From: a bacterium
GTDB taxonomy: Bacteria > UBA9089 > JASEGY01
NCBI GenBank assembly: GCA_040753085.1
Contig: JBFMHI010000002.1
Coordinates: 4,087 to 68,086, forward strand
Reading direction: 5' to 3'
Length of the DNA stretch: 64,000 bases
Shown here: positions 1-64,000 of the stretch, one piece after another
How the letters are laid out: each line of letters starts with the position of its first letter
Position numbering within the stretch: position 1 is the first letter of the stretch
The notes under the pieces: model-generated
Database searches by the model: none
Seen by the model: the letters and a program-made list of their open reading frames with translations, nothing else
What the model was told of the DNA's origin: nothing
Translations under genes and position numbers: made by a program

Positions 1-1325
1 AGATTATTGAAATCAATAGGGCTGAAGGTAACATCCATTCCCAATCGCTTTAAATCAGTCTGAATAATGGTTCCGATATCTTTTCTTACCGTGTTCTCAG
101 CATTAGTAAGAAGGGTAAACTTTATGGGATTACCCAGTCTGTCCTCTTTAATTCCATTACCGTCTTGATCTTTATACCCGGCTTCGGACAGGATTCTGGC
201 GGCCATATCAAGATCATAATCGTAAGTAGTCACCTTCGGATTAAAGAAGGCTACCGCCGCTTTGCTCATAGCCGCGGTTTGGGGGTAACCCAGGCTGTTA
301 AAGATATTATTTATGATGGTCTCTTTGTCTAGGGCATAAGCGACCGCCTTTCTGAAGGTCAGATCAGTAAACCAATCTATCTTGGGAGACTTAACCCGAT
401 AAGGATTTTGATTAAAACAGATAAAGTTGGTCCCAAAGGCCGGACCACAATTATAGAGGGTAAAATTGCCTTCCTTTTCTTTACGCTTCAAGTGGGTATA
501 GTCCTTTGACCTCACCCCGATAATATCCAGTTCACCAGACTCAAAATTGACTAACTCCACATCCTGATTTTCTACAATCTGGACGACTATTCGCTCCAGA
601 TAAGGAAGCCTGTTTCCCTCTTTATCCTTCTTCCAGTAATTGGGATTACGCTCGTAAACGAGGCGTTCATCCTGCCGAAATTCTACCATTCTAAATGGAC
701 CGGTGCCAATAAGTTTAGACGGATCAGTATCCACTCCCCAGGTGGAATTAAACCGTTTCTCCTCCACGGCCGGTCTTAGAACATGCTCTGGAAGGATAGC
801 CTGTCCCAGATACCGGAGCAAAGGGACAAAGGGTTTGGGCAGCCTGAAGACCACCGTATAATCGTCTACCTTCTCTATCTTGAATTTCTGTCCATCGATA
901 ATGAATATATCTCGGGAAGAAGACGGGATGGACTCGTTAAAGATGAGATCATTATAAGTAAAGATAACATCATCAGCCGTGAAAGGCTCACCATCGAACC
1001 AGACCACATCATCCCTGAGATGAAAGGTCCAGACCAGACCGTTTTCGCTAAACTCCCAGGATTTGGCCAGGCGGGGAATAACTTCCGTGGTTACCCCATC
1101 GGTTTCGGTCAGACCCTCAAAGAGGTAACCAATCGCACTGGTGGTCGAAGTCTCTTTGGCGATAATGTCATTAAATGACTTGGGGCCGGAAATGGTAGAA
1201 AGAACCAGGGTGCCGCCATACAGACCCTTTGGTTTTACCTCCGGGACCTCCTTTTTTTCTCCGGCACAACCGATGGCCATCAGAATAGACAAAATCAATA
1301 GCCAGCCTGTGGTTAACTGTTTCAT
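1..1325 (-). CDS. ABC transporter substrate-binding lipoprotein (family 5, peptide/nickel type); 3' end lies beyond the window start
   Basis: Own minus-strand translation from the ATG complementary to 1323-1325 gives MKQLTTGWLLILSILMAIGCAGEKKEVPEVKPKGLYGGTLVLSTISGPKSFNDIIAKE..., i.e. a signal peptide, a lipobox-like AIGC and SBP family 5-like sequence. The plus-strand track ORFs 783-1178 and 1141-1422 are antisense artefacts. Confidence 0.75.
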   Translation of the reverse strand, partial: MKQLTTGWLLILSILMAIGCAGEKKEVPEVKPKGLYGGTLVLSTISGPKSFNDIIAKETSTTSAIGYLFEGLTETDGVTTEVIPRLAKSWEFSENGLVWTFHLRDDVVWFDGEPFTADDVIFTYNDLIFNESIPSSSRDIFIIDGQKFKIEKVDDYTVVFRLPKPFVPLLRYLGQAILPEHVLRPAVEEKRFNSTWGVDTDPSKLIGTGPFRMVEFRQDERLVYERNPNYWKKDKEGNRLPYLERIVVQIVENQDVELVNFESGELDIIGVRSKDYTHLKRKEKEGNFTLYNCGPAFGTNFICFNQNPYRVKSPKIDWFTDLTFRKAVAYALDKETIINNIFNSLGYPQTAAMSKAAVAFFNPKVTTYDYDLDMAARILSEAGYKDQDGNGIKEDRLGNPIKFTLLTNAENTVRKDIGTIIQTDLKRLGMDVTFSPIDFNN

Positions 1326-1575
1326 TTTGATATTACCTCACTTCCCCTCTCTGTTTTTAAGCCCTTCTGGTAACTATTCAACCCCTAAGGCACAAAGATT
1401 ACAAATAATAGCCGTTCCGTGAGTTCTATTTCGGGCATACCAATAGGGTAGTTAGCGCCTCTCCCAAAACCGATAGCCGCGACCGTTAGGGAGCGGCTAC
1501 AGGCTCTTGCCCTCTATCCATCGGTAGTTGTCCTCTATCGGCTTTCATCGCGCCGAGGTTTGGGGATAGGCTCTT

Positions 1576-1604
1576 AATATACCTAAATCTTAAAGTTATG
1601 TCAA
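1576..1604 (-). promoter_or_regulatory. candidate sigma70 promoter for the SBP gene (TTGACA-17-TATATT on the minus strand)
   Basis: Reverse complement of 1599-1604 is TTGACA; reverse complement of 1576-1581 is TATATT; the spacer is 17 nt. Confidence 0.4.
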
Positions 1605-1660
1605 GTGAAAAAAACGACCTGGTCAATCGGCTTTCTAAACCGCTAAAACGATGAGGAGGA

Positions 1661-1696
1661 CTCTATGTGAAAAAAGCCGGGGGATGACTGAAAGTC
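1661..1696 (-). terminator. intrinsic-terminator-like hairpin (CCGGGGGATGACT-GAAA-AGTCATCCCCCGG) followed by a T-tract on the minus strand
   Basis: Perfect 12-bp stem with a GAAA loop at 1668-1696; the A6 run at 1661-1666 reads as U6 on the minus strand. Confidence 0.4.
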
Positions 1697-1873
1697 ATCC
1701 CCCGGCGCGCAGGCTAAGAGCCTATCCCACCTGCGCAAGCAGGAAATGCCCAATCAGCATACAACAAGGCTTCCCGGATGAACCATTATTGGCCAAAGAA
1801 GGCGGCAGAGGAGATTTTGGAGAAGATACAGGTGCAGGTGTAGGTATGTGTTTAGCAAGGTGTCGCATTTTAT

Positions 1874-1902
1874 ATTTGACAAAGGAGGATTTGTATAGTA
1901 TA
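1874..1902 (+). promoter_or_regulatory. candidate sigma70 promoter TTGACA-17-TATAAT upstream of the AAA+ ATPase gene
   Basis: ttgacaaaggaggatttgtatagtataat; consensus -35 and -10 hexamers with 17-nt spacing, about 50 nt upstream of the ATG at 1954. Confidence 0.5.
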
Positions 1903-1953
1903 ATCAATATAGTGAATAAAAAAAGACCTTTTTGTTCAGTATAATTATTTAAA

Positions 1954-3225
1954 ATGATAAAAGATGTAGTCTTAGAACACAAATTAGAGAAAGAGAGGCT
2001 TCTTTTGAAGGATTATATCTTACGAGAGAAGCTTGATTTTGCTAAAAAATTTTTGGATTCCACCCTGATAAAGATAATCACCGGACCAAGGAGAGCGGGG
2101 AAATCTATATTTTCACTTCTGCTCCTTAAGGCTAAAAATTTTGCCTATATAAATTTTGATGATGAAGCCATTTTGAAGATAAAGGATTATGATGATCTCA
2201 CAAAGTCAATCTTTGAGGTTTATCCTGAGACTGAGATTATTTTATTTGATGAGATTCAAAATCTACAAGAGTGGGAGCTATTTGTAAATAAACTTCAAAG
2301 AAGGGGGGTTAATCTAATCTTAACCGGCTCAAATGCCCGACTCCTAAATAAGGAGCTATCTACCCGCTTAACAGGAAGATATATCCCGATAGAACTCCTT
2401 CCCTTTGATTTCAAGGAGATTTTGCAGGCTAAAGGTTTTAATCTAAAAGAAGAAGATATTAATCTTGCCAGGACCAAGGCAAGGATTTTAAACTATCTGG
2501 AGGATTATCTTAAGAACGGTGGCTTCCCTGAGGTTGTAGTTACAAATTTAGAGCCAAAGATTTACCTTCAGACACTCTTTGATGCAACCCTTCTCAGAGA
2601 TATAGTTAAAAGATATAATCTTAGATTCCCTCAAAAGATTTATGAATTAGCCCTCTATTTAGCAGATAATTTTTGTAATGAATTCAGTTTCACGAGATTA
2701 AAGAATCTCCTGGAGTTTAGAAGCACAAATACACTTCAGAACTATCTAAAATATCTTGAAGAAGCCTATCTATTTTTCTCTTTAAACAGATTCTCCTTCA
2801 AAATGAAGGAGATAATTAAAACCCCAAAGAAGATATATCTTGTTGACAATGGTTTTATTCTGTCAAAGGCATCTCTATTTTCACAGAATTTAGGTAGATT
2901 GATGGAGAATTTGGTCTTTATAGAGCTTTTAAGAAGGGAATTCCGATTAAACGAGAGCCTCTTTTATTATAAGACAAGAAACAACAGAGAGGTTGATTTT
3001 GTTATAAGGGAGGGGCTAAAGATTAAAGATCTAATCCAGGTATCTTATGAGATTAGTGATTTTAAGATAAAAGATAGGGAGATAAGATCATTAGTTGAAG
3101 CAAGTAAGGAATTAGATTGTAATGAGCTATTGGTGATTACCTGGGATTATGAGAATGAGGAAAGATTTAAAGAAAAGAGGATTAGATTTCTTCCTTTGTG
3201 GAAGTGGCTTTTGTATACAAAATGA
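1954..3225 (+). CDS. AAA+ superfamily ATPase (COG1373-like, DUF4143-type C-terminus)
   Basis: 423-aa ORF with Walker A GPRRAGKS and Walker B ILFDEIQ; C-terminal region typical of COG1373 ATPases. Confidence 0.8.
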   Translation: MIKDVVLEHKLEKERLLLKDYILREKLDFAKKFLDSTLIKIITGPRRAGKSIFSLLLLKAKNFAYINFDDEAILKIKDYDDLTKSIFEVYPETEIILFDEIQNLQEWELFVNKLQRRGVNLILTGSNARLLNKELSTRLTGRYIPIELLPFDFKEILQAKGFNLKEEDINLARTKARILNYLEDYLKNGGFPEVVVTNLEPKIYLQTLFDATLLRDIVKRYNLRFPQKIYELALYLADNFCNEFSFTRLKNLLEFRSTNTLQNYLKYLEEAYLFFSLNRFSFKMKEIIKTPKKIYLVDNGFILSKASLFSQNLGRLMENLVFIELLRREFRLNESLFYYKTRNNREVDFVIREGLKIKDLIQVSYEISDFKIKDREIRSLVEASKELDCNELLVITWDYENEERFKEKRIRFLPLWKWLLYTK

Positions 3226-3247
3226 CAGTCAAGGAGGATGAGGGAAA

Positions 3248-3580
3248 ATGAGACTGACGCTTGAAGAGATAAGCGAGTTATCTACCGAAAGCTCTTTTGA
3301 AAGGGGCCAGGAATACTTCCAGGAAGGTCGGGTTACTGACCTGAAACAATTTGGTGATATGATCACGGCTACTGTAGCTGGTACAAAGGATTATGAAGTA
3401 ACAATCCATATAGATAAGGAGGATATTGAGGCTTCCTGCACCTGCCTTTATGATTGGGGATGTTATTGTAAGCATATTGCTGCCACTTTGATGGCGTTAT
3501 CCGAGGACTACCCAAAGATTGAAGAAGAAGGAAAGAAGGAAAAGAGAAAGGCGGTATATCAGAGTCAAAAATTTCCTTGA
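3248..3580 (+). CDS. SWIM zinc-finger domain protein; may be the N-terminal part of a frameshifted longer gene
   Basis: CTCLYDWGCYCKH matches the SWIM motif CxC-x7-CxH. The ORF ends in a purine-rich homopolymeric run (gaagaagaaggaaagaaggaaaagagaaagg), and ORFs in the two other frames follow at 3519-3728 and 3646-4410. Confidence 0.55.
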   Translation: MRLTLEEISELSTESSFERGQEYFQEGRVTDLKQFGDMITATVAGTKDYEVTIHIDKEDIEASCTCLYDWGCYCKHIAATLMALSEDYPKIEEEGKKEKRKAVYQSQKFP

Positions 3581-3645
3581 GGCAGCTTCAATCTACCAGG
3601 CATTATCCGAGGTCATCTCTGAGAATAAGGATGAGATAAAAACCA

Positions 3646-4410
3646 GTGCCACGACCTTCTTTTATCCACATTTACAACCAAGGGGCCAGTTCGGCTCTAA
3701 ATATTCATCTCATGGCTCAATACCTTAGAGAGAAAACCGGCCTGGATGTTGATATCCGAGGGAATCTTATTCCCACCCACGGCGACACCCAAAAATTAGT
3801 GGCTGAAGAGTTTGCTGGGGCAAAGATTGTTGACCCGCAGAAGAAGGGGCTAAATCCAGACCCGCTGTCGGCTGAGATTGAATATGAATCCAGGCTGCTT
3901 TCTGCTCAAAAGCCTTCCGGACTGCTTTATGATGGTTTCTGCGTGCAAGAGATATTTCGCAAGCTGATTCCTCAAATAGAACATAATCTAACCCATGCGC
4001 ATATCATATTTACTTCCCGGCTCTTTGGGACTTATGAAGACAACCGTTACCATGCCAGGATAGCTGTCTTTGGCATTCCTTCTATTATTTCTACTACCGG
4101 AATAGTTGAGGCGCCGGCCAAACCAAGAGAGTTTTACTTAAAAAAGGAGCTGGGGCAGGATCTAGCCAGGCTCAAAGAGGAATTTAAGGGCAGATTTATT
4201 GACTATGATGACCCGAGGCTGACTGAGGTGATGAAGGGGTATGTGATGCAGGCCCTTTTCTATCATGCCTTCGGTAATCCTTTTTGTGACGACCCTGAGT
4301 GCAGGCTTTACAATGCTCATTGGCAAGAGGAAGTAATCAAAGCCCAGCTTGAGGCCGAATATGAATTCTGTCCCCTTCATGAGCAGGCTTTATGGGAGGC
4401 AGCCAATTGA
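3646..4410 (+). CDS. hypothetical protein with a C-terminal Cys/His-rich motif (FCDDPECRLYNAHW...EFCPLHE); may continue the SWIM gene after frameshifts
   Basis: 254-aa ORF with no motif I can assign; it overlaps the 3519-3728 ORF in another frame, and the true start is uncertain (possibly M at 3712). Confidence 0.4.
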   Translation: MPRPSFIHIYNQGASSALNIHLMAQYLREKTGLDVDIRGNLIPTHGDTQKLVAEEFAGAKIVDPQKKGLNPDPLSAEIEYESRLLSAQKPSGLLYDGFCVQEIFRKLIPQIEHNLTHAHIIFTSRLFGTYEDNRYHARIAVFGIPSIISTTGIVEAPAKPREFYLKKELGQDLARLKEEFKGRFIDYDDPRLTEVMKGYVMQALFYHAFGNPFCDDPECRLYNAHWQEEVIKAQLEAEYEFCPLHEQALWEAAN

Positions 4411-5729
4411 ATAGACAGGCACTTAACAAAGATGGTGGAGAGATCAAAGAGAGGCTCAGGTGCTGGGAGTTTTATGATTGTGATAAAATAGAATGCCCTG
4501 CTTACCAAAATAAAGACCTTCCTTGTTGGCTTGTCTCAGGAACCCATTGTCGGAATGAAATCCAGGGTAAGTTCTACGATAAGCTTGAAGAGTGCGTTAA
4601 GTGCAGGGTCTTTCTTTCAGAAATGGATGGGGAAGAAGGCAGACAGGTCGTAGAAAAGGTGGTTAGTTCCCTCCATTCAATGGTGGCCAAACTGGAGGAG
4701 GAAGAAGAGCATCTGAAGTTAGAGAATATTTATCTAAAGAAAAGACTATCTAAAGAATATGCGCCCGATCTGGTGGTGGGAGCCAATAAGCAAATGGAAC
4801 AAATCTATAGTTTAATCACTAAAGTAGCCGTGACTGACTCGACCGTCCTGCTTACAGGTGAGACAGGTACGGGTAAAGGCCTCTTTGCCAGGGCCGTCCA
4901 CTATCATTCACCAAGATCAAGCCAGCCCTTTGTGCCCGTAAACTGTAGCACCCTGAGCGAAAGCCTCCTTGAATCCGAATTGTTCGGCCATGTAAAAGGG
5001 GCATTTACCAGCGCTACTTCTGATAAACATGGTCTATTCGAGCTGGCCAATAAGGGCACCTTCTTCTTTGATGAAATAGGCGATATTTCTCTGGCCATTC
5101 AGGGCAAATTGCTTGAAGTCCTCCAGGATAAAACTACAAAAAGGGTAGGGGGAACAAAGCCTGTAAAGGTAGATGTGAGGATAATCGCCGCGACCAACAA
5201 GGATATTGAAGCCCACGTGAAAGAAGGCCGGTTTCGGGAAGACCTCTTTTATCGATTAAATGTCTTCCCCATCCATCTGCCGGCTTTAAGAGAACGCAAA
5301 GAAGATATCCCCGCCCTGGCGGAATATTTTTTAGAAAAATTTAACCGGGAAAGAAAGAAGGGCGCCAAAGGTATTCATAAGAAGGCATTAAAAAAGCTGA
5401 TAGAATATGAATGGCCTGGCAATATCCGTGAATTTGAAAATGTTATTGAACGGGCGGTAATCTTAGCGGAGGAAGATCTTATCAGGCTTGAACACTTACC
5501 TATCTATATTAAAGGAAAAAGAGAAGGAACGGCCGCCGTTGAAGAGAAAGAAGTGATAAAAACCCTGGACGAATTAGAGAGAGAGCATATCTTAAGGGTG
5601 CTTAAGCTCACTTCCAACAAAAGGTCTGAAGTAGCTAAATTGTTGGGTATAGACCGAAAAACCCTTTATCGAAAGATAAAGGTATATAAGTTAGAAACAG
5701 CGGGGCATAATGTCCTACCTGTAGCATAA
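4392..5729 (+). CDS. sigma-54-dependent Fis-family transcriptional activator with an N-terminal 7-Cys domain
   Basis: Walker A GETGTGKG, GAFTSA variant of the GAFTGA loop, C-terminal Fis-type HTH (RSEVAKLLGIDRKTLYRKIK). The N-terminus reads CWEFYDCDKIECPAYQNKDLPCWLVSGTHCRNE...ECVKC. There is no receiver domain. Confidence 0.85.
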   Translation: MGGSQLNRQALNKDGGEIKERLRCWEFYDCDKIECPAYQNKDLPCWLVSGTHCRNEIQGKFYDKLEECVKCRVFLSEMDGEEGRQVVEKVVSSLHSMVAKLEEEEEHLKLENIYLKKRLSKEYAPDLVVGANKQMEQIYSLITKVAVTDSTVLLTGETGTGKGLFARAVHYHSPRSSQPFVPVNCSTLSESLLESELFGHVKGAFTSATSDKHGLFELANKGTFFFDEIGDISLAIQGKLLEVLQDKTTKRVGGTKPVKVDVRIIAATNKDIEAHVKEGRFREDLFYRLNVFPIHLPALRERKEDIPALAEYFLEKFNRERKKGAKGIHKKALKKLIEYEWPGNIREFENVIERAVILAEEDLIRLEHLPIYIKGKREGTAAVEEKEVIKTLDELEREHILRVLKLTSNKRSEVAKLLGIDRKTLYRKIKVYKLETAGHNVLPVA

Positions 5730-5863
5730 TGCCTCAATTGGTTATATCTTAATCAGTGATTCAGACATAAGGATTAAGAATTAGGTTATGAATAGAAATA
5801 ACAAGCTTTTGTAGAGGGCGCTTGTTTGGCAAGAGAATATTTATGTCGCCAATGATAGATACT

Positions 5864-5889
5864 GTAGGGGCAACCCCCTGGGGTTGCCC
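5864..5889. terminator. hairpin GGGGCAACCCCCTGGGGTTGCCC between convergent genes
   Basis: 10-bp GC-rich stem between the activator gene (plus strand) and the kinase gene (minus strand); no clear T-tract on either strand. Confidence 0.35.
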
Positions 5890-5890
5890 T

Positions 5891-7486
5891 TCAGACTGAG
5901 TGGTTACCTTCTGCCTTCATTACCCGGCGTAAAATCCGGTTTAGTTTTTCCGGTCTGTATGGCTTAGCGACCGTATCATAAAAACCGTAGTCTTTAAAGT
6001 CGGCCAGCACTGGATAGTCAGAGTAGCCGCTGGCTACAATCACTTTCACCTTGGGATCGATCTCGATCAGCTTGGAAATGGTCTCTTTCCCTCCCATCCC
6101 GCCAGGAACGACTAAATCTAAGATAACCGCATCAAAGGGCTGGTCGAATTCTTTGGCCTTTTGGTAGAGTTTAATGGCTTCATCTCCATCACAGGCTGTC
6201 TCTACATTATATCCAAAGGTCTCCAGGGCCTCCCTAATGATCTGTAAGATATCTTCTTCGTCGTCCATGAGAAGGATCTTTCCCTTTCCTTGGGCAGGCT
6301 CCTCGATCTCTTCCTCCTTTTCAATCACCGCCTCTTGGAAAGAGGCCGGGAGGAAGATGACAAAGCTTGTTCCCTTGCCAGGCTCAGACTCTACCTTAAT
6401 CTCTCCATTATGTCTGATAATAATAGAATGGGCGATGGCCAGTCCCAGGCCACTTCTTTTCTCTTTGGTGGTAAAATAGGGGTCAAATATATGGGGCAGA
6501 TATCCTTGCGAGATACCGGTTCCGTAGTCTCTTACCAGAATCTTTACATATTTGCCTTCTGCTAAAAGTGGTCTTTCTCCCAGTCTTATCTCTGTATTCT
6601 CTGCCCAAACCTCTATTCTACCGCCGGCCGGCTGGGCCTCTCTGGCGTTGACGATCAGATTGTTAAGGGCCTGAACAATCTGGGTTTGGTCACATTCGAC
6701 CGGCCAGAGGTCGTGGGAGATAGATAAATAGCACCGAAGATTAGAACCTGCCAGGCCAAAACCAACCGAATCCGTAATGAGCCTCGAGATAAAAACAGTC
6801 TCCTTGATCGGCGCGCCGCCTCTGGAAAAAGTAAGCAGTTGGTGGGTCAGGTTTCTGGCTTTATCCGAAGCCTTTTCCGCTTGATCCAACCTCTTAAAGA
6901 CCGCATCTCCAGGCCTTAGATCCATCTTGGCCAGGGCAATATTGCCCAGGATTACGGTCAGGATGTTATTAAAATCGTGGGCCAGACCTCCCGCCAGAAC
7001 ACCGATAGATTCGAGCCTTTGAATCTTCTCTCGCTGAAGCCTTTCTTCCATCTTCTTGCGCTCAGTAATGTCTCTGATAATCCCAATACTTCCGAGCAGC
7101 TTCTTATTCTTTTCTACGACAGGTCTGTCCCATTTCCCAAAAGAATGCAGCTCTGCCCAACAATAATCTGCTTCTTTATCTTTTAACCGGAGCCGCACCT
7201 CAAGGTTTTTAGTCATCCTCTCTACCGTCCGTCTCTCATCAAAAAACTTGGGGGAGTCTTCATCCCCGGTTATTCTTCCCTTGTATTTTGGTAAGGCCAC
7301 CAAGTGGCTGACATTCTCAAAATCATCAGGATGGATTATCTCCTTGAAGTGTTTCCCCATGAGTTCTTCCGGATTATAGCCTAATTGCCTGACGGCATTA
7401 TTTAGAAAGGTAAATCTTCCTTCGGCCTCAACCTCATACACTATATCCGGGATTGTTTGAATAAAGGTTCTGTATCTTTCTTCCAT
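5891..7486 (-). CDS. PAS-domain hybrid sensor histidine kinase / response regulator
   Basis: N-terminal PAS region, HisKA H-box LAHDFNNIL, HATPase_c region, C-terminal receiver (KILLMDDEEDIL...DAVILDLVVPGGMGG). Confidence 0.85.
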   Translation of the reverse strand: MEERYRTFIQTIPDIVYEVEAEGRFTFLNNAVRQLGYNPEELMGKHFKEIIHPDDFENVSHLVALPKYKGRITGDEDSPKFFDERRTVERMTKNLEVRLRLKDKEADYCWAELHSFGKWDRPVVEKNKKLLGSIGIIRDITERKKMEERLQREKIQRLESIGVLAGGLAHDFNNILTVILGNIALAKMDLRPGDAVFKRLDQAEKASDKARNLTHQLLTFSRGGAPIKETVFISRLITDSVGFGLAGSNLRCYLSISHDLWPVECDQTQIVQALNNLIVNAREAQPAGGRIEVWAENTEIRLGERPLLAEGKYVKILVRDYGTGISQGYLPHIFDPYFTTKEKRSGLGLAIAHSIIIRHNGEIKVESEPGKGTSFVIFLPASFQEAVIEKEEEIEEPAQGKGKILLMDDEEDILQIIREALETFGYNVETACDGDEAIKLYQKAKEFDQPFDAVILDLVVPGGMGGKETISKLIEIDPKVKVIVASGYSDYPVLADFKDYGFYDTVAKPYRPEKLNRILRRVMKAEGNHSV

Positions 7487-7498
7487 CCCCCTACTCCC

Positions 7499-10291
7499 TC
7501 AACCGGCTTCTTCTCTAAAGACGTTAACCCGGTTGCGTCCCTCTTGTTTGGCTTGATATAAGGCCTTATCGGCTCTTTCAAAAAGTTCTTTTTTGGATGG
7601 GGCAGGAAAGGCCGATACGCCTAAGCTGGCTGACAAAGGGATTGTTTTATCATTAATGGCATAAGGATGTTTAGCTATGGCCTCTCTAATCCTTTCGGCC
7701 ACCTGAGCGGCTTCCTCTTTAATCGTTTCCGGGAGGATGGCCCCAAATTCATCTCCCCCAAAGCGGGCTAAATAGTCTACCGCTCTTATTTGCCGACCGA
7801 CAATATCGGCGATGGTTTTGATCAGCCGATTTCCTTCTTCATGGCCGTAGCGGTCGTTTATCTCTTTTAAGTAATCGAAGTCTAACATAATAAAGGAAAG
7901 GGCGCGGTTGAATTTCCTGGCCCGTTCAAATTCGGCCTCTAATAGACGGTCAAAATAGCGGAAATTGTAAGTCCCAGTCAGCTCATCCCTTTCCGCTTGC
8001 TTCTTGGTCTCGGCAAAAAGCCTGGCCCGGTCGGTGGCTACTCCGGTTTGACTGGCAATAATGGCTATTAACCTCCGATCCAGGGCCGTATATTGATTTC
8101 TCTCTAAATGCTCGATATCTAAAAGTCCAGTGATTACCCCCTTTTCTTTTATCGGGGCAGTAATGAAGGACTTCATTTCTTCCTGGGTAACGGATCCCAA
8201 GACCTCGTATTCACTTTCTTTAATGGAAAACTTGATCTTCCTTTTCTCATCAGGATGAAATTTTTGCCAGGCGCTATTGAGTCGTTCCTCTACGCCTCTT
8301 CGACAGTTTATATCCAGGGGACAGGTTTCCTTTATCTTTCCTATAAGCCGGCCTTCGTCCTCCAGAACATAGGCCCCAAGGTGATAGTCAAAATAAGGCC
8401 TCATCTTTTCCATTACTATTTCTAAAATCCCCTCTGGTGCTTTCATCGGGGCAATCTCTTTGATCGTCTCATAGAGAAGTTTAAGCTCACGGGCCTCGGC
8501 TCTTATCTGGCCCAATTCCTCTTTCTCCTGCCGAAGTCTGTCTAAGCTTTCGGCATAGATCTGTCTGGTTTCCTCATCCGGAGCCTCTTCGTATTGTTTT
8601 TCCGTCTCAGTGATTTCATCCTCCAGGCCAAAGAGCCTGGAGGCTCGCTTGGCCTCCTCTTCCCAGCCTTTTATTTCATCTGTTTGTTCTTTGAGTCTGG
8701 CCTCTTTTTGCTTCAATTCGTCTCCCAGTTTAGCCTTCTCCTCAATAAACCGGATTTGGTCTGTATCTCTTTGTCTTTCAAGCAATTGCATTTCTTTAAT
8801 CTTTTCTTCCAGCCTTTGTCTCTCCTCCTGGATTTTATTCTGATATTCAGCGATTTCCTGGGCCATCCTTTCTGTTTCTTCCCGGGCCTTCTGTCTCAAT
8901 ACCTCTGTTTCCGTCCTTACCCTTTCTTCTACCTCTTCGGCGTATTTGGCCCTTAAGGCAGCCGCCTCTTGTTCTATTTTAGCCCTTTCCGTTTGAATTT
9001 GAGCTTTCAGACCCCTCATTTCTTCCTGAAGCACGGCCAATTGGACGGACTTCTCTTCCGCCTTTTGCCTTTCTTCATCAGCGGCCGCCGCTAATCTTTC
9101 CATCTCGGCCTTTAACCCGGCCAATTCTTCTGCCCGGACGGCGGCCTGCTTTTGCTCAGCCCAGGCCACCGCCTTAGCCTCTTCTAATTCCGCCACCCTT
9201 TTAGCTACTTCAGCCGCTTTCTCTTCCTGGGCCCGGCAATATTCCACCATCCCCTCTACGGCTGATCCAATGTAACCGGTCACCTTAGCCAAAGAACTTA
9301 TATCATTTTCATTAAAGGCCCTTCGGGTAGCCTCATTGTTGATATTCAAGGCCCCCACCACCTTATCCCTTATTTTAAGAGGAGATATCATCAGGGATTT
9401 GGTGTAGTACTTCTTCTTACTCCTTTTGATCCCAAAACGGGGGTCTTTCTCAATATCTTCCACCAGAAGGGGGGCGCCTGTTTTAATCACATGTCCTACA
9501 ATCCCCTCACCATATTTTAACCTGGTGCGTTTAATAATTTCATCTTCCAGCCCCACCGCGGCTTTAATAGTAATATCGCCTGTTTCTTCATCCATGACCA
9601 TTAGGGAACAGATCCTGGAATTCATGGCCCTGGTAGCTAAATCGACTACCAGGGCATAGAATTGCTCCGGCGCCAGATCAATGAGCAGGTCTCTGTTGAG
9701 CTTGAAGATGTCATAAAACTGCCTGGTGGCATCAATTTCAACATTTTCTTCCGTCAGCCTTTCTCCAGCGATAATAAGGTCTATGGAAGCCTGGGCCAAA
9801 AGACTGACTAATTCCGCCTCTTTCCTTAGCTTAGCCAGAGAAGCCGCCGGAGCGCCCTCAATGGCCGCTAAAAATTCCTCTTCCTTAAGCTCTAACTCCC
9901 TGGCCGTCTTTTGATAGACTTCCCTCTCCTGTTCCGATTCGATTACCTGACAGCAGCCGATAACCCCCAGCATCTCTTTATCCACCATAATGGGACTGTT
10001 AAAAGTAAGAAAACCAGCCGGACATGGACCGATGGCCACTTTTCTCTCTTCTTTGATCCTCTGCAAGGCGGCCAGAAAGGTCTCTTCACATTGTTTGCTT
10101 CCCTTGGCCCTTTCTTTGATCATCTTACAGTAAGGATGATCTTCCTTCTCCCGGTAGATAAAGTCTCCCCTTTCATCACCTACCCAACAGTAAACCGAAC
10201 CCAGCTTGTGAAGAAGTATCTCCCGGATGGTCCTCTGCCACATAGTGCTGTCCACAAAATCCTTCAGGTGTCTTTTTATCTTTATATCCAT
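7499..10291 (-). CDS. GGDEF diguanylate cyclase with GAF domain(s) and a roughly 250-aa E/K/A/R-rich coiled coil
   Basis: C-terminal RFGGDEF motif with a typical cyclase context; GAF-like segments; long central heptad-like charged repeat region. Confidence 0.85.
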   Translation of the reverse strand: MDIKIKRHLKDFVDSTMWQRTIREILLHKLGSVYCWVGDERGDFIYREKEDHPYCKMIKERAKGSKQCEETFLAALQRIKEERKVAIGPCPAGFLTFNSPIMVDKEMLGVIGCCQVIESEQEREVYQKTARELELKEEEFLAAIEGAPAASLAKLRKEAELVSLLAQASIDLIIAGERLTEENVEIDATRQFYDIFKLNRDLLIDLAPEQFYALVVDLATRAMNSRICSLMVMDEETGDITIKAAVGLEDEIIKRTRLKYGEGIVGHVIKTGAPLLVEDIEKDPRFGIKRSKKKYYTKSLMISPLKIRDKVVGALNINNEATRRAFNENDISSLAKVTGYIGSAVEGMVEYCRAQEEKAAEVAKRVAELEEAKAVAWAEQKQAAVRAEELAGLKAEMERLAAAADEERQKAEEKSVQLAVLQEEMRGLKAQIQTERAKIEQEAAALRAKYAEEVEERVRTETEVLRQKAREETERMAQEIAEYQNKIQEERQRLEEKIKEMQLLERQRDTDQIRFIEEKAKLGDELKQKEARLKEQTDEIKGWEEEAKRASRLFGLEDEITETEKQYEEAPDEETRQIYAESLDRLRQEKEELGQIRAEARELKLLYETIKEIAPMKAPEGILEIVMEKMRPYFDYHLGAYVLEDEGRLIGKIKETCPLDINCRRGVEERLNSAWQKFHPDEKRKIKFSIKESEYEVLGSVTQEEMKSFITAPIKEKGVITGLLDIEHLERNQYTALDRRLIAIIASQTGVATDRARLFAETKKQAERDELTGTYNFRYFDRLLEAEFERARKFNRALSFIMLDFDYLKEINDRYGHEEGNRLIKTIADIVGRQIRAVDYLARFGGDEFGAILPETIKEEAAQVAERIREAIAKHPYAINDKTIPLSASLGVSAFPAPSKKELFERADKALYQAKQEGRNRVNVFREEAG

Positions 10292-10310
10292 GTTCTCACT
10301 ATTTTCTTCA

Positions 10311-10414
10311 GTAACTATTCAGGTGGATAGGCTGAAGGCTTTTAGAAATAAATACGGAGGGCATATTATTGGACTTCAGCCTTCAGTCTTCAGCCTATCT
10401 ACCTGAGTAGATAC
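10311..10414. repeat. hairpin element of the CTGAAGG heptamer family (imperfect termini GTAACTATTCAGG / CCTGAGTAGATAC)
   Basis: Inverted heptamer arrays gctgaagg / cttcagccttcagtcttcagcc; related copies at 46010-46137 and 54783-54851. Confidence 0.6.
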
Positions 10415-10422
10415 AGCTTGCC

Positions 10423-11055
10423 TTAGATAACGGGCGAGGGTTTTAGCGGGATGTTTCGAAGCATTGCCCTAGAGGTTAAAGAAAAATCAGCTTTTCCGTC
10501 TTGGTTAGTATCCACCTCGATCTCGACCTTTATCTGGCGAATGTTAATGAGGCTCGTCGGCGGTGAAGGAAGGGTGTCGCCCTTAATATCAAGGTAGGTA
10601 AGGCTGAAACCAAGAATGTTGTCGGCAATGGTAGCATTAATGGTAGTTCCTCCCAGGCTCGGGTCCAATTGGTCAACTCTCTGAATATGCCCGGTAGGAT
10701 CTAATGGATCAGGCTTTTCAAAAGAGTATGTGATGGTATGGGTATCGGGGAGAGCAGTATCAGAGGGATTATCATCAACCAATTTTTCGAATACGATGGA
10801 ACTTGTCTCGGCTTTAAGAATGTTACGTAATCTCCTTAGTTCGGGAATGATCCCCGGGTTTTTGACCTCTCTATGAATATCCCCATTCAGAGCCAGCCTG
10901 GCCTTCTGGACCGCATAGGCCTTACTCTCTCCACTTACCCAAGACTTAAGCTCGAAACTAAAAAAAGCCGCTATACTCAAGACTATAATCGCCAGGATAA
11001 CCGCCGTGATAATAACTTCTATCATCGTAAAGCCGGGCTCTCTTCTCATCGCCAT
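10423..11055 (-). CDS. prepilin-type N-terminal cleavage/methylation domain protein (pseudopilin, PilW/GspJ-like)
   Basis: N-terminus MAMRREPGFTMIEVIITAVILAIIVL carries the class III signal motif GFTMIEV followed by a hydrophobic helix. Confidence 0.7.
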   Translation of the reverse strand: MAMRREPGFTMIEVIITAVILAIIVLSIAAFFSFELKSWVSGESKAYAVQKARLALNGDIHREVKNPGIIPELRRLRNILKAETSSIVFEKLVDDNPSDTALPDTHTITYSFEKPDPLDPTGHIQRVDQLDPSLGGTTINATIADNILGFSLTYLDIKGDTLPSPPTSLINIRQIKVEIEVDTNQDGKADFSLTSRAMLRNIPLKPSPVI

Positions 11056-11099
11056 TTTCTCCTTGTATTAGTCCTCAGGGCAATCACCCCAAATTTTAT

Positions 11100-11283
11100 C
11101 GACCTGTATGGTTAGCTTAACCTTACTCACATCTTTTAAAAACCACGAAGCACACGAAGCACACGAAGAATTATAGAACAAATCTTTTAATCCCATTTAC
11201 CTTACCCTTAAATTACTTTCTTCGTGAACTTCGTGTTCTTTGTGGTTTATTTTTGCTTTTCCCTACCTAATCATACAGGTCGA
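11100..11283. mobile_element. MITE-like element with TIR CGACCTGTATGGTTA / TAATCATACAGGTCG, internal CACGAAG heptamer arrays and an 8-bp TSD AATTTTAT
   Basis: AATTTTAT is present immediately on both sides (11092-11099 and 11284-11291). The TIR is related to the 33216-33473 element; the internal arrays ccacgaagcacacgaagcacacgaag / cttcgtgaacttcgtg are inverted relative to each other. Confidence 0.65.
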
Positions 11284-11311
11284 ATTTTATTTTTAGCTTT
11301 TAGGCGGGTCA

Positions 11312-11623
11312 TTACTTTCGCTCGACAATAACCGCCACTGTGCATGAATAGGTATCATCTTCACCTACTATGGTAAAGGAATCCGACCCAGCACCATGGA
11401 CTATCTTATACCAGAAATCAGGATCGTTTTCAAGCCGCCATTCGGCCCTATCAGCCCCTCCCTCAGCCACGGGTAAAGTATGCACTAGCTTTTCATCGAA
11501 CTCTGTCCTCTTTAACTCAGAGGTGAACAGAAAGGTATAACCCAGGGCCAGAATGGCCAGGATGGCTATACTCACCACCACCACGATTAAAACCATTCCC
11601 TTTTCACTATTTGACTTAGTCAT
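11312..11623 (-). CDS. small pilin-like protein (N-terminal hydrophobic prepilin-like segment)
   Basis: MTKSNSEKGMVLIVVVVSIAILAILALGYTF; it lies within the pseudopilin cluster. Confidence 0.5.
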   Translation of the reverse strand: MTKSNSEKGMVLIVVVVSIAILAILALGYTFLFTSELKRTEFDEKLVHTLPVAEGGADRAEWRLENDPDFWYKIVHGAGSDSFTIVGEDDTYSCTVAVIVERK

Positions 11624-11634
11624 ACTTCCACTCC

Positions 11635-12081
11635 TTAAAAATTAAGATAGGTAACGGCTTGTCTTTCTCTATCTACGTTATCTTCCTGCCAGTCTATCTT
11701 TACCTCTACTTTCAAATAATCCCTTGAGTCCGGGATATTGGCGGGCGCTATAGTATCAGTCTCGTCATTCCAATAGTTGACAAAGATGGTCATAGTGGCC
11801 GGATTATCTATGGGGACTGTCACGTTGTAATCGATGTCAGGCACTCCTATTTGCCAATTATTATTAGGATCCACAAACCATTTCCCCCCCCTACCTCTAA
11901 GTTCCTCCATTTCTTCTTCGATCATATGGGTAGCTCTCAGGGCTGTTTTGGTTCTGACGGTCAGGATGCTTCCATGCCGGAACAAGGCGGCCACGGCCAA
12001 GACCACTAACATCAAGATAGCTACCGCTATCACACTCCCAATCAATCCAATACCTTTTTCCGCCTTCCAGTGGTGAGCCAT
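11635..12081 (-). CDS. pilin-like protein (PilV-like); start taken at MAHHWKAEKG, 2 bp after the upstream stop
   Basis: KGIGLIGSVIAVAILMLVV prepilin-like segment. The track ORF extends to 12177, but that overlaps the upstream gene; the internal Met at 12081 fits better. Confidence 0.55.
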   Translation of the reverse strand: MAHHWKAEKGIGLIGSVIAVAILMLVVLAVAALFRHGSILTVRTKTALRATHMIEEEMEELRGRGGKWFVDPNNNWQIGVPDIDYNVTVPIDNPATMTIFVNYWNDETDTIAPANIPDSRDYLKVEVKIDWQEDNVDRERQAVTYLNF

Positions 12082-12082
12082 C

Positions 12083-13267
12083 TTAATCCAACCCCCGAAT
12101 CCAATTAATAAACCTTGCCGGAACCCCTTTTTGTTCATACCAACGGTCCGGGATAAAGTATTCCGGCTGAAACACACTTACTTTCCCCTCAATTATTACT
12201 GTCCTTTCTGCCTTACCATAAATGCCGATGGAGGTAATGGTTGCCCTCATCGACACAAAGGGATCAACTACGTAAGGCTCTTTGTCTCTTACAAAGTATA
12301 AGGCGTTGCCGGCCAGATCAAACCCCCGCTCATCTTCGCCTACTTCATTAATTGGCGGTGGTGGGTTAATGTATTCTCCATTACCAAAGGGTGCTTCCCA
12401 AGAACCCCACTTGTTTGTATTATTATTCCATTTTCTGGTATACCAATAGAGATCATAATTTTCTGGGCCTTTTCGATTAGAGGCGAAAAAGAGATATTTT
12501 CCGTCAGGAGAAATTGATACGTCCTCCTCGTTATAGTCTGTATTAATTTTATAGTTTGGATTAATTGGCTCCGGCACTAACGCCGGGGTTCCCCAGGTAT
12601 CGGCAATTGAATTCCGACGTGTAACCCAGATGTTCCTATCCTCATCCTTCCCTTTCTTTGGCTGATTGAAAGGGTTACTCCGGTCCCTATCAGAGGCAAA
12701 AAAGAGTTCCAGGCCATCAGTCGATATCCCCGCATCATTATCCTCAACGTCGTTGTGGGCGTAAACATTTAATTCACTCAGTTGTCTGGGTGGCCCCCAT
12801 TTGGCTTTAGTGGCATCCCACTCACTTTGCCAGAGTCTCTTTTTGTGGCTAACGGGTGGGGATGACCGTTTGGATTCCCAGATAAGGATGGTGCCATCCC
12901 CATTCATAGTAGGGGAAAAGTCCGGGCTATCTGTGTTTATATCTCCAGTAACACATATATCATTCAAATTGGTCCCGCTATCCCAGGGATCATCTTTCGA
13001 GGTTCTGGTGAACATCCATAGATCCCAGTTCCTCTTTGGTTGATAACCCTTACAATCATTAAGCCCAATAACCATTTTGGTCTGATCGTCTGTTACCGCC
13101 ATTTTCCCAACTCCGTGACAATTGGCGCTGCCATGATGCGTAAAATCTATAATTTCTTCAATCCTCCTCGGCTCTTCCCAGACTATCTCCATCCCTGAGG
13201 CGCCTCCCGGCAAGACCACCAGCAGCAGCCCCCAAAAGACTAAACATTCAGCCCACTTTTTCTTCAT
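12083..13267 (-). CDS. secreted TolB-like WD40/PD40 beta-propeller repeat protein
   Basis: Signal peptide MKKKWAECLVFWGLLLVVLPGGASG; PD40-like repeats (ISPDGKYLFFASNR, STDGLELFFASDRD). Confidence 0.7.
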   Translation of the reverse strand: MKKKWAECLVFWGLLLVVLPGGASGMEIVWEEPRRIEEIIDFTHHGSANCHGVGKMAVTDDQTKMVIGLNDCKGYQPKRNWDLWMFTRTSKDDPWDSGTNLNDICVTGDINTDSPDFSPTMNGDGTILIWESKRSSPPVSHKKRLWQSEWDATKAKWGPPRQLSELNVYAHNDVEDNDAGISTDGLELFFASDRDRSNPFNQPKKGKDEDRNIWVTRRNSIADTWGTPALVPEPINPNYKINTDYNEEDVSISPDGKYLFFASNRKGPENYDLYWYTRKWNNNTNKWGSWEAPFGNGEYINPPPPINEVGEDERGFDLAGNALYFVRDKEPYVVDPFVSMRATITSIGIYGKAERTVIIEGKVSVFQPEYFIPDRWYEQKGVPARFINWIRGLD

Positions 13268-13300
13268 AATGATCTACCTCCTTAATCTTATTTTAGCCCC

Positions 13301-13918
13301 TCACCAATATCTTCCTACGTAATCTTCAAACAGCCTGCTTACCTCTTCCGGATTTACACGGTCATCTCTCTCTTCAATTACATCCGCCAACTTTTGCTTA
13401 AACTCTTCTTCCTCGGTCTCAGTCATACCCCGGTCAGGATACCTTTGTCTAAGTTCACTGGCCTCCTGGCTGATCTCCTCCAATCTCTTTTCAAACCGCT
13501 CTTTCCTCCTTTTGGCGATTTCCCCTATTTTAAAAGGTATCTCGACATATTTCCTCATCAACCTGTCTTTCTCTTGTTCGGAAAAAGAAGAACCAGGCCC
13601 TCTCAGGATATCTTCCAGTCTCTCCCTGAGCCGCCTGAATCCGGCTTCCTTCCGGTACGGGCTAATATCCCTTTGTCCCAATTTCTCGGCTTCCTGGGCC
13701 AGCTCTTCCATCTCCTCCTTCATCGCCGAAACGGCCCGGGATGATCTTTCTCCTTGCCACCCCTCTTTCCTCGCGACATCCTCTTCTCTCCCGGTCTCTA
13801 TGGTAGAGTCTCCGCTGGCCGATGAAGGGGGAGGCATTTCCTCTCTGGCGCAACTCAGGGTCAAAAGTAGAATTAGTAACCATAAGCCGGTGGTCTTTTT
13901 TCTCTTTCTGGAAAACAC
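13301..13918 (-). CDS. hypothetical highly charged lipoprotein (coiled-coil)
   Basis: Signal peptide with LTLSC lipobox; E/K/R-rich helical sequence. Confidence 0.5.
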   Translation of the reverse strand: MFSRKRKKTTGLWLLILLLTLSCAREEMPPPSSASGDSTIETGREEDVARKEGWQGERSSRAVSAMKEEMEELAQEAEKLGQRDISPYRKEAGFRRLRERLEDILRGPGSSFSEQEKDRLMRKYVEIPFKIGEIAKRRKERFEKRLEEISQEASELRQRYPDRGMTETEEEEFKQKLADVIEERDDRVNPEEVSRLFEDYVGRYW

Positions 13919-13923
13919 GAATT

Positions 13924-14038
13924 AATCGCGAATCGCGGATCGCGAATTGCGAATTAAAAAATAGATTCGCGATTCGCAATTCGAGATTCGCGATTCGATA
14001 TGAATGCTTCCTACATTTTCTTCATAACTTTATATTCT
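13924..14038. repeat. ATTCGCG/AATCGCG heptamer array followed by an approximately 80-bp unit (copy 1)
   Basis: aatcgcgaatcgcggatcgcgaattgcgaatt, then aaaaaatagattcgcgattcgcaattcgagattcgcgattcgatatgaatgcttcc...cattttcttcataacttt. Confidence 0.7.
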
Positions 14039-14070
14039 GAGAAATGTTAAATAAAGCGTCTTCTTCCTTT

Positions 14071-14215
14071 CTACTCCGCCAGGTGCTTGTCTATGAATGA
14101 TCCTTTGGCATATTCCAAGGAATCCAGATCGAGCCACCTGACGACATTATCAGGCAGATAATTCAGGAAGAATTCCTTCGCCGTGTCCCGGCGAGTAAAG
14201 ACCTCTTTGAAAAAA
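14071..14215 (-). pseudogene. N-terminal fragment of an Rpn-family (YhgA/transposase_31-like PD-(D/E)XK) recombination-promoting nuclease
   Basis: Minus-strand translation ...FFKEVFTRRDTAKEFFLNYLPDNVVRWLDLDSLEYAKGSFIDKHLAE* matches the conserved Rpn N-terminus (F.K.F....A.DFL...LP......LDL.TL.LE..SFI). It is truncated after about 45 aa and flanked by direct repeats. Confidence 0.45.
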
Positions 14216-14221
14216 CGGTTA

Positions 14222-14298
14222 CAAAAATAGATTCGCGATTCGCAATTCGAGATTCGCGATCCGATATGAATGCTTCCGGCATTTTCTTCATAACTTTG
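14222..14298. repeat. copy 2 of the approximately 80-bp ATTCGCG-containing unit (direct repeat of 13956-14038)
   Basis: Near-identical sequence: aaaaatagattcgcgattcgcaattcgagattcgcgatccgatatgaatgcttcc.gcattttcttcataacttt. Confidence 0.7.
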
Positions 14299-14408
14299 AC
14301 GGGAAACATGTTTCATTATAGCATATTCATTTAAAACTGTCAAGAAGGTTTCCCACCTTTCCCGCCACATAGAACCAAAAAAATTGTTCGGTTTATTAAT
14401 TTTTTCTC

Positions 14409-14437
14409 TTGACAGGGGATGGCAATTATGATAAATT
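14409..14437 (+). promoter_or_regulatory. candidate sigma70 promoter TTGACA-17-TAAATT upstream of rpmG
   Basis: ttgacaggggatggcaattatgataaatt. Confidence 0.4.
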
Positions 14438-14480
14438 AGCCTTCGTATGTGAGGTCTAAAAGGAGGAGGACTATCCTGCT

Positions 14481-14630
14481 ATGCGGGAGATGATTATTAT
14501 TGCTTGCACTGGATGCAAGAGGAGAAATTATACCACGACGAAAAATAAAAAAAAGCATAGTGAGAAGTTAGAGCTGAAGAAGTTTTGTAGATTCTGTCAA
14601 GCCCACGTTCTCCATCGGGAAACAAAGTAA
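14481..14630 (+). CDS. rpmG: 50S ribosomal protein L33 (zinc-ribbon type)
   Basis: Own translation [49 protein letters not shown]; two CxxC pairs; RBS aaaaggagga; canonical position before tRNA-Trp and secE. Not in the ORF track (under 60 aa). Confidence 0.8.
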
Positions 14631-14723
14631 ATTTGTATCTTCTCAATAAAAGAGATAAAGATAACTCCATCTCAAATCTCTATCTCTATCTGACCTTGAG
14701 AGGAATAAATTTCCTGCCGTCGT

Positions 14724-14797
14724 AGGCCAGTAGCTCTAACGGCTAGAGCACCGGACTCCAAATCCGGGTGTTGCGGGTTCGAATCCTGCCTGGCCTG
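14724..14797 (+). tRNA. tRNA-Trp (anticodon CCA)
   Basis: Hand-folded cloverleaf: acceptor AGGCCAG/CTGGCCT, D-arm GCTC/GAGC, anticodon stem CCGGA/TCCGG with loop CTCCAAA, T-arm GCGGG-TTCGAAT-CCTGC, discriminator G; no encoded CCA. Conserved rpmG-tRNA-Trp-secE context. Confidence 0.85.
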
Positions 14798-14861
14798 CTT
14801 ACTCTTAAGCAAGGTGATATGTGTTGGGGATAATAGGAAAGGGGATATTTATGTCTCTGAA

Positions 14862-15070
14862 ATACTCGATACTCGATACTCGATGCTCGATACTCGATGT
14901 TCGATACTGGATATTGGATCCTTTACTAGCCTCGAGCATCGAGGATCGAGCATCGAGCATCGAGGATCGAGGATCGAGCATCGAGGATCGAGCATCGAGC
15001 ATCGAGGATCGAGGATCGAGGATCGAGGATCGAGCATCGAGGATCGAGGATCGAGCATCGAGCATCCAGC
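14862..15070. repeat. CATCGAG-family heptamer hairpin (left array CTCGATR about 6 units, centre GGATCCTTTACTAGCC, right array about 20 units of CATCGAG/GATCGAG)
   Basis: Directly visible tandem heptamers; it lacks the outer GTAACCGTTCA termini seen at other copies. Confidence 0.7.
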
Positions 15071-15073
15071 CTA

Positions 15074-15301
15074 ATGGCAAAGAGAGAAGAAATGAAAGAA
15101 AAGATAGATAGGTTAAAGAAGTTTTTAAAGGAAGTCTGGTTGGAAGTAACCCCTTCTCATGGCAAGGTGGCCTGGCCTTCTCGAAAAATGATCGTGGGGT
15201 CAACTACTGTTGTCTTTATTGCCGTGGCGATCATCAGTGTTTATATCGGTCTGGTAGATGTCATTCTATCCAAGACCATAAATTTTATTATTAGCAGGTG
15301 A
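15074..15301 (+). CDS. secE: preprotein translocase subunit SecE
   Basis: 75 aa with a single C-terminal TM helix and the KVxWPSRKM motif; position before nusG. Confidence 0.8.
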   Translation: MAKREEMKEKIDRLKKFLKEVWLEVTPSHGKVAWPSRKMIVGSTTVVFIAVAIISVYIGLVDVILSKTINFIISR

Positions 15302-15311
15302 GACGATGGTC

Positions 15312-15421
15312 ATCGTTTCGGCCATTTTTCGCAAGCCTCTGGTAGCCGGGTGTTGGGTGGTCTAGTAGGCGGAAGAGCAGGCCACCAAAGACCCGGTGGC
15401 CAGAGGGCTTTGCGTAAATGG
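15312..15421 (+). other. long imperfect hairpin spanning the secE-nusG spacer and the nusG start codon
   Basis: Perfect 16-bp IR ATCGTTTCGGCCATTT (15312-15327) / AAATGGCCGAAACGAT (15406-15421) plus inner IR GCAAGCCTCTGGTAGCCGGGTG / CACCAAAGACCCGGTGGCCAGAGGGCTTTGC; the nusG ATG at 15418 lies in the right arm. Confidence 0.5.
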
Positions 15422-15990
15422 CCGAAACGATAATCAAAGCCGCCGGTGATAATCTAAGGATGGAAAAGTCGTGGTATGTGGTTCATACCTATTCAGGGTA
15501 TGAGAATAAGGTTAAAAACAATCTGGAACGCCGCTTGAAAACGATGGGGCTGGCCGATAAAATTGAAGATATTCTTATCCCCACGGAAGAAGTTGAAGAA
15601 AAAAAAGGGGGCAAGAAAAGGATTACCACCAAGAAATTCTTTCCCGGGTATATCCTGGTCAAAATGGTTATGACAGACGATGCCTGGTATATTGTCCGTC
15701 ATACGCCTGGTGTCTTTGGTTTTATTGGCCAACAGAATAAACCGGTGCCTCTCAAGGAAGAGGATGTTAAAAATATCCTGCATCAGATTGATTTAGGTGA
15801 AACCCGAGTGGGAGCTAAGGTGGCCTTTGAAGAGGGTGAAAGTATTAAAGTGGTGGAAGGGCCTTTTACCAATTTTGTGGGGGAAGTGAAAGAGATCAAT
15901 CTCAAGCAGAACAAGGTAAAGGTAATGATGAACATCCTGGGTCGTCTCACGCCGGTGGAGCTGGAGTTTGGGCAGGTGGAGAAATTATAA
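15418..15990 (+). CDS. nusG: transcription termination/antitermination factor NusG
   Basis: NGN region plus KOW motif IKVVEGPFTNFVGEV. Confidence 0.95.
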   Translation: MAETIIKAAGDNLRMEKSWYVVHTYSGYENKVKNNLERRLKTMGLADKIEDILIPTEEVEEKKGGKKRITTKKFFPGYILVKMVMTDDAWYIVRHTPGVFGFIGQQNKPVPLKEEDVKNILHQIDLGETRVGAKVAFEEGESIKVVEGPFTNFVGEVKEINLKQNKVKVMMNILGRLTPVELEFGQVEKL

Positions 15991-16007
15991 TTTATTGGTA
16001 ACTACTC

Positions 16008-16181
16008 AGCCTCTATATAGTAGCCTTACCTAGCGAAACCACAACATATTGTGTTTAGGTGTTTAAAAGTTAGCTAAAATTCCTAAAAAACGGCTTTCTA
16101 TGCAACCTATAAAAGGAGACGAACCACAATATATTGTGTTCTGTAAGCTTCAAAATCAATATGTGGTGGCTGAGTAGTTAC
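16008..16181. mobile_element. MITE-like hairpin element with TIR GTAACTACTCAGCC / GGCTGAGTAGTTAC and a perfect 8-bp TSD ATTTATTG
   Basis: ATTTATTG at 16000-16007 and 16182-16189; internal palindromic units aaccacaacatattgtgtt and aaccacaatatattgtgtt. Confidence 0.7.
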
Positions 16182-16188
16182 ATTTATT

Positions 16189-16337
16189 GTAACCGTTCAT
16201 CACATGATGCTTGATCCTCGATGCTCGATGCTCGATCCTCGATGCTGGTAAAGGATCCAGTATCCAGGATCGAGCATCGAGCATCGAGCATCGAGCATCG
16301 AGGTTGTGTCTTTGTGGCTTAGTGGCTGAACGGTTAC
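16189..16337. mobile_element. CATCGAG-family MITE (TIR GTAACCGTTCA / TGAACGGTTAC, inverted heptamer arrays around centre GGTAAAGGATCCAGTATCCAGG)
   Basis: gtaaccgttcatcacatgatg...ctcgatg arrays...catcgag arrays...ggctgaacggttac; inserted directly beside the previous element. Confidence 0.7.
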
Positions 16338-16372
16338 TAATTATTAATGATAACTGATCTTAAGGAGTAATC

Positions 16373-16801
16373 ATGGCTAAGAAGAAAGTAGTTAAAGAGA
16401 TTAAGCTTCAGATTCCGGCGGGAAGGGCTAATCCGGCACCTCCGGTTGGTCCGGCGCTGGGACAGGAGGGGGTAAATATCATGGAATTCTGCCGGGCCTT
16501 TAATGAACGCACCTCGAAACAAGAAGGTATGATTATCCCCGCCGTTATCAGTATCTATGAAGACAGGTCTTTTACCTTTGAATTAAAGACCCCGCCTGCC
16601 GCCGTTCTCTTAAAAAAGGCCGCGGCGGTTGAAAAGGGTTCTTCCGACCCCAATCGAAATAAGGTGGGTAAAGTGCCCCGCTCAGAGGTAGAGAAGATTG
16701 CCAAAATAAAGATGCCAGATCTTAATGCCATTAACCTTGAGGGGGCTATGCAGCAAGTCATGGGAACGGCCAGGTCAATGGGGATTGAGGTGGAAGGGTA
16801 G
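16373..16801 (+). CDS. rplK: 50S ribosomal protein L11
   Basis: [39 protein letters not shown]. Confidence 0.95.
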
Positions 16802-16824
16802 AGGGTTTAAGGAGATTCTGATCT

Positions 16825-17349
16825 ATGCCCTTATTTATTGTGGCAGTAGCCTTTCTTTGTTTATTAGGAGCGTCTCCTACCTGGGCTGAGGAGAAATTTT
16901 ACCTGAATTCTATCGAATATCTTCAGGCTGAACCAGAAGGCGATAAACTGGGTCAGCTCTTTCAAGGTATTGAGCTGGAAAAGCTAAGCGAAAAAGGAGA
17001 TTGGGCGGAAGTTCGTCTAACCGGCTGGCTTAAAACCAGTTGGCTATCTACCCAGTCGCCCCAGACCAGAAAATATAAACCGCCTTTAGAGATTATAAAT
17101 CTTGAGGACCGTTTTTCAGATTATGGTGATTATATTCATATCTTAGGGGAAGTGAAGAATCAGGGACCCCAGGACTATAAGTTTTTGCTGGTGACGGTTA
17201 CTTTTTACGATCAAGACAAAAAGATAGTGGATACCACCACTACACTTATCTCCTCTTTGAAGAAAGGAGAGGTAAGACCCTTCAAGACTATATCTAAGAA
17301 TCACGAAACAATAAAGATTTATAAGGCGAAGGTGGAACCGGTTAATTAA
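16825..17349 (+). CDS. hypothetical secreted protein inserted between rplK and rplA
   Basis: 174 aa, signal peptide MPLFIVAVAFLCLLGASPTWA; no recognisable domain; unusual location. Confidence 0.5.
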   Translation: MPLFIVAVAFLCLLGASPTWAEEKFYLNSIEYLQAEPEGDKLGQLFQGIELEKLSEKGDWAEVRLTGWLKTSWLSTQSPQTRKYKPPLEIINLEDRFSDYGDYIHILGEVKNQGPQDYKFLLVTVTFYDQDKKIVDTTTTLISSLKKGEVRPFKTISKNHETIKIYKAKVEPVN

Positions 17350-17425
17350 CTATTAGGGCGATGTTCATCCTTTTGGCCATTTGTCGAATCGCTAATCTTG
17401 AATTGCGAATCGCCAATCTATCTTT

Positions 17426-17559
17426 GTAACCGTTCAGCACATGATGCTGGATGCTCGATGCTCGATCTTCGATGCTGGTAAAGGATTCAGTATCCAGGAT
17501 CGAGCATCCAGCATCGAGGATCGAGGATCGAGTTTGTGCCTTAGGGGCTGAACGCTTAC
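17426..17559. mobile_element. CATCGAG-family MITE (TIR GTAACCGTTCA / TGAACGCTTAC) nested between ATTCGCG heptamer arrays at 17385-17418 and 17572-17612
   Basis: gtaaccgttcagcacatgatgctggatgctcgatgctcgatcttcgatgctggtaaaggattcagtatccaggatcgagcatcc...ggctgaacgcttac, with flanks aattgcgaatcgccaatct and aattcgcaattcgcgatccgcgattcgcgatt. Confidence 0.7.
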
Positions 17560-17664
17560 CTAAGTCTTTTAATTCGCAATTCGCGATCCGCGATTCGCGA
17601 TTAATCCGTAAGCGGCCCCAACGATGAACAAGGCCACAATATTGTTAATGGTTAAGGAGGCAAG

Positions 17665-18372
17665 ATGGCTAAGAAAGGAAAAAGGCTTAAAGAGACAGAA
17701 AAGTTGGTGGAACGGGGGAAATTGTACGAGCTTAAGGAGGCCATCTCCTTAGCTAAAGAAACAGCCAGCGTTAAATTTGACGAGACAGTTGAATTGGCCG
17801 CCAAATTGGGGGTAGAGACAAAACACGCTGATCAACAAGTTAGAAGCACGGTTATTCTCCCTTCCGGAACAGGCAAGCAAGTCCGAGTGGTGGTCTTTAC
17901 CAAAGGAGAAAAGGTGAACGAGGCGCTTTCAGCCGGGGCCATTGAAGCCGGCGCAGAAGACTTAATCGAACGGGTGCAAGGGGGATGGCTTGATTTTGAT
18001 GTGGCGGTGGCTACGCCCGATATGATGCGGGATGTATCCAAGCTGGGCAAGATCTTAGGGCCAAGGGGGCTTATGCCTAATCCCAAGGCCGGCACGGTCA
18101 CCTTTGAAGTAAAGCAGGCTATTGAGGAAATAAAAAAGGGTAAAATTGAATTCAGGGCCGATCGTTATGGCATCGTTCATGCCCCCGTTGGCAAAGTATC
18201 TTTCTCTCTGGAACAACTCTATGCCAACTTAAAGGCGGTGGTGCAGGCCATTATCTCATCTAAGCCGGCCGGCGCCAAAGGGCAATATTTAAGAAGTCTG
18301 CATCTGTCAACCACTATGGGGCCAGGGATAAAACTCGATCTCCTCTCCGCCAGGAAAGCGATGGAAGAATAA
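17665..18372 (+). CDS. rplA: 50S ribosomal protein L1
   Basis: L1 signature sequence; position after rplK. Confidence 0.95.
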   Translation: MAKKGKRLKETEKLVERGKLYELKEAISLAKETASVKFDETVELAAKLGVETKHADQQVRSTVILPSGTGKQVRVVVFTKGEKVNEALSAGAIEAGAEDLIERVQGGWLDFDVAVATPDMMRDVSKLGKILGPRGLMPNPKAGTVTFEVKQAIEEIKKGKIEFRADRYGIVHAPVGKVSFSLEQLYANLKAVVQAIISSKPAGAKGQYLRSLHLSTTMGPGIKLDLLSARKAMEE

Positions 18373-18391
18373 CCTTAATGAGGTAAGAGAT

Positions 18392-18925
18392 ATGAGAGCG
18401 GCTATTATTCAAAAACAAGAAAAGGTTAATAAATTAAAGGAACAGCTAAGTAAGAGTTCCGGCTTTATCCTGACTGATCATCGAGGGTTAACTGTCCGGG
18501 AAATTACTGAACTCAGGCGGCGGTTACGGGAAACCAAGACGGAATATCATATCATAAAAAACACCCTCCTTCAGAGGGCCTTGGAGGGAGGTAAGTTGGC
18601 ATCCCTACGCCAGAGCTTGGAAGGGCCGACGGCGGTGGTCTTTAGTTCTGATCCGAACTTAGCCGCCGCTAAGGTCTTGTTAAGTTTTGCCAAAGAATTT
18701 GAAAAACCGGCTATCAAGGCGGGGGCTATTGCCAACTATGTCTTGACGGCGGAAGAGGTCAAGGCGGTAGCTAATCTGCCCTCCAGAGAGGTTCTCATAG
18801 CCAGGGTGATAGGAGGTATTCAGGCCCCCTTAAGTGGGTTAGTTAACTGTTTAGCCGGTCCGATCAGGGGATTAATTACGGTTTTGAAGGCAGCCAGCCA
18901 AAAAACAGGCAAGGAAAGTGGATAA
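18392..18925 (+). CDS. rplJ: 50S ribosomal protein L10
   Basis: L10-like sequence; position in the rplJL operon. Confidence 0.9.
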   Translation: MRAAIIQKQEKVNKLKEQLSKSSGFILTDHRGLTVREITELRRRLRETKTEYHIIKNTLLQRALEGGKLASLRQSLEGPTAVVFSSDPNLAAAKVLLSFAKEFEKPAIKAGAIANYVLTAEEVKAVANLPSREVLIARVIGGIQAPLSGLVNCLAGPIRGLITVLKAASQKTGKESG

Positions 18926-18950
18926 ATTATAAATGAGGAGGTAAGACAAG

Positions 18951-19340
18951 ATGTCTGTAGCCACAAGAGAAGAGATAGTAGAAGCGGTCTCTAATTTATC
19001 GGTGTTAGAACTTTCAGAGTTGGTTAAAGACCTGGAGGTGAAATTTGGGGTTTCAGCCGCTATACCGATGGCTGTAGCCGGTGGTCCTATGCCTGGCGCC
19101 GCCGCCGAAGCCCCGGCTGTAGAGGAAAAAACAGAGTTTGATGTTATCCTGGTTTCGGTAGGGAGTCAGAAGATTCCTGTGGTCAAGGAAATCAGGGATA
19201 TTACTGCCCTAGGCTTGAAAGAGGCCAAGGCCTTGGCTGATGAAGCGCCTAAACCTATCAAAGAAAAGGTTAGCAAGGAAGAGGCGGCAGAGATTAAGGC
19301 AAAATTGGAGGCAGTAGGCGCGACTATAGAGATAAAGTAA
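18951..19340 (+). CDS. rplL: 50S ribosomal protein L7/L12
   Basis: Ala-rich hinge and conserved C-terminal domain [15 protein letters not shown]...[12 protein letters not shown]. Confidence 0.95.
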
Positions 19341-19380
19341 CAGGGGGCAGAAGACCATCTGACTTCGGAGGAGAGATTCT

Positions 19381-22300
19381 ATGAGTCTGGAAATGCTCAA
19401 TGGGCGAATAAGTTTTGGGAAGACCGAGGAAATCGTACCTATTCCTGATTTGACAGCGATCCAACGTAAGTCTTATGAAGACTTTCTTCAGCGAGAGGTT
19501 CCACCGGAAAAGCGAGCCAATCAAGGATTAGAACAGGTATTTCGTGAAGTTTTTCCGATCGTCTCCTTTAATGAAAAGTTAGTCCTGGAATATGTCAGTT
19601 ACAGCCTAGGGGAACCTAAATACGAGGAAGAAGAGTGTCGGGAAAGAGATGCTACCTATGCAGCTCCCTTGAAGGTAAAAATAAGGCTTATTTGCAAGGA
19701 CACTATGGAGGTTCGGGAACAGGATGTTTATATGCGTGAAATACCCCTTATGACCTCGCGGGGGACCTTTATTATTAATGGAGCTGAAAGGGTGATTGTC
19801 AGTCAGCTTCATCGTTCACCTGGCATTTTCTATGCCTATGATGAGCCGACCCGGACCTATTCCGCCAGATTTATTCCTTATTGGGGCACCTGGGTTGAAT
19901 TGGAGATTGATCCTAACAATCTCATCCTGGTGCGGCTGGCCAGAAAGAGAAAATTATTAGCCACCACTCTCTTGCGAGCCATTGGGTATCCGACTAACAA
20001 GGAAATCCTGGAATTGTTTTATCCTACCTCGAAGGAAGAAACGGCTTCAGATCGTATTATCGGTCTTAGGGTAGCTGAAGACGTAATCGATCCGGCGAGC
20101 GGAAAAATTATACTCGCCTGTAATCAAAAGATCAAACCGGACATCCTGGTCAGGATAAGGGAGGCGGGCATAGAAGCCGTATCCATCCTGGATATTGATG
20201 CCGTAAGTGATGATGTTTCTATCTTAAACACCCTTGACCGGGATGATACTCATTCCAAAGAAGAGGCCCTCCTGAAGATTTATAGTGTTACTCGACCAGG
20301 GGAGCCGACTATCTTAGAGAATGCCACCGTGGCTTTCAACCGGTTATTTTCTGATCCGGTCAGGTATAATCTTGGTCAGGTAGGGAGGTATAAGATTAAC
20401 AAGACCCTGGGCCTTGATGTTTCTCAGGATGAAGGAACTCTAACCAAAGAAGATATAGTCGCGGCCATAAAGCGTCTCATTCGGCTTCATATTGAACACG
20501 GCGAGGCGGATGATATTGACCATCTGGGCAATCGAAGGGTCCGTTCCGTAGGGGAACTACTTCAAAATCATCTTCGAGTAGGCTTTGCCAGGTTGGAGAG
20601 AGGGGTTCAGGAACGAATGACCATCCAGGACCCGGAGACGATGATCCCCCAAACAGTGATTAATATCAAACCTGTTACGGCCGCCATAAACGAATTTTTT
20701 GGTTCTTCACAACTCTCTCAGTTTATGGATCAAACCAATCCGCTGGCTGAATTGACTCATAAACGCCGATTATCCGCCCTGGGGCAGGGTGGTCTTTCTA
20801 AAGAGCGGGCCGGATTTGAGGTCAGAGATGTGCACCATACTCACTATGGAAGGATATGTCCTATTGAGACCCCTGAAGGACCTAATATCGGCCTTATTGT
20901 TTCCCTTTCTACTTACGCTCAGGTAGATAAGTATGGTTTTATCGAGATACCTTATCGGAAGGTAGTGGAGGGGAAAATAACCAATGAAATTGAGTATTTA
21001 CGTGCCGACGACGAAGAGAGGGTTTATATCAGCCAGGCTTCTACCTCTGCCGATGCTGAAGGAAGGCTGACAGAAAGCCTTATCTCGGTCAGGCACGGAG
21101 ATAATTACCCCCTCGTGCCTCCGGAAGAGGTAAACTATATGGATGTATCTTTTAAACAGTTGGTTAGTGTCTCTACAGCTTTGATTCCCTTTTTGGAACA
21201 TGATGATGCCAACCGGGCCTTAATGGGCTCTAATATGCAGCGTCAGGCCGTCCCCCTCCTGAAAGCTGAGCCGCCACTGGTAGGGACAGGCATAGAAGGT
21301 AAGGTGGCCTCTGACTCAGGGACGGTAGTCATTTCTGATGTGGAAGGGGTGGTAAGCCATGTCACCGGTGATGAAATCCAGATAAAGACCACCGCCGGAG
21401 AGACCAGGGAGTTTAGGTTGCGAAAATTTAAACGCTCTAACCAGGGGACCTGTATCAACCAGGTGCCCATAGTCAAAAAAGGGGATCAGGTAAAAATAGG
21501 CCAGGTCCTGACCGAGGGAACCGCTACGGCCGCAGGTGAATTGGCCCTGGGCCGTAATATTCTGGTGGCCTTTATGCCCTGGGAAGGATATAACTTTGAA
21601 GATGCTATCCTTATCTCGGAAAGACTGGTTCGGGAAGACGTTTTTAGTTCTATCCATATTGAACGTTTTGAAGTTGAAGCCAGGGATACTCAACTTGGAC
21701 CGGAGTCTATTACCAGAGATATACCTAATTTAGGCGAAGAGGCCCTCAAAGAGTTGGATGAATCAGGTATAGTTAGAATCGGGGCGCATGTGCGGCCGGG
21801 TGATATCCTGGTGGGTAAGGTTACCCCCAAGGGGGAAACTGATCTATCTCCCGAATATAAACTCCTTCATTCGATCTTTGGTGAAAAGGCCCGTGAGGTG
21901 AGAGATACCTCTCTCAGGGTCCCTTATGGTAAAGACGGGATAGTAATTGATGTTAAGGTCTTTTCTCAGGAGGCCAGAGATGAGTTGTCCTCGGGCGTGG
22001 AAAAAATGGTGCAGGTCTATGTGGCCAAAAAGAGGAAGATATCGGTAGGGGATAAGATTGCCGGCCGGCACGGAAATAAAGGGGTTATTTCCAAGATACT
22101 ATCCGATGAAGATATGCCTTTTATAGCTGATGGGACCCCCATAGACATGGTCTTAAATCCACTTTCCGTGCCTTCCAGAATGAATTTGGGACAGATTATG
22201 GAAACGCATCTGGGGTGGGCCGGCTTTAAACTTGGTCAAAAATACGCCTCGCCTATTTTTGACGGGGCCACCGAGGATGAGATTAAGGCAGCGTTAAAAG

Positions 22301-22872
22301 AGGCCTCCTTGCCCGAAGATGGAAAGGTAAGCCTTTACGATGGTCGGACCGGCGAGAAGTTTGATCAAAAGGTGACCGTAGGGTATATCTATATTATGAA
22401 ATTGGCCCATTTAGTAGAAGATAAGATTCACGCCCGTTCTACAGGTCCTTATTCTTTGGTTACCCAACAACCCCTGGGTGGCAAGGCCCAATTTGGCGGT
22501 CAGAGATTGGGGGAAATGGAGGTTTGGGCCCTGGAAGCTTATGGCGCCGCGTATACCTTACAGGAGCTTTTGACCGTAAAAAGTGATGATATTATTGGCC
22601 GGGCCAAGGTTTATGAGGCCATTATTAAAGGAAAGAATGCCCGTTCCCCGGGAATTCCTGAATCCTTTAATGTTCTGGCCCATGAACTCAGAGGCTTGGC
22701 CCTGGATATTGAAGTTATGGATAAACAGGGTAAACCAGTAGATACGAAAAAACTGGACGAGATGCGGCGATTCTTTGATGAACCCAAAATAACCCCCCCA
22801 GAGAGAATCCTGGGTAAAAGGGAAGAAAAACCGGAACCAACCGTAACTGAGGTCTTTGCTAAGAGGGGGTAA
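19381..22872 (+). CDS. rpoB: DNA-directed RNA polymerase subunit beta
   Basis: 1163 aa; conserved RpoB blocks ([38 protein letters not shown], etc.). Confidence 0.97.
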
Positions 22873-22892
22873 ATGTCAATTATCAAAGGGAC

Positions 22893-22960
22893 CAAAGGGA
22901 CTATTGGCTATTGGCTATTGGCTTCTGTAATTTTAGTGGCTTTGTGTCTTTGTGACTGAG
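22893..22960. repeat. short heptamer arrays (CTATTGG x3; GGCTTTGTGTCTTTGTGAC) in the rpoB-rpoC spacer
   Basis: ctattggctattggctattggct ... ggctttgtgtctttgtgactgagtaattac; a partial member of the GTGTCTT family. Confidence 0.5.
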
Positions 22961-22998
22961 TAATTACATTAATTGTTTTAGAGAGGAGGGATCTTTAC

Positions 22999-25900
22999 TT
23001 GAGTGCTGAAGCGGCGGTTGCTAAGAGTCAATCGAGGAGTCTTCCGGTGACCTTGAATTATCAGGCGGATCACGATGATAAGCTCTTTGATTTTGCTTCT
23101 ATTACCATTAAGCTTGCTTCGCCGGAACGAATTCGATCCTGGTCTCACGGTGAGGTAAAAAAACCGGAAACTATTAATTACCGAACATTTAAGCCGGAAC
23201 GAGATGGTCTCTTTTGTGAGCGGATATTCGGGCCGACTAAGGATTACGAATGCTACTGTGGGAAATATAAGAGTATTCGTTATCGGGGTGTTATCTGCGA
23301 TCGATGCGGGGTGGAAGTAACCCGGGCGGAAGTAAGAAGGGAACGCATGGGACACATTGAGCTGGTAGCCCCGGCCGCTCATATATGGTATTTTAAGCGG
23401 ATCCCTTCTCAAATGTCTCTTCTTTTGGATATCTCGGTTAGAGACCTGGAACGGGTGCTTTACTTCGAAGAATACATCGTGACCAGGGTAGCTGGATCAG
23501 TGCCGCTCCAACTCGGAACCGTTATGGGAGAAGAGGACTTCTGGATGTATAAGGAGAAATATGGGGATGGATTTTCGGCGGGAATGGGGGCGGAGGCGGT
23601 TAGAAAATGTCTGCAGTCCTTAAACCTGGAAAAGCTGGCGGTGGAACTGCGTCAAGAAATGAAAGAGGAGTCTTCCAGCCAGAAGAAAAAAAAGGCAGTC
23701 CGTCGTTTAGCGGTCATTGACGCCTTTCTGAAATCGAATAATAAACCAGAATGGATGATACTCGATTGTGTGCCGGTTATCCCTCCAGAACTCAGACCGA
23801 TGGTTCAATTGGATGGGGGCAGGTTTGCCACCTCTGATCTAAATGACCTTTATCGCCGGGTGATTAATCGTAATAATAGACTTCAGCGGTTGCTTGATTT
23901 AAAGGCGCCTGAGATTATTATTCGAAATGAAAAAAGAATGCTTCAGGAAGCCGTGGATACCCTCTTTGATAATTCCAGGCGGGGTAGAGGCGTCAAGGGA
24001 CACGGGAGCAGACTGCTTAAATCTCTTTCCGACATTTTAAAAGGAAAACGGGGCAGGTTCAGACAGAACCTGTTAGGTAAACGGGTTGACTACTCCGGCC
24101 GGTCAGTCATTGTGGTTGATCCTAAGCTAAGACTGTATCAATGCGGTCTGCCGAAGAAGATGGCCATCGAGTTATTTAAGCCCTTTATTATGAAGGAATT
24201 AGTGGATAGGGGACTGGTTCATAATATCAAGTCAGCCAAGCGAATGGTGGAGAGGGAGGATAAAGAGATATGGGATGCGCTGGAAAAGGTCATTGCGGGT
24301 CATCCGATTCTCTTGAACCGAGCGCCGACCCTTCACCGGGCTGGTATTCAGGCCTTTGAGCCTATTTTGGTGGAAGGAGAAGCCATTAAAATACATCCCC
24401 TGGTCTGTGCCGCCTTCAATGCCGATTTTGATGGGGATCAAATGGCCGTTCACGTCCCCCTTTCTTTAGAGGCTCAATTAGAATGCGAGATGTTAATGCT
24501 TTCCGTCTACAATATCCTCTCCCCGGCTAACGGACATCCCCTGATGGTTCCCAGTCAGGATATTGTTCTGGGTTGCTGTTATCTAACCAAGGAGGTCCTG
24601 CCGACTTCCGATAGATTAAGATCCTATTATAATTCGGAAGAAGTTATGGCGGCTTATGATGCCGGAGTAATCGGCCTCCATACCCTGGTTAATGTCAGGA
24701 TGAACGGATCCAAAGTAAAGACCACCGCCGGGAGACTCATTTTCAACCAGGTCATCCCACCGGAATTAGGTTTTATTAATCAAATGGTGGACAAGCACAC
24801 CCTGTCTGAAATCGTCTATACCTCTTATCGAAAAAACGGCCTGGCCAGGACCGTCAATTTGCTTGACGAAGTTAAACAGCTTGGATTCAAGTATGCCACC
24901 AAATACGGGGGGTCAATCAGTATAGATGATATTAAGGTTCCGGGTGTGAAAAAGCAGGTGTTGGAAAAAGGGCATAAAGAGGTAGAGCATATCCTAAATG
25001 AGTATCAACAAGGCTTGATTACCGATGAAGAGAGATACAATCGGATCGTGGATATATGGACCTCTCTGGGAGAAGAGGTGGCTGATGCTACCTTTGAGCA
25101 GTTGGCCCGTGATATGGAGGGCTTTAATCCGATTTACATTATGGTCGAATCAGGCGCCAGGGGAAGCAAACAACAAGTCAGACAGTTAGCCGGAATGCGC
25201 GGACTGATGGCCAAGCCATCGGGAGAGATTATCGAGTTGCCTATTACGGCCAACTTCCGGGAAGGGCTTTCGGTGTTGGAATATTTCATTTCCACCCATG
25301 GAGCCAGGAAAGGGTTGGCTGATACCGCCCTGAAAACAGCTGATGCAGGTTATTTGACCAGGAGATTGGTTGATATAGCCCAGGATGTGATTGTTACCGA
25401 AATAGATTGTGGAACGATGAATGGCATGGTGGCTGAGTCCATCAAAGAAGGAGATGAAGTTATCGAGTCACTCAAGGAGCGGATTTTGGGCCGGGTTACC
25501 CTGGATGAGATTGTAGACCCCAGGTCGGGTAAGGTCCTAGTTGAGCCAGGCGAGGAAATAGATGAAGAGGCCGCCGACGCCATAGAAGATGCGGACATAG
25601 AAAGGATCAGGATGAGAACTGTCCTTACCTGTGAAACGGCTCGGGGTGTATGTGCCAAATGTTATGGAAGAAATTTGGCTACAGGGAGATTGGTGGATAT
25701 AGGTGAAGCCGTGGGAATTATTGCGGCTCAGTCTATTGGTGAGCCTGGAACCCAGCTTACTATGCGGACCTTCCATATTGGGGGAACCGCCTTCCGTCAG
25801 GTAGAAGAAAGGGAAATCCGCTTGAACTATCCGGTTGAAATTGTCGCTTTACCCAGATACCTCATCTCCTTGAAGGAGGAGCAGGGGATGATTGTCTCGC

Positions 25901-27291
25901 GGGGGGGAAATATGCTGATCAGAAAGATTCTTAAAGAATATACCCTGGCCCCGGGAAGCAAGATTATGGTATTTGATGGATTATGGATTAATATGGGTGA
26001 AGTCGTGGCTGAAACAAGTGAAGGAGAAAGTATTAAGGCGGAAGTAGCCGGAATAGGTCGAATAACGGAAGAAGGCAAGGTCTTAATAGAGGCCAGGGAG
26101 AGGGAGATTCATCTTCGAACCGGCACGAAGATTTATGTCCAACCAAACACCTTTGTCGAGGCCGGACAGATCATCGCTGAATTTGATCCTTACAATGAGC
26201 TTATTCTGACTGAAACCACTGGTGAAGCCAGATTCAAAGATATTATCAAAGGTAGAACCCTACGGGAGGAGCTGGATGAAAATACCGGTCTTTTTAACCG
26301 GGTCGTGGTTGAAGACAGGGAAGAGGAATTACAGCCTTCGGTGGATATCATCAAAGAGGATGGAAAGGCCGTTAACTACATCTTGCCTCATGGAGCCAGG
26401 TTAGTGGTTCAGGACGGACAAAAATTGACGGCTGGAGATACATTAGCCAAGTTCCCTCAAGAATTGTCTAAGACTAAGGACATTACCGGTGGATTGCCCC
26501 GCGTGGCTGAGCTTTTTGAAACCAGGTGTCCCAAGGATAATGCGGTGATAGCTGAAATTGACGGTGTCATCGAGTTTAAACCAGCCGCGGGAGGCACAAG
26601 GACGGTGGTGATTAGAAATAAGGCCACTAATACCACCAGAGAATATTATATATCGGTAGGTAAACATTTGAAGGTTCATGAAGGGGATGAGGTTAAAGCC
26701 GGAGATCAGTTGATTGAAGGCCCTATAGATCCGCACGATATCCTTCGGATTAAAGGAGATTATGCCCTGCAGCAATATCTTTTAAACGAGGTCCAGGAAG
26801 TTTATAAACTTCAGGGGGTGGATATTAATGATAAACATATTGAAGTTATCGTTCGTCAGATGTTGAGACGGGTAGAGATAACTTCAGCCGGCGATACGGA
26901 TTTTCTCGTGGGGGAACATATGGATAAGTTCCGCTTTATGGAGGAGAATAAACGGGTGGTCGCTCAAGGAGGCACACCGGCTCAGGCCAGCCCGCTTCTT
27001 TTGGGGATAACGAAGGCCTCATTAGCTACTGATTCTTTTATTTCAGCGGCCTCATTCCAGGAGACTACCAGGGTTTTAACGGAAGCGGCCATTAAAGGCA
27101 GAACGGATGACTTGCTTGGTTTGAAAGAAAATGTAATTATTGGCAGACTTGTTCCGGCCGGGACAGGAATGCCGATGTATAAAGACAGGCAATTTACTTT
27201 TAACCGATTAGGGGAAGAGACTGTTTCGGAGGAGGAACATCCACTTACGGCTGGTTCATTACCGATAACCGAATCACCGATTACCGATTAG
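22999..27291 (+). CDS. rpoC: DNA-directed RNA polymerase subunit beta' (TTG start)
   Basis: 1430 aa; zinc-binding [19 protein letters not shown]...CDRCG and the catalytic NADFDGD motif. Confidence 0.97.
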
Positions 27292-27469
27292 GTGAGGAGT
27301 CTAGCTCGACGAAAGTTCTTGGGCGGTTTCAGGAGGGTTCAAGGGTTCAAGAGTAGATTTCTGTTACTCGATGTCCAAGTTTTTTTCTGTAGTTAACAGT
27401 AAATGGTTTTCTGCCGATAGTTAAAATAGCGCAAGGTTATGCTAACTTACTAGGGGAGAGGACCAAATT

Positions 27470-28456
27470 ATGTTCAAGATGGCTAATAATAGACAGATGA
27501 CATTATTAAAGGCAGAAGAGGAGCATATCAGGAGGGTTCTTCCCTTACTCCTAAAGAAAGATGACAGGTTTAGAACCGAGGTCTCTATTATCCTAAGCGA
27601 GGTCTTTGCCAAGAAGGATGAGCTAAGGATAGTTATAGAGGAGATTCAGAAAAGCAGAGAAGAGACAAGCCGAAGGTTTGAGGAGATGCGAGAAGAGACA
27701 AGCCGAAGGTTTGAGGAGATGCGAGAAGAGACAAACCGAAGGTTTGAGGAGATGCGAGAAGAGACAAACCGAAGGTTTGAGGAGATGCGAGAAGAGACAA
27801 ACCGAAGGTTTGAGGAGATGAACCAAAGGTTTGAAGAACATCGCGAAGAGACAAACCGAAGGTTTGAGGAGATGAACCGAAGGTTTGAAGAACATTGCGA
27901 AGAGACAAACCGAAGGTTTGAGGAGATGAACCGAAGGTTTGAAGAACATCGCGAAGAGACAAATAAGAGGTTTGAGGCAGTAGAAACCCAACTTCAGGAA
28001 CAAACAAAGCAGCTAAGGGAGCATTCAGTCCAACTTCAGGAACAATCAAGGGAAATAAGAAGGATGGGGATAAGCATCAGAACCGTAGGGGCAAGGTGGG
28101 GAATATTTGCTGAAGGGACAATCCGAAATACCTTAAAGGAGCTACTCCTCAAAAAGCTTAAAGTAAAAGAGGTATCCTCGTGGAAGGTAATGGATAAAGA
28201 GGGAAAGGTAGGTATTCCTAATTCAGAGGTAGAGGTAGACATCCTTATCCAGAATGAGAAGCATTTTCTAATAGAGATAAAATCCTCTGCCGATGAAGAA
28301 AATGTAGAGAGGTTTTATAAAATAGGAAATTTTTATTATGAGAAGACAAAGATTAAGCCAAATCTTATCTTTGTAGCGGTGGAGATGAACAAAAAGGGAG
28401 AAGACCTCTGCAAAAAACTAGATATCCAGCTTATAACCTACGAGGATTTGGACTGA
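27470..28456 (+). CDS. tandem-repeat coiled-coil protein with a C-terminal PD-(D/E)XK (restriction-endonuclease-like) domain, possibly DUF3782-like
   Basis: About nine 11-aa repeats REETNRRFEEM, then a C-terminal region with EVEVDILIQNEKHFLIEIKSS (D..E.K pattern) and LIFVAVEM; inserted between rpoC and rpsL. Confidence 0.65.
   Translation: MFKMANNRQMTLLKAEEEHIRRVLPLLLKKDDRFRTEVSIILSEVFAKKDELRIVIEEIQKSREETSRRFEEMREETSRRFEEMREETNRRFEEMREETNRRFEEMREETNRRFEEMNQRFEEHREETNRRFEEMNRRFEEHCEETNRRFEEMNRRFEEHREETNKRFEAVETQLQEQTKQLREHSVQLQEQSREIRRMGISIRTVGARWGIFAEGTIRNTLKELLLKKLKVKEVSSWKVMDKEGKVGIPNSEVEVDILIQNEKHFLIEIKSSADEENVERFYKIGNFYYEKTKIKPNLIFVAVEMNKKGEDLCKKLDIQLITYEDLD
27655..27985 (+). repeat. array of about nine 33-nt tandem repeats (gaagagacaagccgaaggtttgaggagatgcga) inside the CDS
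   Basis: Directly visible near-identical 33-mers; they produce the spurious antisense ORFs 27623-28003 and 27633-28049. Confidence 0.85.
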
Positions 28457-28475
28457 AGAAGGTAGGTAGTACTCT

Positions 28476-28583
28476 ATGACATTTGATAGGGTGGATAGAG
28501 TCTTTTGAGTTTGAGGCGGGCTTTTCGGGATGGTAAATTGCCAGTTTACTGACTTATACCTGACCCACCATATCAAATGTCAT
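28476..28583. other. 19-bp inverted repeat ATGACATTTGATAGGGTGG / CCACCATATCAAATGTCAT separated by about 70 bp
   Basis: Near-perfect IR (1 mismatch) directly downstream of the repeat-protein gene. Confidence 0.5.
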
Positions 28584-28712
28584 CGAGGAGTAGTTATATG
28601 GTCACAAAAGTAATGACAAGGGGGCGTGTTATCTAAGTTCTTATAACACTGTCGGTTAACGGGCAGGCTAATTAAAAAATCGCATCTTGATAAATGTTTT
28701 AGAAAAAAACTG

Positions 28713-28741
28713 TTGACAAAATAAAAATATGGTGGTAAACT
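28713..28741 (+). promoter_or_regulatory. candidate sigma70 promoter TTGACA-17-TAAACT
   Basis: ttgacaaaataaaaatatggtggtaaact. Confidence 0.45.
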
Positions 28742-28747
28742 GGTAAC

Positions 28748-28884
28748 TCCAACGCCAGAGGGAAGTGCCAGGGTTAAGAAGCTGTTTTTTAAGTATCCCT
28801 AAGGGGGTGATTACCTATTTAGTTCTTAACGAAAGAAGAAAAGGTAGACGCTTAAAAAGGCAGCTCTGCGGGCTGCTTTTTTTT
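28748..28884 (+). ncRNA. candidate small RNA (about 135 nt) between a promoter and an intrinsic terminator (GCAGCTCTGCGGGCTGC plus T8)
   Basis: The promoter at 28713-28741 and the terminator hairpin at 28860-28876 followed by tttttttt bracket a segment with no plausible ORF. Confidence 0.3.
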
Positions 28885-28904
28885 GATTATCAATTGCTAA
28901 TGGT

Positions 28905-29040
28905 TAATGGGCCATACCGCCAAGGTCACCCCGACCACTTATTTTTGGTGATGGGTAGTCTGGTAACGGTCAGACCATAGACCCCAAGCCCCAGACGACC
29001 AGACACCAGATAAAGTGGTGGGTGGGCGAGTTTGGCCGTA
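28905..29040. repeat. hairpin repeat, copy 1 (arms CATACCGCCAAGGTCACCCCGACCACTT / AAGTGGTGGGTGGGCGAGTTTGGCCGTATG); inverted copy at 47150-47245
   Basis: The two loci align over about 100 bp in opposite orientation; both sit immediately upstream of an operon-leading r-protein gene (rpsL, rpsM). Confidence 0.55.
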
Positions 29041-29080
29041 TGACGTTAAGGGTTAATTATTAGCCAAGAGGAGGAAGATT

Positions 29081-29464
29081 TTGCCGACGATTAATCAATT
29101 GATCAGGAAGGGTAGAGAAAAAGGAAAGAAGAAGACTAAAACTCCGGCTTTAGCGGGCTCGCCGCAAAGAAGGGGAGTTTGCACCAAGGTTTATACCACC
29201 ACACCCAAGAAGCCAAATTCTGCTTTAAGAAAAATAGCCAGGGTAAGATTATCCAGTGGCTTTGAAGTTACTACTTATATCCCCGGGATTGGGCATAATT
29301 TGCAGGAGCACTCCGTTATTCTTCTGAGGGGAGGAAGGGTGAAGGATATACCAGGGGTGAGATATCATATTATTAGGGGAGCCTACGATGCCAGCGGCGT
29401 AGCTGATCGATTCCAAGGCAGGTCAAAATACGGAGCCAAGACACCGAAAAAGAAAGCAGAGTAA
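29081..29464 (+). CDS. rpsL: 30S ribosomal protein S12 (TTG start)
   Basis: [14 protein letters not shown]...; RBS gaggagg. Confidence 0.95.
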
Positions 29465-29465
29465 A

Positions 29466-29529
29466 AGTTTCGAGTTTCGAGTTGGCCGGAAGACGAAAGG
29501 CGAAACTTTAAACCCGAAACTCGAAACTT
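29466..29529. repeat. GAAACTC/GAGTTTC heptamer inverted arrays
   Basis: gtttcgagtttcgagtt ... aaacccgaaactcgaaactt. Confidence 0.6.
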
Positions 29530-29551
29530 AAGAAGAAGGGGAGGTTTTTTC

Positions 29552-30022
29552 GTGCCCAGAAGGCGATTGACTAAAAAGCGTGATATCCCAGCGGACGCGG
29601 TTTATAACAGTCAGATGGTGGGTAGATTTGTCAATAAGCTTATGAGGCGGGGGAAAAAGAGTCTGGCGGAGAGGATATTCTATCGGACAATGAAAGTGGT
29701 TGAAGAAAAGACCGGTGAACCACCTTTAAAGATCTTTAAAAAGGCCGTCGATGGGGTAAGACCCAGATTGGCGGTTAAAGCCAGGCGAGTAGGTGGGGCC
29801 ACCTACCAGGTTCCGGTAGAGGTGACTAAAGACCGGGGAATATCCTTGTCTATGCGATGGATTATTTCCTTTGCTAAACAAAGAAAAGGCAAAAGTATGG
29901 TGGAGAGGTTAGCGGCCGAATTAATAGATGCCGCTAAAGGCACGGGCACTTCTATCAAGAAACGAGATGATACTCACCGGATGGCTGAGGCAAACAAGGC
30001 CTTTGCCCATTATCGTTGGTAG
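29552..30022 (+). CDS. rpsG: 30S ribosomal protein S7 (GTG start)
   Basis: S7-like sequence; position after rpsL. Confidence 0.95.
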   Translation: MPRRRLTKKRDIPADAVYNSQMVGRFVNKLMRRGKKSLAERIFYRTMKVVEEKTGEPPLKIFKKAVDGVRPRLAVKARRVGGATYQVPVEVTKDRGISLSMRWIISFAKQRKGKSMVERLAAELIDAAKGTGTSIKKRDDTHRMAEANKAFAHYRW

Positions 30023-30120
30023 GTAGCCATATTGAAACAGGGAGCAATTAATTTTCCCCACAAAAAGCTATTGAGTTAACTCAGAAAAGGTTTTTGCCTA
30101 ACAACTCACTGCACCTGACC

Positions 30121-30141
30121 AAAACCGCCAGCGGTTTTTGC
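30121..30141 (+). terminator. short terminator-like hairpin AAAACCGCCAGCGGTTTTTG
   Basis: Stem CCGC/GCGG with a T5 tail, between rpsG and the GC-rich orphan ORF. Confidence 0.3.
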
Positions 30142-30246
30142 AGGTGAGTTCTATTGTTAGGCGGTACAACAAGTGTGCAAGATAAAAATCGCGGCCACGC
30201 TATGGCTCTCAGTGCAATCAAGCTCTACTGCATACGGAGGTAAGCA

Positions 30247-30516
30247 ATGAATTTGCGTGAGATTCTCGCCGACATCCATGCTCTCGAAACGGAACTATTG
30301 GACTTTGAGCGGCGATATGGCGTCCGCTCGGAAACTTTCTACACAGCATACATCAATGGCGAAGAACCCGAAGATGACAACTGGGTATTGGATTTTGGAG
30401 AGTGGGCTAGTGTGTATCGAACCTGGCTGGCTCGCCAAGCCGAATATCGCAACGAAGTCCAGCGGGTCCAACTCCACGTGCCGAGTCTGGCGGGATTAGT
30501 CCGAGTAGCCGCATGA
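30247..30516 (+). CDS. hypothetical 89-aa protein, GC-rich with atypical codon usage; foreign insertion between rpsG and fusA
   Basis: Codon third positions are visibly richer in G/C than the flanking genes. No recognisable motif; an overlapping alternative-frame ORF at 30257-30499 makes the coding frame uncertain. Confidence 0.4.
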   Translation: MNLREILADIHALETELLDFERRYGVRSETFYTAYINGEEPEDDNWVLDFGEWASVYRTWLARQAEYRNEVQRVQLHVPSLAGLVRVAA

Positions 30517-30632
30517 GCAATCCCTTGCGTACGTCAGAGGACTATGAACTGTTTCTAATTGGTAATTAAATTAATTAAGGAGAGGCATTCTTAAACGATG
30601 AGGATTCTTTCTTCGGGATGCGGAATTAAATT

Positions 30633-32717
30633 ATGGCGGAAACAATTTTACTTAAGTATATTAGAAATATTGGTATTATGGCTCATATCGATGCTGGTAA
30701 GACCACCACTACAGAGCGGATGCTTTACTATACTGGTAAAGTTTATAAGTTGGGTGAAGTCGATGCTGGCACCGCTACTATGGATTGGATGGAACAGGAG
30801 CAGGAGCGTGGGATTACTATCACGGCGGCCGCCACCACCCTATCCTGGCGAGATCACCGGATCAACCTTATTGATACGCCCGGACACGTAGATTTTACTA
30901 TGGAAGTGGAGCGGTCTTTAAGGGTTCTCGATGGGGCCGTGGCTCTTTTCTGTTCGGTAGGGGGAGTAGAACCTCAATCAGAGACGGTCTGGCATCAGGC
31001 TGAGAAATACAAGATTCCAAGGATTGCCTTTGTTAATAAGATGGATAAGGTAGGCGCTAATTTCCATCAAGTTATCCGAATGATGGAAGAGAGGCTTTCG
31101 GCGCGGGCCGTTCCGATACAACTTCCGATAGGTAGCGAAGAAAATTTTGTGGGTGTCATTGATTTAGTGGGAATGAAGGCTATCCGCTGGCAAGCTGATG
31201 ACTTGGGGGCCAGTTTTACGGTGGAAGATATTCCGGAAGATTATTTAGAAGAAAGCTGGCATCATCATAATTTACTTATCGAGGCGCTGGCTGAATCCGA
31301 TAATGAATTAATGGAGAAATATATTGAGGAGGAAGATATAAGCGAGGCTGAAATTAAGGCAACTCTCAGAAGGCTGACCATTGGGGCTAAGATATCCCCT
31401 GTTTTATGTGGGAGTTCCTTTAAAAACAAAGGAGTTCAGCCGCTGCTTGATGCCATTGTTGATTATTTACCGGCGCCCTCCGACGTTCCCGCTGTGGTGG
31501 GGATTAATCCTGACACAGAGGTAAGAGAAGAGAGGCTCGGGACCAAAGAGGAACCCTTTTCTGCCCTTATCTTTAAGGTGGCGGCTGACCCCTATGTGGG
31601 GAATTTAAGTTACATTCGGGTGTATTCAGGTTCTTGTGCCACCGGGGACCAGGTTTATAATTCAGTGGTCAGGAAGAGAGAACGACTAGGCCGGCTTGTT
31701 CAGATGCATGCTAACAAGAGGGCGGATATTAAGGAGGTTTCGGCCGGGGATATTGTGGCCATAGTCGGACTAAAAAATACCGCTACCGGTCAGACCCTAT
31801 GTGATCGAAATCATCCTATCCTCCTGGAATCCATTCACTTTCCTGAACCGGTTATCTCGGTAGCTATAGAGCCTAAAACAAAATTGGATGAGGAAAAGCT
31901 GTCTCTTTGTCTTTCTTCTTTATCACAGGAGGATCCGACTTTCAAGGTGGTCACGGATCCGGAGACCGGCCAGATGATCATATCCGGGATGGGGGAGCTT
32001 CATCTTGAAGTCTTAACCGACCGGATGCAAAGGGAATTCAAGGTCGGGGTGAGGGTAAGTAAACCTCATGTCGTTTATCGGGAGACGATAAGGCGAAGCG
32101 TCAAATCCGAAGGTAGATATATCAAACAAACGGGTGGGCGCGGCCAGTATGGACACGTTTGGATTGAATTTATTCCTGGTGAACCAGGCTCCGAATTTAC
32201 TTTTACTAATCGAATTGTAGGCGGAGCTATTCCCAAAGAATATATTTCAGCGGTGGAAAAGGGGGTTAAAGAAGCGGCTGAACATGGAGTTCTGGCCGGC
32301 TATCCCTTAGTGGATTTTGAGGCTGTTCTTTATGATGGTTCCTACCATGAAGTTGATTCATCCGAACTGGCCTTTAAAAATGCCGGGGCTTTAGCCCTTA
32401 GAGAGGGGCTTAAACGGGCGGCCCCTGTTTTGCTGGAGCCGGTAATGAAGATAGAAGTTGTTGTTCCGAGGGATTTTACGGGAGATGTAATTGGTGATCT
32501 TAATGCCAGGCGGTCCAATATTTCCGGGATGGAACCTCGGGGCAGAGAGACCCAGGTAATTAAAGGAATCGTTCCTTTAGCCGAGATGTCCGGCTACGCT
32601 ACCTCCCTCAGGTCGTTAACCCAGGGCCGGGCAACCTATCATATGGAATTTTCTCACTATGAAGAGGTCCCGCGTCAAATCTCGGATGAGATTACCAAGG
32701 GATTGAAGGCGGCCTAA
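30633..32717 (+). CDS. fusA: translation elongation factor G
   Basis: [19 protein letters not shown] and DTPGHVDF G-domain motifs; 694 aa. Confidence 0.97.
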
Positions 32718-32723
32718 AACTAA

Positions 32724-32811
32724 GCTCGATGCTCGATGCTCGATGCTGGGTAAAGGATCCCGTATCCAGGATCGAGCATCCAGCATCGAGGATCGAGCAT
32801 CGAGGATCGAG
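32724..32811. repeat. CATCGAG-family heptamer hairpin (no outer TIR) directly after the fusA stop
   Basis: gctcgatgctcgatgctcgatgctgggtaaaggatcccgtatccaggatcgagcatccagcatcgaggatcgagcatcgaggatcgag. Confidence 0.7.
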
Positions 32812-32821
32812 AGGAGTTGTT

Positions 32822-33130
32822 GTGGTTTCCCAAAAGATTCGTATTAAGCTTAATGCCTATGACCATAGGATCCTGGATCAGTCGGCGGGTGAAATTGTTT
32901 CTACGGCTAATCGGACCGGCGCCAGGGTGGCCGGCCCTATCCCTCTGCCGACAAAGATAAGTCGATATACGGTCTTAAGATCCCCTCACGTGGATAAAAA
33001 GTCAAGGGAACAATTTGAAATGCGCATCCACAAAAGGGTCTTGGATATCCTGGAGCCGACTGAAGATACCATCGCGGCTTTAATGAAGTTAGAGCTTCCG
33101 GCAGGAGTCGAGGTAGAGATAAAGCTCTAA
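32822..33130 (+). CDS. rpsJ: 30S ribosomal protein S10 (GTG start assumed)
   Basis: ...[43 protein letters not shown]... matches S10. The track ORF start at 32729 reads through the heptamer repeat; RBS gaggag at 32811. Confidence 0.85.
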
Positions 33131-33215
33131 TTAGGGCGGACTTGTATCTACTCAGCCCTCATAGGGAACACCGATTATCCAGATTTTTCCCTGATGGCCC
33201 AGATTAAAAATAATT

Positions 33216-33473
33216 CGACCTGTACGGTTAGGTTGTAGACTACTGACGCTGAAAGCGTTGAATTTTAAATAGCCGTAGATGCAATCTCCGGAAACAAATC
33301 GCCACGCTCGACCCTGCAAGGGTCGAATATTATCCATCGCCTAGAATTCAACCCTTTCAGGGTTGAGATGTTCGTAGCTGTTTTACCTTCCGCAGGTTTC
33401 ACCTGTGGTTATGTAAAATTCAAACCTTTCAGGTTTGAAGGGAATTGCTTGTAATCTCTAACCGCACAGGTCG
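33216..33473. mobile_element. 258-bp MITE-like element (TIR CGACCTGTACGGTTA / TAACCGCACAGGTCG), internally a chain of short hairpins, perfect 8-bp TSD AAATAATT; second copy at 50696-50949
   Basis: AAATAATT at 33208-33215 and 33474-33481; internal hairpins gacgctGAAAgcgtc, cgaccctGCAAgggtcg, caaccctTTCAgggttg, caaaccTTTCAggtttg, ccgcaggtttcacctgtgg. The two copies are about 90% identical. Confidence 0.75.
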
Positions 33474-33570
33474 AAATAATTCCTGAGAAGGGCTGAAATC
33501 GGGGTGCCTCTTTTGGTTTGGCTGAATATTTAGATGGGGGAGTGCAGGATAAAAAACCATGAATAAACAA

Positions 33571-33600
33571 TCCGAAATCCGAAATCCGAAATCCGAAATG
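33571..33600. repeat. AATCCGA heptamer array (x4) immediately upstream of / overlapping the rplC start
   Basis: caatccgaaatccgaaatccgaaatccgaaatg. Confidence 0.7.
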
Positions 33601-34230
33601 CGATTAGGCATTTTAGGGAAAAAAATCGGGATGACTCAGATATTTGGAGAGGCCCAGCAGCTTATTCCAGTAACTGTTATTGAGACTAAGCCTTGTGTAG
33701 TAACCCAGGTTAAAAGCCGGGAGTCGGAGGGATATAATGCGGTCCAACTGGGCTTTGAAAAACAAAAAGAAGGGCTGGTGGCCAAACCCCTTTTAGGCCG
33801 GTTCAAGAAGGTTAAGATACCTCCTATGAAATATTTGAGAGAATTCAGGTTGGATGATATTTCGGGGCACGAAGTTGGCCAGGAAGTGAGAGTAGAAAGT
33901 CTCTTTAAGCCGGGAGAATATGTGGATGTCACCGGAACATCTAAAGGAAAAGGATTTGCGGGGGTGGTTAAGCGATGGGGTTTTAAAGGCGGGAAGGCCA
34001 GCCATGGTTCTATGTTTCACCGGGCGCCCGGTTCTATTGGCGCTTCAGCGGCTCCGTCCAGGGTCTTTAAAGGGACCAGGCTTCCAGGACGGATGGGGGG
34101 AAAACAGAGCACCATTCAAAATCTAGAGATAGTCAAGGTAGAGGCAGAGAAAAATTTGCTTTTAGTTAAAGGAGCGGCCCCCGGGAAAAAGGGGGAACTT
34201 CTGGTTATCAGGAAAGCGAAGAAGAGGTAA
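33598..34230 (+). CDS. rplC: 50S ribosomal protein L3 (start taken at the MRLGILGKKIGMTQIF Met)
   Basis: The canonical L3 N-terminus begins at the Met at 33598. The track start at 33559 would add an extension encoded by the heptamer array. Confidence 0.85.
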   Translation: MRLGILGKKIGMTQIFGEAQQLIPVTVIETKPCVVTQVKSRESEGYNAVQLGFEKQKEGLVAKPLLGRFKKVKIPPMKYLREFRLDDISGHEVGQEVRVESLFKPGEYVDVTGTSKGKGFAGVVKRWGFKGGKASHGSMFHRAPGSIGASAAPSRVFKGTRLPGRMGGKQSTIQNLEIVKVEAEKNLLLVKGAAPGKKGELLVIRKAKKR

Positions 34231-34233
34231 GGG

Positions 34234-34851
34234 ATGCCGAAAGCGGATTTGTATAATATGGAAGGAAGTATCCTGGGACAAGTTAGTCTTAAGGAAGATA
34301 TTTTTGGCCAATCAGTATCCGAAGGCCTTTTATATGAGGTAGTGAGAGCTTATCTGCTTAATCAACGCCTGGGTTGCGCTTCCACCAAAGGGAAAGCTGA
34401 AGTTCGAGGCGGCGGACGAAAACCATGGAGACAAAAAGGCACCGGCCGGGCCAGAGCAGGCTCTACCAGGTCGCCTCTTTGGAAAGGGGGAGGCACTATC
34501 TTTGGCCCTCAACCCGGGCAGCACCGAATAAGAATTTCTGCTCAGGCTAAGCAGAAAGCCCTGCGTGGGGTCTTAAGTGAAAAGGTGGAGCAGGGGAATT
34601 TCAGAGTTCTGGAGACATTAAATCTGAATGAGGCGAAAACTTCGGCTATGGTTGAGCTGTTGAACCGCTTGCAACTGAATAGGCCTTTAATCGTCCTGGA
34701 TGGGAATGATCAAAAAATATTAATGGCTTCTAAGAATATAAAAGGCTTAAAAGTGACCGGCGTAGATAATCTTAACCCTTATCTGGTCATTAAACATGAG
34801 AAAGTCCTTATGACCAAGGCCGCTTTAGCTCGATTGGAGGATTCATTATGA
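34234..34851 (+). CDS. rplD: 50S ribosomal protein L4
   Basis: L4-like sequence; operon position. Confidence 0.9.
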   Translation: MPKADLYNMEGSILGQVSLKEDIFGQSVSEGLLYEVVRAYLLNQRLGCASTKGKAEVRGGGRKPWRQKGTGRARAGSTRSPLWKGGGTIFGPQPGQHRIRISAQAKQKALRGVLSEKVEQGNFRVLETLNLNEAKTSAMVELLNRLQLNRPLIVLDGNDQKILMASKNIKGLKVTGVDNLNPYLVIKHEKVLMTKAALARLEDSL

Positions 34852-35144
34852 TGCCCCATCATATTATCAAACGTCCTTTAATTAATGAAAAGGCGACTAA
34901 GATGCGGCAAGAGAAAAAAGACTCTAAGAAGTATTGCTTTGTGGTTGATAGAAAAGCGAATAAGTTTCAAATAAAACAGGCCATAGAGGAATTTTTCAAG
35001 GTTAAAGTAGTCAAGATAAATACGATGATTCAACATGGTAAACGCCGAAGGGTGAGATTTCGCCCTGGTCTGAGGCCGGATTGGAAGAAGGCTATGGTGA
35101 CACTGGCGCCGGGTCAGACGATAGGTTTTTTTGAGGGGATCTAA
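34848..35144 (+). CDS. rplW: 50S ribosomal protein L23
   Basis: L23-like sequence; 4-bp overlap with rplD. Confidence 0.9.
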   Translation: MMPHHIIKRPLINEKATKMRQEKKDSKKYCFVVDRKANKFQIKQAIEEFFKVKVVKINTMIQHGKRRRVRFRPGLRPDWKKAMVTLAPGQTIGFFEGI

Positions 35145-35146
35145 CC

Positions 35147-35281
35147 AGGGCAGATTGGGGATGGCCAAGGGCGGATTTAGTATCTGCTTTGCCATCCGAA
35201 ATAAAAAGTGGAGGTTAGGATGGGCGTATTTTAGATGGGGGAAGAAAAGGTTTTAAATCCGCCATTCGAAATCTGCCCTCC
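35147..35281. other. inverted-repeat element in the rplW-rplB spacer (arms GGGCAGATTGGGGATGGCCAAGGGCGGATTTAG / TTAAATCCGCCATTCGAAATCTGCCC)
   Basis: About 30-bp imperfect arms separated by about 70 bp; this spacer is normally only a few bp. Confidence 0.5.
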
Positions 35282-35292
35282 AAAATTGTAGC

Positions 35293-36117
35293 GTGCCTAT
35301 TAAGAAATGCAAACCAACTACCCCCTCCAGGCGGGGGATGTCGATAAATGTTTCTTCTGAAATTACGAGGCATAAGCCCGAAAAGTCGCTCCTTAAACCA
35401 CTTACTCGCCGCGGGGGGCGAAACGTAAATGGACGAATAACGGTCAGGCATCGGGGAGGAGGCGCCAAAAGGCGGCTGAGAGTAATTGATTTCAGAAGGG
35501 AAAAACATGGAATTGCGGCCAAGGTAGCGGCCATAGAATATGATCCTAATCGTTCGGCTAATATTGCGCTTCTTCACTATCTGGACGGAGAAAAGAGGTA
35601 TATCCTGGCTCCGGTAGGGCTTGAAGTAGGCGAGCCTCTTTCTTCGGGACCAGAGGCGGAAATTAAGCCTGGCAACGCCCTTCCCTTGAGAAATATTCCC
35701 CTGGGAAGCAGCATTCACAACATTGAAATGAAAATAGGCAAGGGTGGACAACTGGTCAGATCGGCTGGATCAGCGGCCCAGTTAATGGCTAAAGAGGGTA
35801 AATATGCCCAGGTTAAACTTCCTTCCGGTGAGGTGAGACTGATACATCTTGACTGTCTGGCCACGGTAGGTCAGGTAGGAAACTTAGAGCATGAAAATGT
35901 CTCACTGGGAAAGGCCGGCCGGTCAAGATGGTTGGGCAGACGTCCGCGGGTTAGAGGCGTGGCTATGAATCCGGTTGACCACCCCATGGGAGGCGGAGAA
36001 GGAAAATCATCGGGAGGTCGTCATCCTTGCAGTCCGTGGGGACAACTGGCTAAAGGTGCAAAAACTCGACGAAATAAGGCTACGGGTAAATTTATCATTA
36101 AGAGGAGGGGAAAATAA
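35293..36117 (+). CDS. rplB: 50S ribosomal protein L2
   Basis: [16 protein letters not shown]...; conserved C-terminal GGGEGK region. Confidence 0.95.
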
Positions 36118-36120
36118 GGG

Positions 36121-36402
36121 ATGGGTAGATCAGTTAAGAAGGGTCCTTACATCGCTGAGGAATTATTAGCTAAGATTGAAGGGATGAATAATACCGGCGA
36201 AAAGAGGGTCGTTCGAACGTGGTCAAGAAGATCCACCATTTTTCCGGAATTGGTAGGTCATACTATTGCGGTTCATAATGGACGGAAGTTCATCCCTATC
36301 TATATCAGTGAAAATATGGTGGGCCATAAATTAGGCGAATTCTCCCCGACCAGAACCTTCCGCAGCCATGCCAGGGGTGAAAAAACGACTTCCAAGAGAT
36401 AA
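36121..36402 (+). CDS. rpsS: 30S ribosomal protein S19
   Basis: [16 protein letters not shown].... Confidence 0.95.
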
Positions 36403-36406
36403 ATCA

Positions 36407-36467
36407 AGGGCGGATTGCGGATTGCGGATTGAAGATTTTAAATCCGAAATCAGAAATCCGAAATCCG
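36407..36467. repeat. CGGATTG / AATCCGA heptamer inverted arrays in the rpsS-rplV spacer
   Basis: ggattgcggattgcggattgaagattttaaatccgaaatcagaaatccgaaatccgcaat. Confidence 0.7.
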
Positions 36468-36486
36468 CAATAATCAGGAGACTTAG

Positions 36487-36822
36487 GTGGAAACAAGAGC
36501 CATAGCCAAATATGTTAGAATCTCTCCCAGAAAGGCCAGACAGGCCATCGATCTAATCAGGGGAAAGCATGTTAGGGAAGCGATTAATATCCTTACCCTT
36601 ACCCCTAAAAAATCGGCCAGATTGGTCCAAAAGGTTTTAAAATCAGCGGTAGCTAATGCTACCCAGGGGAGCTTGGGGATGGATGAAGAAGATTTGTATA
36701 TTAAAAGGGCCTTTGTGGATGGCGGTCCAAGTTTAAAACGGACAAGACCGCAACCTATGGGACGAACAGGGAGAATACTGAAAAGAACAAGTCATATTAC
36801 GGTGGTGGTCGCCGACGAATGA
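36487..36822 (+). CDS. rplV: 50S ribosomal protein L22 (GTG start)
   Basis: L22-like sequence; operon position. Confidence 0.9.
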
Positions 36823-36923
36823 ATCAGAACACAGAGCCCAGAATACAGACAAAAGCAAATCTACCATCTGTAGGTGGGGATATGGGTTCTGTCCTCTGAA
36901 TTAGGAAGGGAGATAGAAAAGGT

Positions 36924-37574
36924 ATGGGGCAGAAGGTTCATCCGATTGGGTTTCGATTGGGCTATATCTATGATTGGCAGTCGAAGTGGTTTGCTAAAAA
37001 AAATTATGTCAAGAATTTACACGAAGACCTTAATATCCGTAATTTTATTAAAAAAGAATTGGCTCAAGCCGCTATCTCTAAGGTAACGATCGAGCGGTTC
37101 GGTCAAAAGACCAGGATTAATATCCATACCGCCAGACCAGGGATTGTTATTGGTCGAGGCGGGGCCGGCGTAGAAAAACTAAGAAAGCAAGTTCAGAAGA
37201 TGACCAATGATAAAGTGCATATTGATATCCAGGAGATAAGGAGACCGGAGTTAGATGCTCAACTGGTGTCAGAAAACATTGCTCAACAACTTACGAAAAG
37301 GATTTCTTTCAGACGGGCAATGAAGCAATCAGTCACCACCGCCCTTAGACATGGCGCCAAAGGGATCAAGGTCCAATGTGCCGGAAGGCTGGGTGGCGCT
37401 GAGATCGCCCGAACAGAGTGGTATCGGGAAGGCCGGGTCCCCTTACACACTATTCGGGCTGAAATAGATTACGGTTTTTCAGAATCACCCACAACTTATG
37501 GCCAAATCGGCGTTAAGGTCTGGATATTTAAAGGAGAGGTCATGCCTAAAGGGGCGACGGAGGTGAATATCTAA
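36924..37574 (+). CDS. rpsC: 30S ribosomal protein S3
   Basis: [13 protein letters not shown]...; KH domain. Confidence 0.95.
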
Positions 37575-37592
37575 TTAGCCATTAACAATTAT

Positions 37593-37754
37593 GTAACCGT
37601 TCATCCCATAAGGCTGGATGCTGGATGCTCGATTCTCGATGTTCGATCCTCGATGCTGGATACTGGATCCTTTACCAGCATCGAGGATCGAACATCGAGA
37701 ATCGAGCATCGAGCATCGAGGATCGAGTTTGTGCCTTAGGGGCTGAACGCTTAC
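37593..37754. mobile_element. CATCGAG-family MITE with TIR GTAACCGTTCA / TGAACGCTTAC and a perfect 8-bp TSD ACAATTAT
   Basis: ACAATTAT at 37585-37592 and 37755-37762; inverted heptamer arrays around centre GGATACTGGATCCTTTACCAGC. Confidence 0.8.
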
Positions 37755-37787
37755 ACAATTATTAATTGTTAATGGTAAATTATAATT

Positions 37788-38192
37788 ATGTTATTACCTA
37801 AGCGAGTTAAGCACAGAAAAACCCACCGAGGAAGACGAAGAGGAATGGCTACTCGAGGTTCAACCTTGGCCTTTGGCGAATATGGTCTTCAGGCTATGGA
37901 ATGTTGCTGGATGACTAATCGGCAGATAGAGGCAGCCAGGGTAACAATGACCAGACATATTAAAAGGGGCGGAAAAATCTGGATCAGAGTTTTTCCGGAT
38001 AAGCCGATTACCGCTAAACCGGCTGAAACTCGAATGGGTAAAGGAAAAGGAAACCCCGAAGGATGGGTGGCGGTAATTAAGCCAGGCCGGATTCTATTTG
38101 AAATGGCGGGCGTAAGTCAAGAATTAGCCAGGGAGGCTATGCAATTAACCGCGTATAAGCTGCCTATTAAAACCAGATTCTTGGTTAGATAA
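37788..38192 (+). CDS. rplP: 50S ribosomal protein L16
   Basis: [19 protein letters not shown].... Confidence 0.95.
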
Positions 38193-38223
38193 TTTAGTTT
38201 CGAGTTCGCTTTGAGGTAAGGTA

Positions 38224-38421
38224 ATGAAAATCGATGAGTTGAGACAGCTTACTTCGGAAGAGTTAGCCCAAAAAAGGCTCGATCTTTCTTCAGAATTAAT
38301 CAATCTTAGGCATCAAAGGGTCATAAGTCCCATAGAAAATCCGATGCGAATTAGAGAGGTCCGGCGGACGTTGGCTCAAGTTGAGACCTTATTTCGGGAA
38401 AGAGAGCTGGGGATAAGGTAG
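38224..38421 (+). CDS. rpmC: 50S ribosomal protein L29
   Basis: 65 aa with an L29-like helical sequence; operon position. Confidence 0.9.
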   Translation: MKIDELRQLTSEELAQKRLDLSSELINLRHQRVISPIENPMRIREVRRTLAQVETLFRERELGIR

Positions 38422-38504
38422 TCTGATCCCTATCTGACTCTAAACTGGGGAGGAACTTAGGCCGTGAGAAAATCTAAAGGTCAAAGGCTTCAAAGGGTGA
38501 AACA

Positions 38505-38771
38505 ATGAACAAACAATCCGAAATCCAGCAGCGTGGTAAAAGAAAAGTAAAGGAAGGAGAGGTGCTTTCCAATCGGATGGATAAGACGGTGGTTGTTTCT
38601 GTAGAGAGGCTAATCAGGCATCCCTTGTATGGCAAGGTGGTTAAAAAAAGGAGCAAATTCTATGCTCACGATGAGACCAACCAATGTCAAGTAGGAGATA
38701 AAGTAAAAATTATGGAAACAAGACCCCTTTCCAGGCTTAAAAGATGGCGGGTTATTGAAAGGATGAATTAA
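38505..38771 (+). CDS. rpsQ: 30S ribosomal protein S17
   Basis: ...[48 protein letters not shown]... The 5' end (atgaacaaacaatccgaaatcc) resembles the heptamer-bearing starts at 33559 and 61537. Confidence 0.9.
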
Positions 38772-38773
38772 AC

Positions 38774-39142
38774 ATGGTTCAACAAGAGACTTATCTTAAA
38801 GTGGCTGATAATTCAGGAGCGAGAAAGATAATGTGTATTAAGGTCCTGGGCAGCACCAGGGCTCGATATGCCCGGGTAGGAGATGTCATTGTGGCCTCTG
38901 TCAAGGAAGCCACTCCCCACACCCCGATCAAAAAAGGTGAGGTGGTCAGGGCGGTAGTGGTGCGAACAGTTAAAGAAACACGGCGACCGGATGGTTCTTA
39001 TATTAAGTTTGACAACAATGCAGCGGTAATAATAAATGAGGCGATGGAACCCAGGGGAACGCGAATATTTGGGCCAGTGGCCAGAGAACTTCGGCAGCGA
39101 AATTTTATGAAGATCGTAACTCTTGCCCCGGAAGTGTTCTAA
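38774..39142 (+). CDS. rplN: 50S ribosomal protein L14
   Basis: [26 protein letters not shown].... Confidence 0.95.
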
Positions 39143-39229
39143 ATAATTAACAAGGTGGATAGGCTGAATAGTTACTTAACCATTAACCATGATCAATTAT
39201 CAATTGATAATGGTTGATCGAACATTAAA

Positions 39230-39547
39230 ATGAGATTGTCAGTCAAGAAAGGTGATAATGTTATAATCCTGGGCGGTAAAGACAGGGGGAAAAGTGGGAA
39301 GATCCTCCATGTCTTTCTCAAGAGGGAAAGAGTGATTGTAGAGGGCCTTAATTTAGTTAAAAAACATAGCCGGGTCCGGAGCGCGCAAGGTCCTGGAGGG
39401 ATTAGTGATCAGGCGGCGCCTATCCATGTGTCCAATGTGATGCTTATCTGTCCTAACTGTAATAAACCGGCGCGAGTGGGCAAAAGGAGGCTGGAAGATG
39501 AGCGAAAGGTCCGGGTTTGTAAGCGATGTTCCGAAATTATAGACTAA
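39230..39547 (+). CDS. rplX: 50S ribosomal protein L24 (variant with a C-terminal CxxC...CxxC motif)
   Basis: KOW-like N-terminus; C-terminus ICPNCNKPARVGKRRLEDERKVRVCKRC. Confidence 0.9.
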   Translation: MRLSVKKGDNVIILGGKDRGKSGKILHVFLKRERVIVEGLNLVKKHSRVRSAQGPGGISDQAAPIHVSNVMLICPNCNKPARVGKRRLEDERKVRVCKRCSEIID

Positions 39548-39610
39548 AAGCAGATAGAGATAGGGACTTGAGAGCAGAGAGGTTCTCACCCCTCTCACTA
39601 CGGGAGTCAG

Positions 39611-40153
39611 ATGATGGCGATATTAAAAGAAAAATTCAAAAATGAAGTCATTTCTGCCATGGAAAAGGAATTTAATTACGGAAATGTTTGTGCCATCCCC
39701 CGGCTAAAGAAGATTGTGGTTAATATGGGGGTGGGCGAGGCGAGTAAGAATATAAAGTTGTTAGATTCGGCGGTGGAAGAGTTGACTCAGATTGCGGGAC
39801 AGCGGCCGGTAAGGACTTACGCTAAAAAATCCATTGCCGGTTTTAAACTCCGGGCTGGAATGCCGGTCGGGTGTAAGGTTACTCTCCGAGGAAGCAGAAT
39901 GTATGAGTTCCTGTATCGCTTGATTAATATTGCCTTGCCCAGGGTTCGTGATTTTAGAGGATTGTCAAGTAAGGCCTTTGACGGTCGAGGTAATTATACC
40001 CTGGGCATTACTGAGCAGATTATTTTCCCCGAAATTAACTATGATAAGGTAGAGCACTTTCGGGGGATGGATGTTTGCATAGTTACCTCGGCTAAAACCG
40101 ATCGCGAGGGAAAGGAACTTCTCCGCTTGTTGGGGATGCCGTTTAGAGAGTAA
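39611..40153 (+). CDS. rplE: 50S ribosomal protein L5
   Basis: L5-like sequence; operon position. Confidence 0.95.
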
Positions 40154-40202
40154 AGTTTCGAACGACTGGCCACTGGCAACTCGAAAGGAGAAAGTTAAGT
40201 AG

Positions 40203-40388
40203 ATGGCTAAGCTGTGTCTAAAACTTAAGGCACAACGTGAACCTAAATTTAAGGTCAGGGCTTATCATAGGTGTCCCCTTTGTGGACGTCCCCGCGCCTA
40301 TCTTCGCCGGTTCGGTATGTGCCGAATATGTTTCAGAAAGCTGGTCCTGGAAGGGAAAGTCCCTGGCGTAGTTAAAGCCAGTTGGTAA
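40203..40388 (+). CDS. rpsN: 30S ribosomal protein S14 type Z (zinc-binding)
   Basis: 61 aa, [22 protein letters not shown]. Confidence 0.95.
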
Positions 40389-40421
40389 TTAAATCGTTAC
40401 CAGAAGAGGAGAAAAGATTTC

Positions 40422-40817
40422 ATGATGACTGATCCTGTGGCTGATATGTTAACGAGACTTCGGAATGCCAATTACGCTCAACACGAAAAGGTTGACATAC
40501 CTTCTTCACAACTAAAGACAGATATTGCCCGAATACTTAAACAACGAAAATTTATCAAGAGTTATAAGTTTATTGAAGATAGGAAGCAAGGCATTTTGAG
40601 GATCTATTTGAGATACGGTCCTAATAAGGAACGAGTCCTGACTAATCTTAAGCGAGTTAGCCGTCCGGGATACCGTCGCTATGTAAGGGTTGATGAGATT
40701 CCAAGGGTCTGTGGCGGTTTGGGAATAGCTATCCTTTCTACCTCTCGGGGAATCAAGAGCGATAAGGAATGTAAACGGGAGAGGATGGGGGGAGAACTCC
40801 TTTGCTATGTCTGGTAA
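40422..40817 (+). CDS. rpsH: 30S ribosomal protein S8
   Basis: [16 protein letters not shown].... Confidence 0.95.
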
Positions 40818-40874
40818 GCAGATAACCGAGCCCCCAAAAATTGGTGGGTGGTGGTTTAAGGAAAGGTTTTTGAT

Positions 40875-41414
40875 ATGTCACGAATAGGTCAGATGCCCAT
40901 TCCGATTCCGGATGGGGTAAAGCTAAATATTGAGGGAAGAAGGGTTTCGGTTGTAGGCCCTAAAGGGACATTAACCCAGGAGATCCCTTACCCCATTACC
41001 TGTGAAGAGAAGAATGGCCATCTGGTCGTGGAACGGCCTAATGATACCCGATCCTATAGAGCCTTGCATGGATTATCGCGAGCATTACTTAACAATATAA
41101 TCAAGGGAGTAACCGCCGGTTTCGAAAAGGTCCTTGAAATCAGTGGGGTGGGATATCGGGCTCAACTTCAAGGAAAACGCTTAACCCTTCAGATGGGCTT
41201 TTCTCACCCTGTAGTTTTTGAAGCTCCAAAAGGGGTGGAACTGGAGTTATTATCACCTACCAGGATAAAAGTTTTTGGCATTGATAAACAGTTGGTGGGA
41301 GAAGCCGCCGCCGAGATCCGGGCCATCAAAAGTCCTGAGCCTTACAAGGCCAAAGGTATCAGATATGCGGGTGAATATATCCGGCGCAAGGTAGGCAAGG
41401 CGGGCGTGAAATAA
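40875..41414 (+). CDS. rplF: 50S ribosomal protein L6
   Basis: [15 protein letters not shown].... Confidence 0.95.
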
Positions 41415-41416
41415 CC

Positions 41417-41764
41417 ATGACGGATAAAAATATCCTTAAGGCTAAAAGAAAAAAGAGGATTCGGTCTAAGGTCCTGGGATCAAGTAATCGACCCAGGTTC
41501 AGTGTTTATAGGAGCTTGAGACATAGTTATGCCCAATTGATAGATGATGAAGAGGGAAGGACTTTAGTTTCAGCCTCCAGTACCAAGAAAGGGATTAATA
41601 CCATAAATAGAATGGAGGCGGCTAAACAGGTGGGCAAAGAAATTGCCAAACGGGCGTTAGCGGCCGGGATAGATTCTGTGGTTTTTGATAGAGGCGGTAA
41701 TCTGTATCACGGCCGGGTAAAAGCCTTAGCTGAGGCGGCCAGGGAGGAGGGATTGAAGTTTTGA
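41417..41764 (+). CDS. rplR: 50S ribosomal protein L18
   Basis: L18-like sequence; operon position. Confidence 0.9.
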
Positions 41765-42258
41765 GTAATGATAAGTTGACCCCAGATGTCCAGCCAGTCG
41801 AATTAAGAGAAGAAGTGATTCACATTAATCGAGTAGCCAAGGTGGTCAAAGGGGGAAGGAGATTCAGTTTTTCGGCCCTGGTAGCCGTGGGTGATGGTCA
41901 AGGTCGAGTGGGCGTGGCTATAGGCAAAGCCAATGAGGTCCCTCAAACTATTAGTAAAGGGATAGAGGCGGCTAAGAAAAATATGATTGATATCCCCTGT
42001 AAAGGGACGACTATTCCTCACGAAATTGTAGGCCACTTTGGGGCGGGCAAGGTTATGTTAAAACCGGCTGCTCCAGGGACAGGAATTATTGCGGGAGGAG
42101 CGGTCCGGGCAGTAATGAAGGTGGCCGGAATCCAGGACATCTTGACCAAATCTTTAGGTAATGATAATCCCCTTAATGTAGTCAATGCTACGATGGAAGG
42201 CTTAAAACAAATAAAGCTTTTTCAAGAAAGGGCTATCCTGCGGGAGAAACCTGGATGA
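41761..42258 (+). CDS. rpsE: 30S ribosomal protein S5
   Basis: S5 dsRBD and C-terminal domain; operon position. Confidence 0.95.
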
Positions 42259-42376
42259 ATGAAACCACGAATAAACACTTAGTAGTGGTCATTAGTAAGG
42301 GCCTCAAGGCCCAGTGACTAATGAGGGAGAGCTCTCTATTCGGGCCTATTCGGGTGTCTTCGTGGCTAAATTTACG

Positions 42377-42463
42377 GTAACTATTCAGCCACAAAGACAC
42401 TAAGACACGAAGATTATAAGAATTATTCTTTGTGCCTTTGTGCCTTGGTGGCTGAATAGTGAC
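42377..42463. mobile_element. GTGTCTT-family MITE (TIR GTAACTATTCAGCCAC / GTGGCTGAATAGTGAC) with a perfect 8-bp TSD AATTTACG, inserted into a CTATTCGGG/GTGTCTTCGTGGC repeat context
   Basis: AATTTACG at 42369-42376 and 42464-42471; internal arrays aaagacactaagacacgaag / ctttgtgcctttgtgcc. Confidence 0.75.
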
Positions 42464-42471
42464 AATTTACG

Positions 42472-42654
42472 ATGAATACCTTACGGATTAAGTTGATTAA
42501 GAGTCAAATCGGTCGAAAAGAAAAACAGAGGCGAACTCTGTTTGCCCTGGGCCTTCGACGACTTAACCAAACCGTGATAAAACCGGACAATCCCCAGATC
42601 AGGGGGATGGTAGCCCATGTGGTTGATATGGTAGAGGTAGAAGAAGGGAATTGA
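42472..42654 (+). CDS. rpmD: 50S ribosomal protein L30
   Basis: 60 aa, L30-like; operon position. Confidence 0.85.
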   Translation: MNTLRIKLIKSQIGRKEKQRRTLFALGLRRLNQTVIKPDNPQIRGMVAHVVDMVEVEEGN

Positions 42655-42692
42655 GTTTCGGGTTACGAGTTTTAAGAGGCAACTCGAAACTT
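42654..42692. repeat. GAGTTTC/GAAACTC heptamer inverted pair
   Basis: gagtttcgggttacgagttttaagaggcaactcgaaactt. Confidence 0.5.
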
Positions 42693-42701
42693 ATTTAAAA
42701 G

Positions 42702-43139
42702 ATGAGACTTAACGAATTAAGGCCTCCTAAAGGGGCCAAAAAGGCTAAAAAGCGGGTGGGTCGAGGGGTTGGTTCAGGCAGAGGGAAAACGGCCGGCCGT
42801 GGACACAAGGGCCAGTTAGCTCGGTCAGGCGGTAGATCACGACGGGGATTTGAAGGGGGTCAGATGCCGCTCGCCCGAAGGGTTCCTAAAAGAGGATTTA
42901 CCAGCCTTAAAAAGAAATTGTATGCGATAGTAAATGTGCAAGACTTAAACCGGTTTGAGTCAGGGGCCTTGATTACACCGGATGTGCTTAAAGAAAGCGG
43001 ACTGATAAAAGGGACCAAGTATGGGGTTAAGATTTTAGGGAAAGGCGACTTGAAGGTTCCTTTGATGGTAGGGATTGGGTGGATGAGTGAAGGCGCCAAG
43101 GCGAAAATCTTGAGGGCGGGAGGAAGCGTCGAGGGATGA
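42702..43139 (+). CDS. rplO: 50S ribosomal protein L15
   Basis: Gly/Arg-rich N-terminus typical of L15. Confidence 0.95.
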   Translation: MRLNELRPPKGAKKAKKRVGRGVGSGRGKTAGRGHKGQLARSGGRSRRGFEGGQMPLARRVPKRGFTSLKKKLYAIVNVQDLNRFESGALITPDVLKESGLIKGTKYGVKILGKGDLKVPLMVGIGWMSEGAKAKILRAGGSVEG

Positions 43140-44452
43140 TTAACAGTATTGCTAGCCCTTTTAAGGCGCCGGATTTACGAAAGCGGATTCTCTTTACCGT
43201 CGCCTTGCTTGCTGTCTATAGGGTGGGGGCCTTTGTCCCAACTCCAGGGATAAATGGGCCGGCTCTCTCCGATTGGTTTCAACAACTGAAAGGGACGATC
43301 TTCGGTTTTCTTAATCTCTTCTCCGGTGGCGCCTTCGAGCAATTTTCCGTCTTTTCCCTGGGGATTATGCCCTATATCTCTGCCTCTATCATCCTCCAGC
43401 TTTTTACCATTGTCTTTCATTATTACGAAAAGCTTTCCAAAGAAGGAGACCAGGGAAGGAAAAAGATTACGCAACATACCCGATATGGCACTATTATCAT
43501 AAGTATCATTCAGGCTCTGGGGGTCGGTTCCTACCTTCAAAGTCAGGTGGCTCCTTCCGGAGAGCCGATTGTTTACAATCCGGGTGTTAGTTTTCTCTTG
43601 ATGACGGTTCTTACCCTCACTACGGGCACGGCTTTTATTATGTGGTTAGGGGAGCAGATTTCCGATAGAGGGATGGGAAATGGGATGTCGCTGATTATAG
43701 CGACAGGTATCATCGCTAATATCCCCGGGGCCATATCCAATACTGCCAAACTTGTCTTGACCGGCGAAATGAATCTCCTATCCCTAATCGGGATCATTAT
43801 CGTTATCGTGGCGGTTACGGCGGCCGTAGTGATTATGCTCCAGGGACAGCGCCGAATTCCGGTTCAATATGCCAAGCGGGTGGTGGGACGCAAGGTTTAT
43901 GGGGGGCAGAGCACCCATATCCCTCTTCAGATAAATCCGGCCGGGGTTATCCCGGTTATATTTGCCGCGGCTATCCTCGATTTTCCCAGGACAGTAGCTC
44001 TCTTCTTTAGTCAGAAAAACGTCATTGTGAGCACCTTTGTTAATATGTTCAGCCGGGAACATGTAGTTTATTCCCTTTTTTATTTTGTTATGGTTATTTT
44101 CTTTACCTACTTTTATACGGCCATTGTTTTTAAACCCGATGAGGTGGCTGACAATATGCGTAAATACGGGGGTTTTGTGCCGGGTATTCGTCCGGGCAAA
44201 CCCACCGCTGACTATATCGAAAGGGTATTGAGCCGAATTGTCCTGGTGGGAGCGGTATTTTTAGCCTTGATTGCCCTGCTTCCTTCCATTCTTTATATGA
44301 GCCTGAAAGTGCCCTTTTGGTTCGGAGGTACCTCACTTTTAATTGTAGTGGGGGTAGTGCTGGATACGGTGAAACAGATTGAATCACAGCTCTTAATGAG
44401 TCATTATGAAGGATTTCTGAAGAAGGGCAAGTTAAGGGGACGGTTGAGGTAA
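43136..44452 (+). CDS. secY: preprotein translocase subunit SecY
   Basis: 438 aa, 10 predicted TM helices, SecY-like sequence; operon position. Confidence 0.95.
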   Translation: MINSIASPFKAPDLRKRILFTVALLAVYRVGAFVPTPGINGPALSDWFQQLKGTIFGFLNLFSGGAFEQFSVFSLGIMPYISASIILQLFTIVFHYYEKLSKEGDQGRKKITQHTRYGTIIISIIQALGVGSYLQSQVAPSGEPIVYNPGVSFLLMTVLTLTTGTAFIMWLGEQISDRGMGNGMSLIIATGIIANIPGAISNTAKLVLTGEMNLLSLIGIIIVIVAVTAAVVIMLQGQRRIPVQYAKRVVGRKVYGGQSTHIPLQINPAGVIPVIFAAAILDFPRTVALFFSQKNVIVSTFVNMFSREHVVYSLFYFVMVIFFTYFYTAIVFKPDEVADNMRKYGGFVPGIRPGKPTADYIERVLSRIVLVGAVFLALIALLPSILYMSLKVPFWFGGTSLLIVVGVVLDTVKQIESQLLMSHYEGFLKKGKLRGRLR

Positions 44453-44463
44453 TTAATAATTGG

Positions 44464-44597
44464 TAACCGTTCATCCCATGAGGCTAGAGGCTCGATCCTC
44501 GATGCTCGATGCTGGTAAAGGATCCAGTATCCAGGATCGAGCATCGAAGATCGAGCATCGAGTGGGTGTTTTTGTGCCTTACGGGCTGAACGCTTAT
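44464..44597. mobile_element. CATCGAG-family MITE (TIR GTAACCGTTCA / TGAACGCTTAT) with a perfect 8-bp TSD AATAATTG
   Basis: AATAATTG at 44456-44463 and 44598-44605. Confidence 0.8.
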
Positions 44598-44621
44598 AAT
44601 AATTGTTAATTATTAAGAAGG

Positions 44622-45266
44622 ATGAGACTAATACTTTTAGGCCCTCCAGGGTCAGGCAAGGGAACTCAAGCTAAGTTTTTGATGACCAGCCACGGTATCC
44701 CTCAGATATCTACCGGTGATATATTGAGGGAAGCCGTGGCTAAAGGCACCAAATTAGGCCAGGAAGCAAAGGCTTATATGGAAGAGGGAAAACTGGTGCC
44801 CGATAAGCTCATCGTAGATATTATTAGAGAGAGGTTAGTAAAACCGGATTGTAAGAAGGGTTTTATCCTTGACGGGTTCCCTCGGACCCAGGCCCAGGCC
44901 GAGGCCTTACGGACCACCCTGGCTGAGATGGGTATCTCACTTTCTGCCGTCCTTAACATTCAGGTGGATGAACCTACCCTGGTTAGAAGACTTTCCGGGA
45001 GAAGGATTTGTCGTGATTGTCAAACCCCCTACCATATAGATTTTTCTCCACCTAAGATTTCTAATAAGTGTGATAAATGCGATGGGGAACTCTACCAGAG
45101 GAAGGACGATAAAGAAGAAGTAATTAAAAATCGACTGAAGGTCTATCTTGATCAAACAGAACCACTAATCAAGTATTATAAAGACCTGAGCGGGGTGCTT
45201 AAAGATATAGATGGAAAGGGAGAGATCGAGGAGATCTTTGATCGAATCGTAAGCGTCCTGAAATGA
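44622..45266 (+). CDS. adk: adenylate kinase (zinc-binding lid CRDC...CDKC)
   Basis: P-loop GPPGSGKGT; Cys4 lid. Confidence 0.95.
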   Translation: MRLILLGPPGSGKGTQAKFLMTSHGIPQISTGDILREAVAKGTKLGQEAKAYMEEGKLVPDKLIVDIIRERLVKPDCKKGFILDGFPRTQAQAEALRTTLAEMGISLSAVLNIQVDEPTLVRRLSGRRICRDCQTPYHIDFSPPKISNKCDKCDGELYQRKDDKEEVIKNRLKVYLDQTEPLIKYYKDLSGVLKDIDGKGEIEEIFDRIVSVLK

Positions 45267-46006
45267 TTCACATAAGGTCTCCAAAAGAATTGGCTAAAAT
45301 GCGGCGTGGGGGCCGACTGGTAGCCGAGACCTTACAAATGCTGACCAAGTTGGTTAGACCGGGGATTAAAACCCTGGAATTAGATCGGGCCGCTTATGAG
45401 TTTATCACCTCACGGGGAGCAAAACCGGCCTTTTTGGGATATCGAGGGTTTCCGGCCAGTATCTGTACCTCCGTTAATTGCCAGGTAGTTCATGGAATTC
45501 CGGGTCAATATAGGCTTAAAGAAGGAGATATTATTGGAGTTGATCTGGGTGTAATTTGGGAAGGTTATTGTACCGATGCCGCTATTACTATTCCGATATG
45601 TGAAGTAACTCCTGAGACCTCGAGATTATTGGAAGTGGCTTTCGACGCCTTAAAGGCGGCGATGTCTGAGGCCAGGTCAGGCAAGCGAGTGCAAGACATC
45701 TCCTTTGCTATTCAATCTACGGCGGAAGCAGAAGGATTTTTCGCGACAAAAGATTTCGTCGGCCACGGTATTGGCAAAAAGATACATGAAGAACCTCAAA
45801 TACCAAATATCGGCCAGCCAGGGAAGGGGCCGCGTCTTAAACCCGGGATGGTATTATGTCCGGAACCAATGATAAATGCGGGCACAGGAGAGACGGAAGT
45901 CCTGGCAGATGGGTGGACAGCCGTAACTAAAGATAGAAGCCTGTCAGCTCACTTTGAACATACTATTGTGGTGACTGAGGGTGAGCCGGAAATACTAACC
46001 ATATAA
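45263..46006 (+). CDS. map: type I methionine aminopeptidase
   Basis: Metal ligands in conserved context (D..D..H..E..E); 247 aa. Confidence 0.95.
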   Translation: MIHIRSPKELAKMRRGGRLVAETLQMLTKLVRPGIKTLELDRAAYEFITSRGAKPAFLGYRGFPASICTSVNCQVVHGIPGQYRLKEGDIIGVDLGVIWEGYCTDAAITIPICEVTPETSRLLEVAFDALKAAMSEARSGKRVQDISFAIQSTAEAEGFFATKDFVGHGIGKKIHEEPQIPNIGQPGKGPRLKPGMVLCPEPMINAGTGETEVLADGWTAVTKDRSLSAHFEHTIVVTEGEPEILTI

Positions 46007-46009
46007 TTA

Positions 46010-46137
46010 ACGTAACTATTCAGGCAGATAGGCTGAAGGCTTTTAGAAATAAATGCGGAGAGCAGATGATTGCACGTCAGCCTTCAGCCTTCAGTCTTCA
46101 GCCTTCAGCCTTCAGTCTTCAGCCTATCTACCTGAAT
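46010..46137. repeat. CTGAAGG-family hairpin element (GTAACTATTCAGGCAGATAGGCTGAAGG ... (CCTTCAG)n ... CCTATCTACCTGAAT)
   Basis: Close relative of the 10311-10414 element; 8 tandem ccttcag/tcttcag units. Confidence 0.65.
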
Positions 46138-46158
46138 AAATTGTTAATGGGGTGCTAA

Positions 46159-46380
46159 ATGGCTAAGAAGGAAGAGGCAATCCGGGTAGAGGGAACAGTG
46201 GTTGAAGCCTTGCCGAATACCAATTTTAAGGTAGAATTGGAGAATGGACATAAGGTCTTAGCCCATATATCCGGGAAGATGAGAATGCATTTTATCAGGA
46301 TATTGCCTGGAGACAAGGTGACAGTGGAGCTTTCTCCTTATGATCTCACCAGGGGGAGAATTATCTATCGGGCTAAATAA
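46159..46380 (+). CDS. infA: translation initiation factor IF-1
   Basis: [42 protein letters not shown].... Confidence 0.95.
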
Positions 46381-46484
46381 TCAGAAGACAGAAATCAGAG
46401 GACAGATGACAGACATCTATATTTGAAACTTCGCCTTGTTCATCGTTTGGGCTATTTACCGACTTCAGCGAAAGGAGATGTATC

Positions 46485-46892
46485 ATGGCCACCGACGAGC
46501 TATGGAGAGAATACGATTATCTCTTCAAACTGGAACAAAAGCTTAACAAGACTCGATGGACGGTATTTGTTGCCTTCTTATCGGTTAGCTTTATCGTCGC
46601 GTGCCTTGTTCTCAAGGAGATGGCTACGCTTGGGCCGTTGTTTGGAAAGTGTGGTATGACATTCGGGTGGCTCGTTTTCATGGCGGGCTTCTACCATTAC
46701 TGGTGGTTTCATAGGAGAGCACATGAACTCCGGAACCGTATGTGCGAACTCGAGAAAAAGCTTGCCATCAGTGTATTCATAATCCGCACGAATAGACCAC
46801 AACTGTGGGGTATGAAGATTTACTACCACTGGGCGGTGGACACTATGGCCATTGCTTACACCTTCATACTGATAATCCTCTTGGTGCGGTAG
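46485..46892 (+). CDS. hypothetical small membrane protein (3 predicted TM helices), GC-rich foreign insertion between infA and rpmJ
   Basis: Codon usage distinct from the flanking genes; helices WTVFVAFLSVSFIVACLVL, FGWLVFMAGFYHYWWF, WAVDTMAIAYTFILIILLV. Confidence 0.5.
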   Translation: MATDELWREYDYLFKLEQKLNKTRWTVFVAFLSVSFIVACLVLKEMATLGPLFGKCGMTFGWLVFMAGFYHYWWFHRRAHELRNRMCELEKKLAISVFIIRTNRPQLWGMKIYYHWAVDTMAIAYTFILIILLVR

Positions 46893-47005
46893 CCGGAGGG
46901 TACGATATTGAGCGCCAGCTAACAACCGGTTGCAGTGGACGGCCTTTGGCCGCCGCTGAACCGTAGCGATGAACAAGGCTGGTAAGTTGAATTGAGGTTT
47001 TAGAA

Positions 47006-47119
47006 ATGAAAGTCAGGGCATCGGTTAAAAAGATATGTGAGAAATGCAAGATCATCAAAAGAAAAGGGATAGTGCGGGTTATCTGTGCTAACCCCAGACA
47101 TAAACAGAGGCAAGGGTAA
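47006..47119 (+). CDS. rpmJ: 50S ribosomal protein L36
   Basis: Own translation [37 protein letters not shown]; below the ORF-track size cutoff. Confidence 0.9.
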
Positions 47120-47149
47120 TAATTATCAATTGATAATTGGCCATATCGC

Positions 47150-47245
47150 AAAACTCGCCCAGAAGTCACTTTGTCTGGTGTCTGGCGGTTATCAGACTAC
47201 CAAACACCAAAGACAAGTGGCCGGGGTGACTTTGGCGGTAGGGCG
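47150..47245. repeat. hairpin repeat, copy 2 (inverted relative to 28905-29040)
   Basis: cgcccagaagtcactttgtctggtgtctgg ... accaaacaccaaagacaagtggccggggtgactttggcggtagggcg; flanked by ttatcaattgataattgg / attgataatggtcaattac. Confidence 0.55.
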
Positions 47246-47302
47246 ATAATTGATAATGGTCAATTACTAATTGTTAATGGAGAAGAGGGGGGTGTGGTTT
47301 AG

Positions 47303-47680
47303 TTGGCCAGAATTGTGGGCGTAGATTTGCCGCGTGATAAGCGAGTTGAAGTAGCTTTAAGCTATATCTATGGCATCGGTATGTCCTCTTCCAGGAAAAT
47401 TATTGGTATGGCTAACATTAATCCTGATACTCGGGTCCGGGATTTGACGGAAGAAGAAGTGACCAGGCTGAGGAATGTTATTGAGAAGAATTTTAAAGTG
47501 GAAGGTGATCTGCGAAGAGAGGTAACGCAGAATATAAAGAGACTTATGGATATAGGCTGTTATCGTGGGCTGAGACATCGTAGGGGTTTGCCGGTGAGGG
47601 GACAACGGACCCATACTAATGCCAGGACCAGAAAGGGCCCCAAAAGGATTATGGTAGGCAGAAAGAAAGGAAAGACGTAA
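47303..47680 (+). CDS. rpsM: 30S ribosomal protein S13
   Basis: [26 protein letters not shown].... Confidence 0.95.
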
Positions 47681-47682
47681 AA

Positions 47683-48069
47683 ATGGCTAAAAAAAGTTCT
47701 AAGAAGGCAGGGGGTAAGAAAAACATAAGAGTCGGGGTGGCTCACATACAATCTACTTTTAATAATACTATTGTTACCATTACTGATCAGATAGGTAATG
47801 CCTTGACGTGGGCTAGCGCGGGGACGGTGGGCTTTAAAGGTTCACGGAAATCGACACCTTTTGCGGCTCAAATGGCGGCTGAGGTAGCCGGAAAAAAGGC
47901 AAAGGATCAGGGGATGGAAGAGATTTCCGTTTATGTAACCGGTCCGGGAGCAGGGAGAGAATCAGCTATCCGGTCTCTTCAAGCCACTGGCCTGGAGGTC
48001 AAATTAATTAAGGATGTGACCCCTATTCCTCATAATGGTTGTCGGCCCAGAAAGCGGAGAAGGGTATAG
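47683..48069 (+). CDS. rpsK: 30S ribosomal protein S11
   Basis: S11-like sequence; operon position. Confidence 0.95.
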
Positions 48070-48088
48070 TAAAAGGAGGGAGTTACTA

Positions 48089-48718
48089 ATGGCTCGATAT
48101 AAGGGGCCGGTTTGTAGGCTTTGCCGTCGGGAAGGTTCTAAACTGTTTTTGAAGGGCGAAAGGTGCCTTACTGAGGAATGCAGTATTACCAAGCGTAATT
48201 ATGTTCCTGGATTCAAAGGTCAGGATAAGCGTCGTAAGATTTCCGAGTATGGAATCCAGCTTCGAGAAAAACAAAAAATAAAAAGAACCTATGGAATTTT
48301 GGAGCGGCAGTTTAGAAACTATTTTTATAAGGCCGAACGACAGCCTGGTATGACCGGCCAAAATCTTATCTTTCTTTTAGAACGAAGGCTGGATAATGTT
48401 ATTTATAGGTTAGGATGGGCGTCCTCCAGAGCCCAGGCGCGACAGTTGGTTGAACACGGCCATTTTCTGGTTAACGGTAAAAAGGTAGATATTCCCTCTT
48501 TTATGGTTAAACCTGATGATGAGTTGGGGGTCTACCCACGAGACAGGAGTAAAAAACTAATAAAGGAATCGGTGGCCAGGCGGGCTAAAAAGGGAATTTC
48601 TGCCTGGTTAGAGGTCAATCCGGAGAATTTAACGGGTCGGTTTGTCAGAATCCCTGAAAGAGAAGAGATCGACCTTGAGGCCAATGAATCTTTGGTGGTG
48701 GAGCTTTATTCTAAGTAA
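48089..48718 (+). CDS. rpsD: 30S ribosomal protein S4 (start at MARYKGPVCRLCRREG)
   Basis: Canonical S4 N-terminus begins at 48089; the track ORF start at 48035 overlaps rpsK. Confidence 0.9.
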   Translation: MARYKGPVCRLCRREGSKLFLKGERCLTEECSITKRNYVPGFKGQDKRRKISEYGIQLREKQKIKRTYGILERQFRNYFYKAERQPGMTGQNLIFLLERRLDNVIYRLGWASSRAQARQLVEHGHFLVNGKKVDIPSFMVKPDDELGVYPRDRSKKLIKESVARRAKKGISAWLEVNPENLTGRFVRIPEREEIDLEANESLVVELYSK

Positions 48719-48730
48719 TTAACAATTATC

Positions 48731-48866
48731 GTAACCGTTCATCACATGATGCTCGATGCTCGATCCTGGATGCTCGATGCTCGATGACGGGATCCTTTTT
48801 TATCATCGAGGATCGAGCTTCGAGGATCGAGTTGGTGTCCTTGTGCCTGAGGGGCTGAACGTTTAC
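48731..48866. mobile_element. CATCGAG-family MITE (TIR GTAACCGTTCA / TGAACGTTTAC), TSD CAATTATC / CAATTATT (7 of 8)
   Basis: gtaaccgttcatcacatgatgctcgatgctcgatcctggatgctcgatgctcgatgacgggatccttttttatcatcgaggatcgagcttcgaggatcgag...ggctgaacgtttac. Confidence 0.75.
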
Positions 48867-49033
48867 CAATTATTAATTCAGCTGGGCGAAAGTTTCGGGG
48901 TGGTTTCAGGAGGGTTGGAGGATTCATCACTTGAATCCTCCAACCCTTGACCCCTATCTGACTTCAAACCAGGCAGGAATTTACGCCGGGCTGTATTAAT
49001 GGTTAATTACCAGTATTGGAGGGAAATAGTGGT

Positions 49034-50056
49034 ATGGGTGCAATACTATCCAGCAAGAGAGGGATAAAAGATATTGCTAAACTAAAGCGAGTAGATTACG
49101 AGGAAGCGACTCTAACTAATACTTACGGAAGATTCTTTGCCGGTCCTTTCGAAAAAGGCTTAGCCATTACTATTGGTAATAGTATCCGAAGGATGCTTCT
49201 TTCATCATTAACCGGAGCAGCTGTGACCTCAGTGAAGATAGCCGGTGCCCTCCATGAATTCTCGACCCTGCCGGGGGTAGTGGAAGATATAACTGATATT
49301 ATCCTTAATTTGAAGGGACTGGTGGTCAAATTACATAATAGTAGCGGGCCTAAGACGATGCGTTTGGAGGTAGAGAGAGAGGGAGAGGTAACAGCCGCCG
49401 ACATAGATGCCCCAGCTCAGGTAGAGATTTTAAATCCGGATCATCATATCGCTACGCTTAATTCAGAAGGGACAAAATTGGAGATGGAAATAGAAGTTGA
49501 TACCGGAATTGGTTATGTCCCAGCGGAAATAAATAAGCAAGATAATCAGTCTGTTGGAGTTATACCCATAGATTCTTTCTTTTCTCCGGTAAAGAAGGTT
49601 AAATATGAAATCGAGGACGTCCGGGTAGAACATGTGACTGATTATGAGCGTCTTATTATAGAAGTTTGGACTAATGGCAGTATGGTTCCTCGGGATGCCC
49701 TGGCCTACGCCGCTAAACATCTCAAAGATAATCTGGCTATTTTTATCAACTTTGAAGAGGGCGTAATAGAAGAACCGGAGACAGAAGAAGATAAAGAACG
49801 GGAGAGACTTAAGGCCATTTTGAGAATACCTGTCGAGGAATTGGAACTCTCTGTTCGTTCGGCTAATTGTCTAAGGAGCGATAATATTCGGACCCTGGGA
49901 GAGATGGCTATGAAAACAGAGCAAGATATGTTGAAGACCAGGAATTTTGGAAAAAAATCTTTATTGGAAATTAAGGAGAAATTGGCCGCTTATGGCCTTC
50001 ATTTGGGTATGGAAGGTATTGAAGAATTAATGAAGGAAGATGAGGAAGAGAAGTAA
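49034..50056 (+). CDS. rpoA: DNA-directed RNA polymerase subunit alpha
   Basis: NTD and CTD of RpoA; start chosen at the ATG following RBS ggaggg. Confidence 0.93.
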
Positions 50057-50427
50057 TGCGCCACTTAAAAAAAGGAAAGAAATTAGGACGAACTGTTTCC
50101 CACCGGAAGGCAATGCTTTCTAATTTAACCACCTCTCTCTTCAGACATGGCAGGATTACTACCACCGAAGCTAAGGCTAAGGAGCTGGTCAAAGTAGCCA
50201 GCCGGGTGATAACTACGGCTAAGGGGGAAGATCCTCTACATGCCAGACGTCAAGTCGTAAAGCTGATTAAGGATAAAGAAATAGTAAAGACTCTTTTTGA
50301 CGATATTGCGCCCAGGTTTAAAGACAGGCCAGGGGGATATATTCGTGTTTTAAGAGCCGGCCAACGACAAGGAGATGCGGCCCAGTTAGCCATAGTTGAG
50401 TTGGTAGAAGAAGCCTATGAAGTTTAA
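50056..50427 (+). CDS. rplQ: 50S ribosomal protein L17
   Basis: [21 protein letters not shown].... Confidence 0.95.
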   Translation: MRHLKKGKKLGRTVSHRKAMLSNLTTSLFRHGRITTTEAKAKELVKVASRVITTAKGEDPLHARRQVVKLIKDKEIVKTLFDDIAPRFKDRPGGYIRVLRAGQRQGDAAQLAIVELVEEAYEV

Positions 50428-50505
50428 GGCATTATTTCGTAAATACGCTCAACTCGCTTTCGACTACGTTCAGCCAACTTCCGCGCCTCGGCGTAAGATA
50501 TGTAT

Positions 50506-50545
50506 TTCTAACCTCTCCGCCAAACGCCGGGCTTCTGTGCTCCCG
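50506..50545 (+). terminator. terminator-like hairpin AAACGCCGGGCTTCTGTGCTCCCGGGCGTTT downstream of rplQ
   Basis: 10-bp GC-rich stem; weak T-tract. Confidence 0.35.
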
Positions 50546-50695
50546 GGCGTTTACCTTCCGCCAGCTACCTAACAGTCAATGTATTTCTTTTTCATGCCGA
50601 TTCTCCTTTCTATAACACATTGCTATCATATTAGAGATATCGACATAATTGCCTAATAACTAAATCAAAGGTCATGGAAAAATTTCGACCTGTAC

Positions 50696-50949
50696 GGTTA
50701 AGGTTGTAGACTACTACTGACGCTGAAAGCGTCAAATTTTAAATAGCCGTAGGTGCAAGCTACGGAAGATAAATACATCCGCAACGCTCGACCCTGCAAG
50801 GGTCGAATTATCCATCACATAGAATTCAACCCTTTCAGGGTTGAGCTGTGGTAGATGCTTCGTTTCCGCAGGTTTTACCTGTGGTTATGTAAAATTCAAA
50901 CCTTTCAGGTTTGAGGAGAATTGCTTGTAATTCCTAACCGTACGGGTCG
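50696..50949. mobile_element. second copy of the approximately 258-bp structured MITE (TIR CGACCTGTACGGTTA / TAACCGTACGGGTCG)
   Basis: About 90% identical to 33216-33473, including all internal hairpins. Confidence 0.75.
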
Positions 50950-50957
50950 AAATTTTT

Positions 50958-51245
50958 CGACCTGTGAAATAGGTTTATACAAATATCCCCCAATTAGGGT
51001 AAGAAAGAGAATAAACAGATCGCTCCTCTGGAGCTAATTTGTTATGAGAGATATATTCTACAAACATGTCGCTCCTCTGGAGCTAACCTGAATAAAGCTC
51101 CGTAGGAGAGCAATCTGTTTGTAGTATTTCGCAAAAGCAATATATTTGCAGCTCCGTAGGAGCGACCTGTTTTTAGTAGTAGAGCTTGAATATCTATGTC
51201 TATGGGAAGTTTCTTGCATTTTATTTAAATCTATTTCACAGGTCG
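50958..51245. mobile_element. 288-bp MITE (20-bp TIR CGACCTGTGAAATAGGTTTA / TAAATCTATTTCACAGGTCG) with a perfect 8-bp TSD AAATTTTT; the internal GCTCC-nnn-GGAGC hairpin units (GTCGCTCCTACGGAGC and its variant GCTCCAGAGGAGC) are arranged as a long palindrome; inverted copy at 62578-62866
   Basis: AAATTTTT at 50950-50957 and 51246-51253; the element is inserted immediately after the terminus of the previous element. Confidence 0.8.
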
Positions 51246-51261
51246 AAATTTTTCTTCACGG

Positions 51262-51294
51262 GTAACCGTTCATCCCATGAGGCTGAACGCTTAC
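51262..51294. mobile_element. minimal ('solo-TIR') CATCGAG-family element, GTAACCGTTCATCCCATGAGGCTGAACGCTTAC, with a perfect 8-bp TSD CTTCACGG
   Basis: CTTCACGG at 51254-51261 and 51295-51302; it contains only the two termini, with the heptamer core absent. Confidence 0.75.
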
Positions 51295-51327
51295 CTTCAC
51301 GGCTGACGCATAAATTACCGAATATTA

Positions 51328-52086
51328 ATGTCAAGGTCAAAAACTATGTCCATCTATAAAACCAGGGCCATTGTTTTAAGAACCAGGGAGTTAGGCGAGA
51401 CAAGCCGGATTATTAGGCTGTATTCTCTTAGGTATGGTAAGATAGATGCTGTAGCTAAAGGAATCAGGAACTTGACTTCCCGTTTTGGGGCGAGACTGGA
51501 GCCTTTTACCCTGGTCGATCTGGTCCTTTGGGGAGATGTAGAAAAAGAAGGACTCCAGATCATTACCCAGGCCCAAATTATTAATTCACATCAAGCCCTG
51601 CGTGAAGACCTCGACCGGATAGCTATCAGCTCCTTTCTGGTCGAGTTAGTAGAATCCCTGGTTGAAGGAGGCAGTGAGGCGAATATCTTTTATCTCCTTG
51701 AAAACTTCCTTTACGCCTTAGAGACCAGAATCTCTCCCCTGTTTATTTACGCCTTTTTGCTTAAATTACTTTCCTTGCTTGGCCTTAAGCCCCATCTAAA
51801 AGACTGTCTAAATTGTCACGGCCAAGTAGAGACCAGGGTCGTATTTTCTGCCGCCGAGGGAGGAATTTTCTGCCTTTCCTGTGCTCCACCCCGAGGAGTA
51901 ATCACTATTTCAGCCGGAACCCTGGCGCTGGCCAAACAGCTTTTGGCCCTTCCCCCCTTAAAGATAGACCAAATAAGGCCTTCCCCCCCTCTCTTGCTCG
52001 AGCTGAAATCAATGATTCTTGACCATTTATTGGCTCAGCATCTGCCGAGGCATCTGAAAAGCTTGAAGTTCCTTATTATTCCTTGA
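51328..52086 (+). CDS. recO: DNA repair protein RecO
   Basis: OB-fold N-terminus, C4 zinc finger CLNCHG...CLSC. Confidence 0.85.
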   Translation: MSRSKTMSIYKTRAIVLRTRELGETSRIIRLYSLRYGKIDAVAKGIRNLTSRFGARLEPFTLVDLVLWGDVEKEGLQIITQAQIINSHQALREDLDRIAISSFLVELVESLVEGGSEANIFYLLENFLYALETRISPLFIYAFLLKLLSLLGLKPHLKDCLNCHGQVETRVVFSAAEGGIFCLSCAPPRGVITISAGTLALAKQLLALPPLKIDQIRPSPPLLLELKSMILDHLLAQHLPRHLKSLKFLIIP

Positions 52087-52930
52087 GCGCCCCCATGCGG
52101 ATGCCTTTAACAAAGAATCCTTGAAAGGCAAAAAAGATAATCATCATCGGCACGGCCGCCACGACTGCTCCAGCCATAAGCAGGCCATAGTCTAACACCT
52201 GTTTACTTTGCAGGGTGGCCAGACCGACAGGGAGGGTATAGCGAGAGGCTGAATTAAGGACAATCAGCGGCCAGAGGAAGGCATTCCAGTAAGTGATAAA
52301 AGTAAAAATCCCCAAAGCTCCTAAGACCGGTTTCGAGAGAGGCAGTATAATATGCCGGTAAATACCGGCTTCTGAGCAGCCGTCCATTCTGGCGGCATCT
52401 TCCAGGTCCCGCGGTAGGCCTTCCATATACTGCTTCATCAGGAATATTCCGAAAGGACCGGCCAAACCGGGTAAAATAACCGCCCAGAGAGAATCAAGCA
52501 GATGCAGTTTGCTCATCATTAAATAAAGAGGCACTACTATCACCTGTCCCGGAATCATCATTAAAGATATAATCGCCCAGAAGAGGATGGTCTTGCCAGG
52601 AAAATCCTTGCGGGCAAAGGCATAGCCGGCCAGGGAATCAAAGAGAAGGTGAAAAAAGGTGACGGCCAGGCTGATTAAAGTAGAGTTAAAAAGCCAGCGC
52701 AATATCTCGGAATGGCTGAAGAGGTCTTTAAAGTTCATCCAGGTGTAGTCCCGGCCAAGTAAATCAGGGGGCACCTGGGTGATACTCTCCGGATGAGTAA
52801 AGGCCGTGACAAACATCCAGACCAGGGGAAAAAGAAAAATGGCTGCTCCGGCAAACAATAAGGCGTAAAGGCCGATTTCGAGTTTCGAGTTGGGGGCAGC
52901 CGCTTGCGGGTCGTCGAGTTTCGGGTTCAT
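52076..52930 (-). CDS. carbohydrate-type ABC transporter permease (orphan; its N-terminal codons are encoded by a GAGTTTC heptamer array)
   Basis: EAA loop [22 protein letters not shown]; 6 TM helices. The track N-terminus [20 protein letters not shown] is translated from heptamer repeats at 52880-52925, so the true start is uncertain. Confidence 0.75.
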
Positions 52931-52936
52931 TTAATG

Positions 52937-53092
52937 CTCTCTTTTGGTCCAGAAGATACAAAGTTTTGCCGGTTGCGCGCCTCGAAAGCTCGGTTGATAA
53001 TTTAACCCTCTGCGCCTCGCCGCCGGAAAGGGTTGTCGGGGGTTGGCCGAGCTTGATGTATCCGAGGCCAACGTCATAAAGGGTCTGGACGA
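52937..53092 (-). pseudogene. remnant of uvrA (C-terminal ABC signature region), GC-rich
   Basis: Own minus-strand translation [49 protein letters not shown] matches the UvrA consensus [27 protein letters not shown]....TLYILDEPTTGLH. It then loses frame (QKRALNEPE) with no upstream continuation. Confidence 0.6.
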
Positions 53093-53289
53093 TTTTTTAA
53101 TCTCTACTGTTCCATATTGGGTAGCAGACAATATTATCCTCCTTTATCTTAAGTTCGTATTGTCAACCTAAGTTTTGCACGAAATCGAATTTATCGTCTT
53201 TCTTTTTTTATAAGCCACAGATTTACACGGATGAACACAGATAAAAACTAACTCTCTACAAGAATTTGTTCTTGTGATTTTTGTGAGAA

Positions 53290-53700
53290 TCAATGAACAT
53301 TCTTCTTTAGCATAACTTCTTTCACTGGAACAGGGTAAGCACTGATGACATCATCCATCGTTGTAATGATCAGACCGTGCGCCAATGCTTGGCAAATTAG
53401 CATACGGTCAAACGGATCACGGTGAATCGATGGCAGATTGGCAAGTTTACACACGCTGGCTTCATCGAGCGACAAGCTGGCAATTTGATGCTGTTGGCGC
53501 TGAATGGGGAGATAAACATCGGGTGGTTGAGGTAATGGCAATTTGCCAAGGTGATACTTGACCGTGGCCTCCCACAGAGATACCACGCTCAAATAGACCT
53601 CATTACTCAAGTCACGAATCGCATCACGCATACCAGCCGATAGGCGTCTGTCTGCGCTGATAAACCAAAGGAAGATCTGGGTATCTAGTAAGTGCTTCAT
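53290..53700 (-). CDS. vapC: type II toxin VapC-like PIN-domain ribonuclease
   Basis: N-terminal LLDTQIFLW with conserved Asp; PIN-like acidic residues; 4-bp overlap with the upstream antitoxin gene; GC-rich. Confidence 0.7.
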   Translation of the reverse strand: MKHLLDTQIFLWFISADRRLSAGMRDAIRDLSNEVYLSVVSLWEATVKYHLGKLPLPQPPDVYLPIQRQQHQIASLSLDEASVCKLANLPSIHRDPFDRMLICQALAHGLIITTMDDVISAYPVPVKEVMLKKNVH

Positions 53701-53957
53701 CTTCCCTCGAACTCTTGAATGACATGTTCTGGCAACGGAGCATCAAAATCGTCTGGTGCACTAAATTCCCCAACACACAATCCAAAAGGGCGTAAGAGTT
53801 CAGCCGGCGGAGCAATTGGCCTGATTTCTGCCAATGGCCTACCAGCCTTGACAATCACGAAAGTCTCGCCACCTTCCACACGTTGGAGGTAGGCCGGCAA
53901 ATCCTGCTTTATTTCGTCCACATTGACCTGGACCGTATCAGTACTGATCACAGACAT
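53697..53957 (-). CDS. type II antitoxin (Phd/YefM-like)
   Basis: 86 aa, MSVISTDTVQVNVDEIKQDLPAYLQRVEGGETFVIVKAGRPLAEIRP resembles Phd/YefM; translationally coupled to vapC. Confidence 0.6.
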   Translation of the reverse strand: MSVISTDTVQVNVDEIKQDLPAYLQRVEGGETFVIVKAGRPLAEIRPIAPPAELLRPFGLCVGEFSAPDDFDAPLPEHVIQEFEGR

Positions 53958-54154
53958 TTCAGTTCAATCCTCCGATTCGTCTTCAGCGGCGCGGCATCGC
54001 GGTAGGACGGCCAGTTACCCGACCGCCCCCGCACAGATCCCGGCGTGCAGTTTTGCCGCATCGGGCTCTTCAGTTATCCTCGCTTCCGCCTTCGGCCCTT
54101 GGGCCTTCTTCGCTATTCCCTGCAAGAAGGTGGATAAGCCTTAGTGCAGGTTAT

Positions 54155-54190
54155 TGACTCAAAATCCGAAACTCGAAACCCGAAACGCGG
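54155..54190. repeat. GAAACnCG heptamer array
   Basis: aaatccgaaactcgaaacccgaaacgcggaac. Confidence 0.6.
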
Positions 54191-54193
54191 AAC

Positions 54194-54769
54194 TTAATGT
54201 GGCGGTATATGTGCGGTGGAAATGACACTGTAAATCGGCCCGGCCGGCGTTAACTGGCTCTTCATTAAATTGATCTTAGTCACCGGCATTTTAATAGAAA
54301 CAACCTTTAGTGAACTCATTATTTCAGCCAATTTGTCTCTATTATCTATTTCTTTTACCCGGCCGAGGGTGATGTGAGAGACAAATTCTTTGTCCTCCTT
54401 TGGCACCCCTATACTGAATAATCGGCGATCCAATTCCTGAGCCAGTTGTTTCAGTCTCTCCCGCGGGTCTTTTATCCCTACCCAGACTATTCTTGGCTTT
54501 TTAAGAGACGGGAAAGCCCCTAAGGCATCCAGAGATATCTCGAACCATTCTTTTCTCTGAGCGGTTTCCTGAATGATCTTCGTCACAGACTTGAGATTGT
54601 TCCTGGGAATATTTCCCATGAATTTCAAAGTGAGATGGATAGAATCCGGCTCAACCCACTTTACTTTTGCTACAGCCTTTTTTAGCCGCTCCTGAACACT
54701 AATTAATTCTTCTTTTATCTCCGGGGTAATGGGAATGGCAATAAAGCATCTGATATCAGCATCACTCAT
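54194..54769 (-). CDS. thpR: RNA 2',3'-cyclic phosphodiesterase (2H family)
   Basis: Two H-x-T-x motifs (HLTLKF and HITLGR) at typical spacing. Confidence 0.85.
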   Translation of the reverse strand: MSDADIRCFIAIPITPEIKEELISVQERLKKAVAKVKWVEPDSIHLTLKFMGNIPRNNLKSVTKIIQETAQRKEWFEISLDALGAFPSLKKPRIVWVGIKDPRERLKQLAQELDRRLFSIGVPKEDKEFVSHITLGRVKEIDNRDKLAEIMSSLKVVSIKMPVTKINLMKSQLTPAGPIYSVISTAHIPPH

Positions 54770-54782
54770 AGGTTCATATCTC

Positions 54783-54851
54783 GTAACTACTCAGGTAGAT
54801 AGGCTGTCCCTAAAAGCCTTCCAACTTCAGTTTATTTACCTGAGTAGTTAC
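54783..54851. mobile_element. 69-bp hairpin MITE (TIR GTAACTACTCAGG / CCTGAGTAGTTAC) with a perfect 8-bp TSD CATATCTC, inserted into the 3' end of cinA/pncC
   Basis: CATATCTC at 54775-54782 and 54852-54859; the stop codon of the minus-strand gene (54810-54812) lies inside the element. Confidence 0.75.
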
Positions 54852-55340
54852 CATATCTCCTTGGATTACTCCTTCTATCAACCTAAAGGCTTCAGCGGCT
54901 GTTTGATTCTTGATCTCTATTCGCTCACCAGTGAAATTAAACTTCCTTATAGTAACTTTTCCTTTAAAGGAAAGGGCGATGTAGACCAGACCAACCGGTT
55001 TTTCTTTAGTCCCTCCTGAGGGCCCGGCGATACCGGTCACCCCTAAGCCCACATCGGTCTTCAATAGCCGGGCTATCCCAAGGGCCATCGCTCTGGCTGT
55101 CTCCCGGCTCACGGCTCCGAACCGCTGAATTACCTCAGGGTTAACACCCAGAATTTTCATTTTGACCTCGTTACTATAGGCCACCACCCCCCCTATAAAG
55201 TAATTCGAACTGCCCGGAACATTGGTAAATTGATGCGAGATTAAACCACCGCTGCATGATTCAGCTATCCCGATGGTTAATTGTCGCTCACTTAGAATCT
55301 GGCTGACACGCCTTGCGATTGCGGATGGCGGATTTTTCAT
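54810..55340 (-). CDS. pncC: CinA C-terminal domain protein / nicotinamide-nucleotide amidohydrolase PncC (C-terminal 14 aa encoded by an inserted MITE)
   Basis: LTIGIAESCSGGLISHQFT and GVTGIAGP motifs. Confidence 0.85.
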   Translation of the reverse strand: MKNPPSAIARRVSQILSERQLTIGIAESCSGGLISHQFTNVPGSSNYFIGGVVAYSNEVKMKILGVNPEVIQRFGAVSRETARAMALGIARLLKTDVGLGVTGIAGPSGGTKEKPVGLVYIALSFKGKVTIRKFNFTGERIEIKNQTAAEAFRLIEGVIQGDMVTTQVNKLKLEGF

Positions 55341-55355
55341 TTTGGATTCCAGATG

Positions 55356-56219
55356 TTACATTCTGCTCCTTACTTCTTTCCTAGTAAAAACCCGGTTGAT
55401 TACCTCCCCTTTTTTCCCCAGCGGGGGTAAGACTCGACCATTCCATCTAAGGATTAAGTTGCCGGCATCGCCAACGGTTATCTCTATCCTGTCAAACGCT
55501 TCCCATCTCACAGTCTGTCCCGGAGTAAGTGTCTCTTCCTCTTCTTCACCGTCCAGGGAAACCAGAACCCAAACTTCCTTCAGGATTTCGGCTTCCAAGA
55601 CCAACATTTTCGGATTATAATCCTGCCTATCAGCGATCTGTTTCTCTTCAACAGCTTGAGCTTCCAAGGCCGTTGAAGTTTCACGGGTATCTATTAATTC
55701 TGTTGAAGTAAACGTCAAGAATTCAGGCGTATCGGTTGATTCTTCAGGCGCAAGTGATTCCTCCGAGAGCGGTTTTTTCTGAAAGATATCCCTTTCTGTC
55801 TCTACGGATTGAGTGGCCGGGGTGATGTCCTTCTCTCCTTCCATAAATTGGGCTAAAGAAAACCAGAGGATAGCTCCCAAAACAAGAATTGAGAAGCCAA
55901 ACAGCACATCCTTTCGTCCACCTGAAGAAACAGCATCAGCCTCTCGCTGCCGAGGGAGAGGGACAGCCTTTTTAGTCACATGCGGATGAGAGGATATCTC
56001 CTCTTTCAATAGGCGATTCATTTCCTCAGGGTCAAGGCCAAGAAAGGCACAGTATTTCCGTAAAAATCCGTAGAGGTAAGTTTCCCCAGGAATCAGATCA
56101 TAGGCCTCATTTTCCAGGGCCTTCAGATGCTTTTGGTTAATATGTGTTTCTCTGGCGGCCTCTTCCAGTGAAATTTCTTTTTCTTCCCGTTTGGCCTGCA
56201 GGATTTCGCCTAAAGACAT
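55356..56219 (-). CDS. rodZ: RodZ-like cytoskeleton protein (XRE-type HTH, TM segment, C-terminal DUF4115-like)
   Basis: N-terminal HTH MSLGEILQAKREEKEISLEEAARETHINQKHLKALE; TM helix VLFGFSILVLGAILWF. Confidence 0.75.
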   Translation of the reverse strand: MSLGEILQAKREEKEISLEEAARETHINQKHLKALENEAYDLIPGETYLYGFLRKYCAFLGLDPEEMNRLLKEEISSHPHVTKKAVPLPRQREADAVSSGGRKDVLFGFSILVLGAILWFSLAQFMEGEKDITPATQSVETERDIFQKKPLSEESLAPEESTDTPEFLTFTSTELIDTRETSTALEAQAVEEKQIADRQDYNPKMLVLEAEILKEVWVLVSLDGEEEEETLTPGQTVRWEAFDRIEITVGDAGNLILRWNGRVLPPLGKKGEVINRVFTRKEVRSRM

Positions 56220-56378
56220 GTTTACCCCCTTTATCTATTACCCAATATATCATAGATATAATCTTATTTCAAGACATTTTTATCTTGAGCCATCTGTGAA
56301 GAATGAAAATCTTGACTTCGCCCCTGATTTATGTTATGATAAGCGTTGAAAATGGAGAGCAGTGTCAAAAGATATACG

Positions 56379-56467
56379 GTAACCGTTCATCCCTCGATGC
56401 TGGATCCCCGATGCTCGATGCTCGAGCATCGGGGATCGAGTTTGTGCCTTAGTGGCTGAACGCTTAC
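56379..56467. mobile_element. short CATCGAG-family MITE (TIR GTAACCGTTCA / TGAACGCTTAC)
   Basis: gtaaccgttcatccctcgatgctggatccccgatgctcgatgctcgagcatcggggatcgagtttgtgccttagtggctgaacgcttac. Confidence 0.7.
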
Positions 56468-56531
56468 GAAATATGAAAGTGGATATGTTAGGCTCTTGTT
56501 TCTCTGGAAGGACAAGTGAAGATTAGGCCCT

Positions 56532-58829
56532 ATGAAAGATTTCAATCTCTTACAGGTAAGCAGTATAATTTTACTCCTTTTGCTCTTCCTCCCTGGTTGC
56601 TGGACCAGGGATGAAGTAATGACCATCCGTCTTTGGGAATTCCCCCGCTGGCGTGAGGGGGATGAGCTGGACCGCTTTGTCTGGATCAAGCGTCAGATAG
56701 CCGAGTTTGAAGCGAGCCATCCTGGGGTCAAGATCGAGTTGACTGAGTTGACCTGGGATAGGGGCCAGGATAAGATCCGGATCGCCACCGCGGCCGGGTT
56801 GGGGCCGGACATTGTCTCCGGCAGTCTGCCGGTGGAATATATTGAAGCCGGAGTGATAGAACCAATAGATGATTATCTGGCTCTCGAGGATAAGAAAGAT
56901 TACTACCCGGCCGGCTTCAGCGCCTATACCTATAAAGGCAAACACTGGGGCTGGCCATGGTTTCTGACCGGTCAGATGCTTTTTTTGAATCTGGATATAT
57001 TTAAAGAACGGGGAGTGGAACCCCCACAGGGTCCCTGGACTTACGAAGAGTTTGCCGCTAAAATGAAGGCCATGACCTTTGATTCTGACGGAGATAAAAG
57101 GGTAGACACTTATGGCTTCGGCTTTACAGTCACTCCCGGCGCCACCGATATCTGGCCATTTCTTTATATGGATGGCGGCCGCGCCTTGAGTGATGATCTC
57201 ACGCAATATACCTTTGATGAACCACCTGGCGTCTCCGGCCTGAGCCAACTGCGGGACCTGGTCCATACCTACCGGGTGTCTTTACCGGAGAGTGGTGGTC
57301 TGAAAACAACCGACCTCTGGCAGGCCTTTGCCAAGCAGAGACGGATTGCCTGCGCTCCCTGGGGTATTTGGGCCATCCCTGCCCTAAGGTTTGATGAGGC
57401 CCAAAAAGCGAAGGGATTAACGGAGGAGGATTTCTTTGACTTCACGGTGGTCGGTTATCCTATGGGCAAGAGCGGCCAACCTTTAACTTTCATTGGGGTA
57501 AGTGGGTTCATTGTCTTTAAACAGCCTGACCCTGCCAGGCGAGATATGTGCATAGAACTGGCTAAATCTCTTACCAGCGGTCAGAACCAGAAGGCTCTGG
57601 CTGCTTATGGGGTCTTTCCTACCCGCGTCTCAGCCGGGAATATTTATCCGGACGATCCCTATATGACTAAGGCGGCTAAAATCCTTCAGGATGGCCTAAC
57701 TGTTCCGGCTCATCCTGATTGGGGTAAGATGGATGAGGTCATTCAGCGGCAGATCCAATTGGCTGTTTTGGGTGAAAAAAGTGCGGCTGCCGCCCTGACT
57801 GATGCCGGAGTAGAGGTTGAAGCTATCCTGTCTCAAAGGCTAAAGACCACTGCCGACTTGAAGGGCATTGGAGTCGGGGAAAAGGCGGGAAACTACCTCT
57901 ATCTTTTTCTATTTCTGGCTGGAGCCTTGATACTCTGGTTAGGACTGAAGATGAGGGGCATAAAGGAATCCACCCGCTTTGCCTACCTAGCTATTTCCCC
58001 GGCGATGCTTATCTTTGCCGTTTTCCTGGCCTTTCCGGTCGGTCGGGCCTTTTTATTGGCCTTTCAGGAATACGAAATCGGCGGCCCTATCCTGGGGAAT
58101 TGGGTCGGCGCCGACAACTTTCGGGCCTTAGCTAAAAATGAGGTCTTCTGGAAATCCCTGAAGAATACCCTGGTCTACACGGCCTTTACGGTCCCGATAA
58201 ATGTCCTGATTGCCCTTATTCTGGCTAGCCTCATTCATCCCTTATCCGACCGCATGCGGACCTTTTTCCGGGCGGCCTATTATCTCCCCCATGTCACCTC
58301 AGTAGTGGTCATCTCCATGGTCTGGCGCTGGCTTTTTGATTACAACTACGGTCTCTTAAACCAGGTCCTTACCGGCCTGGGCCTTGAAGGCCTTCACTGG
58401 CTGACTGATGTTCACCTGGCCATGGGCAGCATCATTGGCTCCAGCCTGCTTTACACCCCTGGCGGCCCGATTATTATCTATCTGGCGGCTCTGGCGGCCA
58501 TGCCTTCTTCCCTTCACGAAGCAGCCCTGATGGACGGGGCCGGGCCAATCCGCCGCTGGTGGCACATCACCCTCCCCCTGCTTCGACCCACTACCCTGTT
58601 TTTGTTAGTCACTACTTCCATCGCCTCCTTTCAGGTCTTTGCCCAGGTGCTCATTCTAACTGATGGCGGCCCTGGCTATGCCACTTCTGTCTTAGTTCAC
58701 CGCATCTACACCACCGCCTTTAGAGACTTTGACTTCGGCCTCGCCTCAGCTATGGCCTTGATTCTTTTTGTAGTCATTATGACTATCTCTGCCATCCAAT
58801 TTAAGATTTTCAGGAAAAAATGGGAGTAA
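56532..58829 (+). CDS. fused ABC transporter: carbohydrate substrate-binding lipoprotein (aa 1 to about 450) plus permease domain (aa about 460-765)
   Basis: Lipoprotein signal LLLLLFLPGCW; SBP family 1-like domain; then 6 TM helices with EAA loop EAALMDGAGPIRRWWHITLP in the same reading frame. Confidence 0.7.
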   Translation: MKDFNLLQVSSIILLLLLFLPGCWTRDEVMTIRLWEFPRWREGDELDRFVWIKRQIAEFEASHPGVKIELTELTWDRGQDKIRIATAAGLGPDIVSGSLPVEYIEAGVIEPIDDYLALEDKKDYYPAGFSAYTYKGKHWGWPWFLTGQMLFLNLDIFKERGVEPPQGPWTYEEFAAKMKAMTFDSDGDKRVDTYGFGFTVTPGATDIWPFLYMDGGRALSDDLTQYTFDEPPGVSGLSQLRDLVHTYRVSLPESGGLKTTDLWQAFAKQRRIACAPWGIWAIPALRFDEAQKAKGLTEEDFFDFTVVGYPMGKSGQPLTFIGVSGFIVFKQPDPARRDMCIELAKSLTSGQNQKALAAYGVFPTRVSAGNIYPDDPYMTKAAKILQDGLTVPAHPDWGKMDEVIQRQIQLAVLGEKSAAAALTDAGVEVEAILSQRLKTTADLKGIGVGEKAGNYLYLFLFLAGALILWLGLKMRGIKESTRFAYLAISPAMLIFAVFLAFPVGRAFLLAFQEYEIGGPILGNWVGADNFRALAKNEVFWKSLKNTLVYTAFTVPINVLIALILASLIHPLSDRMRTFFRAAYYLPHVTSVVVISMVWRWLFDYNYGLLNQVLTGLGLEGLHWLTDVHLAMGSIIGSSLLYTPGGPIIIYLAALAAMPSSLHEAALMDGAGPIRRWWHITLPLLRPTTLFLLVTTSIASFQVFAQVLILTDGGPGYATSVLVHRIYTTAFRDFDFGLASAMALILFVVIMTISAIQFKIFRKKWE

Positions 58830-59025
58830 CTATTCAGCCACGGATTAACCCGGATTAGCACGGATAAAATAGAATGAGTTTAAAATAGGGAAAAATAACA
58901 GAGGACATTATCGGGAGGAGCATTTGAAGTTTACAATTTGGAAGAGAAAGAGTTGAATTTAAACGATTCATATTATTAAAAAAAATCAGTGTTTCATCCG
59001 TGTAAATCTGTGGCTGAATAGTTAC
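58826..59025. repeat. hairpin element with TIR GTAACTATTCAGCCAC / GTGGCTGAATAGTTAC and CGGATTA-type heptamers, large central loop
   Basis: gtaactattcagccacggattaacccggattagcacggat ... tcatccgtgtaaatctgtggctgaatagttac; partial relatives at 53215-53260, 62367-62405 and 62880-62930. Confidence 0.6.
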
Positions 59026-59112
59026 TCGTGAACAAAGATTAGAGGGAAATCGAGGATCGAGCATCGAACATCGAGCATCGAGGATTATCGGGTGGCGGCG
59101 GGAGGCAGCGCT

Positions 59113-59718
59113 ATGAAATACCTGGCGAATTTAATTTTCTTTGTCCTGATTTTACTCGCTGGCTGTGGAGAAAAGAAAGAGCCGCCCATTAAAATATTTG
59201 ACCTTAAAAAGACTAATATTCAACAGAAGGTTATCCCAACTGGTGAACCGATTCCCTGGGATGAGTTAATTCATACCCTACCTTCCCCTTTGGAGGGATT
59301 TATAGAAAAATGGCAGCGGGAGGGAAGAACATTCAGTTCTAAGACGTGGAAGGTCTCAGAAGTTAAGGCAGGTTATACCTCCCCTGAGACCCCCCTCATT
59401 GAAGTAAAAATTACTGACTTTGCCTATATTTCTTCTTATCCTCTTTATAAAAACTGGCTTGAATTCAGAAAATCTGAAGAAAACTTTTCCGCTGGTTACC
59501 GGCTGGCCACGTGGATCAGGAATCATCCCGCTATTGAGGAATATTATTATCAAGGAGGCAAGGGCAGCTTAACCTTTATGATCGGTAAAAGATTCGCCGT
59601 CGAAATTAGAGGCGAGGGGATGAAAGCTCCGGCTATACTCTCCAAGTTCGCTAAGCAGATAGATATTGAGCAGTTAACTAAATGGGCTAAATCATTAGAC
59701 AGTAGTCAGTCGAAATGA
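59113..59718 (+). CDS. hypothetical lipoprotein encoded inside the ABC transporter operon
   Basis: MKYLANLIFFVLILLAGCGEKKE; no domain recognised; start chosen at the second Met of the track ORF. Confidence 0.5.
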   Translation: MKYLANLIFFVLILLAGCGEKKEPPIKIFDLKKTNIQQKVIPTGEPIPWDELIHTLPSPLEGFIEKWQREGRTFSSKTWKVSEVKAGYTSPETPLIEVKITDFAYISSYPLYKNWLEFRKSEENFSAGYRLATWIRNHPAIEEYYYQGGKGSLTFMIGKRFAVEIRGEGMKAPAILSKFAKQIDIEQLTKWAKSLDSSQSK

Positions 59719-60578
59719 AGAAAACCACCCTCTTCCTTTTACTATCCCCCTGGCTTATTACCTTCAGTCTCTTCTGGGCCTATCCTATTTATCATTCCCT
59801 GATTCTGAGCTTTATGGATTATAACCCTCTTCGGCCTGAGACAGTCAGGTGGATCGGCCTGGATAACTACCAGGCCCTTATTTCTGACCCCACCTTTCGC
59901 ATGGCCCTGCGCAATACCAGCTTCTTTGTCTTCGGGACAATTCCGATTACTACTATTCTGGCCCTTAGCCTGGCCCTCTTGATAAACAAACTTCCCCTCC
60001 AGGGTCTCTATCGGGCCGGATTCTTTATGCCTTCTATTATCTCGATAGTGGTTATTGCCCTGATCTTCAAAGGGTTATATGCCCCTAACGGTTATCTTAA
60101 CTACTTTTTAAGTTTCTTCGGGATTAAGGCCCAAAGCTGGCTGGTAGATCCAAAACTGGCCCTGCCATCTATTATGGCGATGGATATATGGGAGGCGGTT
60201 GGTTACTATATGGTCCTTTTTCTGGCCGGACTTCAGACCATACCGTCTGAAGTTTACGAATCAGCTCATCTGGATGGGGCCGGAGCCTGGAGAAGGTTTT
60301 GGCATATCACCCTCCCCTATCTTCGACCTATGGTCCTCTTTGTGCTGGTCATAAATACTATTAGATCCTTTCAGATATTCACTGAAATATTTACCCTGAC
60401 CAGAGGCGGCCCCTTAAAGAGCACCTATACTATTGTCTACTACCTTTATGAAGCTGGTTTTCACCATTTTACCGCCGGCTATGCCTCAGCCATAGCCTAT
60501 CTTCTGTTTCTCATTATTCTTGGCTTTTCGCTGCTTCAGATGAAGGCCTTCAGGCTTGGTAAGGGAATAGCGGATTAA
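59715..60578 (+). CDS. carbohydrate-type ABC transporter permease
   Basis: EAA loop ESAHLDGAGAWRRFWHITLP; 6 TM helices. Confidence 0.85.
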   Translation: MKKTTLFLLLSPWLITFSLFWAYPIYHSLILSFMDYNPLRPETVRWIGLDNYQALISDPTFRMALRNTSFFVFGTIPITTILALSLALLINKLPLQGLYRAGFFMPSIISIVVIALIFKGLYAPNGYLNYFLSFFGIKAQSWLVDPKLALPSIMAMDIWEAVGYYMVLFLAGLQTIPSEVYESAHLDGAGAWRRFWHITLPYLRPMVLFVLVINTIRSFQIFTEIFTLTRGGPLKSTYTIVYYLYEAGFHHFTAGYASAIAYLLFLIILGFSLLQMKAFRLGKGIAD

Positions 60579-60595
60579 CTCGAATCACGAATCAC

Positions 60596-61537
60596 TCAGG
60601 TAGCTGAGAGGTGTCCACCCCAGCGGAGCTTTGTTTTCAAGACCTGGTAAAAACTCCTGGCCTCGGGCTTGACTAAATAAATACACTCTTTGGCCTTTCC
60701 GGCGGTGATTCTGTCGCCTGACTTTAATGGATAGCCTGACTGGCCATCCTGGGTGAGCATCATCTCTCCTCGCGGTCCGGAGGAGACAACCAGGGATATC
60801 TCCTCATCAGGGCCAATGATGACAGGTCGCAGGGCCAGGGTATGAGGGCAAATAGGCGTGGCCATCAAGACCTCTAATCCGGGATTCAAGATTGGCCCAC
60901 CAGCCGAGAGGGAGTAAGCCGTAGAGCCGGTGGGGGTGGCCAGGATCATCCCGTCGGCTTCAAAGTTGGCTACTAATTCATCAGCAATAAAGAGGGTAAT
61001 GTTGATAGACCTGGCTAATGCCCCGCAGGTGATGACCACATCGTTTAAGGCCTTAAAGGCGGCGGCTTCAGTTCCTTCTCTCTCCACCTTCGCCTCCAGC
61101 ATCATCCTGGGCTCCAGTTCAAAGCGGTGGGCTAAGATGGACTCGATGGCAGGAAAAAGTTCCTCCTGGGTTACTTCGGTTAGAAAACCCAGGCTGCCTA
61201 AATTCACCGCCAGAATAGGCACGCCTTCAGGCCAGGCCAGTTGGGCCGTGTGAAGAAGGGTGCCATCTCCGCCCAGGGCGATAAGTAGGTCGGCCTCAGC
61301 TCCCAAATTAGCTGAAACAGAAATGGCTTTCTTGGCCAGGTCTAAAGACGCCCCTGGTTCGATAAGGGCCTTAATGTCCTTCTTATCCAGCCAGTCAATC
61401 AATTTAGAGGCCACTACTGCCGCCCCTGGCCGGTAAGGATTGACTACCAAACCTATCTTCTTTATGGCGGATGGCGCACCCACTTTGTGGGTAGCCGGGA
61501 TTGCGGATTGCGGATTGCGGATTGCGGATTGTTTCAT
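60596..61537 (-). CDS. nadK: NAD+ kinase (true start probably downstream of the repeat-encoded N-terminus)
   Basis: GGDGTLL motif and NAD-kinase fold. The track N-terminus MKQSAIRNPQSAIP is translated from a CAATCCG heptamer array. Confidence 0.85.
   Translation of the reverse strand: MKQSAIRNPQSAIPATHKVGAPSAIKKIGLVVNPYRPGAAVVASKLIDWLDKKDIKALIEPGASLDLAKKAISVSANLGAEADLLIALGGDGTLLHTAQLAWPEGVPILAVNLGSLGFLTEVTQEELFPAIESILAHRFELEPRMMLEAKVEREGTEAAAFKALNDVVITCGALARSINITLFIADELVANFEADGMILATPTGSTAYSLSAGGPILNPGLEVLMATPICPHTLALRPVIIGPDEEISLVVSSGPRGEMMLTQDGQSGYPLKSGDRITAGKAKECIYLVKPEARSFYQVLKTKLRWGGHLSAT
61493..61532. repeat. CGGATTG heptamer array (x5) at the 5' end of nadK
   Basis: gggattgcggattgcggattgcggattgcggattg. 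Confidence 0.7.
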
Positions 61538-61555
61538 CAGAAAAACTCCCTAATA

Positions 61556-61640
61556 TGGATGCTGGATGCTCGATACTCGATACTCGATACTCGATGCTCG
61601 AGCCTCGAGTATCGAGTATCGAGTATAGAGCATCGAGGAT
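61556..61640. repeat. CATCGAG-family heptamer hairpin (no outer TIR)
   Basis: gatgctggatgctcgatactcgatactcgatactcgatgctcgagcctcgagtatcgagtatcgagtatagagcatcgagg. Confidence 0.7.
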
Positions 61641-61644
61641 GGCG

Positions 61645-62352
61645 TTACGCCTCCCCCAGGTAGGCCCTTTTGACCTGCTCATTATTAAGGAACCATTTTG
61701 CCTGGCCGGAAAGGGTAATTCGGCCTGTCTCCAGGACATATCCCCGGTTGGCTAATTTTAAGGCCATATGGGCGTTCTGCTCTACCAGGAAAATAGTCAC
61801 GCCCTCTTTATTTATTTCTTCAAGAATAGTGAAAATCTGCTGAACCAGTTTGGGGGCCAGCCCCAGAGAAGGCTCATCCAGCAGGAGGAGTTTAGGCCTG
61901 GCCATCAATCCCCGGCCAATAGCCAGTATCTGCTGTTCTCCGCCGCTTAGGGTTCCGGCTATCTGTTTCCTTCGCTCCTTAAGGATAGGAAAGAGATTAA
62001 AGACCCTGTCCATATCAGCTTTAATCCGCCCTTTATCCTGATTGAGGTAAACGCCTATCTCCAGGTTTTCTATGACGGTCATATCGGAGAAAAGCCGGCG
62101 ACCTTCGGGAACCTGGCAGATGCCAAGTTTCACAATCTCAGTCGTAGGCAGCCGGGTGATATCTTTACCCTGAAATTCGATCAGCCCGGTTCTTTTTTCT
62201 ACTACCCCGCAAATAGTATTAAGGGTGGTCGACTTTCCGGCCCCGTTAGATCCAATCAGGGTAACGATCTCCCCTTCAGCTATTTGAAGAGATATCTCTC
62301 TCAAGACCTGACGATGACCGTAAAAAGCCGATACCAAATCGAGTTTGAGCAT
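61645..62352 (-). CDS. livF: branched-chain amino acid-type ABC transporter ATP-binding protein (LivF-like)
   Basis: Walker A GSNGAGKST, signature LSGGEQQ, Walker B LLLLDEPS. Confidence 0.85.
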   Translation of the reverse strand: MLKLDLVSAFYGHRQVLREISLQIAEGEIVTLIGSNGAGKSTTLNTICGVVEKRTGLIEFQGKDITRLPTTEIVKLGICQVPEGRRLFSDMTVIENLEIGVYLNQDKGRIKADMDRVFNLFPILKERRKQIAGTLSGGEQQILAIGRGLMARPKLLLLDEPSLGLAPKLVQQIFTILEEINKEGVTIFLVEQNAHMALKLANRGYVLETGRITLSGQAKWFLNNEQVKRAYLGEA

Positions 62353-62405
62353 AAGTTTAATAGATAGTAACTATTCAGCCACACAGATTTAAACACTGAT
62401 TTTTT

Positions 62406-62577
62406 GTAACCGTTCAGCCACCAAGGCACGAAGACACGAAGGGAAAAAAATATGTGTCTTAGAGAGCAGTAGAGCCATAGAGCAGCCGTTCTGGAACTTT
62501 CAGAAAAATCTCTAACTACTGCTCTGCTGCTCTACTGCTCTATTTTTGTGTCTTTGTGTCTTTGTGGCTGAACACTT
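62406..62577. mobile_element. GTGTCTT-family MITE (TIR GTAACCGTTCAGCCAC / GTGGCTGAACACTTAC) with a nested AGAGCAG/CTGCTCT heptamer hairpin
   Basis: Two nested inverted heptamer arrays (cacgaagacacgaag/gtgtctttgtgtctttgtgg and agagcagtagagccatagagcag/ctgctctgctgctctactgctct); the right terminus is interrupted by the next element. Confidence 0.7.
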
Positions 62578-62866
62578 ACGACCTGTGAAATAGGTTTAAA
62601 TAAAATGCAAGAAATTTCCCATAGACATAGATATTCAAGCTCTACTCCTACTAAAAACAGGTCGCTCCTACGGAGCTGCAAATATATGCTTTTGCGAAAT
62701 ACTACAAACAGATTGCTCCTACGGAGCTTTATTCAGGTTAGCTCCAGAGGAGCGACATGTTTGTAGAATATATCTCTCATAACAAATTAGCTCCAGAGGA
62801 GCGATCTGTTTATTCTCTTTCTTACCCTAATTGGGGGATATTTGTATAAACCTATTTCACAGGTCG
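62578..62866. mobile_element. inverted copy of the 288-bp MITE (TIR CGACCTGTGAAATAGGTTTA) with a perfect 8-bp TSD AACACTTA, inserted into the terminus of the preceding element
   Basis: AACACTTA at 62570-62577 and 62867-62874; the sequence is the reverse complement of 50958-51245 at about 95% identity. Confidence 0.8.
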
Positions 62867-62931
62867 AACACTTACAACTCATTCTATTTTATCCGTGCTA
62901 ATCCGTGTTAATCAGTGGCTGAATAGTTACG

Positions 62932-63732
62932 TTAGAGATATCTCGAAAGAAAATCAAGGATTTTTGGGAAAAGAATCCGGGCTTCCCTAATAAAGTCTTT
63001 AATTCTATCATAAATAATATCTAAATATTCATGAGCTAAAATATTTCTTAATCTCGCAAAACTTGAAAGTTTTTTCGCCTCTTCTTCTTTAAATCCCATA
63101 AAAAATCCAAAATTTGATAAAGATTGTTCATAAGTTTTGGGTATTTCTTTTTTTTCTGAAGCCAGAATAATCTTGGCAATATCAATGGTAGCATTAACTA
63201 TATTCTCAGTCCACCTTTCAATATTCCTCCTTTTTACCTTATCTTCTTGATATTCTCGAAAGGTTAGACTCTCGAATCCTTTAATTTCTTGAAACTCACT
63301 TTCTAAAAACTGTATTCTCTCCATCAAACGCACTTTATCCTCAGGAATTAAGGAGCTACTTCTTGAATAAATCCTCCAGTAATCTCTTACAAATTCATAA
63401 AAATCTTCGGCTTCAAGCGTTGCTGTTAAATATGTATCCAAGTACAAGTATCTATCTTTAATAACAAGCGGGATACCTGTTTTAAAGACATTAGAAATCA
63501 AAGTTGGAGGAACATTATTAAGCAATACTAAATCAATTTCTTTTTCCATAATTTTACATATTTCACTCCAAATTTTATCCTCCTCTTTTATATCTCTTAG
63601 ATACACCCCGATATCTACATCCGAATCTTCCCCCGCAAATCCTTTAACTGAGGAGCCAAAAATAAAAGATAAAGCTACATTTTCATTTTCTTTAAAATAC
63701 TTCTCCAATCTTTCTAATTTATCTTTTTCCAT
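62932..63732 (-). CDS. fused nucleotidyltransferase (MNT) - HEPN domain protein, AT-rich
   Basis: N-terminal GSSVKGFAGEDSDVDIGV (NTase GS..D.D motif); C-terminal RLRNILAHEY (HEPN Rx4-6H motif); visibly lower GC than its neighbours. Confidence 0.65.
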   Translation of the reverse strand: MEKDKLERLEKYFKENENVALSFIFGSSVKGFAGEDSDVDIGVYLRDIKEEDKIWSEICKIMEKEIDLVLLNNVPPTLISNVFKTGIPLVIKDRYLYLDTYLTATLEAEDFYEFVRDYWRIYSRSSSLIPEDKVRLMERIQFLESEFQEIKGFESLTFREYQEDKVKRRNIERWTENIVNATIDIAKIILASEKKEIPKTYEQSLSNFGFFMGFKEEEAKKLSSFARLRNILAHEYLDIIYDRIKDFIREARILFPKILDFLSRYL

Positions 63733-63841
63733 TTTTTGTCTCCTGATAATTCAGCAATGTCTTCCGTTCTGCCATTACCATCCACACAGTATATACAGGT
63801 GTTATAGTTATGTCAACTACTTTCCGAGTACAGATGATGGC

Positions 63842-64000
63842 TATCTACTTATAGAGAGAAGCGAGCTATTTGCTATATGCCACTTATCTGGCATCCGCAT
63901 CACTTGCTCTGCTACCCTATCTGCCTCCTGTTCGTAAGTATCATTTAGTTTGCCGATTTTCAGTTTTGCATGAATAACTCCCGCTTTGAACAATCTTTGC
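63842..64000 (-). CDS. partial ORF running off the window end, with a DUF4157-like motif (YEQEADRVAEQVMRM)
   Basis: Minus-strand translation ...QRLFKAGVIHAKLKIGKLNDTYEQEADRVAEQVMRMPDKWHIANSSLLSISR*; my recollection of the motif family is tentative. Confidence 0.25.

What the first reader, a model, noticed from the sequence alone, without database searches (positions are those of the whole stretch)
16000..16189. Additional hairpin-element families with 8-bp TSDs, indicating a super-family sharing GTAAC..TCAG termini
Elements with different internal heptamers but similar termini also show perfect duplications. These are 16008-16181 with TSD ATTTATTG, 11100-11283 with AATTTTAT, 42377-42463 with AATTTACG, 54783-54851 with CATATCTC and 33216-33473 with AAATAATT. 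Together with the CATCGAG family this gives at least five sequence families using an 8-bp staggered cut. Internal modules are swapped between families: CTGAAGG, GTGTCTT/CACGAAG, AGAGCAG and CGGATTA heptamer arrays. This suggests modular evolution of the hairpin core by slippage and replacement while the termini are maintained.
Basis: seen in the sequence. Interest (0 to 1): 0.7.

Follow-up and report, generated by a model that had tools for sequence, protein, structure and literature searches.

The report
Miniature transposons from two transposase families
The short hairpin repeats flanked by 8-base duplications are real miniature non-coding transposons, but they form two unrelated groups: one has the end sequences of IS66/ISBst12 insertion sequences and the other has the ends of an unannotated ISKra4-like (Mutator-type) element, so this is an ordinary case, notable only for how densely the elements are packed.

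Summary
All five elements carry perfect 8-bp target-site duplications (TSDs). The chance of one 8/8 match at a random placement is about 1.4e-4. They do not share one kind of terminus.

Class A has the terminus GTAAC[T/C][A/G]TTCAGCC. It includes 15998-16181, 42377-42463, 54783-54851, the CATCGAG family and a 33-bp minimal element. Its first 16 nt are identical to the termini of full-length 1.6-1.8 kb insertion sequences (ISs) in public contigs. Those ISs encode a single zf-IS66 + DDE_Tnp_IS66 transposase (ISBst12 group of the IS66 family; one is 100% identical to a Geobacillus protein) and make 8-bp TSDs.

Class B has the terminus CGACCTGT. It includes 11100-11282, 33216-33473 and three more elements. 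Its terminus matches 1.7-1.8 kb metagenomic elements that encode a roughly 410-550 aa protein annotated "hypothetical". That protein is distantly related to ISKra4/ISLre2/ISH6 (prokaryotic Mutator-like) transposases, which make 8-9 bp duplications.

The window holds about 20 paired elements plus solo ends, about 5% of its bases, and no transposase. Most sit in spacers of ribosomal-protein and RNA polymerase operons. Nesting and a 97%-identical pair show recent activity.

[quoted passage not shown] The single super-family and the IS256/ISL3/IS1595 candidates do not. Only two of the repeat types are true heptamers. Verdict: new members of a known kind.

The parts
15998..16181 (.). Class A1 MITE, 184 bp (the finding's element). 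It lies in the nusG-rplK spacer and is a single copy in the window.
   Evidence: The terminal inverted repeats (TIRs) are GTAACTACTCAGCCTC and GTAACTACTCAGCCAC. The TSD ATTTATTG lies at 15990-15997 and 16182-16189. RNA fold gives -52.8 kcal/mol, z -5.5. Its right TSD copy uses the first G of the neighbouring element at 16189, so it inserted after that neighbour.
42377..42463 (.). Class A1 MITE, 87 bp, with a CACNAAGA 8-mer core. It lies between rpsE and rplO.
   Evidence: TIRs GTAACTATTCAGCCAC and GTCACTATTCAGCCAC; TSD AATTTACG. TRF period 8. It is 85-87% similar to elements in Desulfobacteraceae metagenome-assembled genomes (MAGs) L094 and L095. Flanking genes.
54783..54851 (.). Class A1 MITE, 69 bp, CTGAAGG sub-type. 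It overlaps the 3' end of a cinA-like ORF.
   Evidence: TIR GTAACTACTCAGGTAG at both ends; TSD CATATCTC. The first 16 nt equal the terminus of the full-length IS at L118:2118-3950.
10311..10414 (.). Class A1 element, 104 bp, CTGAAGG family, no TSD.
   Evidence: TIRs GTAACTATTCAGGTGGATAGGCTGAAGG and GTATCTACTCAGGTAGATAGGCTGAAGA. Its core is 90% identical to 46012-46137.
46012..46137 (.). Class A1 element, CTGAAGG family, with a degenerate right terminus and asymmetric arrays (1 versus 7 units).
58826..59025 (.). Class A1 element, 200 bp, CGGATTA-type (period 10), no TSD. Its GTAAC end supplies the TAA stop of ORF 56532-58829.
   Evidence: TIR GTAACTATTCAGCCAC at both ends.
62367..62930 (.). Composite: an outer class A1 (CGGATTA-type) element that carries an inner class A2 element (62406-62579), which in turn carries a class B insertion.
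   Evidence: Sequence. The outer ends are 97% identical to 58826-59025.
62406..62579 (+). Class A2 element (GTGTCTT/AGAGCAG-type 8-mers) nested inside 62367-62930. Its right terminus is hit by the class B element.
   Evidence: TIRs GTAACCGTTCAGCCAC and GTAAGTGTTCAGCCAC.
62579..62866 (.). Class B MITE, 288 bp, inserted into the terminus of the class A2 element.
   Evidence: TIR CGACCTGTGAAATAGGTTTA; TSD AACACTTA. It is 97.3% identical to 50958-51245.
11100..11282 (.). Class B MITE, 183 bp, with a CACGAAGCA 9-mer core.
   Evidence: TIRs CGACCTGTATGGTTAG and CGACCTGTATGATTAG; TSD AATTTTAT.
33216..33473 (.). Class B MITE, 258 bp, between rpsJ and rplC.
   Evidence: TIRs CGACCTGTACGGTTAG and CGACCTGTGCGGTTAG; TSD AAATAATT. 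It is 87% identical to 50686-50949.
50686..50949 (.). Class B MITE, 264 bp, with flanks that match at 6/8.
50958..51245 (.). Class B MITE, 288 bp, abutting the previous one.
   Evidence: TSD AAATTTTT.
51262..51294 (+). Minimal class A2 element, 33 bp: two TIRs and a short loop.
   Evidence: Sequence GTAACCGTTCATCCCATGAGGCTGAACGCTTAC with TSD CTTCACGG.
16189..16337 (+). Class A2 CATCGAG-family element, with flanks that match at 6/8. Further A2 CATCGAG copies are 17426-17559 (5/8), 37593-37754 (TSD ACAATTAT), 44463-44597 (TSD AATAATTG), 48731-48866 (7/8) and 56379-56467 (6/8).
   Evidence: Left end GTAACCGTTCA[T/G]C, right end GTAA[G/C]CGTTCAGCC.
22873..22967 (-). Solo class A terminus with adjoining arrays in the rpoB-rpoC spacer. 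Other solo termini are at 1370(+), 5907(-), 33144(+) and 39175(-).

Best explanation
The window carries two unrelated classes of MITEs.

Class A has the terminus GTAAC[T/C][A/G]TTCAGCC. Two sub-types are never mixed within one element: A1 (GTAACTAYTCAG) and A2 (GTAA[C/G]CGTTCA[G/T]). Class A elements are non-autonomous derivatives of IS66-family elements of the ISBst12 group. A single-ORF zf-IS66/DDE_Tnp_IS66 transposase, supplied in trans, binds the roughly 14-16 bp ends and integrates them at an 8-bp staggered cut. Repair of the cut gives the 8-bp duplication.

Class B has the terminus CGACCTGT. It works the same way with a different enzyme: a roughly 410-550 aa DDE transposase of an unannotated clade distantly related to ISKra4/ISLre2 (prokaryotic Mutator-like transposases), which also gives an 8-bp duplication.

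Shown here: the termini, the duplications, the hairpin shape, the nesting, and the fact that identical termini bound transposase-bearing elements elsewhere.

Inferred: that such transposases exist, or existed, in this organism and moved these copies; and that the variable cores arise by slippage of 7-10-nt units, nested insertion and deletion.
For: Class A:
- An exact scan for GTAACTAYTCAGCCAC in IMG/VR viral contigs returned two full-length elements. L036:369-1981 is 1613 bp with TSD ATTAAATG. L053:5732-7352 is 1621 bp.
- Each carries one ORF of about 490 aa with zf-IS66 and DDE_Tnp_IS66 (E 4e-60 and 3e-53). NCBIfam gives IS66 family transposase at 348 bits against a cutoff of 180.
- The L036 protein is 100% identical to a Geobacillus kaustophilus protein and 83% identical to one named ISBst12.
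- Retrieval by protein, independent of the termini, gave 10 loci. Six full-length elements have 8-bp TSDs, one of them (L115) with divergent termini. Termini include GTAACTATTCAGCC.. (L111, L112, L117), GTAACTACTTAG (L116) and GTAACTACTCAGGTAGGT (L118, equal to the window's 54783 sub-type).
- Literature: IS66 inverted repeats start GTAAGCG and give 8-bp direct repeats (PMC11946415). ISDge4 (ISBst12 group) has TIRs GTGACTACTCAGCA and GTAACTGCTCAGCA with an 8-bp direct repeat (PMC12898284).
- MITE-sized copies with the same ends and 8-bp TSDs occur elsewhere: in distant relatives (L078, three copies, one independently in the same nusG-rplK spacer), in a Nitrospinae MAG (L081, L083, L091, L093) and in L029.

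Class B:
- A metagenome scan for CGACCTGTAYGGTTAG gave 1.68-1.80 kb elements bounded by this 16-mer in inverted orientation (L130, L176, L194, L231). L242 and L243 were added through protein homologues.
- Each intact copy carries one long ORF.
- NCBIfam scores are ISKra4 E 1.5e-22, ISLre2 1.4e-13 and ISH6 1e-4.
- D234 (DDVG), D357 (LDW) and E449 (NPVER) are invariant, and D333 (FTDG) is nearly invariant, in 15 homologues.
- p-MULT elements give 8-9 bp direct repeats (PMC3942029).

Activity in the window:
- 10 of 19 pairs have perfect 8/8 TSDs.
- A class B element sits inside a class A terminus with its own TSD.
- Two class B copies are 97.3% identical.
- No IS66-like coding remnant is present in the window (tblastn).
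Against: - No autonomous partner was seen in this organism. Only 64 kb of it could be read, and its assembly is absent from the scanned collections.
- No full-length element with A2-type ends (GTAA[C/G]CGTTCAG) was found. The A2 link rests on resemblance to IS66 termini such as GTAACCGTCCGG and GTAAGCGTCCGG.
- The class B transposase scores far below the ISKra4 model cutoff (80 versus 205 bits).
- TSDs of the full-length class B copies are imperfect or absent: 7/8 (L194, L242), 6/8 (L243), 5/8 (L176) and 4/8 (L130, L231). Because the target is A/T-rich, part of that similarity could be target preference.
- About half of the class A pairs lack a perfect TSD.
Confidence: 0.85

Rival explanations
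1. All these hairpin elements form one super-family with GTAAC..TCAG ends, moved by one 8-bp-cutting transposase of the IS256, ISL3 or IS1595 type.
For: All of them give 8-bp TSDs. IS256 belongs to the same Mutator-like superfamily as the class B partner (PMC3942029).
Against: - Two of the five listed elements, plus three more in the window, end in CGACCTGT, not GTAAC.
- Elements carrying these two termini encode unrelated proteins: DDE_Tnp_IS66 versus ISKra4-like.
- NCBIfam listed no IS256, ISL3 or IS1595 model at E<=0.1. Pfam gave only sub-threshold DDE_Tnp_ISL3 matches to the class B protein (15 and 13 bits, cutoff 23).
Confidence: 0.03
2. The tandem-repeat hairpins are a separate, lineage-wide feature: slippage-prone or functional intergenic hairpins. 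Transposon ends have repeatedly become attached to them, or the hairpins expand inside any palindromic DNA. On this view the hairpin process creates new MITE families, rather than the families descending from deleted ISs.
For: - Many TIR-less heptamer hairpins lie in the window's spacers: AATCGCG, AGTTTCG, GCGGATT, GGATTGC, and CATCGAG arrays at 14862-15069, 32718-32818 and 61558-61640.
- The TIR-less 32718-32818 is 94% identical to the core of 16189-16337.
- Relatives have other repeat units (L001; L078).
- CACGAAG-type repeats occur inside both a class A element and a class B element.
Against: - TIR-less arrays may simply be decayed MITEs.
- The finding's own element has no array.
- L121 is a 678-bp internally deleted IS that keeps both ends, which shows the classical deletion route.
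- No significant cross-class core similarity was found.
Confidence: 0.2
3. The elements are primarily functional RNA or DNA structures retained by selection, such as terminators, attenuators, processing or stabilising hairpins in ribosomal-protein and RNA polymerase operons. On this view the flanking repeats are incidental.
For: - The elements sit in spacers of co-transcribed operons: nusG-rplK, rplA-rplJ, rpsJ-rplC, rpsE-rplO and after rplQ.
- They fold very stably.
- The same spacers are occupied independently in a distant relative.
- All eight A2 copies share one orientation.
Against: - Perfect TSDs of unrelated sequence, and termini identical to IS ends.
- No Rfam family match.
- No terminator-like or promoter-like site at 15900-16420.
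- Cores are unrelated between families. Occupancy of spacers is what purifying selection against genic insertions would give.
Confidence: 0.07
4. These are REP/REPIN-like palindromes moved by a RAYT/IS200-type Y1 transposase.
For: They are short intergenic palindromes. A Y1_Tnp gene lies next to nusG in relative L077.
Against: Y1 (HUH) transposition makes no target duplication and needs no terminal inverted repeats (established knowledge of IS200/IS605). Here 8-bp TSDs and IS66-type or ISKra4-like-type TIRs are present.
Confidence: 0.01

Closest known systems
ISBst12 group of the IS66 family (ISBst12 of Geobacillus; ISDge4 of Deinococcus geothermalis)
   Same: The class A1 terminus matches the IS termini over 14-16 nt: GTAACTAYTCAGCC(AC). 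Both give an 8-bp target duplication.
   Different: The window's copies are 33-564 bp with no ORF. Their cores are hairpins, often with 7-10-nt tandem units. No transposase gene lies in the 64 kb read. The host is an unclassified MAG far from Bacillota and Deinococcota.
Canonical IS66 (tnpA/B/C) elements such as ISPsko1 and ISPa75
   Same: Their inverted repeats begin GTAAGCGTCCGG or GTAACCGTCCGG and they give 8-bp direct repeats. Class A2 ends read GTAA[G/C]CGTTCAG.
   Different: The match holds only for the first 9-10 nt. No full-length element with exact A2 ends was found.
ISKra4 / ISMich2 / ISLre2 (p-MULT 3 and 4, prokaryotic Mutator-like transposases; PMC3942029)
   Same: The transposase bounded by class B ends hits the ISKra4, ISLre2 and ISH6 models. 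Conserved acidic residues fit a DDE triad. The family gives 8-9 bp direct repeats.
   Different: The score is well below the family cutoff (80 versus 205 bits). Every homologue that carries a source name is labelled 'hypothetical protein', and most have no Pfam domain. I know of no reported MITE for this group; a 2024 review of prokaryotic MITEs mentions neither IS66 nor ISKra4.
Classical bacterial MITEs (Nezha, Chunjie, Correia, RUP) and the Porphyromonas gingivalis MITE that contains a minisatellite (PMC4596501)
   Same: TIRs shared with an IS, flanking direct repeats, stable hairpins and intergenic location (PMC3184786). There is precedent for a tandem array inside a MITE (title and abstract of PMC4596501).
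   Different: The termini and duplication length differ (Chunjie gives 9 bp). Here several core families share each terminus, and two classes co-exist at very high density inside core operons.
Heptamer repeats of cyanobacteria (STRR) and TAACTGA repeats of Beggiatoaceae (PMC4679880)
   Same: Abundant intergenic 7-nt tandem repeats.
   Different: As I recall, those are mostly direct arrays without transposon ends or TSDs. Here the arrays form inverted pairs and many lie between IS-type termini. I did not test this resemblance.

Membership tests
MITE (generic) | Small size with no coding capacity | tested here: met
   Elements are 33-288 bp, or 564 bp for the nested composite. tblastn with IS66-type transposases found nothing in the window.
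MITE (generic) | Terminal inverted repeats | tested here: met
   Class A has 12-16 nt TIRs at 34 termini, with T2, T9, C10 and A11 invariant and G1 and A3 in 33 of 34. Class B has 16-20 nt TIRs at 10 termini.
MITE (generic) | Target-site duplication of fixed length | tested here: met
   10 of 19 pairs match 8/8 and 1 more matches 7/8; random P(8/8) is 1.4e-4. About half are imperfect or lack a TSD.
MITE (generic) | TIRs shared with an autonomous IS in the same genome | not testable with these tools
   The source assembly could not be retrieved. Matching ISs were found only in other organisms.
MITE (generic) | Filled versus empty sites in close relatives | not testable with these tools
   The nearest relative (NusG 83% identical) is a 2.1-kb contig that ends 94 bp after nusG.
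IS66 family, ISBst12 group (as parent of class A) | Termini beginning GTAA | tested here: met
   31 of 34 class A termini begin GTAA. The literature consensus is GTAAGCG.
IS66 family, ISBst12 group (as parent of class A) | 8-bp (8-9 bp) target duplication | tested here: met
   literature.
IS66 family, ISBst12 group (as parent of class A) | Elements with these termini encode a single DDE_Tnp_IS66 transposase | tested here: met
   L036/L111, L053/L114, L112 and L116-L119. This is met for the A1 sub-type only. For A2 no full-length element was found.
ISKra4 family / p-MULT (as parent of class B) | Transposase reaches the family model's curated cutoff | tested here: not met
   NCBIfam ISKra4 gives 80.3 bits against a cutoff of 205. 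E 1.5e-22 shows homology, not membership. ISLre2 gives 50.9 bits against 200.
ISKra4 family / p-MULT (as parent of class B) | 8-9 bp direct repeats | tested here: met
   4 of 5 window copies match 8/8, and L165 matches 8/8. The family property is from PMC3942029. Full-length copies match at only 4/8 to 7/8.
ISKra4 family / p-MULT (as parent of class B) | Conserved DDE catalytic residues | tested here: inconclusive
   D234, D357 and E449 are invariant and D333 nearly invariant in 15 homologues. Which residues form the triad was not established structurally.
   Elements bounded by the observed termini encode IS66-type or ISKra4-like proteins. The only trace of any of the three families is a sub-threshold Pfam DDE_Tnp_ISL3 match to the class B protein (15 and 13 bits, cutoff 23). 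NCBIfam listed none of them at E<=0.1.
REP/REPIN (RAYT-mobilised) | No target duplication, and an association with a Y1 transposase | tested here: not met
   8-bp TSDs are present.

The most novel reading that the evidence does not exclude
The tandem 7-10-nt hairpin arrays come from a lineage-specific process that is independent of transposition. Transposon ends of two unrelated families repeatedly acquire, or are remodelled by, these hairpins, so that new MITE families are generated continually.

In addition, the class B partner would be an undescribed IS family within the Mutator-like transposases, and the 33-bp element would define the minimal substrate of an IS66-type transposase.
Probability: 0.2. 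Interest if true: 0.6.

Novelty: new member of a known kind. Interest (0 to 1): 0.35.

Why it matters
- It assigns parent IS types to repeat families that fill the spacers of core operons in an uncultured, unclassified bacterium. Such repeats break assemblies and confuse annotation.
- It documents MITEs for two IS groups, IS66/ISBst12 and an ISKra4-like clade, that a 2024 review of prokaryotic MITEs does not mention.
- The clade of about 320 "hypothetical proteins" it flags is very probably a set of transposases with defined ends (CGACCTGTACGGTTAG).
- A 33-bp element with a perfect TSD suggests that two 12-16 bp ends are enough for IS66-type integration. This is testable for a family whose mechanism is poorly known.
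- None of this changes the general picture of MITE biology.

Tried and rejected
- I looked for the source genome. An exact look-up of NusG failed. A 23-nt class A2 pattern gave 0 hits in genome contigs and in metagenome contigs. The identical protein exists only as NCBI MEW5766076.1, 'MAG ... [bacterium]'.
- Viral-contig scans for class B termini returned only conserved phage coding sequence, not ISs.
- The scan for A2-type full-length ISs gave no pairs and no IS66 homologues. The 31 genome loci with GTAACCGTTCAGCCACNRAG held only MITE-sized pairs.
- Rfam at gathering thresholds found only a tRNA. The promoter/terminator scan of 15900-16420 found nothing.
- I tested whether the two TSD-less CGGATTA-type copies (58826-59025 and 62367-62930, inverted) had exchanged flanks by inversion. 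The reverse-complemented flanks do not match (1/8 and 5/8 by eye), so I rejected this.
- I tried to identify transposases from the same assembly through accession numbers, but the listing of cluster members returned no accessions.
- Two papers could not be read: Elhai et al. 2008 on small dispersed repeats, and the Chunjie paper.
- Cross-class 'module swapping' (the CACGAAG core of 11100 versus 42377) shows only a roughly 17-nt resemblance by eye and is not significant in BLAST.
Full report
**Setting**

The window is a chromosomal stretch of a non-cyanobacterial organism with about 46% GC.
- It carries a sigma-54 activator, nusG, rplK-rplA-rplJ-rplL, an unsplit rpoB and rpoC, fusA, and the S10/spc/alpha ribosomal-protein operons through rplQ, followed by recO.
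- The NusG protein is identical to NCBI MEW5766076.1, 'MAG ... [bacterium]', on a 73.9-kb contig. The next best match is 83% identical (a 2.1-kb Logan contig), and all others are <=67%.
- The source assembly could not be reached by any route. Everything about 'the genome' beyond these 64 kb is therefore inference.

**Checking the observation**

All five 8-bp duplications are real.
- Two coordinates need correcting. The element of the finding is 15998-16181, not 16008-16181, and the second element ends at 11282.
- With the element boundaries fixed by the inverted repeats, only k = 8 gives identical flanks.
- In 100,000 random placements of segments of the same sizes, 8/8 identity occurred at 1.4e-4.
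- A systematic catalogue found 14 paired class A elements plus one with a degenerate end, five or six solo class A termini, and five class B elements. Together they cover 3,165 bp, or 4.9% of the window.
- 10 of 19 pairs have perfect 8-bp duplications. One more matches 7/8 and three match 6/8.
- All elements fold far better than shuffled controls, with z from -5 to -17, except the 33-bp mini element (z -2.2).

**Two classes, not one**

Three of the five listed elements, and the CATCGAG family, end in GTAAC[T/C][A/G]TTCAGCC. The other two (11100-11282 and 33216-33473), plus 50686-50949, 50958-51245 and 62579-62866, end in CGACCTGT(AYGGTTAG or GAAATAGGTTTA). That terminus has no similarity to the first.

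Within class A, positions 6-7 are either TA (A1: GTAACTAYTCAG) or CG (A2: GTAA[C/G]CGTTCA[G/T]). The two ends of any one element are always of the same sub-type.

The 'heptamer' description is exact only for CTGAAGG and CATCGAG. The other arrays have periods of 8, 9 or 10, and the element at the finding's own coordinates has no array.

**Class A is IS66/ISBst12-derived**

The literature states that IS66 inverted repeats begin GTAAGCG and give 8-bp direct repeats (PMC11946415). ISDge4, of the ISBst12 group, has TIRs GTGACTACTCAGCA and GTAACTGCTCAGCA with an 8-bp repeat (PMC12898284).

I tested this lead directly.
- An exact scan for GTAACTAYTCAGCCAC in IMG/VR returned two full-length elements among mostly chance hits. 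L036:369-1981 is 1613 bp with TSD ATTAAATG. L053:5732-7352 is 1621 bp. The scan also returned a 204-bp MITE, L029:6156-6359, with TSD GATTATTT.
- Each full-length element has one ORF of about 490 aa with zf-IS66 and DDE_Tnp_IS66. NCBIfam gives IS66 transposase at 348 bits against a cutoff of 180.
- The L036 protein is 100% identical to a Geobacillus kaustophilus IS66-family protein and 83% identical to one labelled ISBst12.

Because that scan was seeded with the terminus, I repeated the retrieval from the protein side, using a 10-sequence alignment.
- Of 10 loci, six full-length elements have perfect 8-bp duplications.
- Their termini include GTAACTATTCAGCC.., GTAACTACTTAG.. and GTAACTACTCAGGTAGGT.
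- The last of these matches the window's CTGAAGG sub-type (54783, 10311, 46012) over 16 nt.
- L121 is a 678-bp internally deleted copy that keeps both ends. It is a snapshot of MITE formation by deletion.

The window itself holds no IS66-type coding remnant.

**Class A elsewhere**

- Two MAGs whose NusG is only 64% identical (GCA_040757115.1 and GCA_040755795.1, 35-37% GC) carry GTAACCGTTCAG- and GTAACTATTCAC-ended elements with CACAGAG-type 8-mers and perfect 8-bp duplications. One is an independent insertion in the same nusG-rplK spacer, and another lies in the rplA-rplJ spacer.
- A genome-collection scan for GTAACCGTTCAGCCACNRAG gave 31 loci. Fifteen are from 'Nitrospinae bacterium RIFCSPLOWO2_12_FULL_45_22'. 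The rest are mainly Desulfobacteraceae or other Deltaproteobacteria MAGs.
- Four of these loci hold 112-214-bp elements with perfect 8-bp duplications.
- No full-length element with A2-type ends was found there or in viral contigs. The A2 assignment therefore rests on resemblance to IS66 termini such as GTAACCGTCCGG and GTAAGCGTCCGG.

**Class B has an ISKra4-like partner**

Among them are four elements of 1.68-1.80 kb bounded by this 16-mer in inverted orientation (L130, L176, L194, L231). There are also several MITE-sized pairs, including L165 with an 8/8 duplication.
- The intact copies encode one ORF; the open frame is 487-505 aa in L176 and L231.
- Pfam gives only sub-threshold matches (UPF0236 and DDE_Tnp_ISL3). 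NCBIfam gives ISKra4 (E 1.5e-22, 80 bits, cutoff 205), ISLre2 (1.4e-13) and ISH6 (1e-4).
- The database holds 322 homologues at E<=1e-10. Every one that carries a source name is called 'hypothetical protein'. Most are on 1.5-3 kb contigs, as expected for repeats that break assemblies.
- Two homologues on longer contigs are again bounded by the same termini: L242:2490-4244 (between folP and glmM) and L243:2643-4395.
- D234, D357 and E449 are invariant, and D333 nearly so, in 15 homologues.
- ISKra4, ISLre2, ISH6 and IS256 are the prokaryotic Mutator-like transposases, whose insertions give 8- or 9-bp direct repeats (PMC3942029). This fits class B.
- One caveat applies. Flanks of the full-length copies match at only 4/8 to 7/8 (7/8 at best), and the targets are A/T-rich (AAATTTTT-like). 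The clean evidence for an 8-bp duplication therefore comes from the MITE-sized copies, including the non-A/T-only AACACTTA.
- One metagenomic contig (L179) carries both a class B MITE and CTGAAGG-type class A MITEs. The two classes therefore co-occur outside this window as well.

**Evidence of activity and order of events**

- 62367-62930 is a three-level nest. The outer element is A1. Inside it, an A2 element has replaced about 100 bp. A class B element then sits in the last bases of that A2 terminus, flanked by AACACTTA.
- That class B copy is 97.3% identical to 50958-51245.
- The finding's element duplicated a target (ATTTATTG) whose last base is the first G of the neighbouring CATCGAG element. 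It therefore arrived after that neighbour.
- 51262-51294 is only 33 bp, two ends and a loop, yet it has a perfect duplication, CTTCACGG. This suggests that 12-16 bp ends suffice for integration.

**Mechanism**

- Shown: the anatomy, the duplications, the nesting, and identical ends on transposase-bearing elements elsewhere.
- Inferred: trans-mobilisation by an ISBst12-type DDE transposase (class A) and by an ISKra4-like Mutator-type DDE transposase (class B). Each would make an 8-bp staggered cut that repair converts into the duplication.
- Core diversity is best explained by three processes. The first is slippage of short units; for example, 1 versus 7 CTGAAGG units in the two arms of 46012-46137. 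The second is nested insertion, and the third is deletion.
- The concentration in operon spacers, and the independent occupation of the same spacers in a distant relative, is what selection against genic insertions predicts. A secondary RNA-level role is neither shown nor excluded. There is no Rfam match and no terminator-like or promoter-like site at the finding.

**Rivals**

- A single super-family moved by an IS256/ISL3/IS1595 transposase is contradicted by the two termini and the two unrelated proteins.
- REP/REPIN-type mobilisation is contradicted by the duplications.
- The one reading that stays open concerns the tandem-repeat hairpins, which could be an independent lineage-wide feature. 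Many TIR-less heptamer hairpins occur in the window and in relatives, and one TIR-less CATCGAG array is 94% identical to a MITE core.
- On that reading, the hairpin process remodels or even seeds MITE families. Decay of MITE termini would produce the same picture. I rate this open reading at about 0.2.

**Novelty**

MITEs are well known. What is new here is the pairing of specific MITE families with IS66/ISBst12 and with an unannotated ISKra4-like clade.
- A search for 'ISBst12' together with 'MITE' found no paper.
- A 2024 review of prokaryotic MITEs mentions neither IS66 nor ISKra4.
- The local density inside core operons is also unusually high.

This is a new member of a known kind, of moderate to low general interest.

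Noticed in passing
window 13924-13997, 14230-14260, 17572-17602, 29466-29528, 36410-36471, 54157-54194, 61498-61531, 22884-22923; also 14862-15069, 32718-32818, 59049-59082, 61558-61640: Many intergenic hairpins are built from inverted arrays of 7-nt units (AATCGCG, AGTTTCG, GCGGATT, GGATTGC, CTATTGG, CATCGAG) with no transposon ends and no duplications. Relatives have different units: GGTGTCT in L001, and ACCAGTT x13 and TGGTAAC x19 in L078, the latter in the rpoB-rpoC spacer.
   Followed up: partly
window 16189, 17426, 37593, 44463, 48731, 51262, 56379, 62406: All eight class A2 elements lie in the same orientation, with GTAACCG.. on the left of the + strand and GTAAGCG/GTAAGTG/GTAACCG.. on the right. 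This includes the one at 62406, where the neighbouring genes are on the - strand. I have no explanation for this orientation bias.
   Followed up: no
window 58826-58830 and 54783-54851: The GTAAC terminus supplies the TAA stop of the ORF at 56532-58829, a solute-binding-protein and permease fusion. The cinA-like ORF at 54810-55340(-) ends inside the 69-bp MITE. The insertions have therefore reshaped the 3' ends of two genes.
   Followed up: no
window 51262-51294: A 33-bp element consists only of two class A2 ends and a loop, with the perfect 8-bp duplication CTTCACGG. It is a candidate minimal substrate for an IS66-type transposase.
   Followed up: partly
L176:655-2421, L231:107-1854, L130, L194, L242:2490-4244, L243:2643-4395; proteins P0241-P0360: A clade of about 320 proteins of roughly 410-550 aa is distantly related to ISKra4/ISLre2. 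Those with a source name are labelled 'hypothetical', and most have no Pfam domain. Their genes sit in 1.7-1.8 kb elements with CGACCTGTACGGTTAG ends. This looks like an uncurated IS group.
   Followed up: partly
L121:2302-2979: A 678-bp element has intact GTAACTACTCAGGTT ends but keeps only the part encoding the first ~115 residues of the IS66-type transposase. It is an internally deleted IS on the way to becoming a MITE.
   Followed up: no
L077:3623-11821 versus L078:3095-3419: In one distant relative the nusG-rplK spacer has grown to about 8 kb. It holds a Y1 transposase fragment, a glycosyltransferase and a 1589-aa secreted protein. In the sister MAG the same spacer is about 320 bp with one MITE.
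   Followed up: no
window 27470-28456 (repeats 27657-28002): This gene has 33- and 54-nt in-frame tandem repeats and encodes a DUF3782 + PD-(D/E)XK_10 protein just downstream of rpoC.
   Followed up: no
L179 (Ga0255442_1091): 1183-1346, 4000-4163, 5587-5760: One metagenomic contig carries CTGAAGG-type class A MITEs and a class B MITE together. It probably comes from an organism that shares this window's set of mobile elements.
   Followed up: partly

Follow-up and report, generated by a model that had tools for sequence, protein, structure and literature searches.

The proteins of the COG5493/DUF1626 family have been predicted to be coiled-coil PD-(D/E)XK nucleases (Knizewski, 2007, PMC1913061; Steczkiewicz, 2012, PMC3424549; Hartmann, 2016, PMC4786415). 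Some of them were formerly annotated as tropomyosin-like or coiled-coil proteins, and in some DUF1626 members the lysine of motif III is replaced by threonine (PMC1913061). The distribution of the family is patchy, consistent with horizontal transfer (PMC3424549), and archaeal DUF1626 genes have been reported in operons with HEPN/MNT genes (PMC3710099).

Other described proteins come close in layout or in fold: (i) ShdA/RmuC proteins (PF02646), which combine a transmembrane helix with a long coiled coil and a PD-(D/E)XK nuclease of the RmuC type; (ii) the repair nuclease NucS/EndoMS (PDB 2vld, 5gkj); (iii) the CRISPR ancillary nucleases Can2/Card1 and the uncharacterised AF1548 (PDB 7bdv, 8bao, 6wxw, 1y88), named among the closest known nucleases; and (iv) the alpha/beta coiled coils, i.e., nonads with beta-layers, of Tcar0761 and crenarchaeal DUF3782 proteins. 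ShdA, from the Shield system, provides phage defence on its own and degrades DNA in vitro (PMC10270631), and RmuC keeps inversions at short inverted repeats in check (PMC1189080).

The gene described here lies in a window of 64,000 nucleotides (the whole stretch of DNA that was analysed). Judged from its sequence, its product is another member of the COG5493 family, an already described, uncharacterised family of predicted nucleases. The reading that we favour, at even odds (a probability of about 0.5), is that of a stand-alone COG5493 coiled-coil nuclease, composed of a head, a repeat stalk and a PD-(D/E)XK domain, which was added in this lineage and likely plays a role in genome conflict.

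The gene and its place between rpoC and rpsL

The 328-aa gene that the initial annotation had placed between rpoC and rpsL was confirmed at its exact coordinates (Table 1). The gene itself is real, and it encodes a long charged helical stalk with a restriction-enzyme-like domain at its end. It has a good ribosome-binding site, it is preceded only by a weak promoter-like site, and no terminator-like site was found between it and rpoC, all of which suggests read-through from rpoBC as its probable mode of transcription.

Table 1. Features of the nuclease gene and its surroundings (positions in the window)
Feature	Position	Strand	Basis or detail
rpoC, upstream neighbour	22999..27291	+	ORF list; same strand as nuclease gene
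Shine-Dalgarno-like GGGGAGAGG	27453..27461	+	Read directly from the sequence; 8 nt 5' of ATG
CDS, complete, 328 aa	27470..28456	+	ORF list; ATG start; DUF3782 + PDDEXK_10 (COG5493-type) coiled-coil nuclease
N-terminal head, aa 1-48, two short helices	27470..27613	+	Full-length AF2 model: helices 2-30 and 32-45
Helical stalk, aa 49-198	27614..28063	+	AF2 single helix 49-229; pLDDT >90 across repeats
In-frame tandem repeats	27656..27982	+	TRF; 5 x 33 bp (27656-27820), then 3 x 54 bp (27821-27982)
Hinge, aa 199-205, and G-x-R-W-G motif	28064..28102	+	pLDDT <50 at aa 199-205; conserved columns
PD-(D/E)XK nuclease domain, aa 206-328	28085..28453	+	Predicted fold, conserved residues
Candidate catalytic residues	E215 28112-28114; D257 28238-28240; E269 28274-28276; K271 28280-28282	+	Conservation, fold position
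Long imperfect hairpin	28467..28592	+	11 nt after stop codon; 28-nt arms, 70-nt spacer, no U-tract
Sigma-70-like promoter, then intrinsic-terminator-like hairpin and T-run	28713..28890	+	Predicted signals
126-nt hairpin, CCAGAC-type heptamer-like arms	28915..29040	+	-57.8 kcal/mol, z = -5.2; ends 41 nt 5' of rpsL
rpsL, downstream neighbour	29081..29464	+	ORF list; same strand as nuclease gene

It is extremely improbable that the locus is an artefact of assembly or annotation, i.e., that the open reading frame is not a functional gene or that the repeat region was mis-assembled. Admittedly, the near-identical tandem repeats extend over some 330 bp, more than a typical short read, and the exact 328-aa protein (three possible starts were tried) was not found in the public protein collection, in which rpsL (its product is identical to MEW5766085.1), rpsG, ORF89 and fusA of the same contig are present. 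But the reading frame is intact and in frame through all the repeats, every residue conserved in the family is kept, the ribosome-binding site is good, the model has high confidence, and mis-assembly could alter the number of repeats, not create the gene. The repeat copy number itself could be an assembly artefact in this short-read MAG.

As regards relatives, the metagenome scan gave only three distant matches, and even in a set of 15 billion proteins no RpoC C-terminus came closer than 69% identity. In the two nearest relatives that were sampled, L092 and L093, whose RpoC C-termini are 69% and 61% identical, rpsL, rpsG and fusA follow rpoC in a compact order; the rpoC-rpsL gap measures at most 95 and 181 bp, respectively, versus 1790 bp here. 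This compactness points to a lineage-specific insertion, the nuclease gene having evidently been added to the spacer in this lineage when the nearest sampled relatives are taken as reference. It is also missing from all of 80 other rpoC loci. Among these more distant loci, rpsL follows within 1.1 kb of rpoC in 38 of the 80 and is missing from the full 6 kb downstream in 26. The rpoBC-rpsLG junction, earlier called highly conserved, is so in the nearest relatives and in those 38 loci, but not universally.

PD-(D/E)XK enzymes also occur among homing endonucleases. A selfish, free-standing gene of this type could have cut the rpoC-rpsL spacer, copied itself in and been kept there since its deletion would put essential neighbours at risk. 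Such a history would fit the facts that the insertion is lineage-specific and separates two highly conserved essential genes, that the gene stands alone without partners, and that its GC content is below that of the neighbours (41.8% vs. 47.2% in rpoC). It is nevertheless very unlikely: the gene is bordered by neither a target-site duplication nor terminal repeats, the 80 other rpoC loci are free of it, none of the examined homologues occupies the same site, and no relatives were found in viral contigs, phage genomes or plasmids. To our knowledge, a 150-residue stalk with a conserved head has no counterpart in homing enzymes.

The spacer also contains hairpins. The arms of the first one (28467-28494 and 28565-28592) are 86% complementary, with a folding energy of -46 kcal/mol (z = -3.6); the inverted repeat previously noticed there does exist, but its size had been given as 19 bp. 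As a part of a mobile unit this hairpin was rejected: the window has no second copy of it, and no conserved counterpart follows homologous genes. A second long hairpin lies at 28915-29040, and TRF detects a period of 7 in it at 28991-29010. It is styled like the genome-wide heptamer hairpins without having their canonical termini: the GGTAACNRTTCAK termini, of which the window has 24 copies, are absent from the rpoC-rpsL gap. Across the window, intergenic spacers are full of heptamer-based hairpin elements, and a relative lacking the nuclease gene has a heptamer hairpin in its own rpoC-rpsL spacer. Since similar hairpins are common across the genome and present in that relative, those in the gap are not insertion scars; the inserted state proposed by the initial annotation holds with respect to the nearest sampled relatives, but not the use of flanking hairpins as evidence for it.

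The predicted promoter (TTGACA-17-TAAACT with extended TG, 28713-28741) and terminator-like hairpin with T-run (28854-28890) delimit a unit with an unremarkable fold (z = -1.4), which is possibly a str-operon leader or a small transcript separate from the nuclease gene. The gap gave no Rfam match to known RNAs at gathering or E<=1. A function of the nuclease as processor of the heptamer hairpins of the genome was rejected as well, owing to a lack of co-occurrence: L093 has heptamer hairpins yet no nuclease gene at the site, and nuclease-bearing loci of other phyla have no hairpins.

Head, stalk and nuclease domain

The head carries an L-P-x-L-L motif conserved in the family (L24 is at least 90% conserved in alignment A1). 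The stalk is 55% charged and 20% hydrophobic, and would be approximately 22 nm long if fully helical. Within it, two blocks of repeats can be distinguished: (i) residues 63-117, with five strictly tandem 11-residue units, REET(S/N)RRFEEM; and (ii) residues 118-171, with three 18-residue units, each composed of a heptad N(Q/R)RFEEH plus an 11-mer. In total, REETxRRFE occurs eight times and RFE eleven times, the spacings from one F to the next being 11, 11, 11, 11, 7, 11, 7, 11, 7 and 11. The approximately nine perfect 11-residue repeats first described are, then, real as repeats but wrongly counted. At the DNA level (TRF: period 33 x 5.0 at 99%; period 54 x 3.9 at 91%), units 3-5 of 33 bp are identical, and units 1-2 differ only by AGC vs. 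AAC and one AGA/CGA codon.

RFEE repeats are found family-wide. The spacing between head and nuclease ranges from 89 to 275 aa, and the C-terminal domain has a constant length of about 123 aa. Compared with the family median of 131 aa, the spacing of 183 aa in this protein is unusually long, with recently expanded hendecad and 18-residue repeats. Stalk length in the family evidently varies through changes in repeat number, and this copy appears to have been recently lengthened by slippage or recombination of the 33-bp and 54-bp units.

The 9-residue periodicity of alpha/beta coiled coils is not found here, F residues being spaced by 7 and 11 only, and their A-T-K motif is absent from the protein sequence. 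The stalk is, instead, of the bacterial type without nonads, in agreement with the family members described by PMC4786415. The maximum 19-residue Kyte-Doolittle hydropathy is 0.97, with no transmembrane helix, and the protein is predicted to be soluble and stand-alone.

At the other end of the stalk, with which the first helix of the nuclease domain is continuous in the model, the G-x-R-W-G motif has G207 and R209 invariant and G211 at least 90% conserved. The PD-(D/E)XK-like signature, EVEVDILIQNEKHFLIEIKSS, corresponds to residues 253-273. Across 63 homologues, E215 and D257 are invariant and E269 and K271 at least 90% conserved. By prediction, E215 belongs to the first helix, D257 falls within strand 252-261 and E269-I-K271 within strand 265-274, so that the model reproduces the motif arrangement of the PD-(D/E)XK superfamily (E on helix alpha-1, D at beta-2, (D/E)-x-K on beta-3). 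The restriction-endonuclease-like nature proposed for the C-terminal domain is borne out, as a PD-(D/E)XK nuclease fold with the catalytic set intact is predicted for it with confidence, and not the non-nuclease fold that would have spoken against the proposal. The product is predicted to be a metal-dependent endonuclease, with DNA as its most likely substrate.

The same residues bear on whether the protein could serve as a coiled-coil structure or scaffold, with a nuclease-like domain that would be catalytically dead and would bind only nucleic acid or a partner. Helical head and stalk make up about 60% of the protein, and both the older tropomyosin-like or coiled-coil annotations and the lysine-to-threonine change in some DUF1626 members (PMC1913061) agree with such a role. 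However, the near-invariance of E215, D257, E269 and K271, together with a D...hExK pattern kept in 110 of the 120 top matches, argues for selection on catalysis, which makes a purely structural protein highly improbable.

The best structural matches of the domain are to NucS/EndoMS (PDB 2vld, 5gkj), although the similarity is at the level of the fold only, with 15-17% sequence identity, and no match to the NucS N-terminal domain or DUF91 profile was found in Pfam and NCBIfam. A profile search of PDB sequences gave no match at E<=1; apparent sequence-level relatives were rejected as TPR-like low-complexity matches. In the viral structure library, only generic restriction-endonuclease folds were matched. 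Unlike Can2/Card1 and AF1548, the protein has no CARF or other ligand-sensing domain, with the helical head and stalk standing at its N-terminus instead.

With ShdA/RmuC it shares a long helical stalk bearing a PD-(D/E)XK-superfamily nuclease, and an organisation in which a single gene is sufficient; furthermore, some family members give faint PF02646 matches, and one homologue adjoins an RmuC gene. It differs in lacking a transmembrane helix and in having a much smaller nuclease, located at the extreme C-terminus. PF02646 is absent from its Pfam matches at E<=1. RmuC homology was rejected on this ground and on that of a probability of 0.1 in the hhalign comparison of the domain profile with an RmuC protein. 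ShdA/RmuC is to be regarded, on these comparisons, as an analogue and not as the family to which the protein belongs.

Family membership and homologue neighbourhoods

The initial guess of a DUF3782-type protein was correct. Pfam DUF3782 (PF12644) matches residues 174-247 with 54.1 bits (E 1.7e-14; gathering cutoff 24.4 bits), a model that covers the stalk end together with the G-x-R-W-G motif and, in the core, the first helix and strand beta-1. PDDEXK_10 (PF07788, ex-DUF1626) matches residues 252-316 with 40.1 bits (E 3.4e-10; cutoff 21.2 bits), and with 41.7 bits when the C-terminal fragment is taken alone. The protein shares with the COG5493 family, in consequence, both Pfam models above their cutoffs. 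In addition to its long stalk, two traits set this copy apart: its location inside the rpoBC-str gene cluster and the distance to its closest relative, which is only about 50% identical (best of 520 homologues).

The same genome encodes a paralogue, P0078, with a head approximately 65% identical to that of this protein and a divergent nuclease domain. P0078 belongs to a second nuclease subtype seen among the homologues (G-R-A-G-R-N-L-E ... E-I-D ... F-E-V-K). This subtype came to light in the first homologue search, on which the view of alternative fusions of the head is based; residues 1-64 taken alone, with too few words to share, gave no candidates.

The neighbourhoods of eight homologues, a small sample, are mostly composed of housekeeping genes, and neither a shared partner gene nor recurrent defence genes were found in them. 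In the vicinity of some homologues there are toxin-antitoxin genes (MNT/HEPN or PIN), a transposase or RmuC: at one locus, tandem paralogues stand beside a transposase and an MNT/HEPN pair, and at another, PIN and MNT/HEPN pairs are nearby. PADLOC gave no specific match to the protein, only coiled-coil matches to ZorA and JetC tails and a weak generic REase_II match (E 0.002-0.007), and none to ShdA/Shield in version 2.0.0 (2023), which may predate that system. The link to defence islands drawn by the initial annotation found no backing in these eight loci or in PADLOC; the homologues are scattered in this small sample without a conserved context, an outcome that had been named in advance as counting against it.

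These neighbourhoods can also be read in favour of a housekeeping nuclease of DNA repair or recombination, NucS/EndoMS- or RmuC-like, which would act on mismatches, branched DNA or hairpins and be expressed with the RNA polymerase operon by chance. Many homologues are single genes amid ordinary metabolic genes, and one is next to RmuC; NucS/EndoMS provides the best structural matches; the gene is co-directional with an essential operon, no terminator intervening; and the genome is rich in long palindromic hairpins that possibly need processing. Still, the gene is missing from this site in the nearest relatives, the family is patchy, in a way consistent with horizontal transfer (only 384 cluster representatives among 1.84 billion), the paralogue has a divergent nuclease domain, the NucS N-terminal domain and RmuC profile similarity are missing, and hairpin richness does not track the gene. 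We consider this repair function unlikely, though with a chance large enough to be kept in view, and a core housekeeping role seems less likely than one in genome conflict.

With respect to genome conflict, the hints cited are the patchy distribution, the divergent paralogue, the transposase, MNT/HEPN and PIN neighbours, and the archaeal DUF1626 operons with HEPN/MNT genes. On the other side are the lack of a conserved partner or defence-island signature in the eight contexts, several of them plainly housekeeping, the lack of a specific PADLOC match, and the lack of phage, plasmid or viral relatives in the searches made. A defence role of this nuclease is plausible.

Proposed mode of action and meaning of the finding

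For the favoured stand-alone COG5493 nuclease, the following mode of action can be proposed: (i) the stalks would associate in parallel, as dimers or trimers; (ii) two or more nuclease domains would thereby be held side by side at one end; (iii) their juxtaposition would allow both strands to be cut; and (iv) the head, at the far end, would act as a sensor or partner-binding module. By analogy with ShdA of Shield, the role would most likely be one of genome conflict, either as a single-gene defence against foreign DNA or as a selfish/addictive element. The stalk could, in any case, be a single stable alpha-helix instead of a coiled coil, given its 55% of charged residues and its many i/i+3 and i/i+4 opposite-charge pairs, and the proposed dimerisation mechanism would then fall away.

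A broader and clearly doubtful proposal is that COG5493 nucleases, in uncultured bacteria and archaea alike, constitute a single-gene module of immunity or against mobile DNA that has gone unrecognised. It would combine a sensor head, a stalk whose length is quickly readjusted by in-frame slippage of heptads and hendecads, and PD-(D/E)XK effector subtypes that can be exchanged for one another. Here, such a module would sit in an RNA polymerase/ribosomal-protein cluster, and would thus be constitutively co-expressed and hard to lose.

At present, the contribution is mainly one of correct annotation: a gene that looks out of place belongs to an already described family, and its placement between two normally adjacent core genes is a modest curiosity and not a new type of system. 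The family has been catalogued as predicted nucleases since 2007, and this copy could offer a clean construct for biochemistry, since its active site is intact, its hinge is defined and its stalk was expanded recently. Should the family turn out to consist of nucleases that stand alone and serve defence or selfish ends, the variable length of the stalk would show in an interesting way how repeats can tune a protein, and the placement of this copy in the rpoBC-str cluster would illustrate how accessory genes can lodge between essential genes.

Architecture and family of the predicted nuclease

The protein encoded between rpoC and rpsL carries two Pfam domains: (i) DUF3782 (PF12644; aa 174-247, 54 bits against a cutoff of 24.4), the family at which the initial annotation had guessed; and (ii) PDDEXK_10 (PF07788; aa 252-316, 40 bits against a cutoff of 21.2), with the motif EVEVDILIQNEKHFLIEIKSS at aa 253-273. 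All its other profile matches are below threshold and correspond to coiled-coil noise. A search of 5.8 billion clustered proteins retrieved 520 relatives, the best of them only ~50% identical, from unclassified bacterial MAGs, WOR-3, Edwardsbacteria, Asgard archaea and Marsarchaeota; nearly all share the same two domains. With the nuclease domain alone (aa 206-328) as query, 384 of 1.84 billion cluster representatives were matched at E<=1e-3, and the domain almost always occupies the C-terminus of proteins of 200-350 residues.

The PD-(D/E)XK active site is complete and conserved, and is placed on a confidently modelled fold (full-length model, pLDDT 85.8), which bears out the restriction-endonuclease-like C-terminal domain proposed earlier. 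Among 63 aligned members, G207, R209, E215, D242 and D257 are invariant, while G211, R219, G245, E269, K271 and an N-terminal L-P-x-L-L motif are conserved in at least 90%; the D...hExK pattern is kept in 110 of the 120 top matches. The head of the protein (aa 1-48) is conserved as well. In the model, helices at residues 2-30 and 32-45 are followed by a single helix (49-229), the first core helix of the nuclease domain being predicted to run on from a very long helical stalk; confidence is lower at aa 199-205, just ahead of a G-x-R-W-G motif and the nuclease domain. No membrane-spanning segment was found (maximum hydropathy 0.97), and the protein is soluble. A purely structural reading, set beside this active site, is less likely.

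The stalk is built of repeats and differs in length between family members: 89 to 275 residues separate head and nuclease domain (median 131; 183 in this protein), while the nuclease domain stays at ~123 residues. The repeats noted initially are real, but instead of about nine perfect REETNRRFEEM copies there are five in-register 11-residue units REET(S/N)RRFEEM (aa 63-117) and three 18-residue units (aa 118-171), each composed of a heptad N(Q/R)RFEEH plus an 11-mer. In total, eight REETxRRFE units and 11 RFE motifs are present, with phenylalanines spaced 11,11,11,11,7,11,7,11,7,11. Since units 3-5 of the 33-bp DNA repeat are identical, they point either to a very recent expansion or to a copy number that a short-read assembly leaves uncertain. 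Charged residues make up 55% of the stalk and hydrophobic residues 20%; because its F/M/T positions match the hendecad a/d/h core positions and opposite-charge pairs are numerous at i/i+3 and i/i+4, it may be a coiled coil or else a single stable helix.

DUF1626/COG5493 was placed in the PD-(D/E)XK superfamily, with an N-terminal coiled coil, by Knizewski et al. (2007; PMC1913061), and was later listed as of unknown function, with a patchy distribution suggesting multiple horizontal transfers (Steczkiewicz et al., 2012; PMC3424549). Hartmann et al. (2016; PMC4786415) referred to a "family of prokaryotic endonucleases" whose coiled-coil segments correspond to Pfam DUF3782, and found nonad beta-layers in crenarchaeal but not in bacterial members; the present protein agrees with the bacterial type. 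In archaea, operons in which HEPN and MNT genes stand together with a DUF1626 REase have also been noted (Anantharaman et al., 2013; PMC3710099). No report of an experimentally determined function for the family was found in the searchable literature.

The rpoC-rpsL gap

The ORF lies exactly where the initial annotation had located it, on the same strand as both neighbours. Its lineage is very thinly sampled, the nearest RpoC C-terminus being 63% identical among GTDB species representatives and 69% among 15 billion proteins. In the two nearest relatives with usable contigs, rpoC-rpsL-rpsG-fusA is compact (gaps of <=95/181, 7/94 and 14/108 bp); here, the rpoC-rpsL gap measures 1790 bp. Of 80 more distant rpoC loci, 38 have rpsL within the next 1.1 kb, 26 show no rpsL across the full 6 kb downstream, and none (0/80) has the nuclease gene. 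By parsimony, therefore, the gene is a lineage-specific addition, in agreement with the arrival by insertion suggested at first. No target-site duplication surrounds it; a homing endonuclease, as another reading of this insertion, is less likely. ORF89 is another accessory insertion into this conserved operon. It is missing in both nearest relatives and faintly similar to TumA, an antitoxin (NCBIfam NF045776, E 6e-7, 29.6 bits, far under the cutoff of 100); no adjoining toxin gene is evident.

Coordinates of the features discussed (window positions unless a relative's locus is named)
Feature	Coordinates	Strand	Details
rpoC	22999..27291	+	upstream neighbour
Nuclease ORF	27470..28456	+	328 aa, ATG start
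33-bp tandem repeat	27657-27820		x 5.0, 99% identity (Tandem Repeats Finder)
54-bp tandem repeat	27767-27977		x 3.9, 91% (Tandem Repeats Finder)
Gap hairpin	28467-28592		strong, z = -3.6
Sigma-70-like promoter	28713-28741	+	TTGACA-17-TAAACT with TG; stronger than the site upstream of the nuclease gene
Intrinsic terminator	28854-28890	+	canonical hairpin; ~110 nt after the promoter, some 200 nt 5' of rpsL
Gap hairpin	28915-29040		strong, z = -5.2
rpsL	29081..29464	+	downstream neighbour
ORF89	30247-30516	+	89 aa, MEW5766087.1, AB1797_00470; between rpsG and fusA
S10 ORF	32729-33130	+	133 aa; S10 domain from residue 38
Heptamer elements	14842-15100, 16180-16340, 17417-17590, 32710-32818, 37584-37785, 44454-44620, 48722-48867, 56370-56475, 61490-61680		intergenic
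Heptamer element variants	10310-10412, 46011-46141, 42376-42463, 62366-62579, 58825-59026
Heptamer-based hairpins, relatives	L093 1505-1587, 2612-2684; L001 5961-6055
Inverted repeat	50946-51108 vs 62716-62878		163 nt, 98% identity, 11.6 kb apart
Direct repeats, two adjoining	33329-33482 vs 50807-50958		43 nt (93%) and 95 nt (91%), copies ~17.5 kb apart
Inverted repeat	58826-58880 vs 62876-62930		55 nt, 96%

The hairpins of the gap had been taken as signs of insertion. That reading as a scar was not supported, and they are better explained as a lineage trait, since such hairpins are common in the genome, occur in a relative without the gene at this site (L093) and are not conserved downstream of homologues elsewhere. 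Palindromic elements of tandem heptamers (ATCGAGC/ATCGAGG, CTTCAGC, ATCCGAA, GATTGCG, CTTTGTG) occupy intergenic sites window-wide, many of them between ribosomal-protein genes, and are bracketed by conserved termini, GGTAAC(C/T)(G/A)TTCA ... TGAA(C/T)(G/A)GTTAC (24 observed, 0.7 expected). They are reminiscent of cyanobacterial STRR heptamer repeats. In L093, a distant relative, the rpoC-rpsL spacer contains a CACAGAG heptamer hairpin and the rpsG-fusA spacer a second inverted repeat; a CGCAAAG hairpin lies downstream of the closest nuclease homologue (P0001, locus L001); the element type thus appears to be a trait of this thinly sampled bacterial group. One element (32718-32818) is translated as the first ~30 codons of the S10 ORF, so the true rpsJ start is probably 3' of the hairpin. 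The longer repeats of the table, of which the direct pair contains the small hairpins TTCAACCCTTTCAGGGTTGA and TTCAAACCTTTCAGGTTTGAA, are unrelated to the nuclease gene.

The GC content of the gene (41.8%) is somewhat below that of rpoC (47.2%). Because no terminator-like site was found between rpoC and the gene, and only a 9/12 promoter-like match stands 5' of it, its transcript would probably derive from read-through from rpoBC. The promoter-like site and the terminator-like hairpin downstream more likely delimit a leader or small transcript ahead of rpsL, possibly a small RNA or an attenuator-type leader of the str operon; the unit has no Rfam match and an ordinary fold (z = -1.4). A Shine-Dalgarno-like GGGGAGAGG stands 8 nt 5' of the ORF start. 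Neither the exact 328-aa sequence nor a version with M4 or M10 as its start is present in the 15-billion-protein collection, in which rpsL, rpsG, ORF89 and fusA of the same contig (locus tag AB1797) appear under consecutive accessions, MEW5766085-088; in the public record, the gene may be unannotated, labelled a pseudogene or given another start. An artefact is a less likely reading of the ORF.

Relatives, genomic contexts and proposed function

The genome holds at least one paralogue, P0078 (AB1797_04195), on another contig. Its head is ~65% identical, RFEE repeats are found in both proteins, and its nuclease domain is divergent (D...E-V-K); hence, head and stalk are paired with at least two nuclease subtypes in the family. 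Head and RFEE stalk are shared by a sister subfamily (P0078, P0037, P0042, P0044, P0066 and P0067) with the signature G-x-x-G-R-A-G-R-N-L-E ... E-I-D ... F-E-V-K-S-Y. No Pfam nuclease-domain match was obtained in its scanned members (P0078, P0037, P0042 and P0044), so the family is wider than present Pfam models cover; other divergent matches (P0110 and P0079, for example) score only at, or just under, the PDDEXK_10 cutoff.

Eight homologue contexts were inspected: (i) adjoining YfhO/PMT glycosyltransferases; (ii) adjoining secreted beta-propeller proteins; (iii) flanked by an RND efflux pump and an RmuC gene; (iv) beside OmpA/PD40 proteins, with PIN and MNT/HEPN pairs 1.5-4 kb downstream; (v) between a solute-binding protein and a glycosyltransferase, near secDF; (vi) clustered with a transposase, an MNT/HEPN pair and another, shorter member of the family; and (vii) in two near-identical loci, between a glycogen-related enzyme and a heavy-metal ATPase operon. 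No partner gene recurs among the eight, so a conserved context did not emerge. PADLOC gave only coiled-coil matches to ZorA and JetC tails and a weak generic REase_II match, PHROGs gave nothing specific, and no relatives were found in IMG/VR contigs, INPHARED phages or PLSDB plasmids. The defence interpretation first offered drew no backing from these contexts and searches.

The protein would be a metal-dependent endonuclease whose substrate is probably DNA. With the stalks associated in parallel, two or three catalytic domains would be gathered at the same end, where double-strand cleavage would be possible, and the head, some 22 nm from them, would bind a partner or signal. Among characterised proteins, the nearest analogue is ShdA of the Shield system, in which a membrane anchor and a coiled coil are joined to an RmuC nuclease; on its own, ShdA is enough for phage defence, and it degrades DNA in vitro (PMC10270631; PMC11090510). 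Unlike ShdA, the present protein has neither membrane anchor nor RmuC domain and, in consequence, is an analogue and not a member. The main rival reading is that of a housekeeping repair enzyme with a role similar to NucS or RmuC. A role in genome conflict, as a single-gene defence or a selfish/addictive element, is tentatively favoured because the distribution is patchy and apparently reflects horizontal transfer, paralogues exist, the insertion is specific to this lineage, and toxin-antitoxin or transposase genes occasionally lie nearby. The protein is a new member of a known family, computationally described and functionally uncharacterised by experiment, and has two mildly unusual features, namely its recently expanded hendecad stalk and its location inside the rpoBC-str cluster.

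Follow-up and report, generated by a model that had tools for sequence, protein, structure and literature searches.

The closest described counterparts of the element studied here are MITEs derived from Mutator-like insertion sequences (IS256, ISLre2, ISKra4; Guerillot et al. 2014, PMC3942029). In prokaryotic Mutator-like elements the inverted repeats are 18-39 bp long and have a terminal C, and insertion duplicates 8-9 bp of the target (PMC3942029). REP, BIME and REPIN repeats of proteobacteria are inverted short palindromes that form one long hairpin or several small ones, are sited in operon spacers and are tolerated in transcripts; REPINs lack terminal inverted repeats (TIRs) as well as target duplications, and RAYT (HUH) enzymes mobilise them. 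The Correia elements of Neisseria and the BOX and RUP elements of Streptococcus are small repeats, either modular or bounded by TIRs, with a strong tendency to fold back; they are often co-transcribed with neighbouring genes, and BOX elements are likewise assembled from hairpin modules. Correia, BOX and RUP elements are documented to act on promoters, on RNase III processing or on mRNA stability. Lastly, the motif Acido-Lenti-1 (Rfam RF01687) consists of an 8-bp hairpin, an A/U-rich linker of 10-13 nt and a mini-hairpin with a UUC-type triloop, and was put forward as a probable RNA (Weinberg 2010, PMC2864571).

The element described here lies in a 64-kb stretch of DNA from an uncultured bacterial lineage, hereafter the window, and is a new element of an already known class, the MITEs. 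It shares with the Mutator-like group TIRs that start with C, an 8-bp duplication, the ends of a 1.75-kb ISKra4-like IS, and a non-coding, multi-copy, intergenic character at sizes of 180-560 bp. The difference lies in the interior, which is an unrelated hairpin cassette and not a shortened IS. Correia, BOX and RUP elements have no sequence relationship to it, and the Correia duplication is TA. Taken as a whole, the best explanation, and in our view a probable one, is a MITE that is mobilised in trans, whose hairpins are maintained as DNA and passively transcribed.

Table 1. Positions in the window of the element's copies, their parts and the genes beside copy A
Feature	Position	Strand	Remarks
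Copy C, 183-bp MITE	11100-11282	+	TIRs CGACCTGTATGGTTAG / CGACCTGTATGATTAG; duplication AATTTTAT at 11092-11099 and 11283-11290
rpsJ (S10)	32822-33130	+	neighbour upstream of copy A; 86% DNA identity to rpsJ of L245
Target-site duplication, left, copy A	33208-33215	.	AAATAATT; 8-mer repeated at 33474-33481
Left TIR, copy A	33216-33232	+	CGACCTGTACGGTTAGG, first base is the terminal C; 15-16 nt common to the intact IS in L241
H1, outer, left arm	33244-33260	.	TGACGC-TGAAA-GCGTTG; mirror of H6; Hc of model R1, - strand
H2, middle, left arm	33273-33291	.	CCGTAGA-TGCAA-TCTCCGG, one T·C mismatch; mirror of H5; Hb of R1
H3, inner, left arm	33308-33326	.	TCGACCCT-GCA-AGGGTCGA; box CCCTGCAAGGG; identical in copy B
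H4, inner, right arm	33348-33366	.	TCAACCCT-TTC-AGGGTTGA; box CCCTTTCAGGG; identical in copy B
H5, middle, right arm	33390-33408	.	CCGCAGG-TTTCA-CCTGTGG; Hb of R1
H6, outer, right arm	33419-33439	.	TTCAAACCT-TTC-AGGTTTGAA; Hc of R1
Right TIR, copy A	33457-33473	-	reverse complement CGACCTGTGCGGTTAGA
Target-site duplication, right, copy A	33474-33481	.	AAATAATT
rplC (L3)	33598-34230	+	neighbour downstream of copy A; 100% identical to P0121, NCBI 'MAG: 50S ribosomal protein L3 [bacterium]'
Copy B, same MITE	50686-50949	+	264 bp, orientation as copy A; rplQ upstream, recO downstream; flanks AAAAATTT / AAATTTTT; both arms match model R1, 110-115 bits
Copy B hairpins	H1 50718-50734, H2 50747-50765, H3 50788-50806, H4 50826-50844, H5 50866-50884, H6 50896-50914		
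Truncated left-end TIR	50958-50966	+	CGACCTGTG; exactly 8 bp past the right end of copy B; weak R1 match 50934-51040, - strand

Copies in the window and an IS with the same ends

The 258 bp of copy A occupy exactly positions 33216-33473, in the rpsJ-rplC spacer, where the first-pass annotation had placed them; its call of a mobile element with a target-site duplication is likewise borne out by the TIRs and by the perfect 8-bp repeat around this copy (AAATAATT, 8/8 matching). The 17-nt TIRs, CGACCTGTACGGTTAGG and CGACCTGTGCGGTTAGA, differ at 2 positions, and the copy begins with C and ends with G. No ORF in the element exceeds 61 aa, the longest extends beyond the element, and a 61-aa reading-frame translation of the element found no homologue in a protein database. 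A consensus scan turned up no promoter of the sigma-70 type, and the terminator-like sites in it were all weak. From the gene order, copy A can reasonably be presumed to be transcribed in the S10 operon mRNA.

The existence of the second copy, also claimed earlier, stands, as does its end at 50949; its start is at 50686 and not at 50696. The 8-bp flanks of copy B (AAAAATTT and AAATTTTT) match at 6 of 8 positions, an imperfect duplication. Copies A and B are about 91% identical (mean column identity over the aligned region including flanks), and both are co-oriented with the adjacent genes. Copy C has a perfect duplication (AATTTTAT, 8/8) and an interior unrelated to that of A and B, with inverted CACGAAG-type heptamers and without the hairpin triplet. 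With up to three mismatches allowed, a search of the window for the TIR word gave 6 occurrences, against 0.01 expected, and these are the two ends of each of the copies A, B and C. The 64 kb hold three family members. No further copies of the exact 258-bp family turned up in plasmids (blastn), in two viral-contig scans or by BLAST against all fetched loci, and this exact hairpin-bearing family is known from two copies only, A and B.

The same ends bound an intact IS of 1755 bp in another metagenome (L241, positions 1142-2896; ends GCGACCTGTACGGTTAAG ... CTTAACCGTACAGGTCGA), which has A/T-rich flanks and encodes a 458-aa transposase (P0010). In L244 and in L242/L243 the same right end directly follows the transposase stop codon, and L047 is a disrupted copy. 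Against NCBIfam models, three transposases (P0010, P0048, P0075) matched ISKra4 first (E = 3e-22 to 6e-18) and ISLre2 second (1e-13 to 1e-10). Their scores with the best-matching model, ISKra4 NF033572 (79.2, 75.6 and 65.1 bits), lie far below its curated cutoff of 205, so that 'ISKra4 family' is only an approximate name and the parent would belong to a distant or undescribed branch. Judged by its sequence, the transposase is related to the ISKra4 family, with membership at the curated cutoff not reached. It is very probably a prokaryotic Mutator-like enzyme of ISKra4 type.

The element follows the superfamily rule of a terminal C and an 8-bp duplication, and its inverted repeats of about 17 nt are at the lower edge of the published length range. 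An alternative delimitation, with a 6-bp duplication and TIRs starting from TCGACC, fits some elements, L241 and L112 among them. Sequence alone leaves both readings, and the 8-bp, terminal-C reading was retained because it agrees with the published rule. Small elements of 131-564 bp from many phyla also have the TIR beside A/T-rich flanks; in the genome scan with the 16-nt TIR most matches were chance ones in genes of GC-rich genomes, and only A/T-flanked matches are informative. The 64-kb window holds no autonomous IS with these ends, the link between TIR and transposase being seen in other organisms and not in the source genome.

In sum of features, the element has TIRs, target duplications (8/8 in A and C, 6/8 in B), a small non-coding body and ends common to an autonomous IS. 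Because the same ends occur on an intact IS that encodes an ISKra4-like transposase, the element is almost certainly a MITE. A REP/BIME- or REPIN-type element moved by RAYT, an HUH tyrosine transposase, would also present inverted pairs of short imperfect palindromes, lie between genes within operons and possibly form one long hairpin, as this one does. However, the TIRs here are clear and match the ends of a DDE IS exactly, and insertion makes 8-bp target duplications. Both features are lacking in REPINs, and there is no conserved GTAG-type REP head here. We regard such an origin as extremely unlikely.

The parent IS has no hairpin chain, so the transposase itself can do without the hairpins. 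Hairpins are also lacking in many MITEs that have this TIR.

Mirrored hairpins and their conservation

Copies A and B each contain six local hairpins, in three mirrored pairs, where five had been claimed. The interior is not a deletion remnant of the IS; it is made up of two mirror-image half-units, each running from an inner (Ha) through a middle (Hb) to an outer hairpin (Hc) and then to the TIR. Folding of the element is much stronger than that of shuffled sequences (z = -7.9 for the + strand and -9.5 for the - strand). Read as CU-UUC-AG or CU-GCA-AG, the loops might mimic an anticodon loop, an idea that was given up since pairing of the flanking bases leaves loops of 3 nt.

Between copies A and B, 5 of 110 hairpin positions differ, against 22 of 114 in spacers (Fisher p = 8e-4); as rates, differences amount to 4.5% in hairpins, 8% in TIRs and 19% in spacers. 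The paired positions of H3 to H6 are the same in both copies, except that the outermost H6 pair changes from T-A to T·G. The core of H1 is also the same, with two outer G·U pairs of A being Watson-Crick in B, and H2 carries three changes, none of them compensatory. In other words, a comparison of all six stems found no compensatory substitutions between A and B. The first-pass annotation had reported such substitutions, and the stem it cited as an example, cgaccctGCAAgggtcg, is a case of plain conservation.

Its more general point, that stems are kept rather than overall sequence, holds up when mirror hairpins and half-units of other organisms are compared. The two halves of one element are only 59-67% identical, and their mirror hairpins differ by compensatory changes at 4 pairs in copy A and at 6 in copy B, with the stems still perfect. 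The same TIR and six-hairpin order, with other stems, are found in L149, L155, L099, L040 and L085. In a half-unit alignment, 94% of positions were paired and 11 of 21 pairs were altered on both sides; with 111 aligned half-units the values were 92.5% and 18 of 21, and the covariation score was 0.44, compared with 0.165 for shuffled alignments and at most 0.08 with partners slid. A covariance model built from the window gave 173 matches at E<=0.01, and the 111 aligned half-units are matches of this model. The half-unit architecture recurs in more than 100 palindromic metagenome elements, of which some share the TIR and many have other ends, and 11-nt boxes are common to 61 distinct element clusters, although the apparent conservation of Ha is inflated because the alignment (A4) was fitted to the model structure and most metagenome loci were fetched by the central box pattern. 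A TTC loop is present in 73 of the 111 outer hairpins, and loop sequences have a strong orientation with respect to the ends of the element. Symmetry between the two strands does not by itself account for this orientation, which could reflect shared ancestry or strand-specific recognition.

Hairpins of this kind might have no function at all. They would then be a mutational by-product, quasi-palindromes perfected by intrastrand template switching in replication, with 'compensatory' changes that arise without selection. Templated copying from arm to arm is expected to leave strict Watson-Crick stems nearly free of G·U, and mirror hairpins do diverge with each staying perfect; the parent IS transposes without hairpins, and many MITEs with its TIR lack them. 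Counting against a by-product, the hairpins of A and B are conserved in sequence and not in structure alone, and no A-B stem contains a converted pair, although the spacer rate would predict about 17 hits. Nor would generic mutation lead one to expect that more than 100 elements with different termini share the three-hairpin order, the spacing and the loop triplets. We consider a pure by-product unlikely.

Alternatively, the conserved sequence may mark putative recognition sites for a protein, especially in the CCCT-NNN-AGGG boxes and the CCCAGGG-type middle hairpin. The binder would be a host nucleoid or DNA-structure-binding protein or an accessory transposition factor, acting either on the palindromes as duplex DNA or on hairpins, be they extruded or single-stranded. 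Sequence conservation in the hairpins equals that in the TIRs at the rates given above, the boxes recur across the 61 clusters, and the hairpins keep a fixed order, spacing and loop orientation with respect to the ends; palindromic half-sites would moreover suit dimeric binders. On the other hand, no candidate protein was found, the sites are absent from the autonomous IS, stems outside the boxes vary freely, and box conservation is in part imposed by the pattern used to fetch loci. To protein recognition, too, we assign a low probability.

RNA or DNA palindrome

The first-pass annotation had seen in the hairpin chain the look of a structured RNA, perhaps a ribozyme- or retron-like passenger. 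On such an account the transposon would carry a functional RNA (a small RNA, or a ribozyme- or retron-like one), with its expression coming from the S10 transcript. The predicted fold is very stable, stems covary strongly among related elements, loop sequence and orientation are conserved, and both A and B are co-oriented with their flanking genes. Moreover, a related Hb-Hc unit has been proposed as a probable RNA (Acido-Lenti-1, PMC2864571), and Rfam matches to it exist in L197 and L142.

Other evidence points away from RNA. The suggested search with Infernal against Rfam yielded no family match for the element even at E<=10, all ribozyme classes and Acido-Lenti-1 included, and none for the whole window at the gathering threshold; only chance-level matches to unrelated eukaryotic models were returned. 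No reverse transcriptase gene adjoins copy A or B, whose neighbours are rpsJ/rplC and rplQ/recO, and retron RNA families gave no match. The covariation consists almost entirely of Watson-Crick exchanges. Pairs in Hb number 851 Watson-Crick, 14 G·U and 14 A·C, and those in Hc 540, 0 and 7; the Watson-Crick share of covariation is 96-98% in these two hairpins, and G·U is not more frequent than A·C. Neither strand is consistently the better folded: fold energies are -99.5 (+) and -108.1 (-) for copy A, and -115.6 (+) and -109.4 (-) for copy B. Wobble pairs in long-range stems around the central boxes are as frequent on one strand as on the other (23 vs 25, and 39 vs 28). An apparent strand asymmetry of wobble pairs beside the central boxes persisted with shifted partners; it is therefore compositional and was discarded. 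Modules show no orientation bias relative to flanking ORFs, which is weak evidence given a crude ORF caller. Finally, each element has one unit in each orientation, and any transcript would therefore hold a sense and an antisense copy.

Watson-Crick covariation without G·U excess, the lack of a favoured strand and the lack of an Rfam match thus form the signature of a DNA palindrome and not of an RNA. We lean towards the view that the hairpins are maintained at the DNA rather than the RNA level, and consider a dedicated functional RNA very unlikely; the element shows no sign of a ribozyme, a retron or any other dedicated RNA gene. For annotation, this means that a candidate 'structured RNA' is removed from the S10 operon and relabelled as a transposon remnant.

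The mechanism that we propose has a non-coding, non-autonomous element mobilised in trans by a prokaryotic Mutator-like DDE transposase (closest models ISKra4, then ISLre2). This enzyme would recognise the 17-nt TIRs with their terminal C and insert the element at A/T-rich sites, duplicating 8 bp of target as seen for A and C. The hairpins would be maintained on both DNA strands, their stems covarying by strict Watson-Crick exchange. As single-stranded or supercoiled DNA the element may fold back on itself, and hairpin-templated repair would continually re-perfect the stems. This fold-back rationale is the one that we favour for the upkeep of the hairpins, if only tentatively. The outcome would be a compact cassette of palindromes, open to mobilisation and tolerated in either orientation. 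Within the S10 transcript, the hairpins of copy A would be carried passively as stable stem-loops, and would not act as catalytic, templating or regulatory RNA.

Acido-Lenti-1 and the wider family

The Acido-Lenti-1 motif corresponds to the Hb-linker-Hc part of each half-unit. In the window, H5-TTATGTAAAA-H6 and the mirror arm with H2 and H1 fit its layout (8-bp hairpin, linker of about 12 nt, 5-bp hairpin, 3-nt loop), but the Acido-Lenti-1 model gave no match in the window at the gathering threshold, and none at E<=10 over 33100-33600. The middle hairpin differs, being CCGCAGG/CCTGTGG in the window copies vs CCCAGGG/CCCTGGG in Acido-Lenti-1. The two are connected through other loci. The regions of L197 and L142 that score 43.6, 43.5 and 41.1 bits with the Rfam Acido-Lenti-1 model (gathering threshold 37) fall within matches of the half-unit model built from the window, and sub-threshold Acido-Lenti-1 matches (23.3 and 20.2 bits) lie within the TIR-bounded L085 and L040. 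Unlike the motif as published, the unit is here a subterminal part of a transposon, is present in both orientations and has DNA-type covariation.

The covariance model built from the window thereby connects the TIR of an ISKra4-like IS, found in many phyla, with a six-hairpin palindromic cassette of a kind widespread in environmental bacteria and an orphan Rfam motif. From this link it would seem that some, at least, of the 'candidate RNAs' detected through covariation belong to mobile elements as DNA palindromes. Counting G·U relative to A·C pairs offers a cheap discriminator between the two.

A bolder reading takes the Ha-Hb-Hc half-unit, with its CCCT-NNN-AGGG boxes and oriented TTC-type triloops, to be a portable, selected module that unrelated transposon ends have repeatedly captured in distant phyla. 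A large superfamily of MITE-like elements with six hairpins would then have, as its subterminal cassette, what Rfam lists as the Acido-Lenti-1 RNA, and the module might act through a hairpin-binding host protein, or through extrusion or fold-back that draws the ends of very short transposons together. We consider this somewhat unlikely; if true, it would account for the spread of such elements even into essential operons.

Repeat insertions between rpsJ and rplC are tolerated in this uncultured lineage, which makes the spacer a natural test case for highly structured inserts in an essential polycistronic mRNA. No empty site was found; in the nearest relative, L245 (75% L3 identity), which was also the only one found, the flanks are unalignable and the same spacer carries a different repeat set.

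Copies, ends and parent IS

The element between rpsJ and rplC (copy A) has exactly the boundaries given in the first-pass annotation, and the AAATAATT duplication claimed for it lies at both flanks. Its 5' end is CGACCTGTACGGTTAGG and its 3' end the reverse complement of CGACCTGTGCGGTTAGA. The reported second copy (B) is present, but its start had been placed at 50696, wrong by 10 bases; mean column identity between A and B is 91% in an alignment of both. Copy C has an interior unrelated to A and B, made of inverted CACGAAG-like heptamers, and its neighbouring genes run in one direction, as a pilin-like cluster on the minus strand. Allowing up to three mismatches, the window contains six occurrences of the TIR word, against 0.01 expected. 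Beyond the right end of copy B, exactly 8 bp (AAATTTTT) precede a truncated left-end TIR (CGACCTGTG; 50950-50966). The arrangement resembles the junction left by a head-to-tail tandem or a circle-derived insertion; it might also be what remains of a second copy with the target duplication in common.

Features of the window, with coordinates and strand
Feature	Position	Strand	Remark
fusA	30633-32717	+	gene calls
rpsJ	32822-33130	+	gene calls
rplC	33598-34230	+	gene calls; rplD onward likewise +
Copy A	33216-33473		258 bp; between rpsJ and rplC
Copy B	50686-50949		264 bp; orientation as copy A; 3' of rpoA and rplQ, 5' of recO
Copy C	11100-11282		ends as in A and B; perfect 8-bp duplication AATTTTAT
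Mirror pair H1/H6	33244-33260 / 33419-33439		local hairpins of copy A
Mirror pair H2/H5	33273-33291 / 33390-33408		local hairpins of copy A
Mirror pair H3/H4	33308-33326 / 33348-33366		local hairpins of copy A
ATCGAGG/ATCGAGC array	14868-15080		
ATCGAGG/ATCGAGC array	16180-16340		
ATCGAGG/ATCGAGC array	17417-17590		
ATCGAGG/ATCGAGC array	32720-32815		
ATCGAGG/ATCGAGC array	37584-37770		
ATCGAGG/ATCGAGC array	44454-44620		
ATCGAGG/ATCGAGC array	48722-48865		
ATCGAGG/ATCGAGC array	56370-56475		
ATCGAGG/ATCGAGC array	61493-61680		

Scanning species-representative genomes with TCGACCTGTAYGGTTA, a query with many matches by chance, revealed one clear class in which the word adjoins A/T-rich sequence. 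This class spans Bacteroidales, Prevotellaceae, Geobacteraceae, Desulfobacterales, Nitrospinota, Methylococcaceae, Anaerolineales, Clostridia and unclassified MAGs, and its members are often whole small elements of 131-564 bp. A 3-kb instance (locus L047) contains a disrupted gene whose C-terminus matches ISKra4. This first candidate autonomous element (379-3437) is broken by an insertion with ORFs at 818-2110 that, judged by eye, resemble an ISAzo13-type (Rhodopirellula-type DDE) transposase. Used as a query, the L047 protein found 348 relatives of ~450 aa, most of them encoded on contigs of IS size (~2 kb). An intact IS of 1755 bp (L241, 1142-2896) has the ends GCGACCTGTACGGTTAAG ... CTTAACCGTACAGGTCGA and encodes a small ORF and a 458-aa transposase (P0010), and in L244 and L242/L243 a matching right end lies directly past the transposase stop codon. 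Among NCBIfam models, ISKra4 gives the transposases their best match, at E = 3e-22 and 79 bits (cutoff of 205 bits not reached), and ISLre2 the second best.

IS256, ISLre2 and ISKra4 have been grouped as prokaryotic Mutator-like transposases, whose elements have inverted repeats with a conserved terminal C and 8- or 9-bp duplications (Guerillot et al., PMC3942029). The boundaries and duplication of copy A agree exactly with this rule. Mobility with a TSD, as first proposed, is thus upheld by ends common to an intact IS, an 8-bp duplication and a terminal C. An IS with matching ends, an ISKra4-best transposase and the superfamily rule for repeats and duplications together identify the hairpin element as a MITE from a distant lineage of ISKra4-like ISs. 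Within the 64-kb window, no transposase of this type is encoded. The hairpin chain is absent from the parent IS of L241, and the MITE interior is therefore not a shortened IS.

Window-type TIRs also enclose other interiors, namely inverted runs of CACGAAG-like (or GGGTTCA-like) heptamers, in copy C, L046 (4161-4491), L093 and L008. Such heptamer-filled MITEs are found in the window, in the relative Yes70-08 and among MAGs of Deltaproteobacteria / Thermodesulfobacteriota; with hairpin chains and heptamer runs inside the same TIR, these ends carry at least two filler styles. In MAG JBFMDD01 (MAG210; L002, L011, L012, L049, L057, L065, L075, L076, L079, L083, L113), many contigs stop ~120 bp into an element with a window-type TIR followed by identical A/T-rich sequence. 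Evidently, a high-copy IS or MITE with window-type ends fragmented this assembly.

Palindromic architecture and maintenance of the stems

The whole element is a degenerate palindrome, its left half matching the reverse-complemented right half at 59% identity in A and 67% in B. Superimposed on this palindrome are local hairpins in three mirror pairs; the short hairpins described earlier are thus present, six in number where five had been counted. Loops are T-GAA-A or T-GCA-A in the left arm and T-TTC-A in the right, so that, for the most part, the loops described as 'GNRA-like' and 'TTTCA' mirror one another. Both strands of both copies fold far more strongly than shuffled sequence (A: plus strand -99.5 kcal/mol, z -7.9, minus strand -108.1 kcal/mol, z -9.5; B: plus -115.6 kcal/mol, z -10.7, minus -109.4 kcal/mol, z -10.6). 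A perfect hairpin at 1676-1706 (GCCGGGGGATGACTGAAAGTCATCCCCCGGC; 14-bp stem, no TIR associated) also has a T-GAA-A loop; it could serve as a terminator, or it could be a palindrome with no connection to the element.

The compensatory substitutions reported between A and B did not survive stem-by-stem comparison, which found none. H3 and H4 are unchanged, H5 differs in its loop alone and H6 in its outermost pair alone. The core of H1 is the same in both copies, two outer G·U pairs of A being Watson-Crick in B, and H2 differs at three positions, none of them compensatory. The conservation contrast between hairpins and spacers is real: 5 of 110 hairpin positions differ versus 22 of 114 in spacers (Fisher p = 8e-4), with 3 of 38 in the TIRs. 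Between mirror hairpins of one element there are double changes (four in A, six in B) that keep the local stems perfect and erode left-right complementarity.

We aligned eight half-units from centre to end (inner hairpin Ha, middle Hb, outer Hc, then TIR), taken from both arms of A and B and from loci L149, L155 and L099. In this alignment 94% of positions are paired, and both partners vary in 11 of 21 pairs. The covariance model derived from it (R1) recovered nothing in the window but the arms of A and B, four in all, even with filters off; in the metagenome loci listed it gave at least 173 matches at E<=0.01, as a rule with the central module flanked by one match to its left and one to its right. 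Among those listed, the 111 matches at E<=1e-5 have 92.5% of positions paired and both-side changes in 18 of 21 pairs. Their covariation score is 0.44, versus 0.165 for shuffles and at most 0.08 with partners slid, in an alignment that is fitted to the model, has Ha in the fetching pattern and holds many mutually related sequences. The hairpin stems are genuinely maintained: covariation, the lack of which the first-pass annotation had said would tell against its reading, is present once more copies are aligned.

A metagenome scan for both central boxes (CCCTGCAAGGG N20-45 CCCTTTCAGGG) gave at least 120 matches in at least 61 sequence clusters. No copy of the 258-bp family is among those listed, and all of them share a single nested-palindrome plan, with covarying stems flanking each box. 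In the set of 61 cluster representatives (from the matches listed) and copy A, pairing in the long-range helix reaches 77.7% and covariation is heavy, and local extension of the mini-hairpins is supported mainly at the first flanking pair. Window-type TIRs and the six-hairpin order occur together in L149 (242 bp, 8257-8498) and L155 from metagenomes and in the TIR-selected genome matches L099, L040 and L085; their H1, H3, H4 and H6 loops are like those of the window, whereas the stems differ. A ~330-bp peat-metagenome family (14 copies aligned) has the same hairpin chain but quite different TIRs (GGTTCTTCGCTGTTTTCGGTGGAAT / ATTCCACCGAAAACAGCGAAGAACC). It is found at L164, L126, L132, L183, L122 and related loci, and in some copies the left CCCAGGG hairpin has an extra 30 bp inserted in its loop. 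Many half-units, in tandem or at multiple sites, lie on the metagenome contigs L125 (2122-2800, 12362-12627), L153 (242-514, 3167-3442, 5922-6203), L167 and L179, indicating high cassette copy number inside single genomes. Rfam Acido-Lenti-1, related in architecture to the window's cassette, matches module flanks in L197 and L142, the left on the minus and the right on the plus strand. It is conceivable, if rather doubtful, that the cassette is a portable module which many MITE-like families have in common, with Acido-Lenti-1 forming a part of transposons of this sort.

Covariation of DNA or of RNA

Pairs in Hb comprise 851 Watson-Crick, 14 G·U and 14 A·C; those in Hc 540, 0 and 7, respectively. 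Wobble pairs around the central boxes are equally frequent on both strands, an apparent strand asymmetry there having turned out to be compositional. Neither strand of A and B is the consistently better folder, each element has one unit per orientation, and the modules have no preferred orientation with respect to neighbouring ORFs. Rfam covariance models gave no match to the window element. The stems covary in the manner of DNA. Given Watson-Crick pairs with G·U not above A·C, symmetric wobble, no strand or orientation bias and no Rfam match, we conclude that what is maintained in the hairpins is a two-strand palindrome and that a strand-specific RNA is not indicated. The element is a MITE belonging to a lineage of Mutator-like ISs, and not the ribozyme- or retron-like functional RNA suggested at first.

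Maintenance of stems on two strands could reflect selection for fold-back of single-stranded or supercoiled DNA. Alternatively, it may stem from protein recognition of the hairpins or from hairpin-templated correction. One asymmetry is not accounted for by two-strand symmetry: the loop triplets have a fixed direction with respect to the element ends, with TTC in 73 of 111 outer hairpins among the matches listed.

The S10 operon and other repeats

Copy A begins 85 nt past the rpsJ stop codon and ends 124 nt ahead of the rplC start codon. Since a consensus scan of 32700-33700 found no sigma-70-like promoter, and the terminator-like sites in it are all weak (one plus-strand case is H1 with AATTTTAAAT after it, mirrored on the minus strand), co-transcription with the operon may reasonably be inferred. 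The window's L3 protein is 75% identical to that of MAG Yes70-08 (L245, the nearest relative) and at most 66% to all others, bar one 100% NCBI MAG match; the source is a deep, uncultured lineage. The Yes70-08 rpsJ-rplC spacer is likewise long (444 bp) and is occupied by a different repeat, which occurs a second time 5' of rpsJ. Evidently, this spacer is a tolerated landing site; a clean empty site for copy A was not found in that of Yes70-08.

The ~160-bp repeat of L245 (GTATAGCTCTTAAGATAAATATTTTGGGG...) has one copy at 2036-2200 (fusA-rpsJ) and one at 2715-2935 (rpsJ-rplC), the second with a run of N in the assembly. In the window (30633-33130), as in L245, fusA is followed directly by rpsJ, with no tuf between. 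An AATCCGA heptamer run (33571-33599) adjoins the rplC start codon and is kept in Yes70-08 (L245 2975-3005), where the annotated start lies inside the repeat.

Arrays of ATCGAGG/ATCGAGC heptamers and their complements occur throughout the window, often as inverted halves and often edged by GTAACCGTTCA ... TGAACGGTTAC; one fills the fusA-rpsJ spacer. They have the look of another family of MITE-like or palindromic repeats, present in greater numbers than the first. Tandem 33/54-bp repeats with CAAACCGAAGGTTTG hairpins at 27638-27973 were ruled out as MITE relatives, being coding and unrelated: they lie in a 328-aa ORF (27470-28456) and code for a REETNRRFEEM-type peptide repeat.
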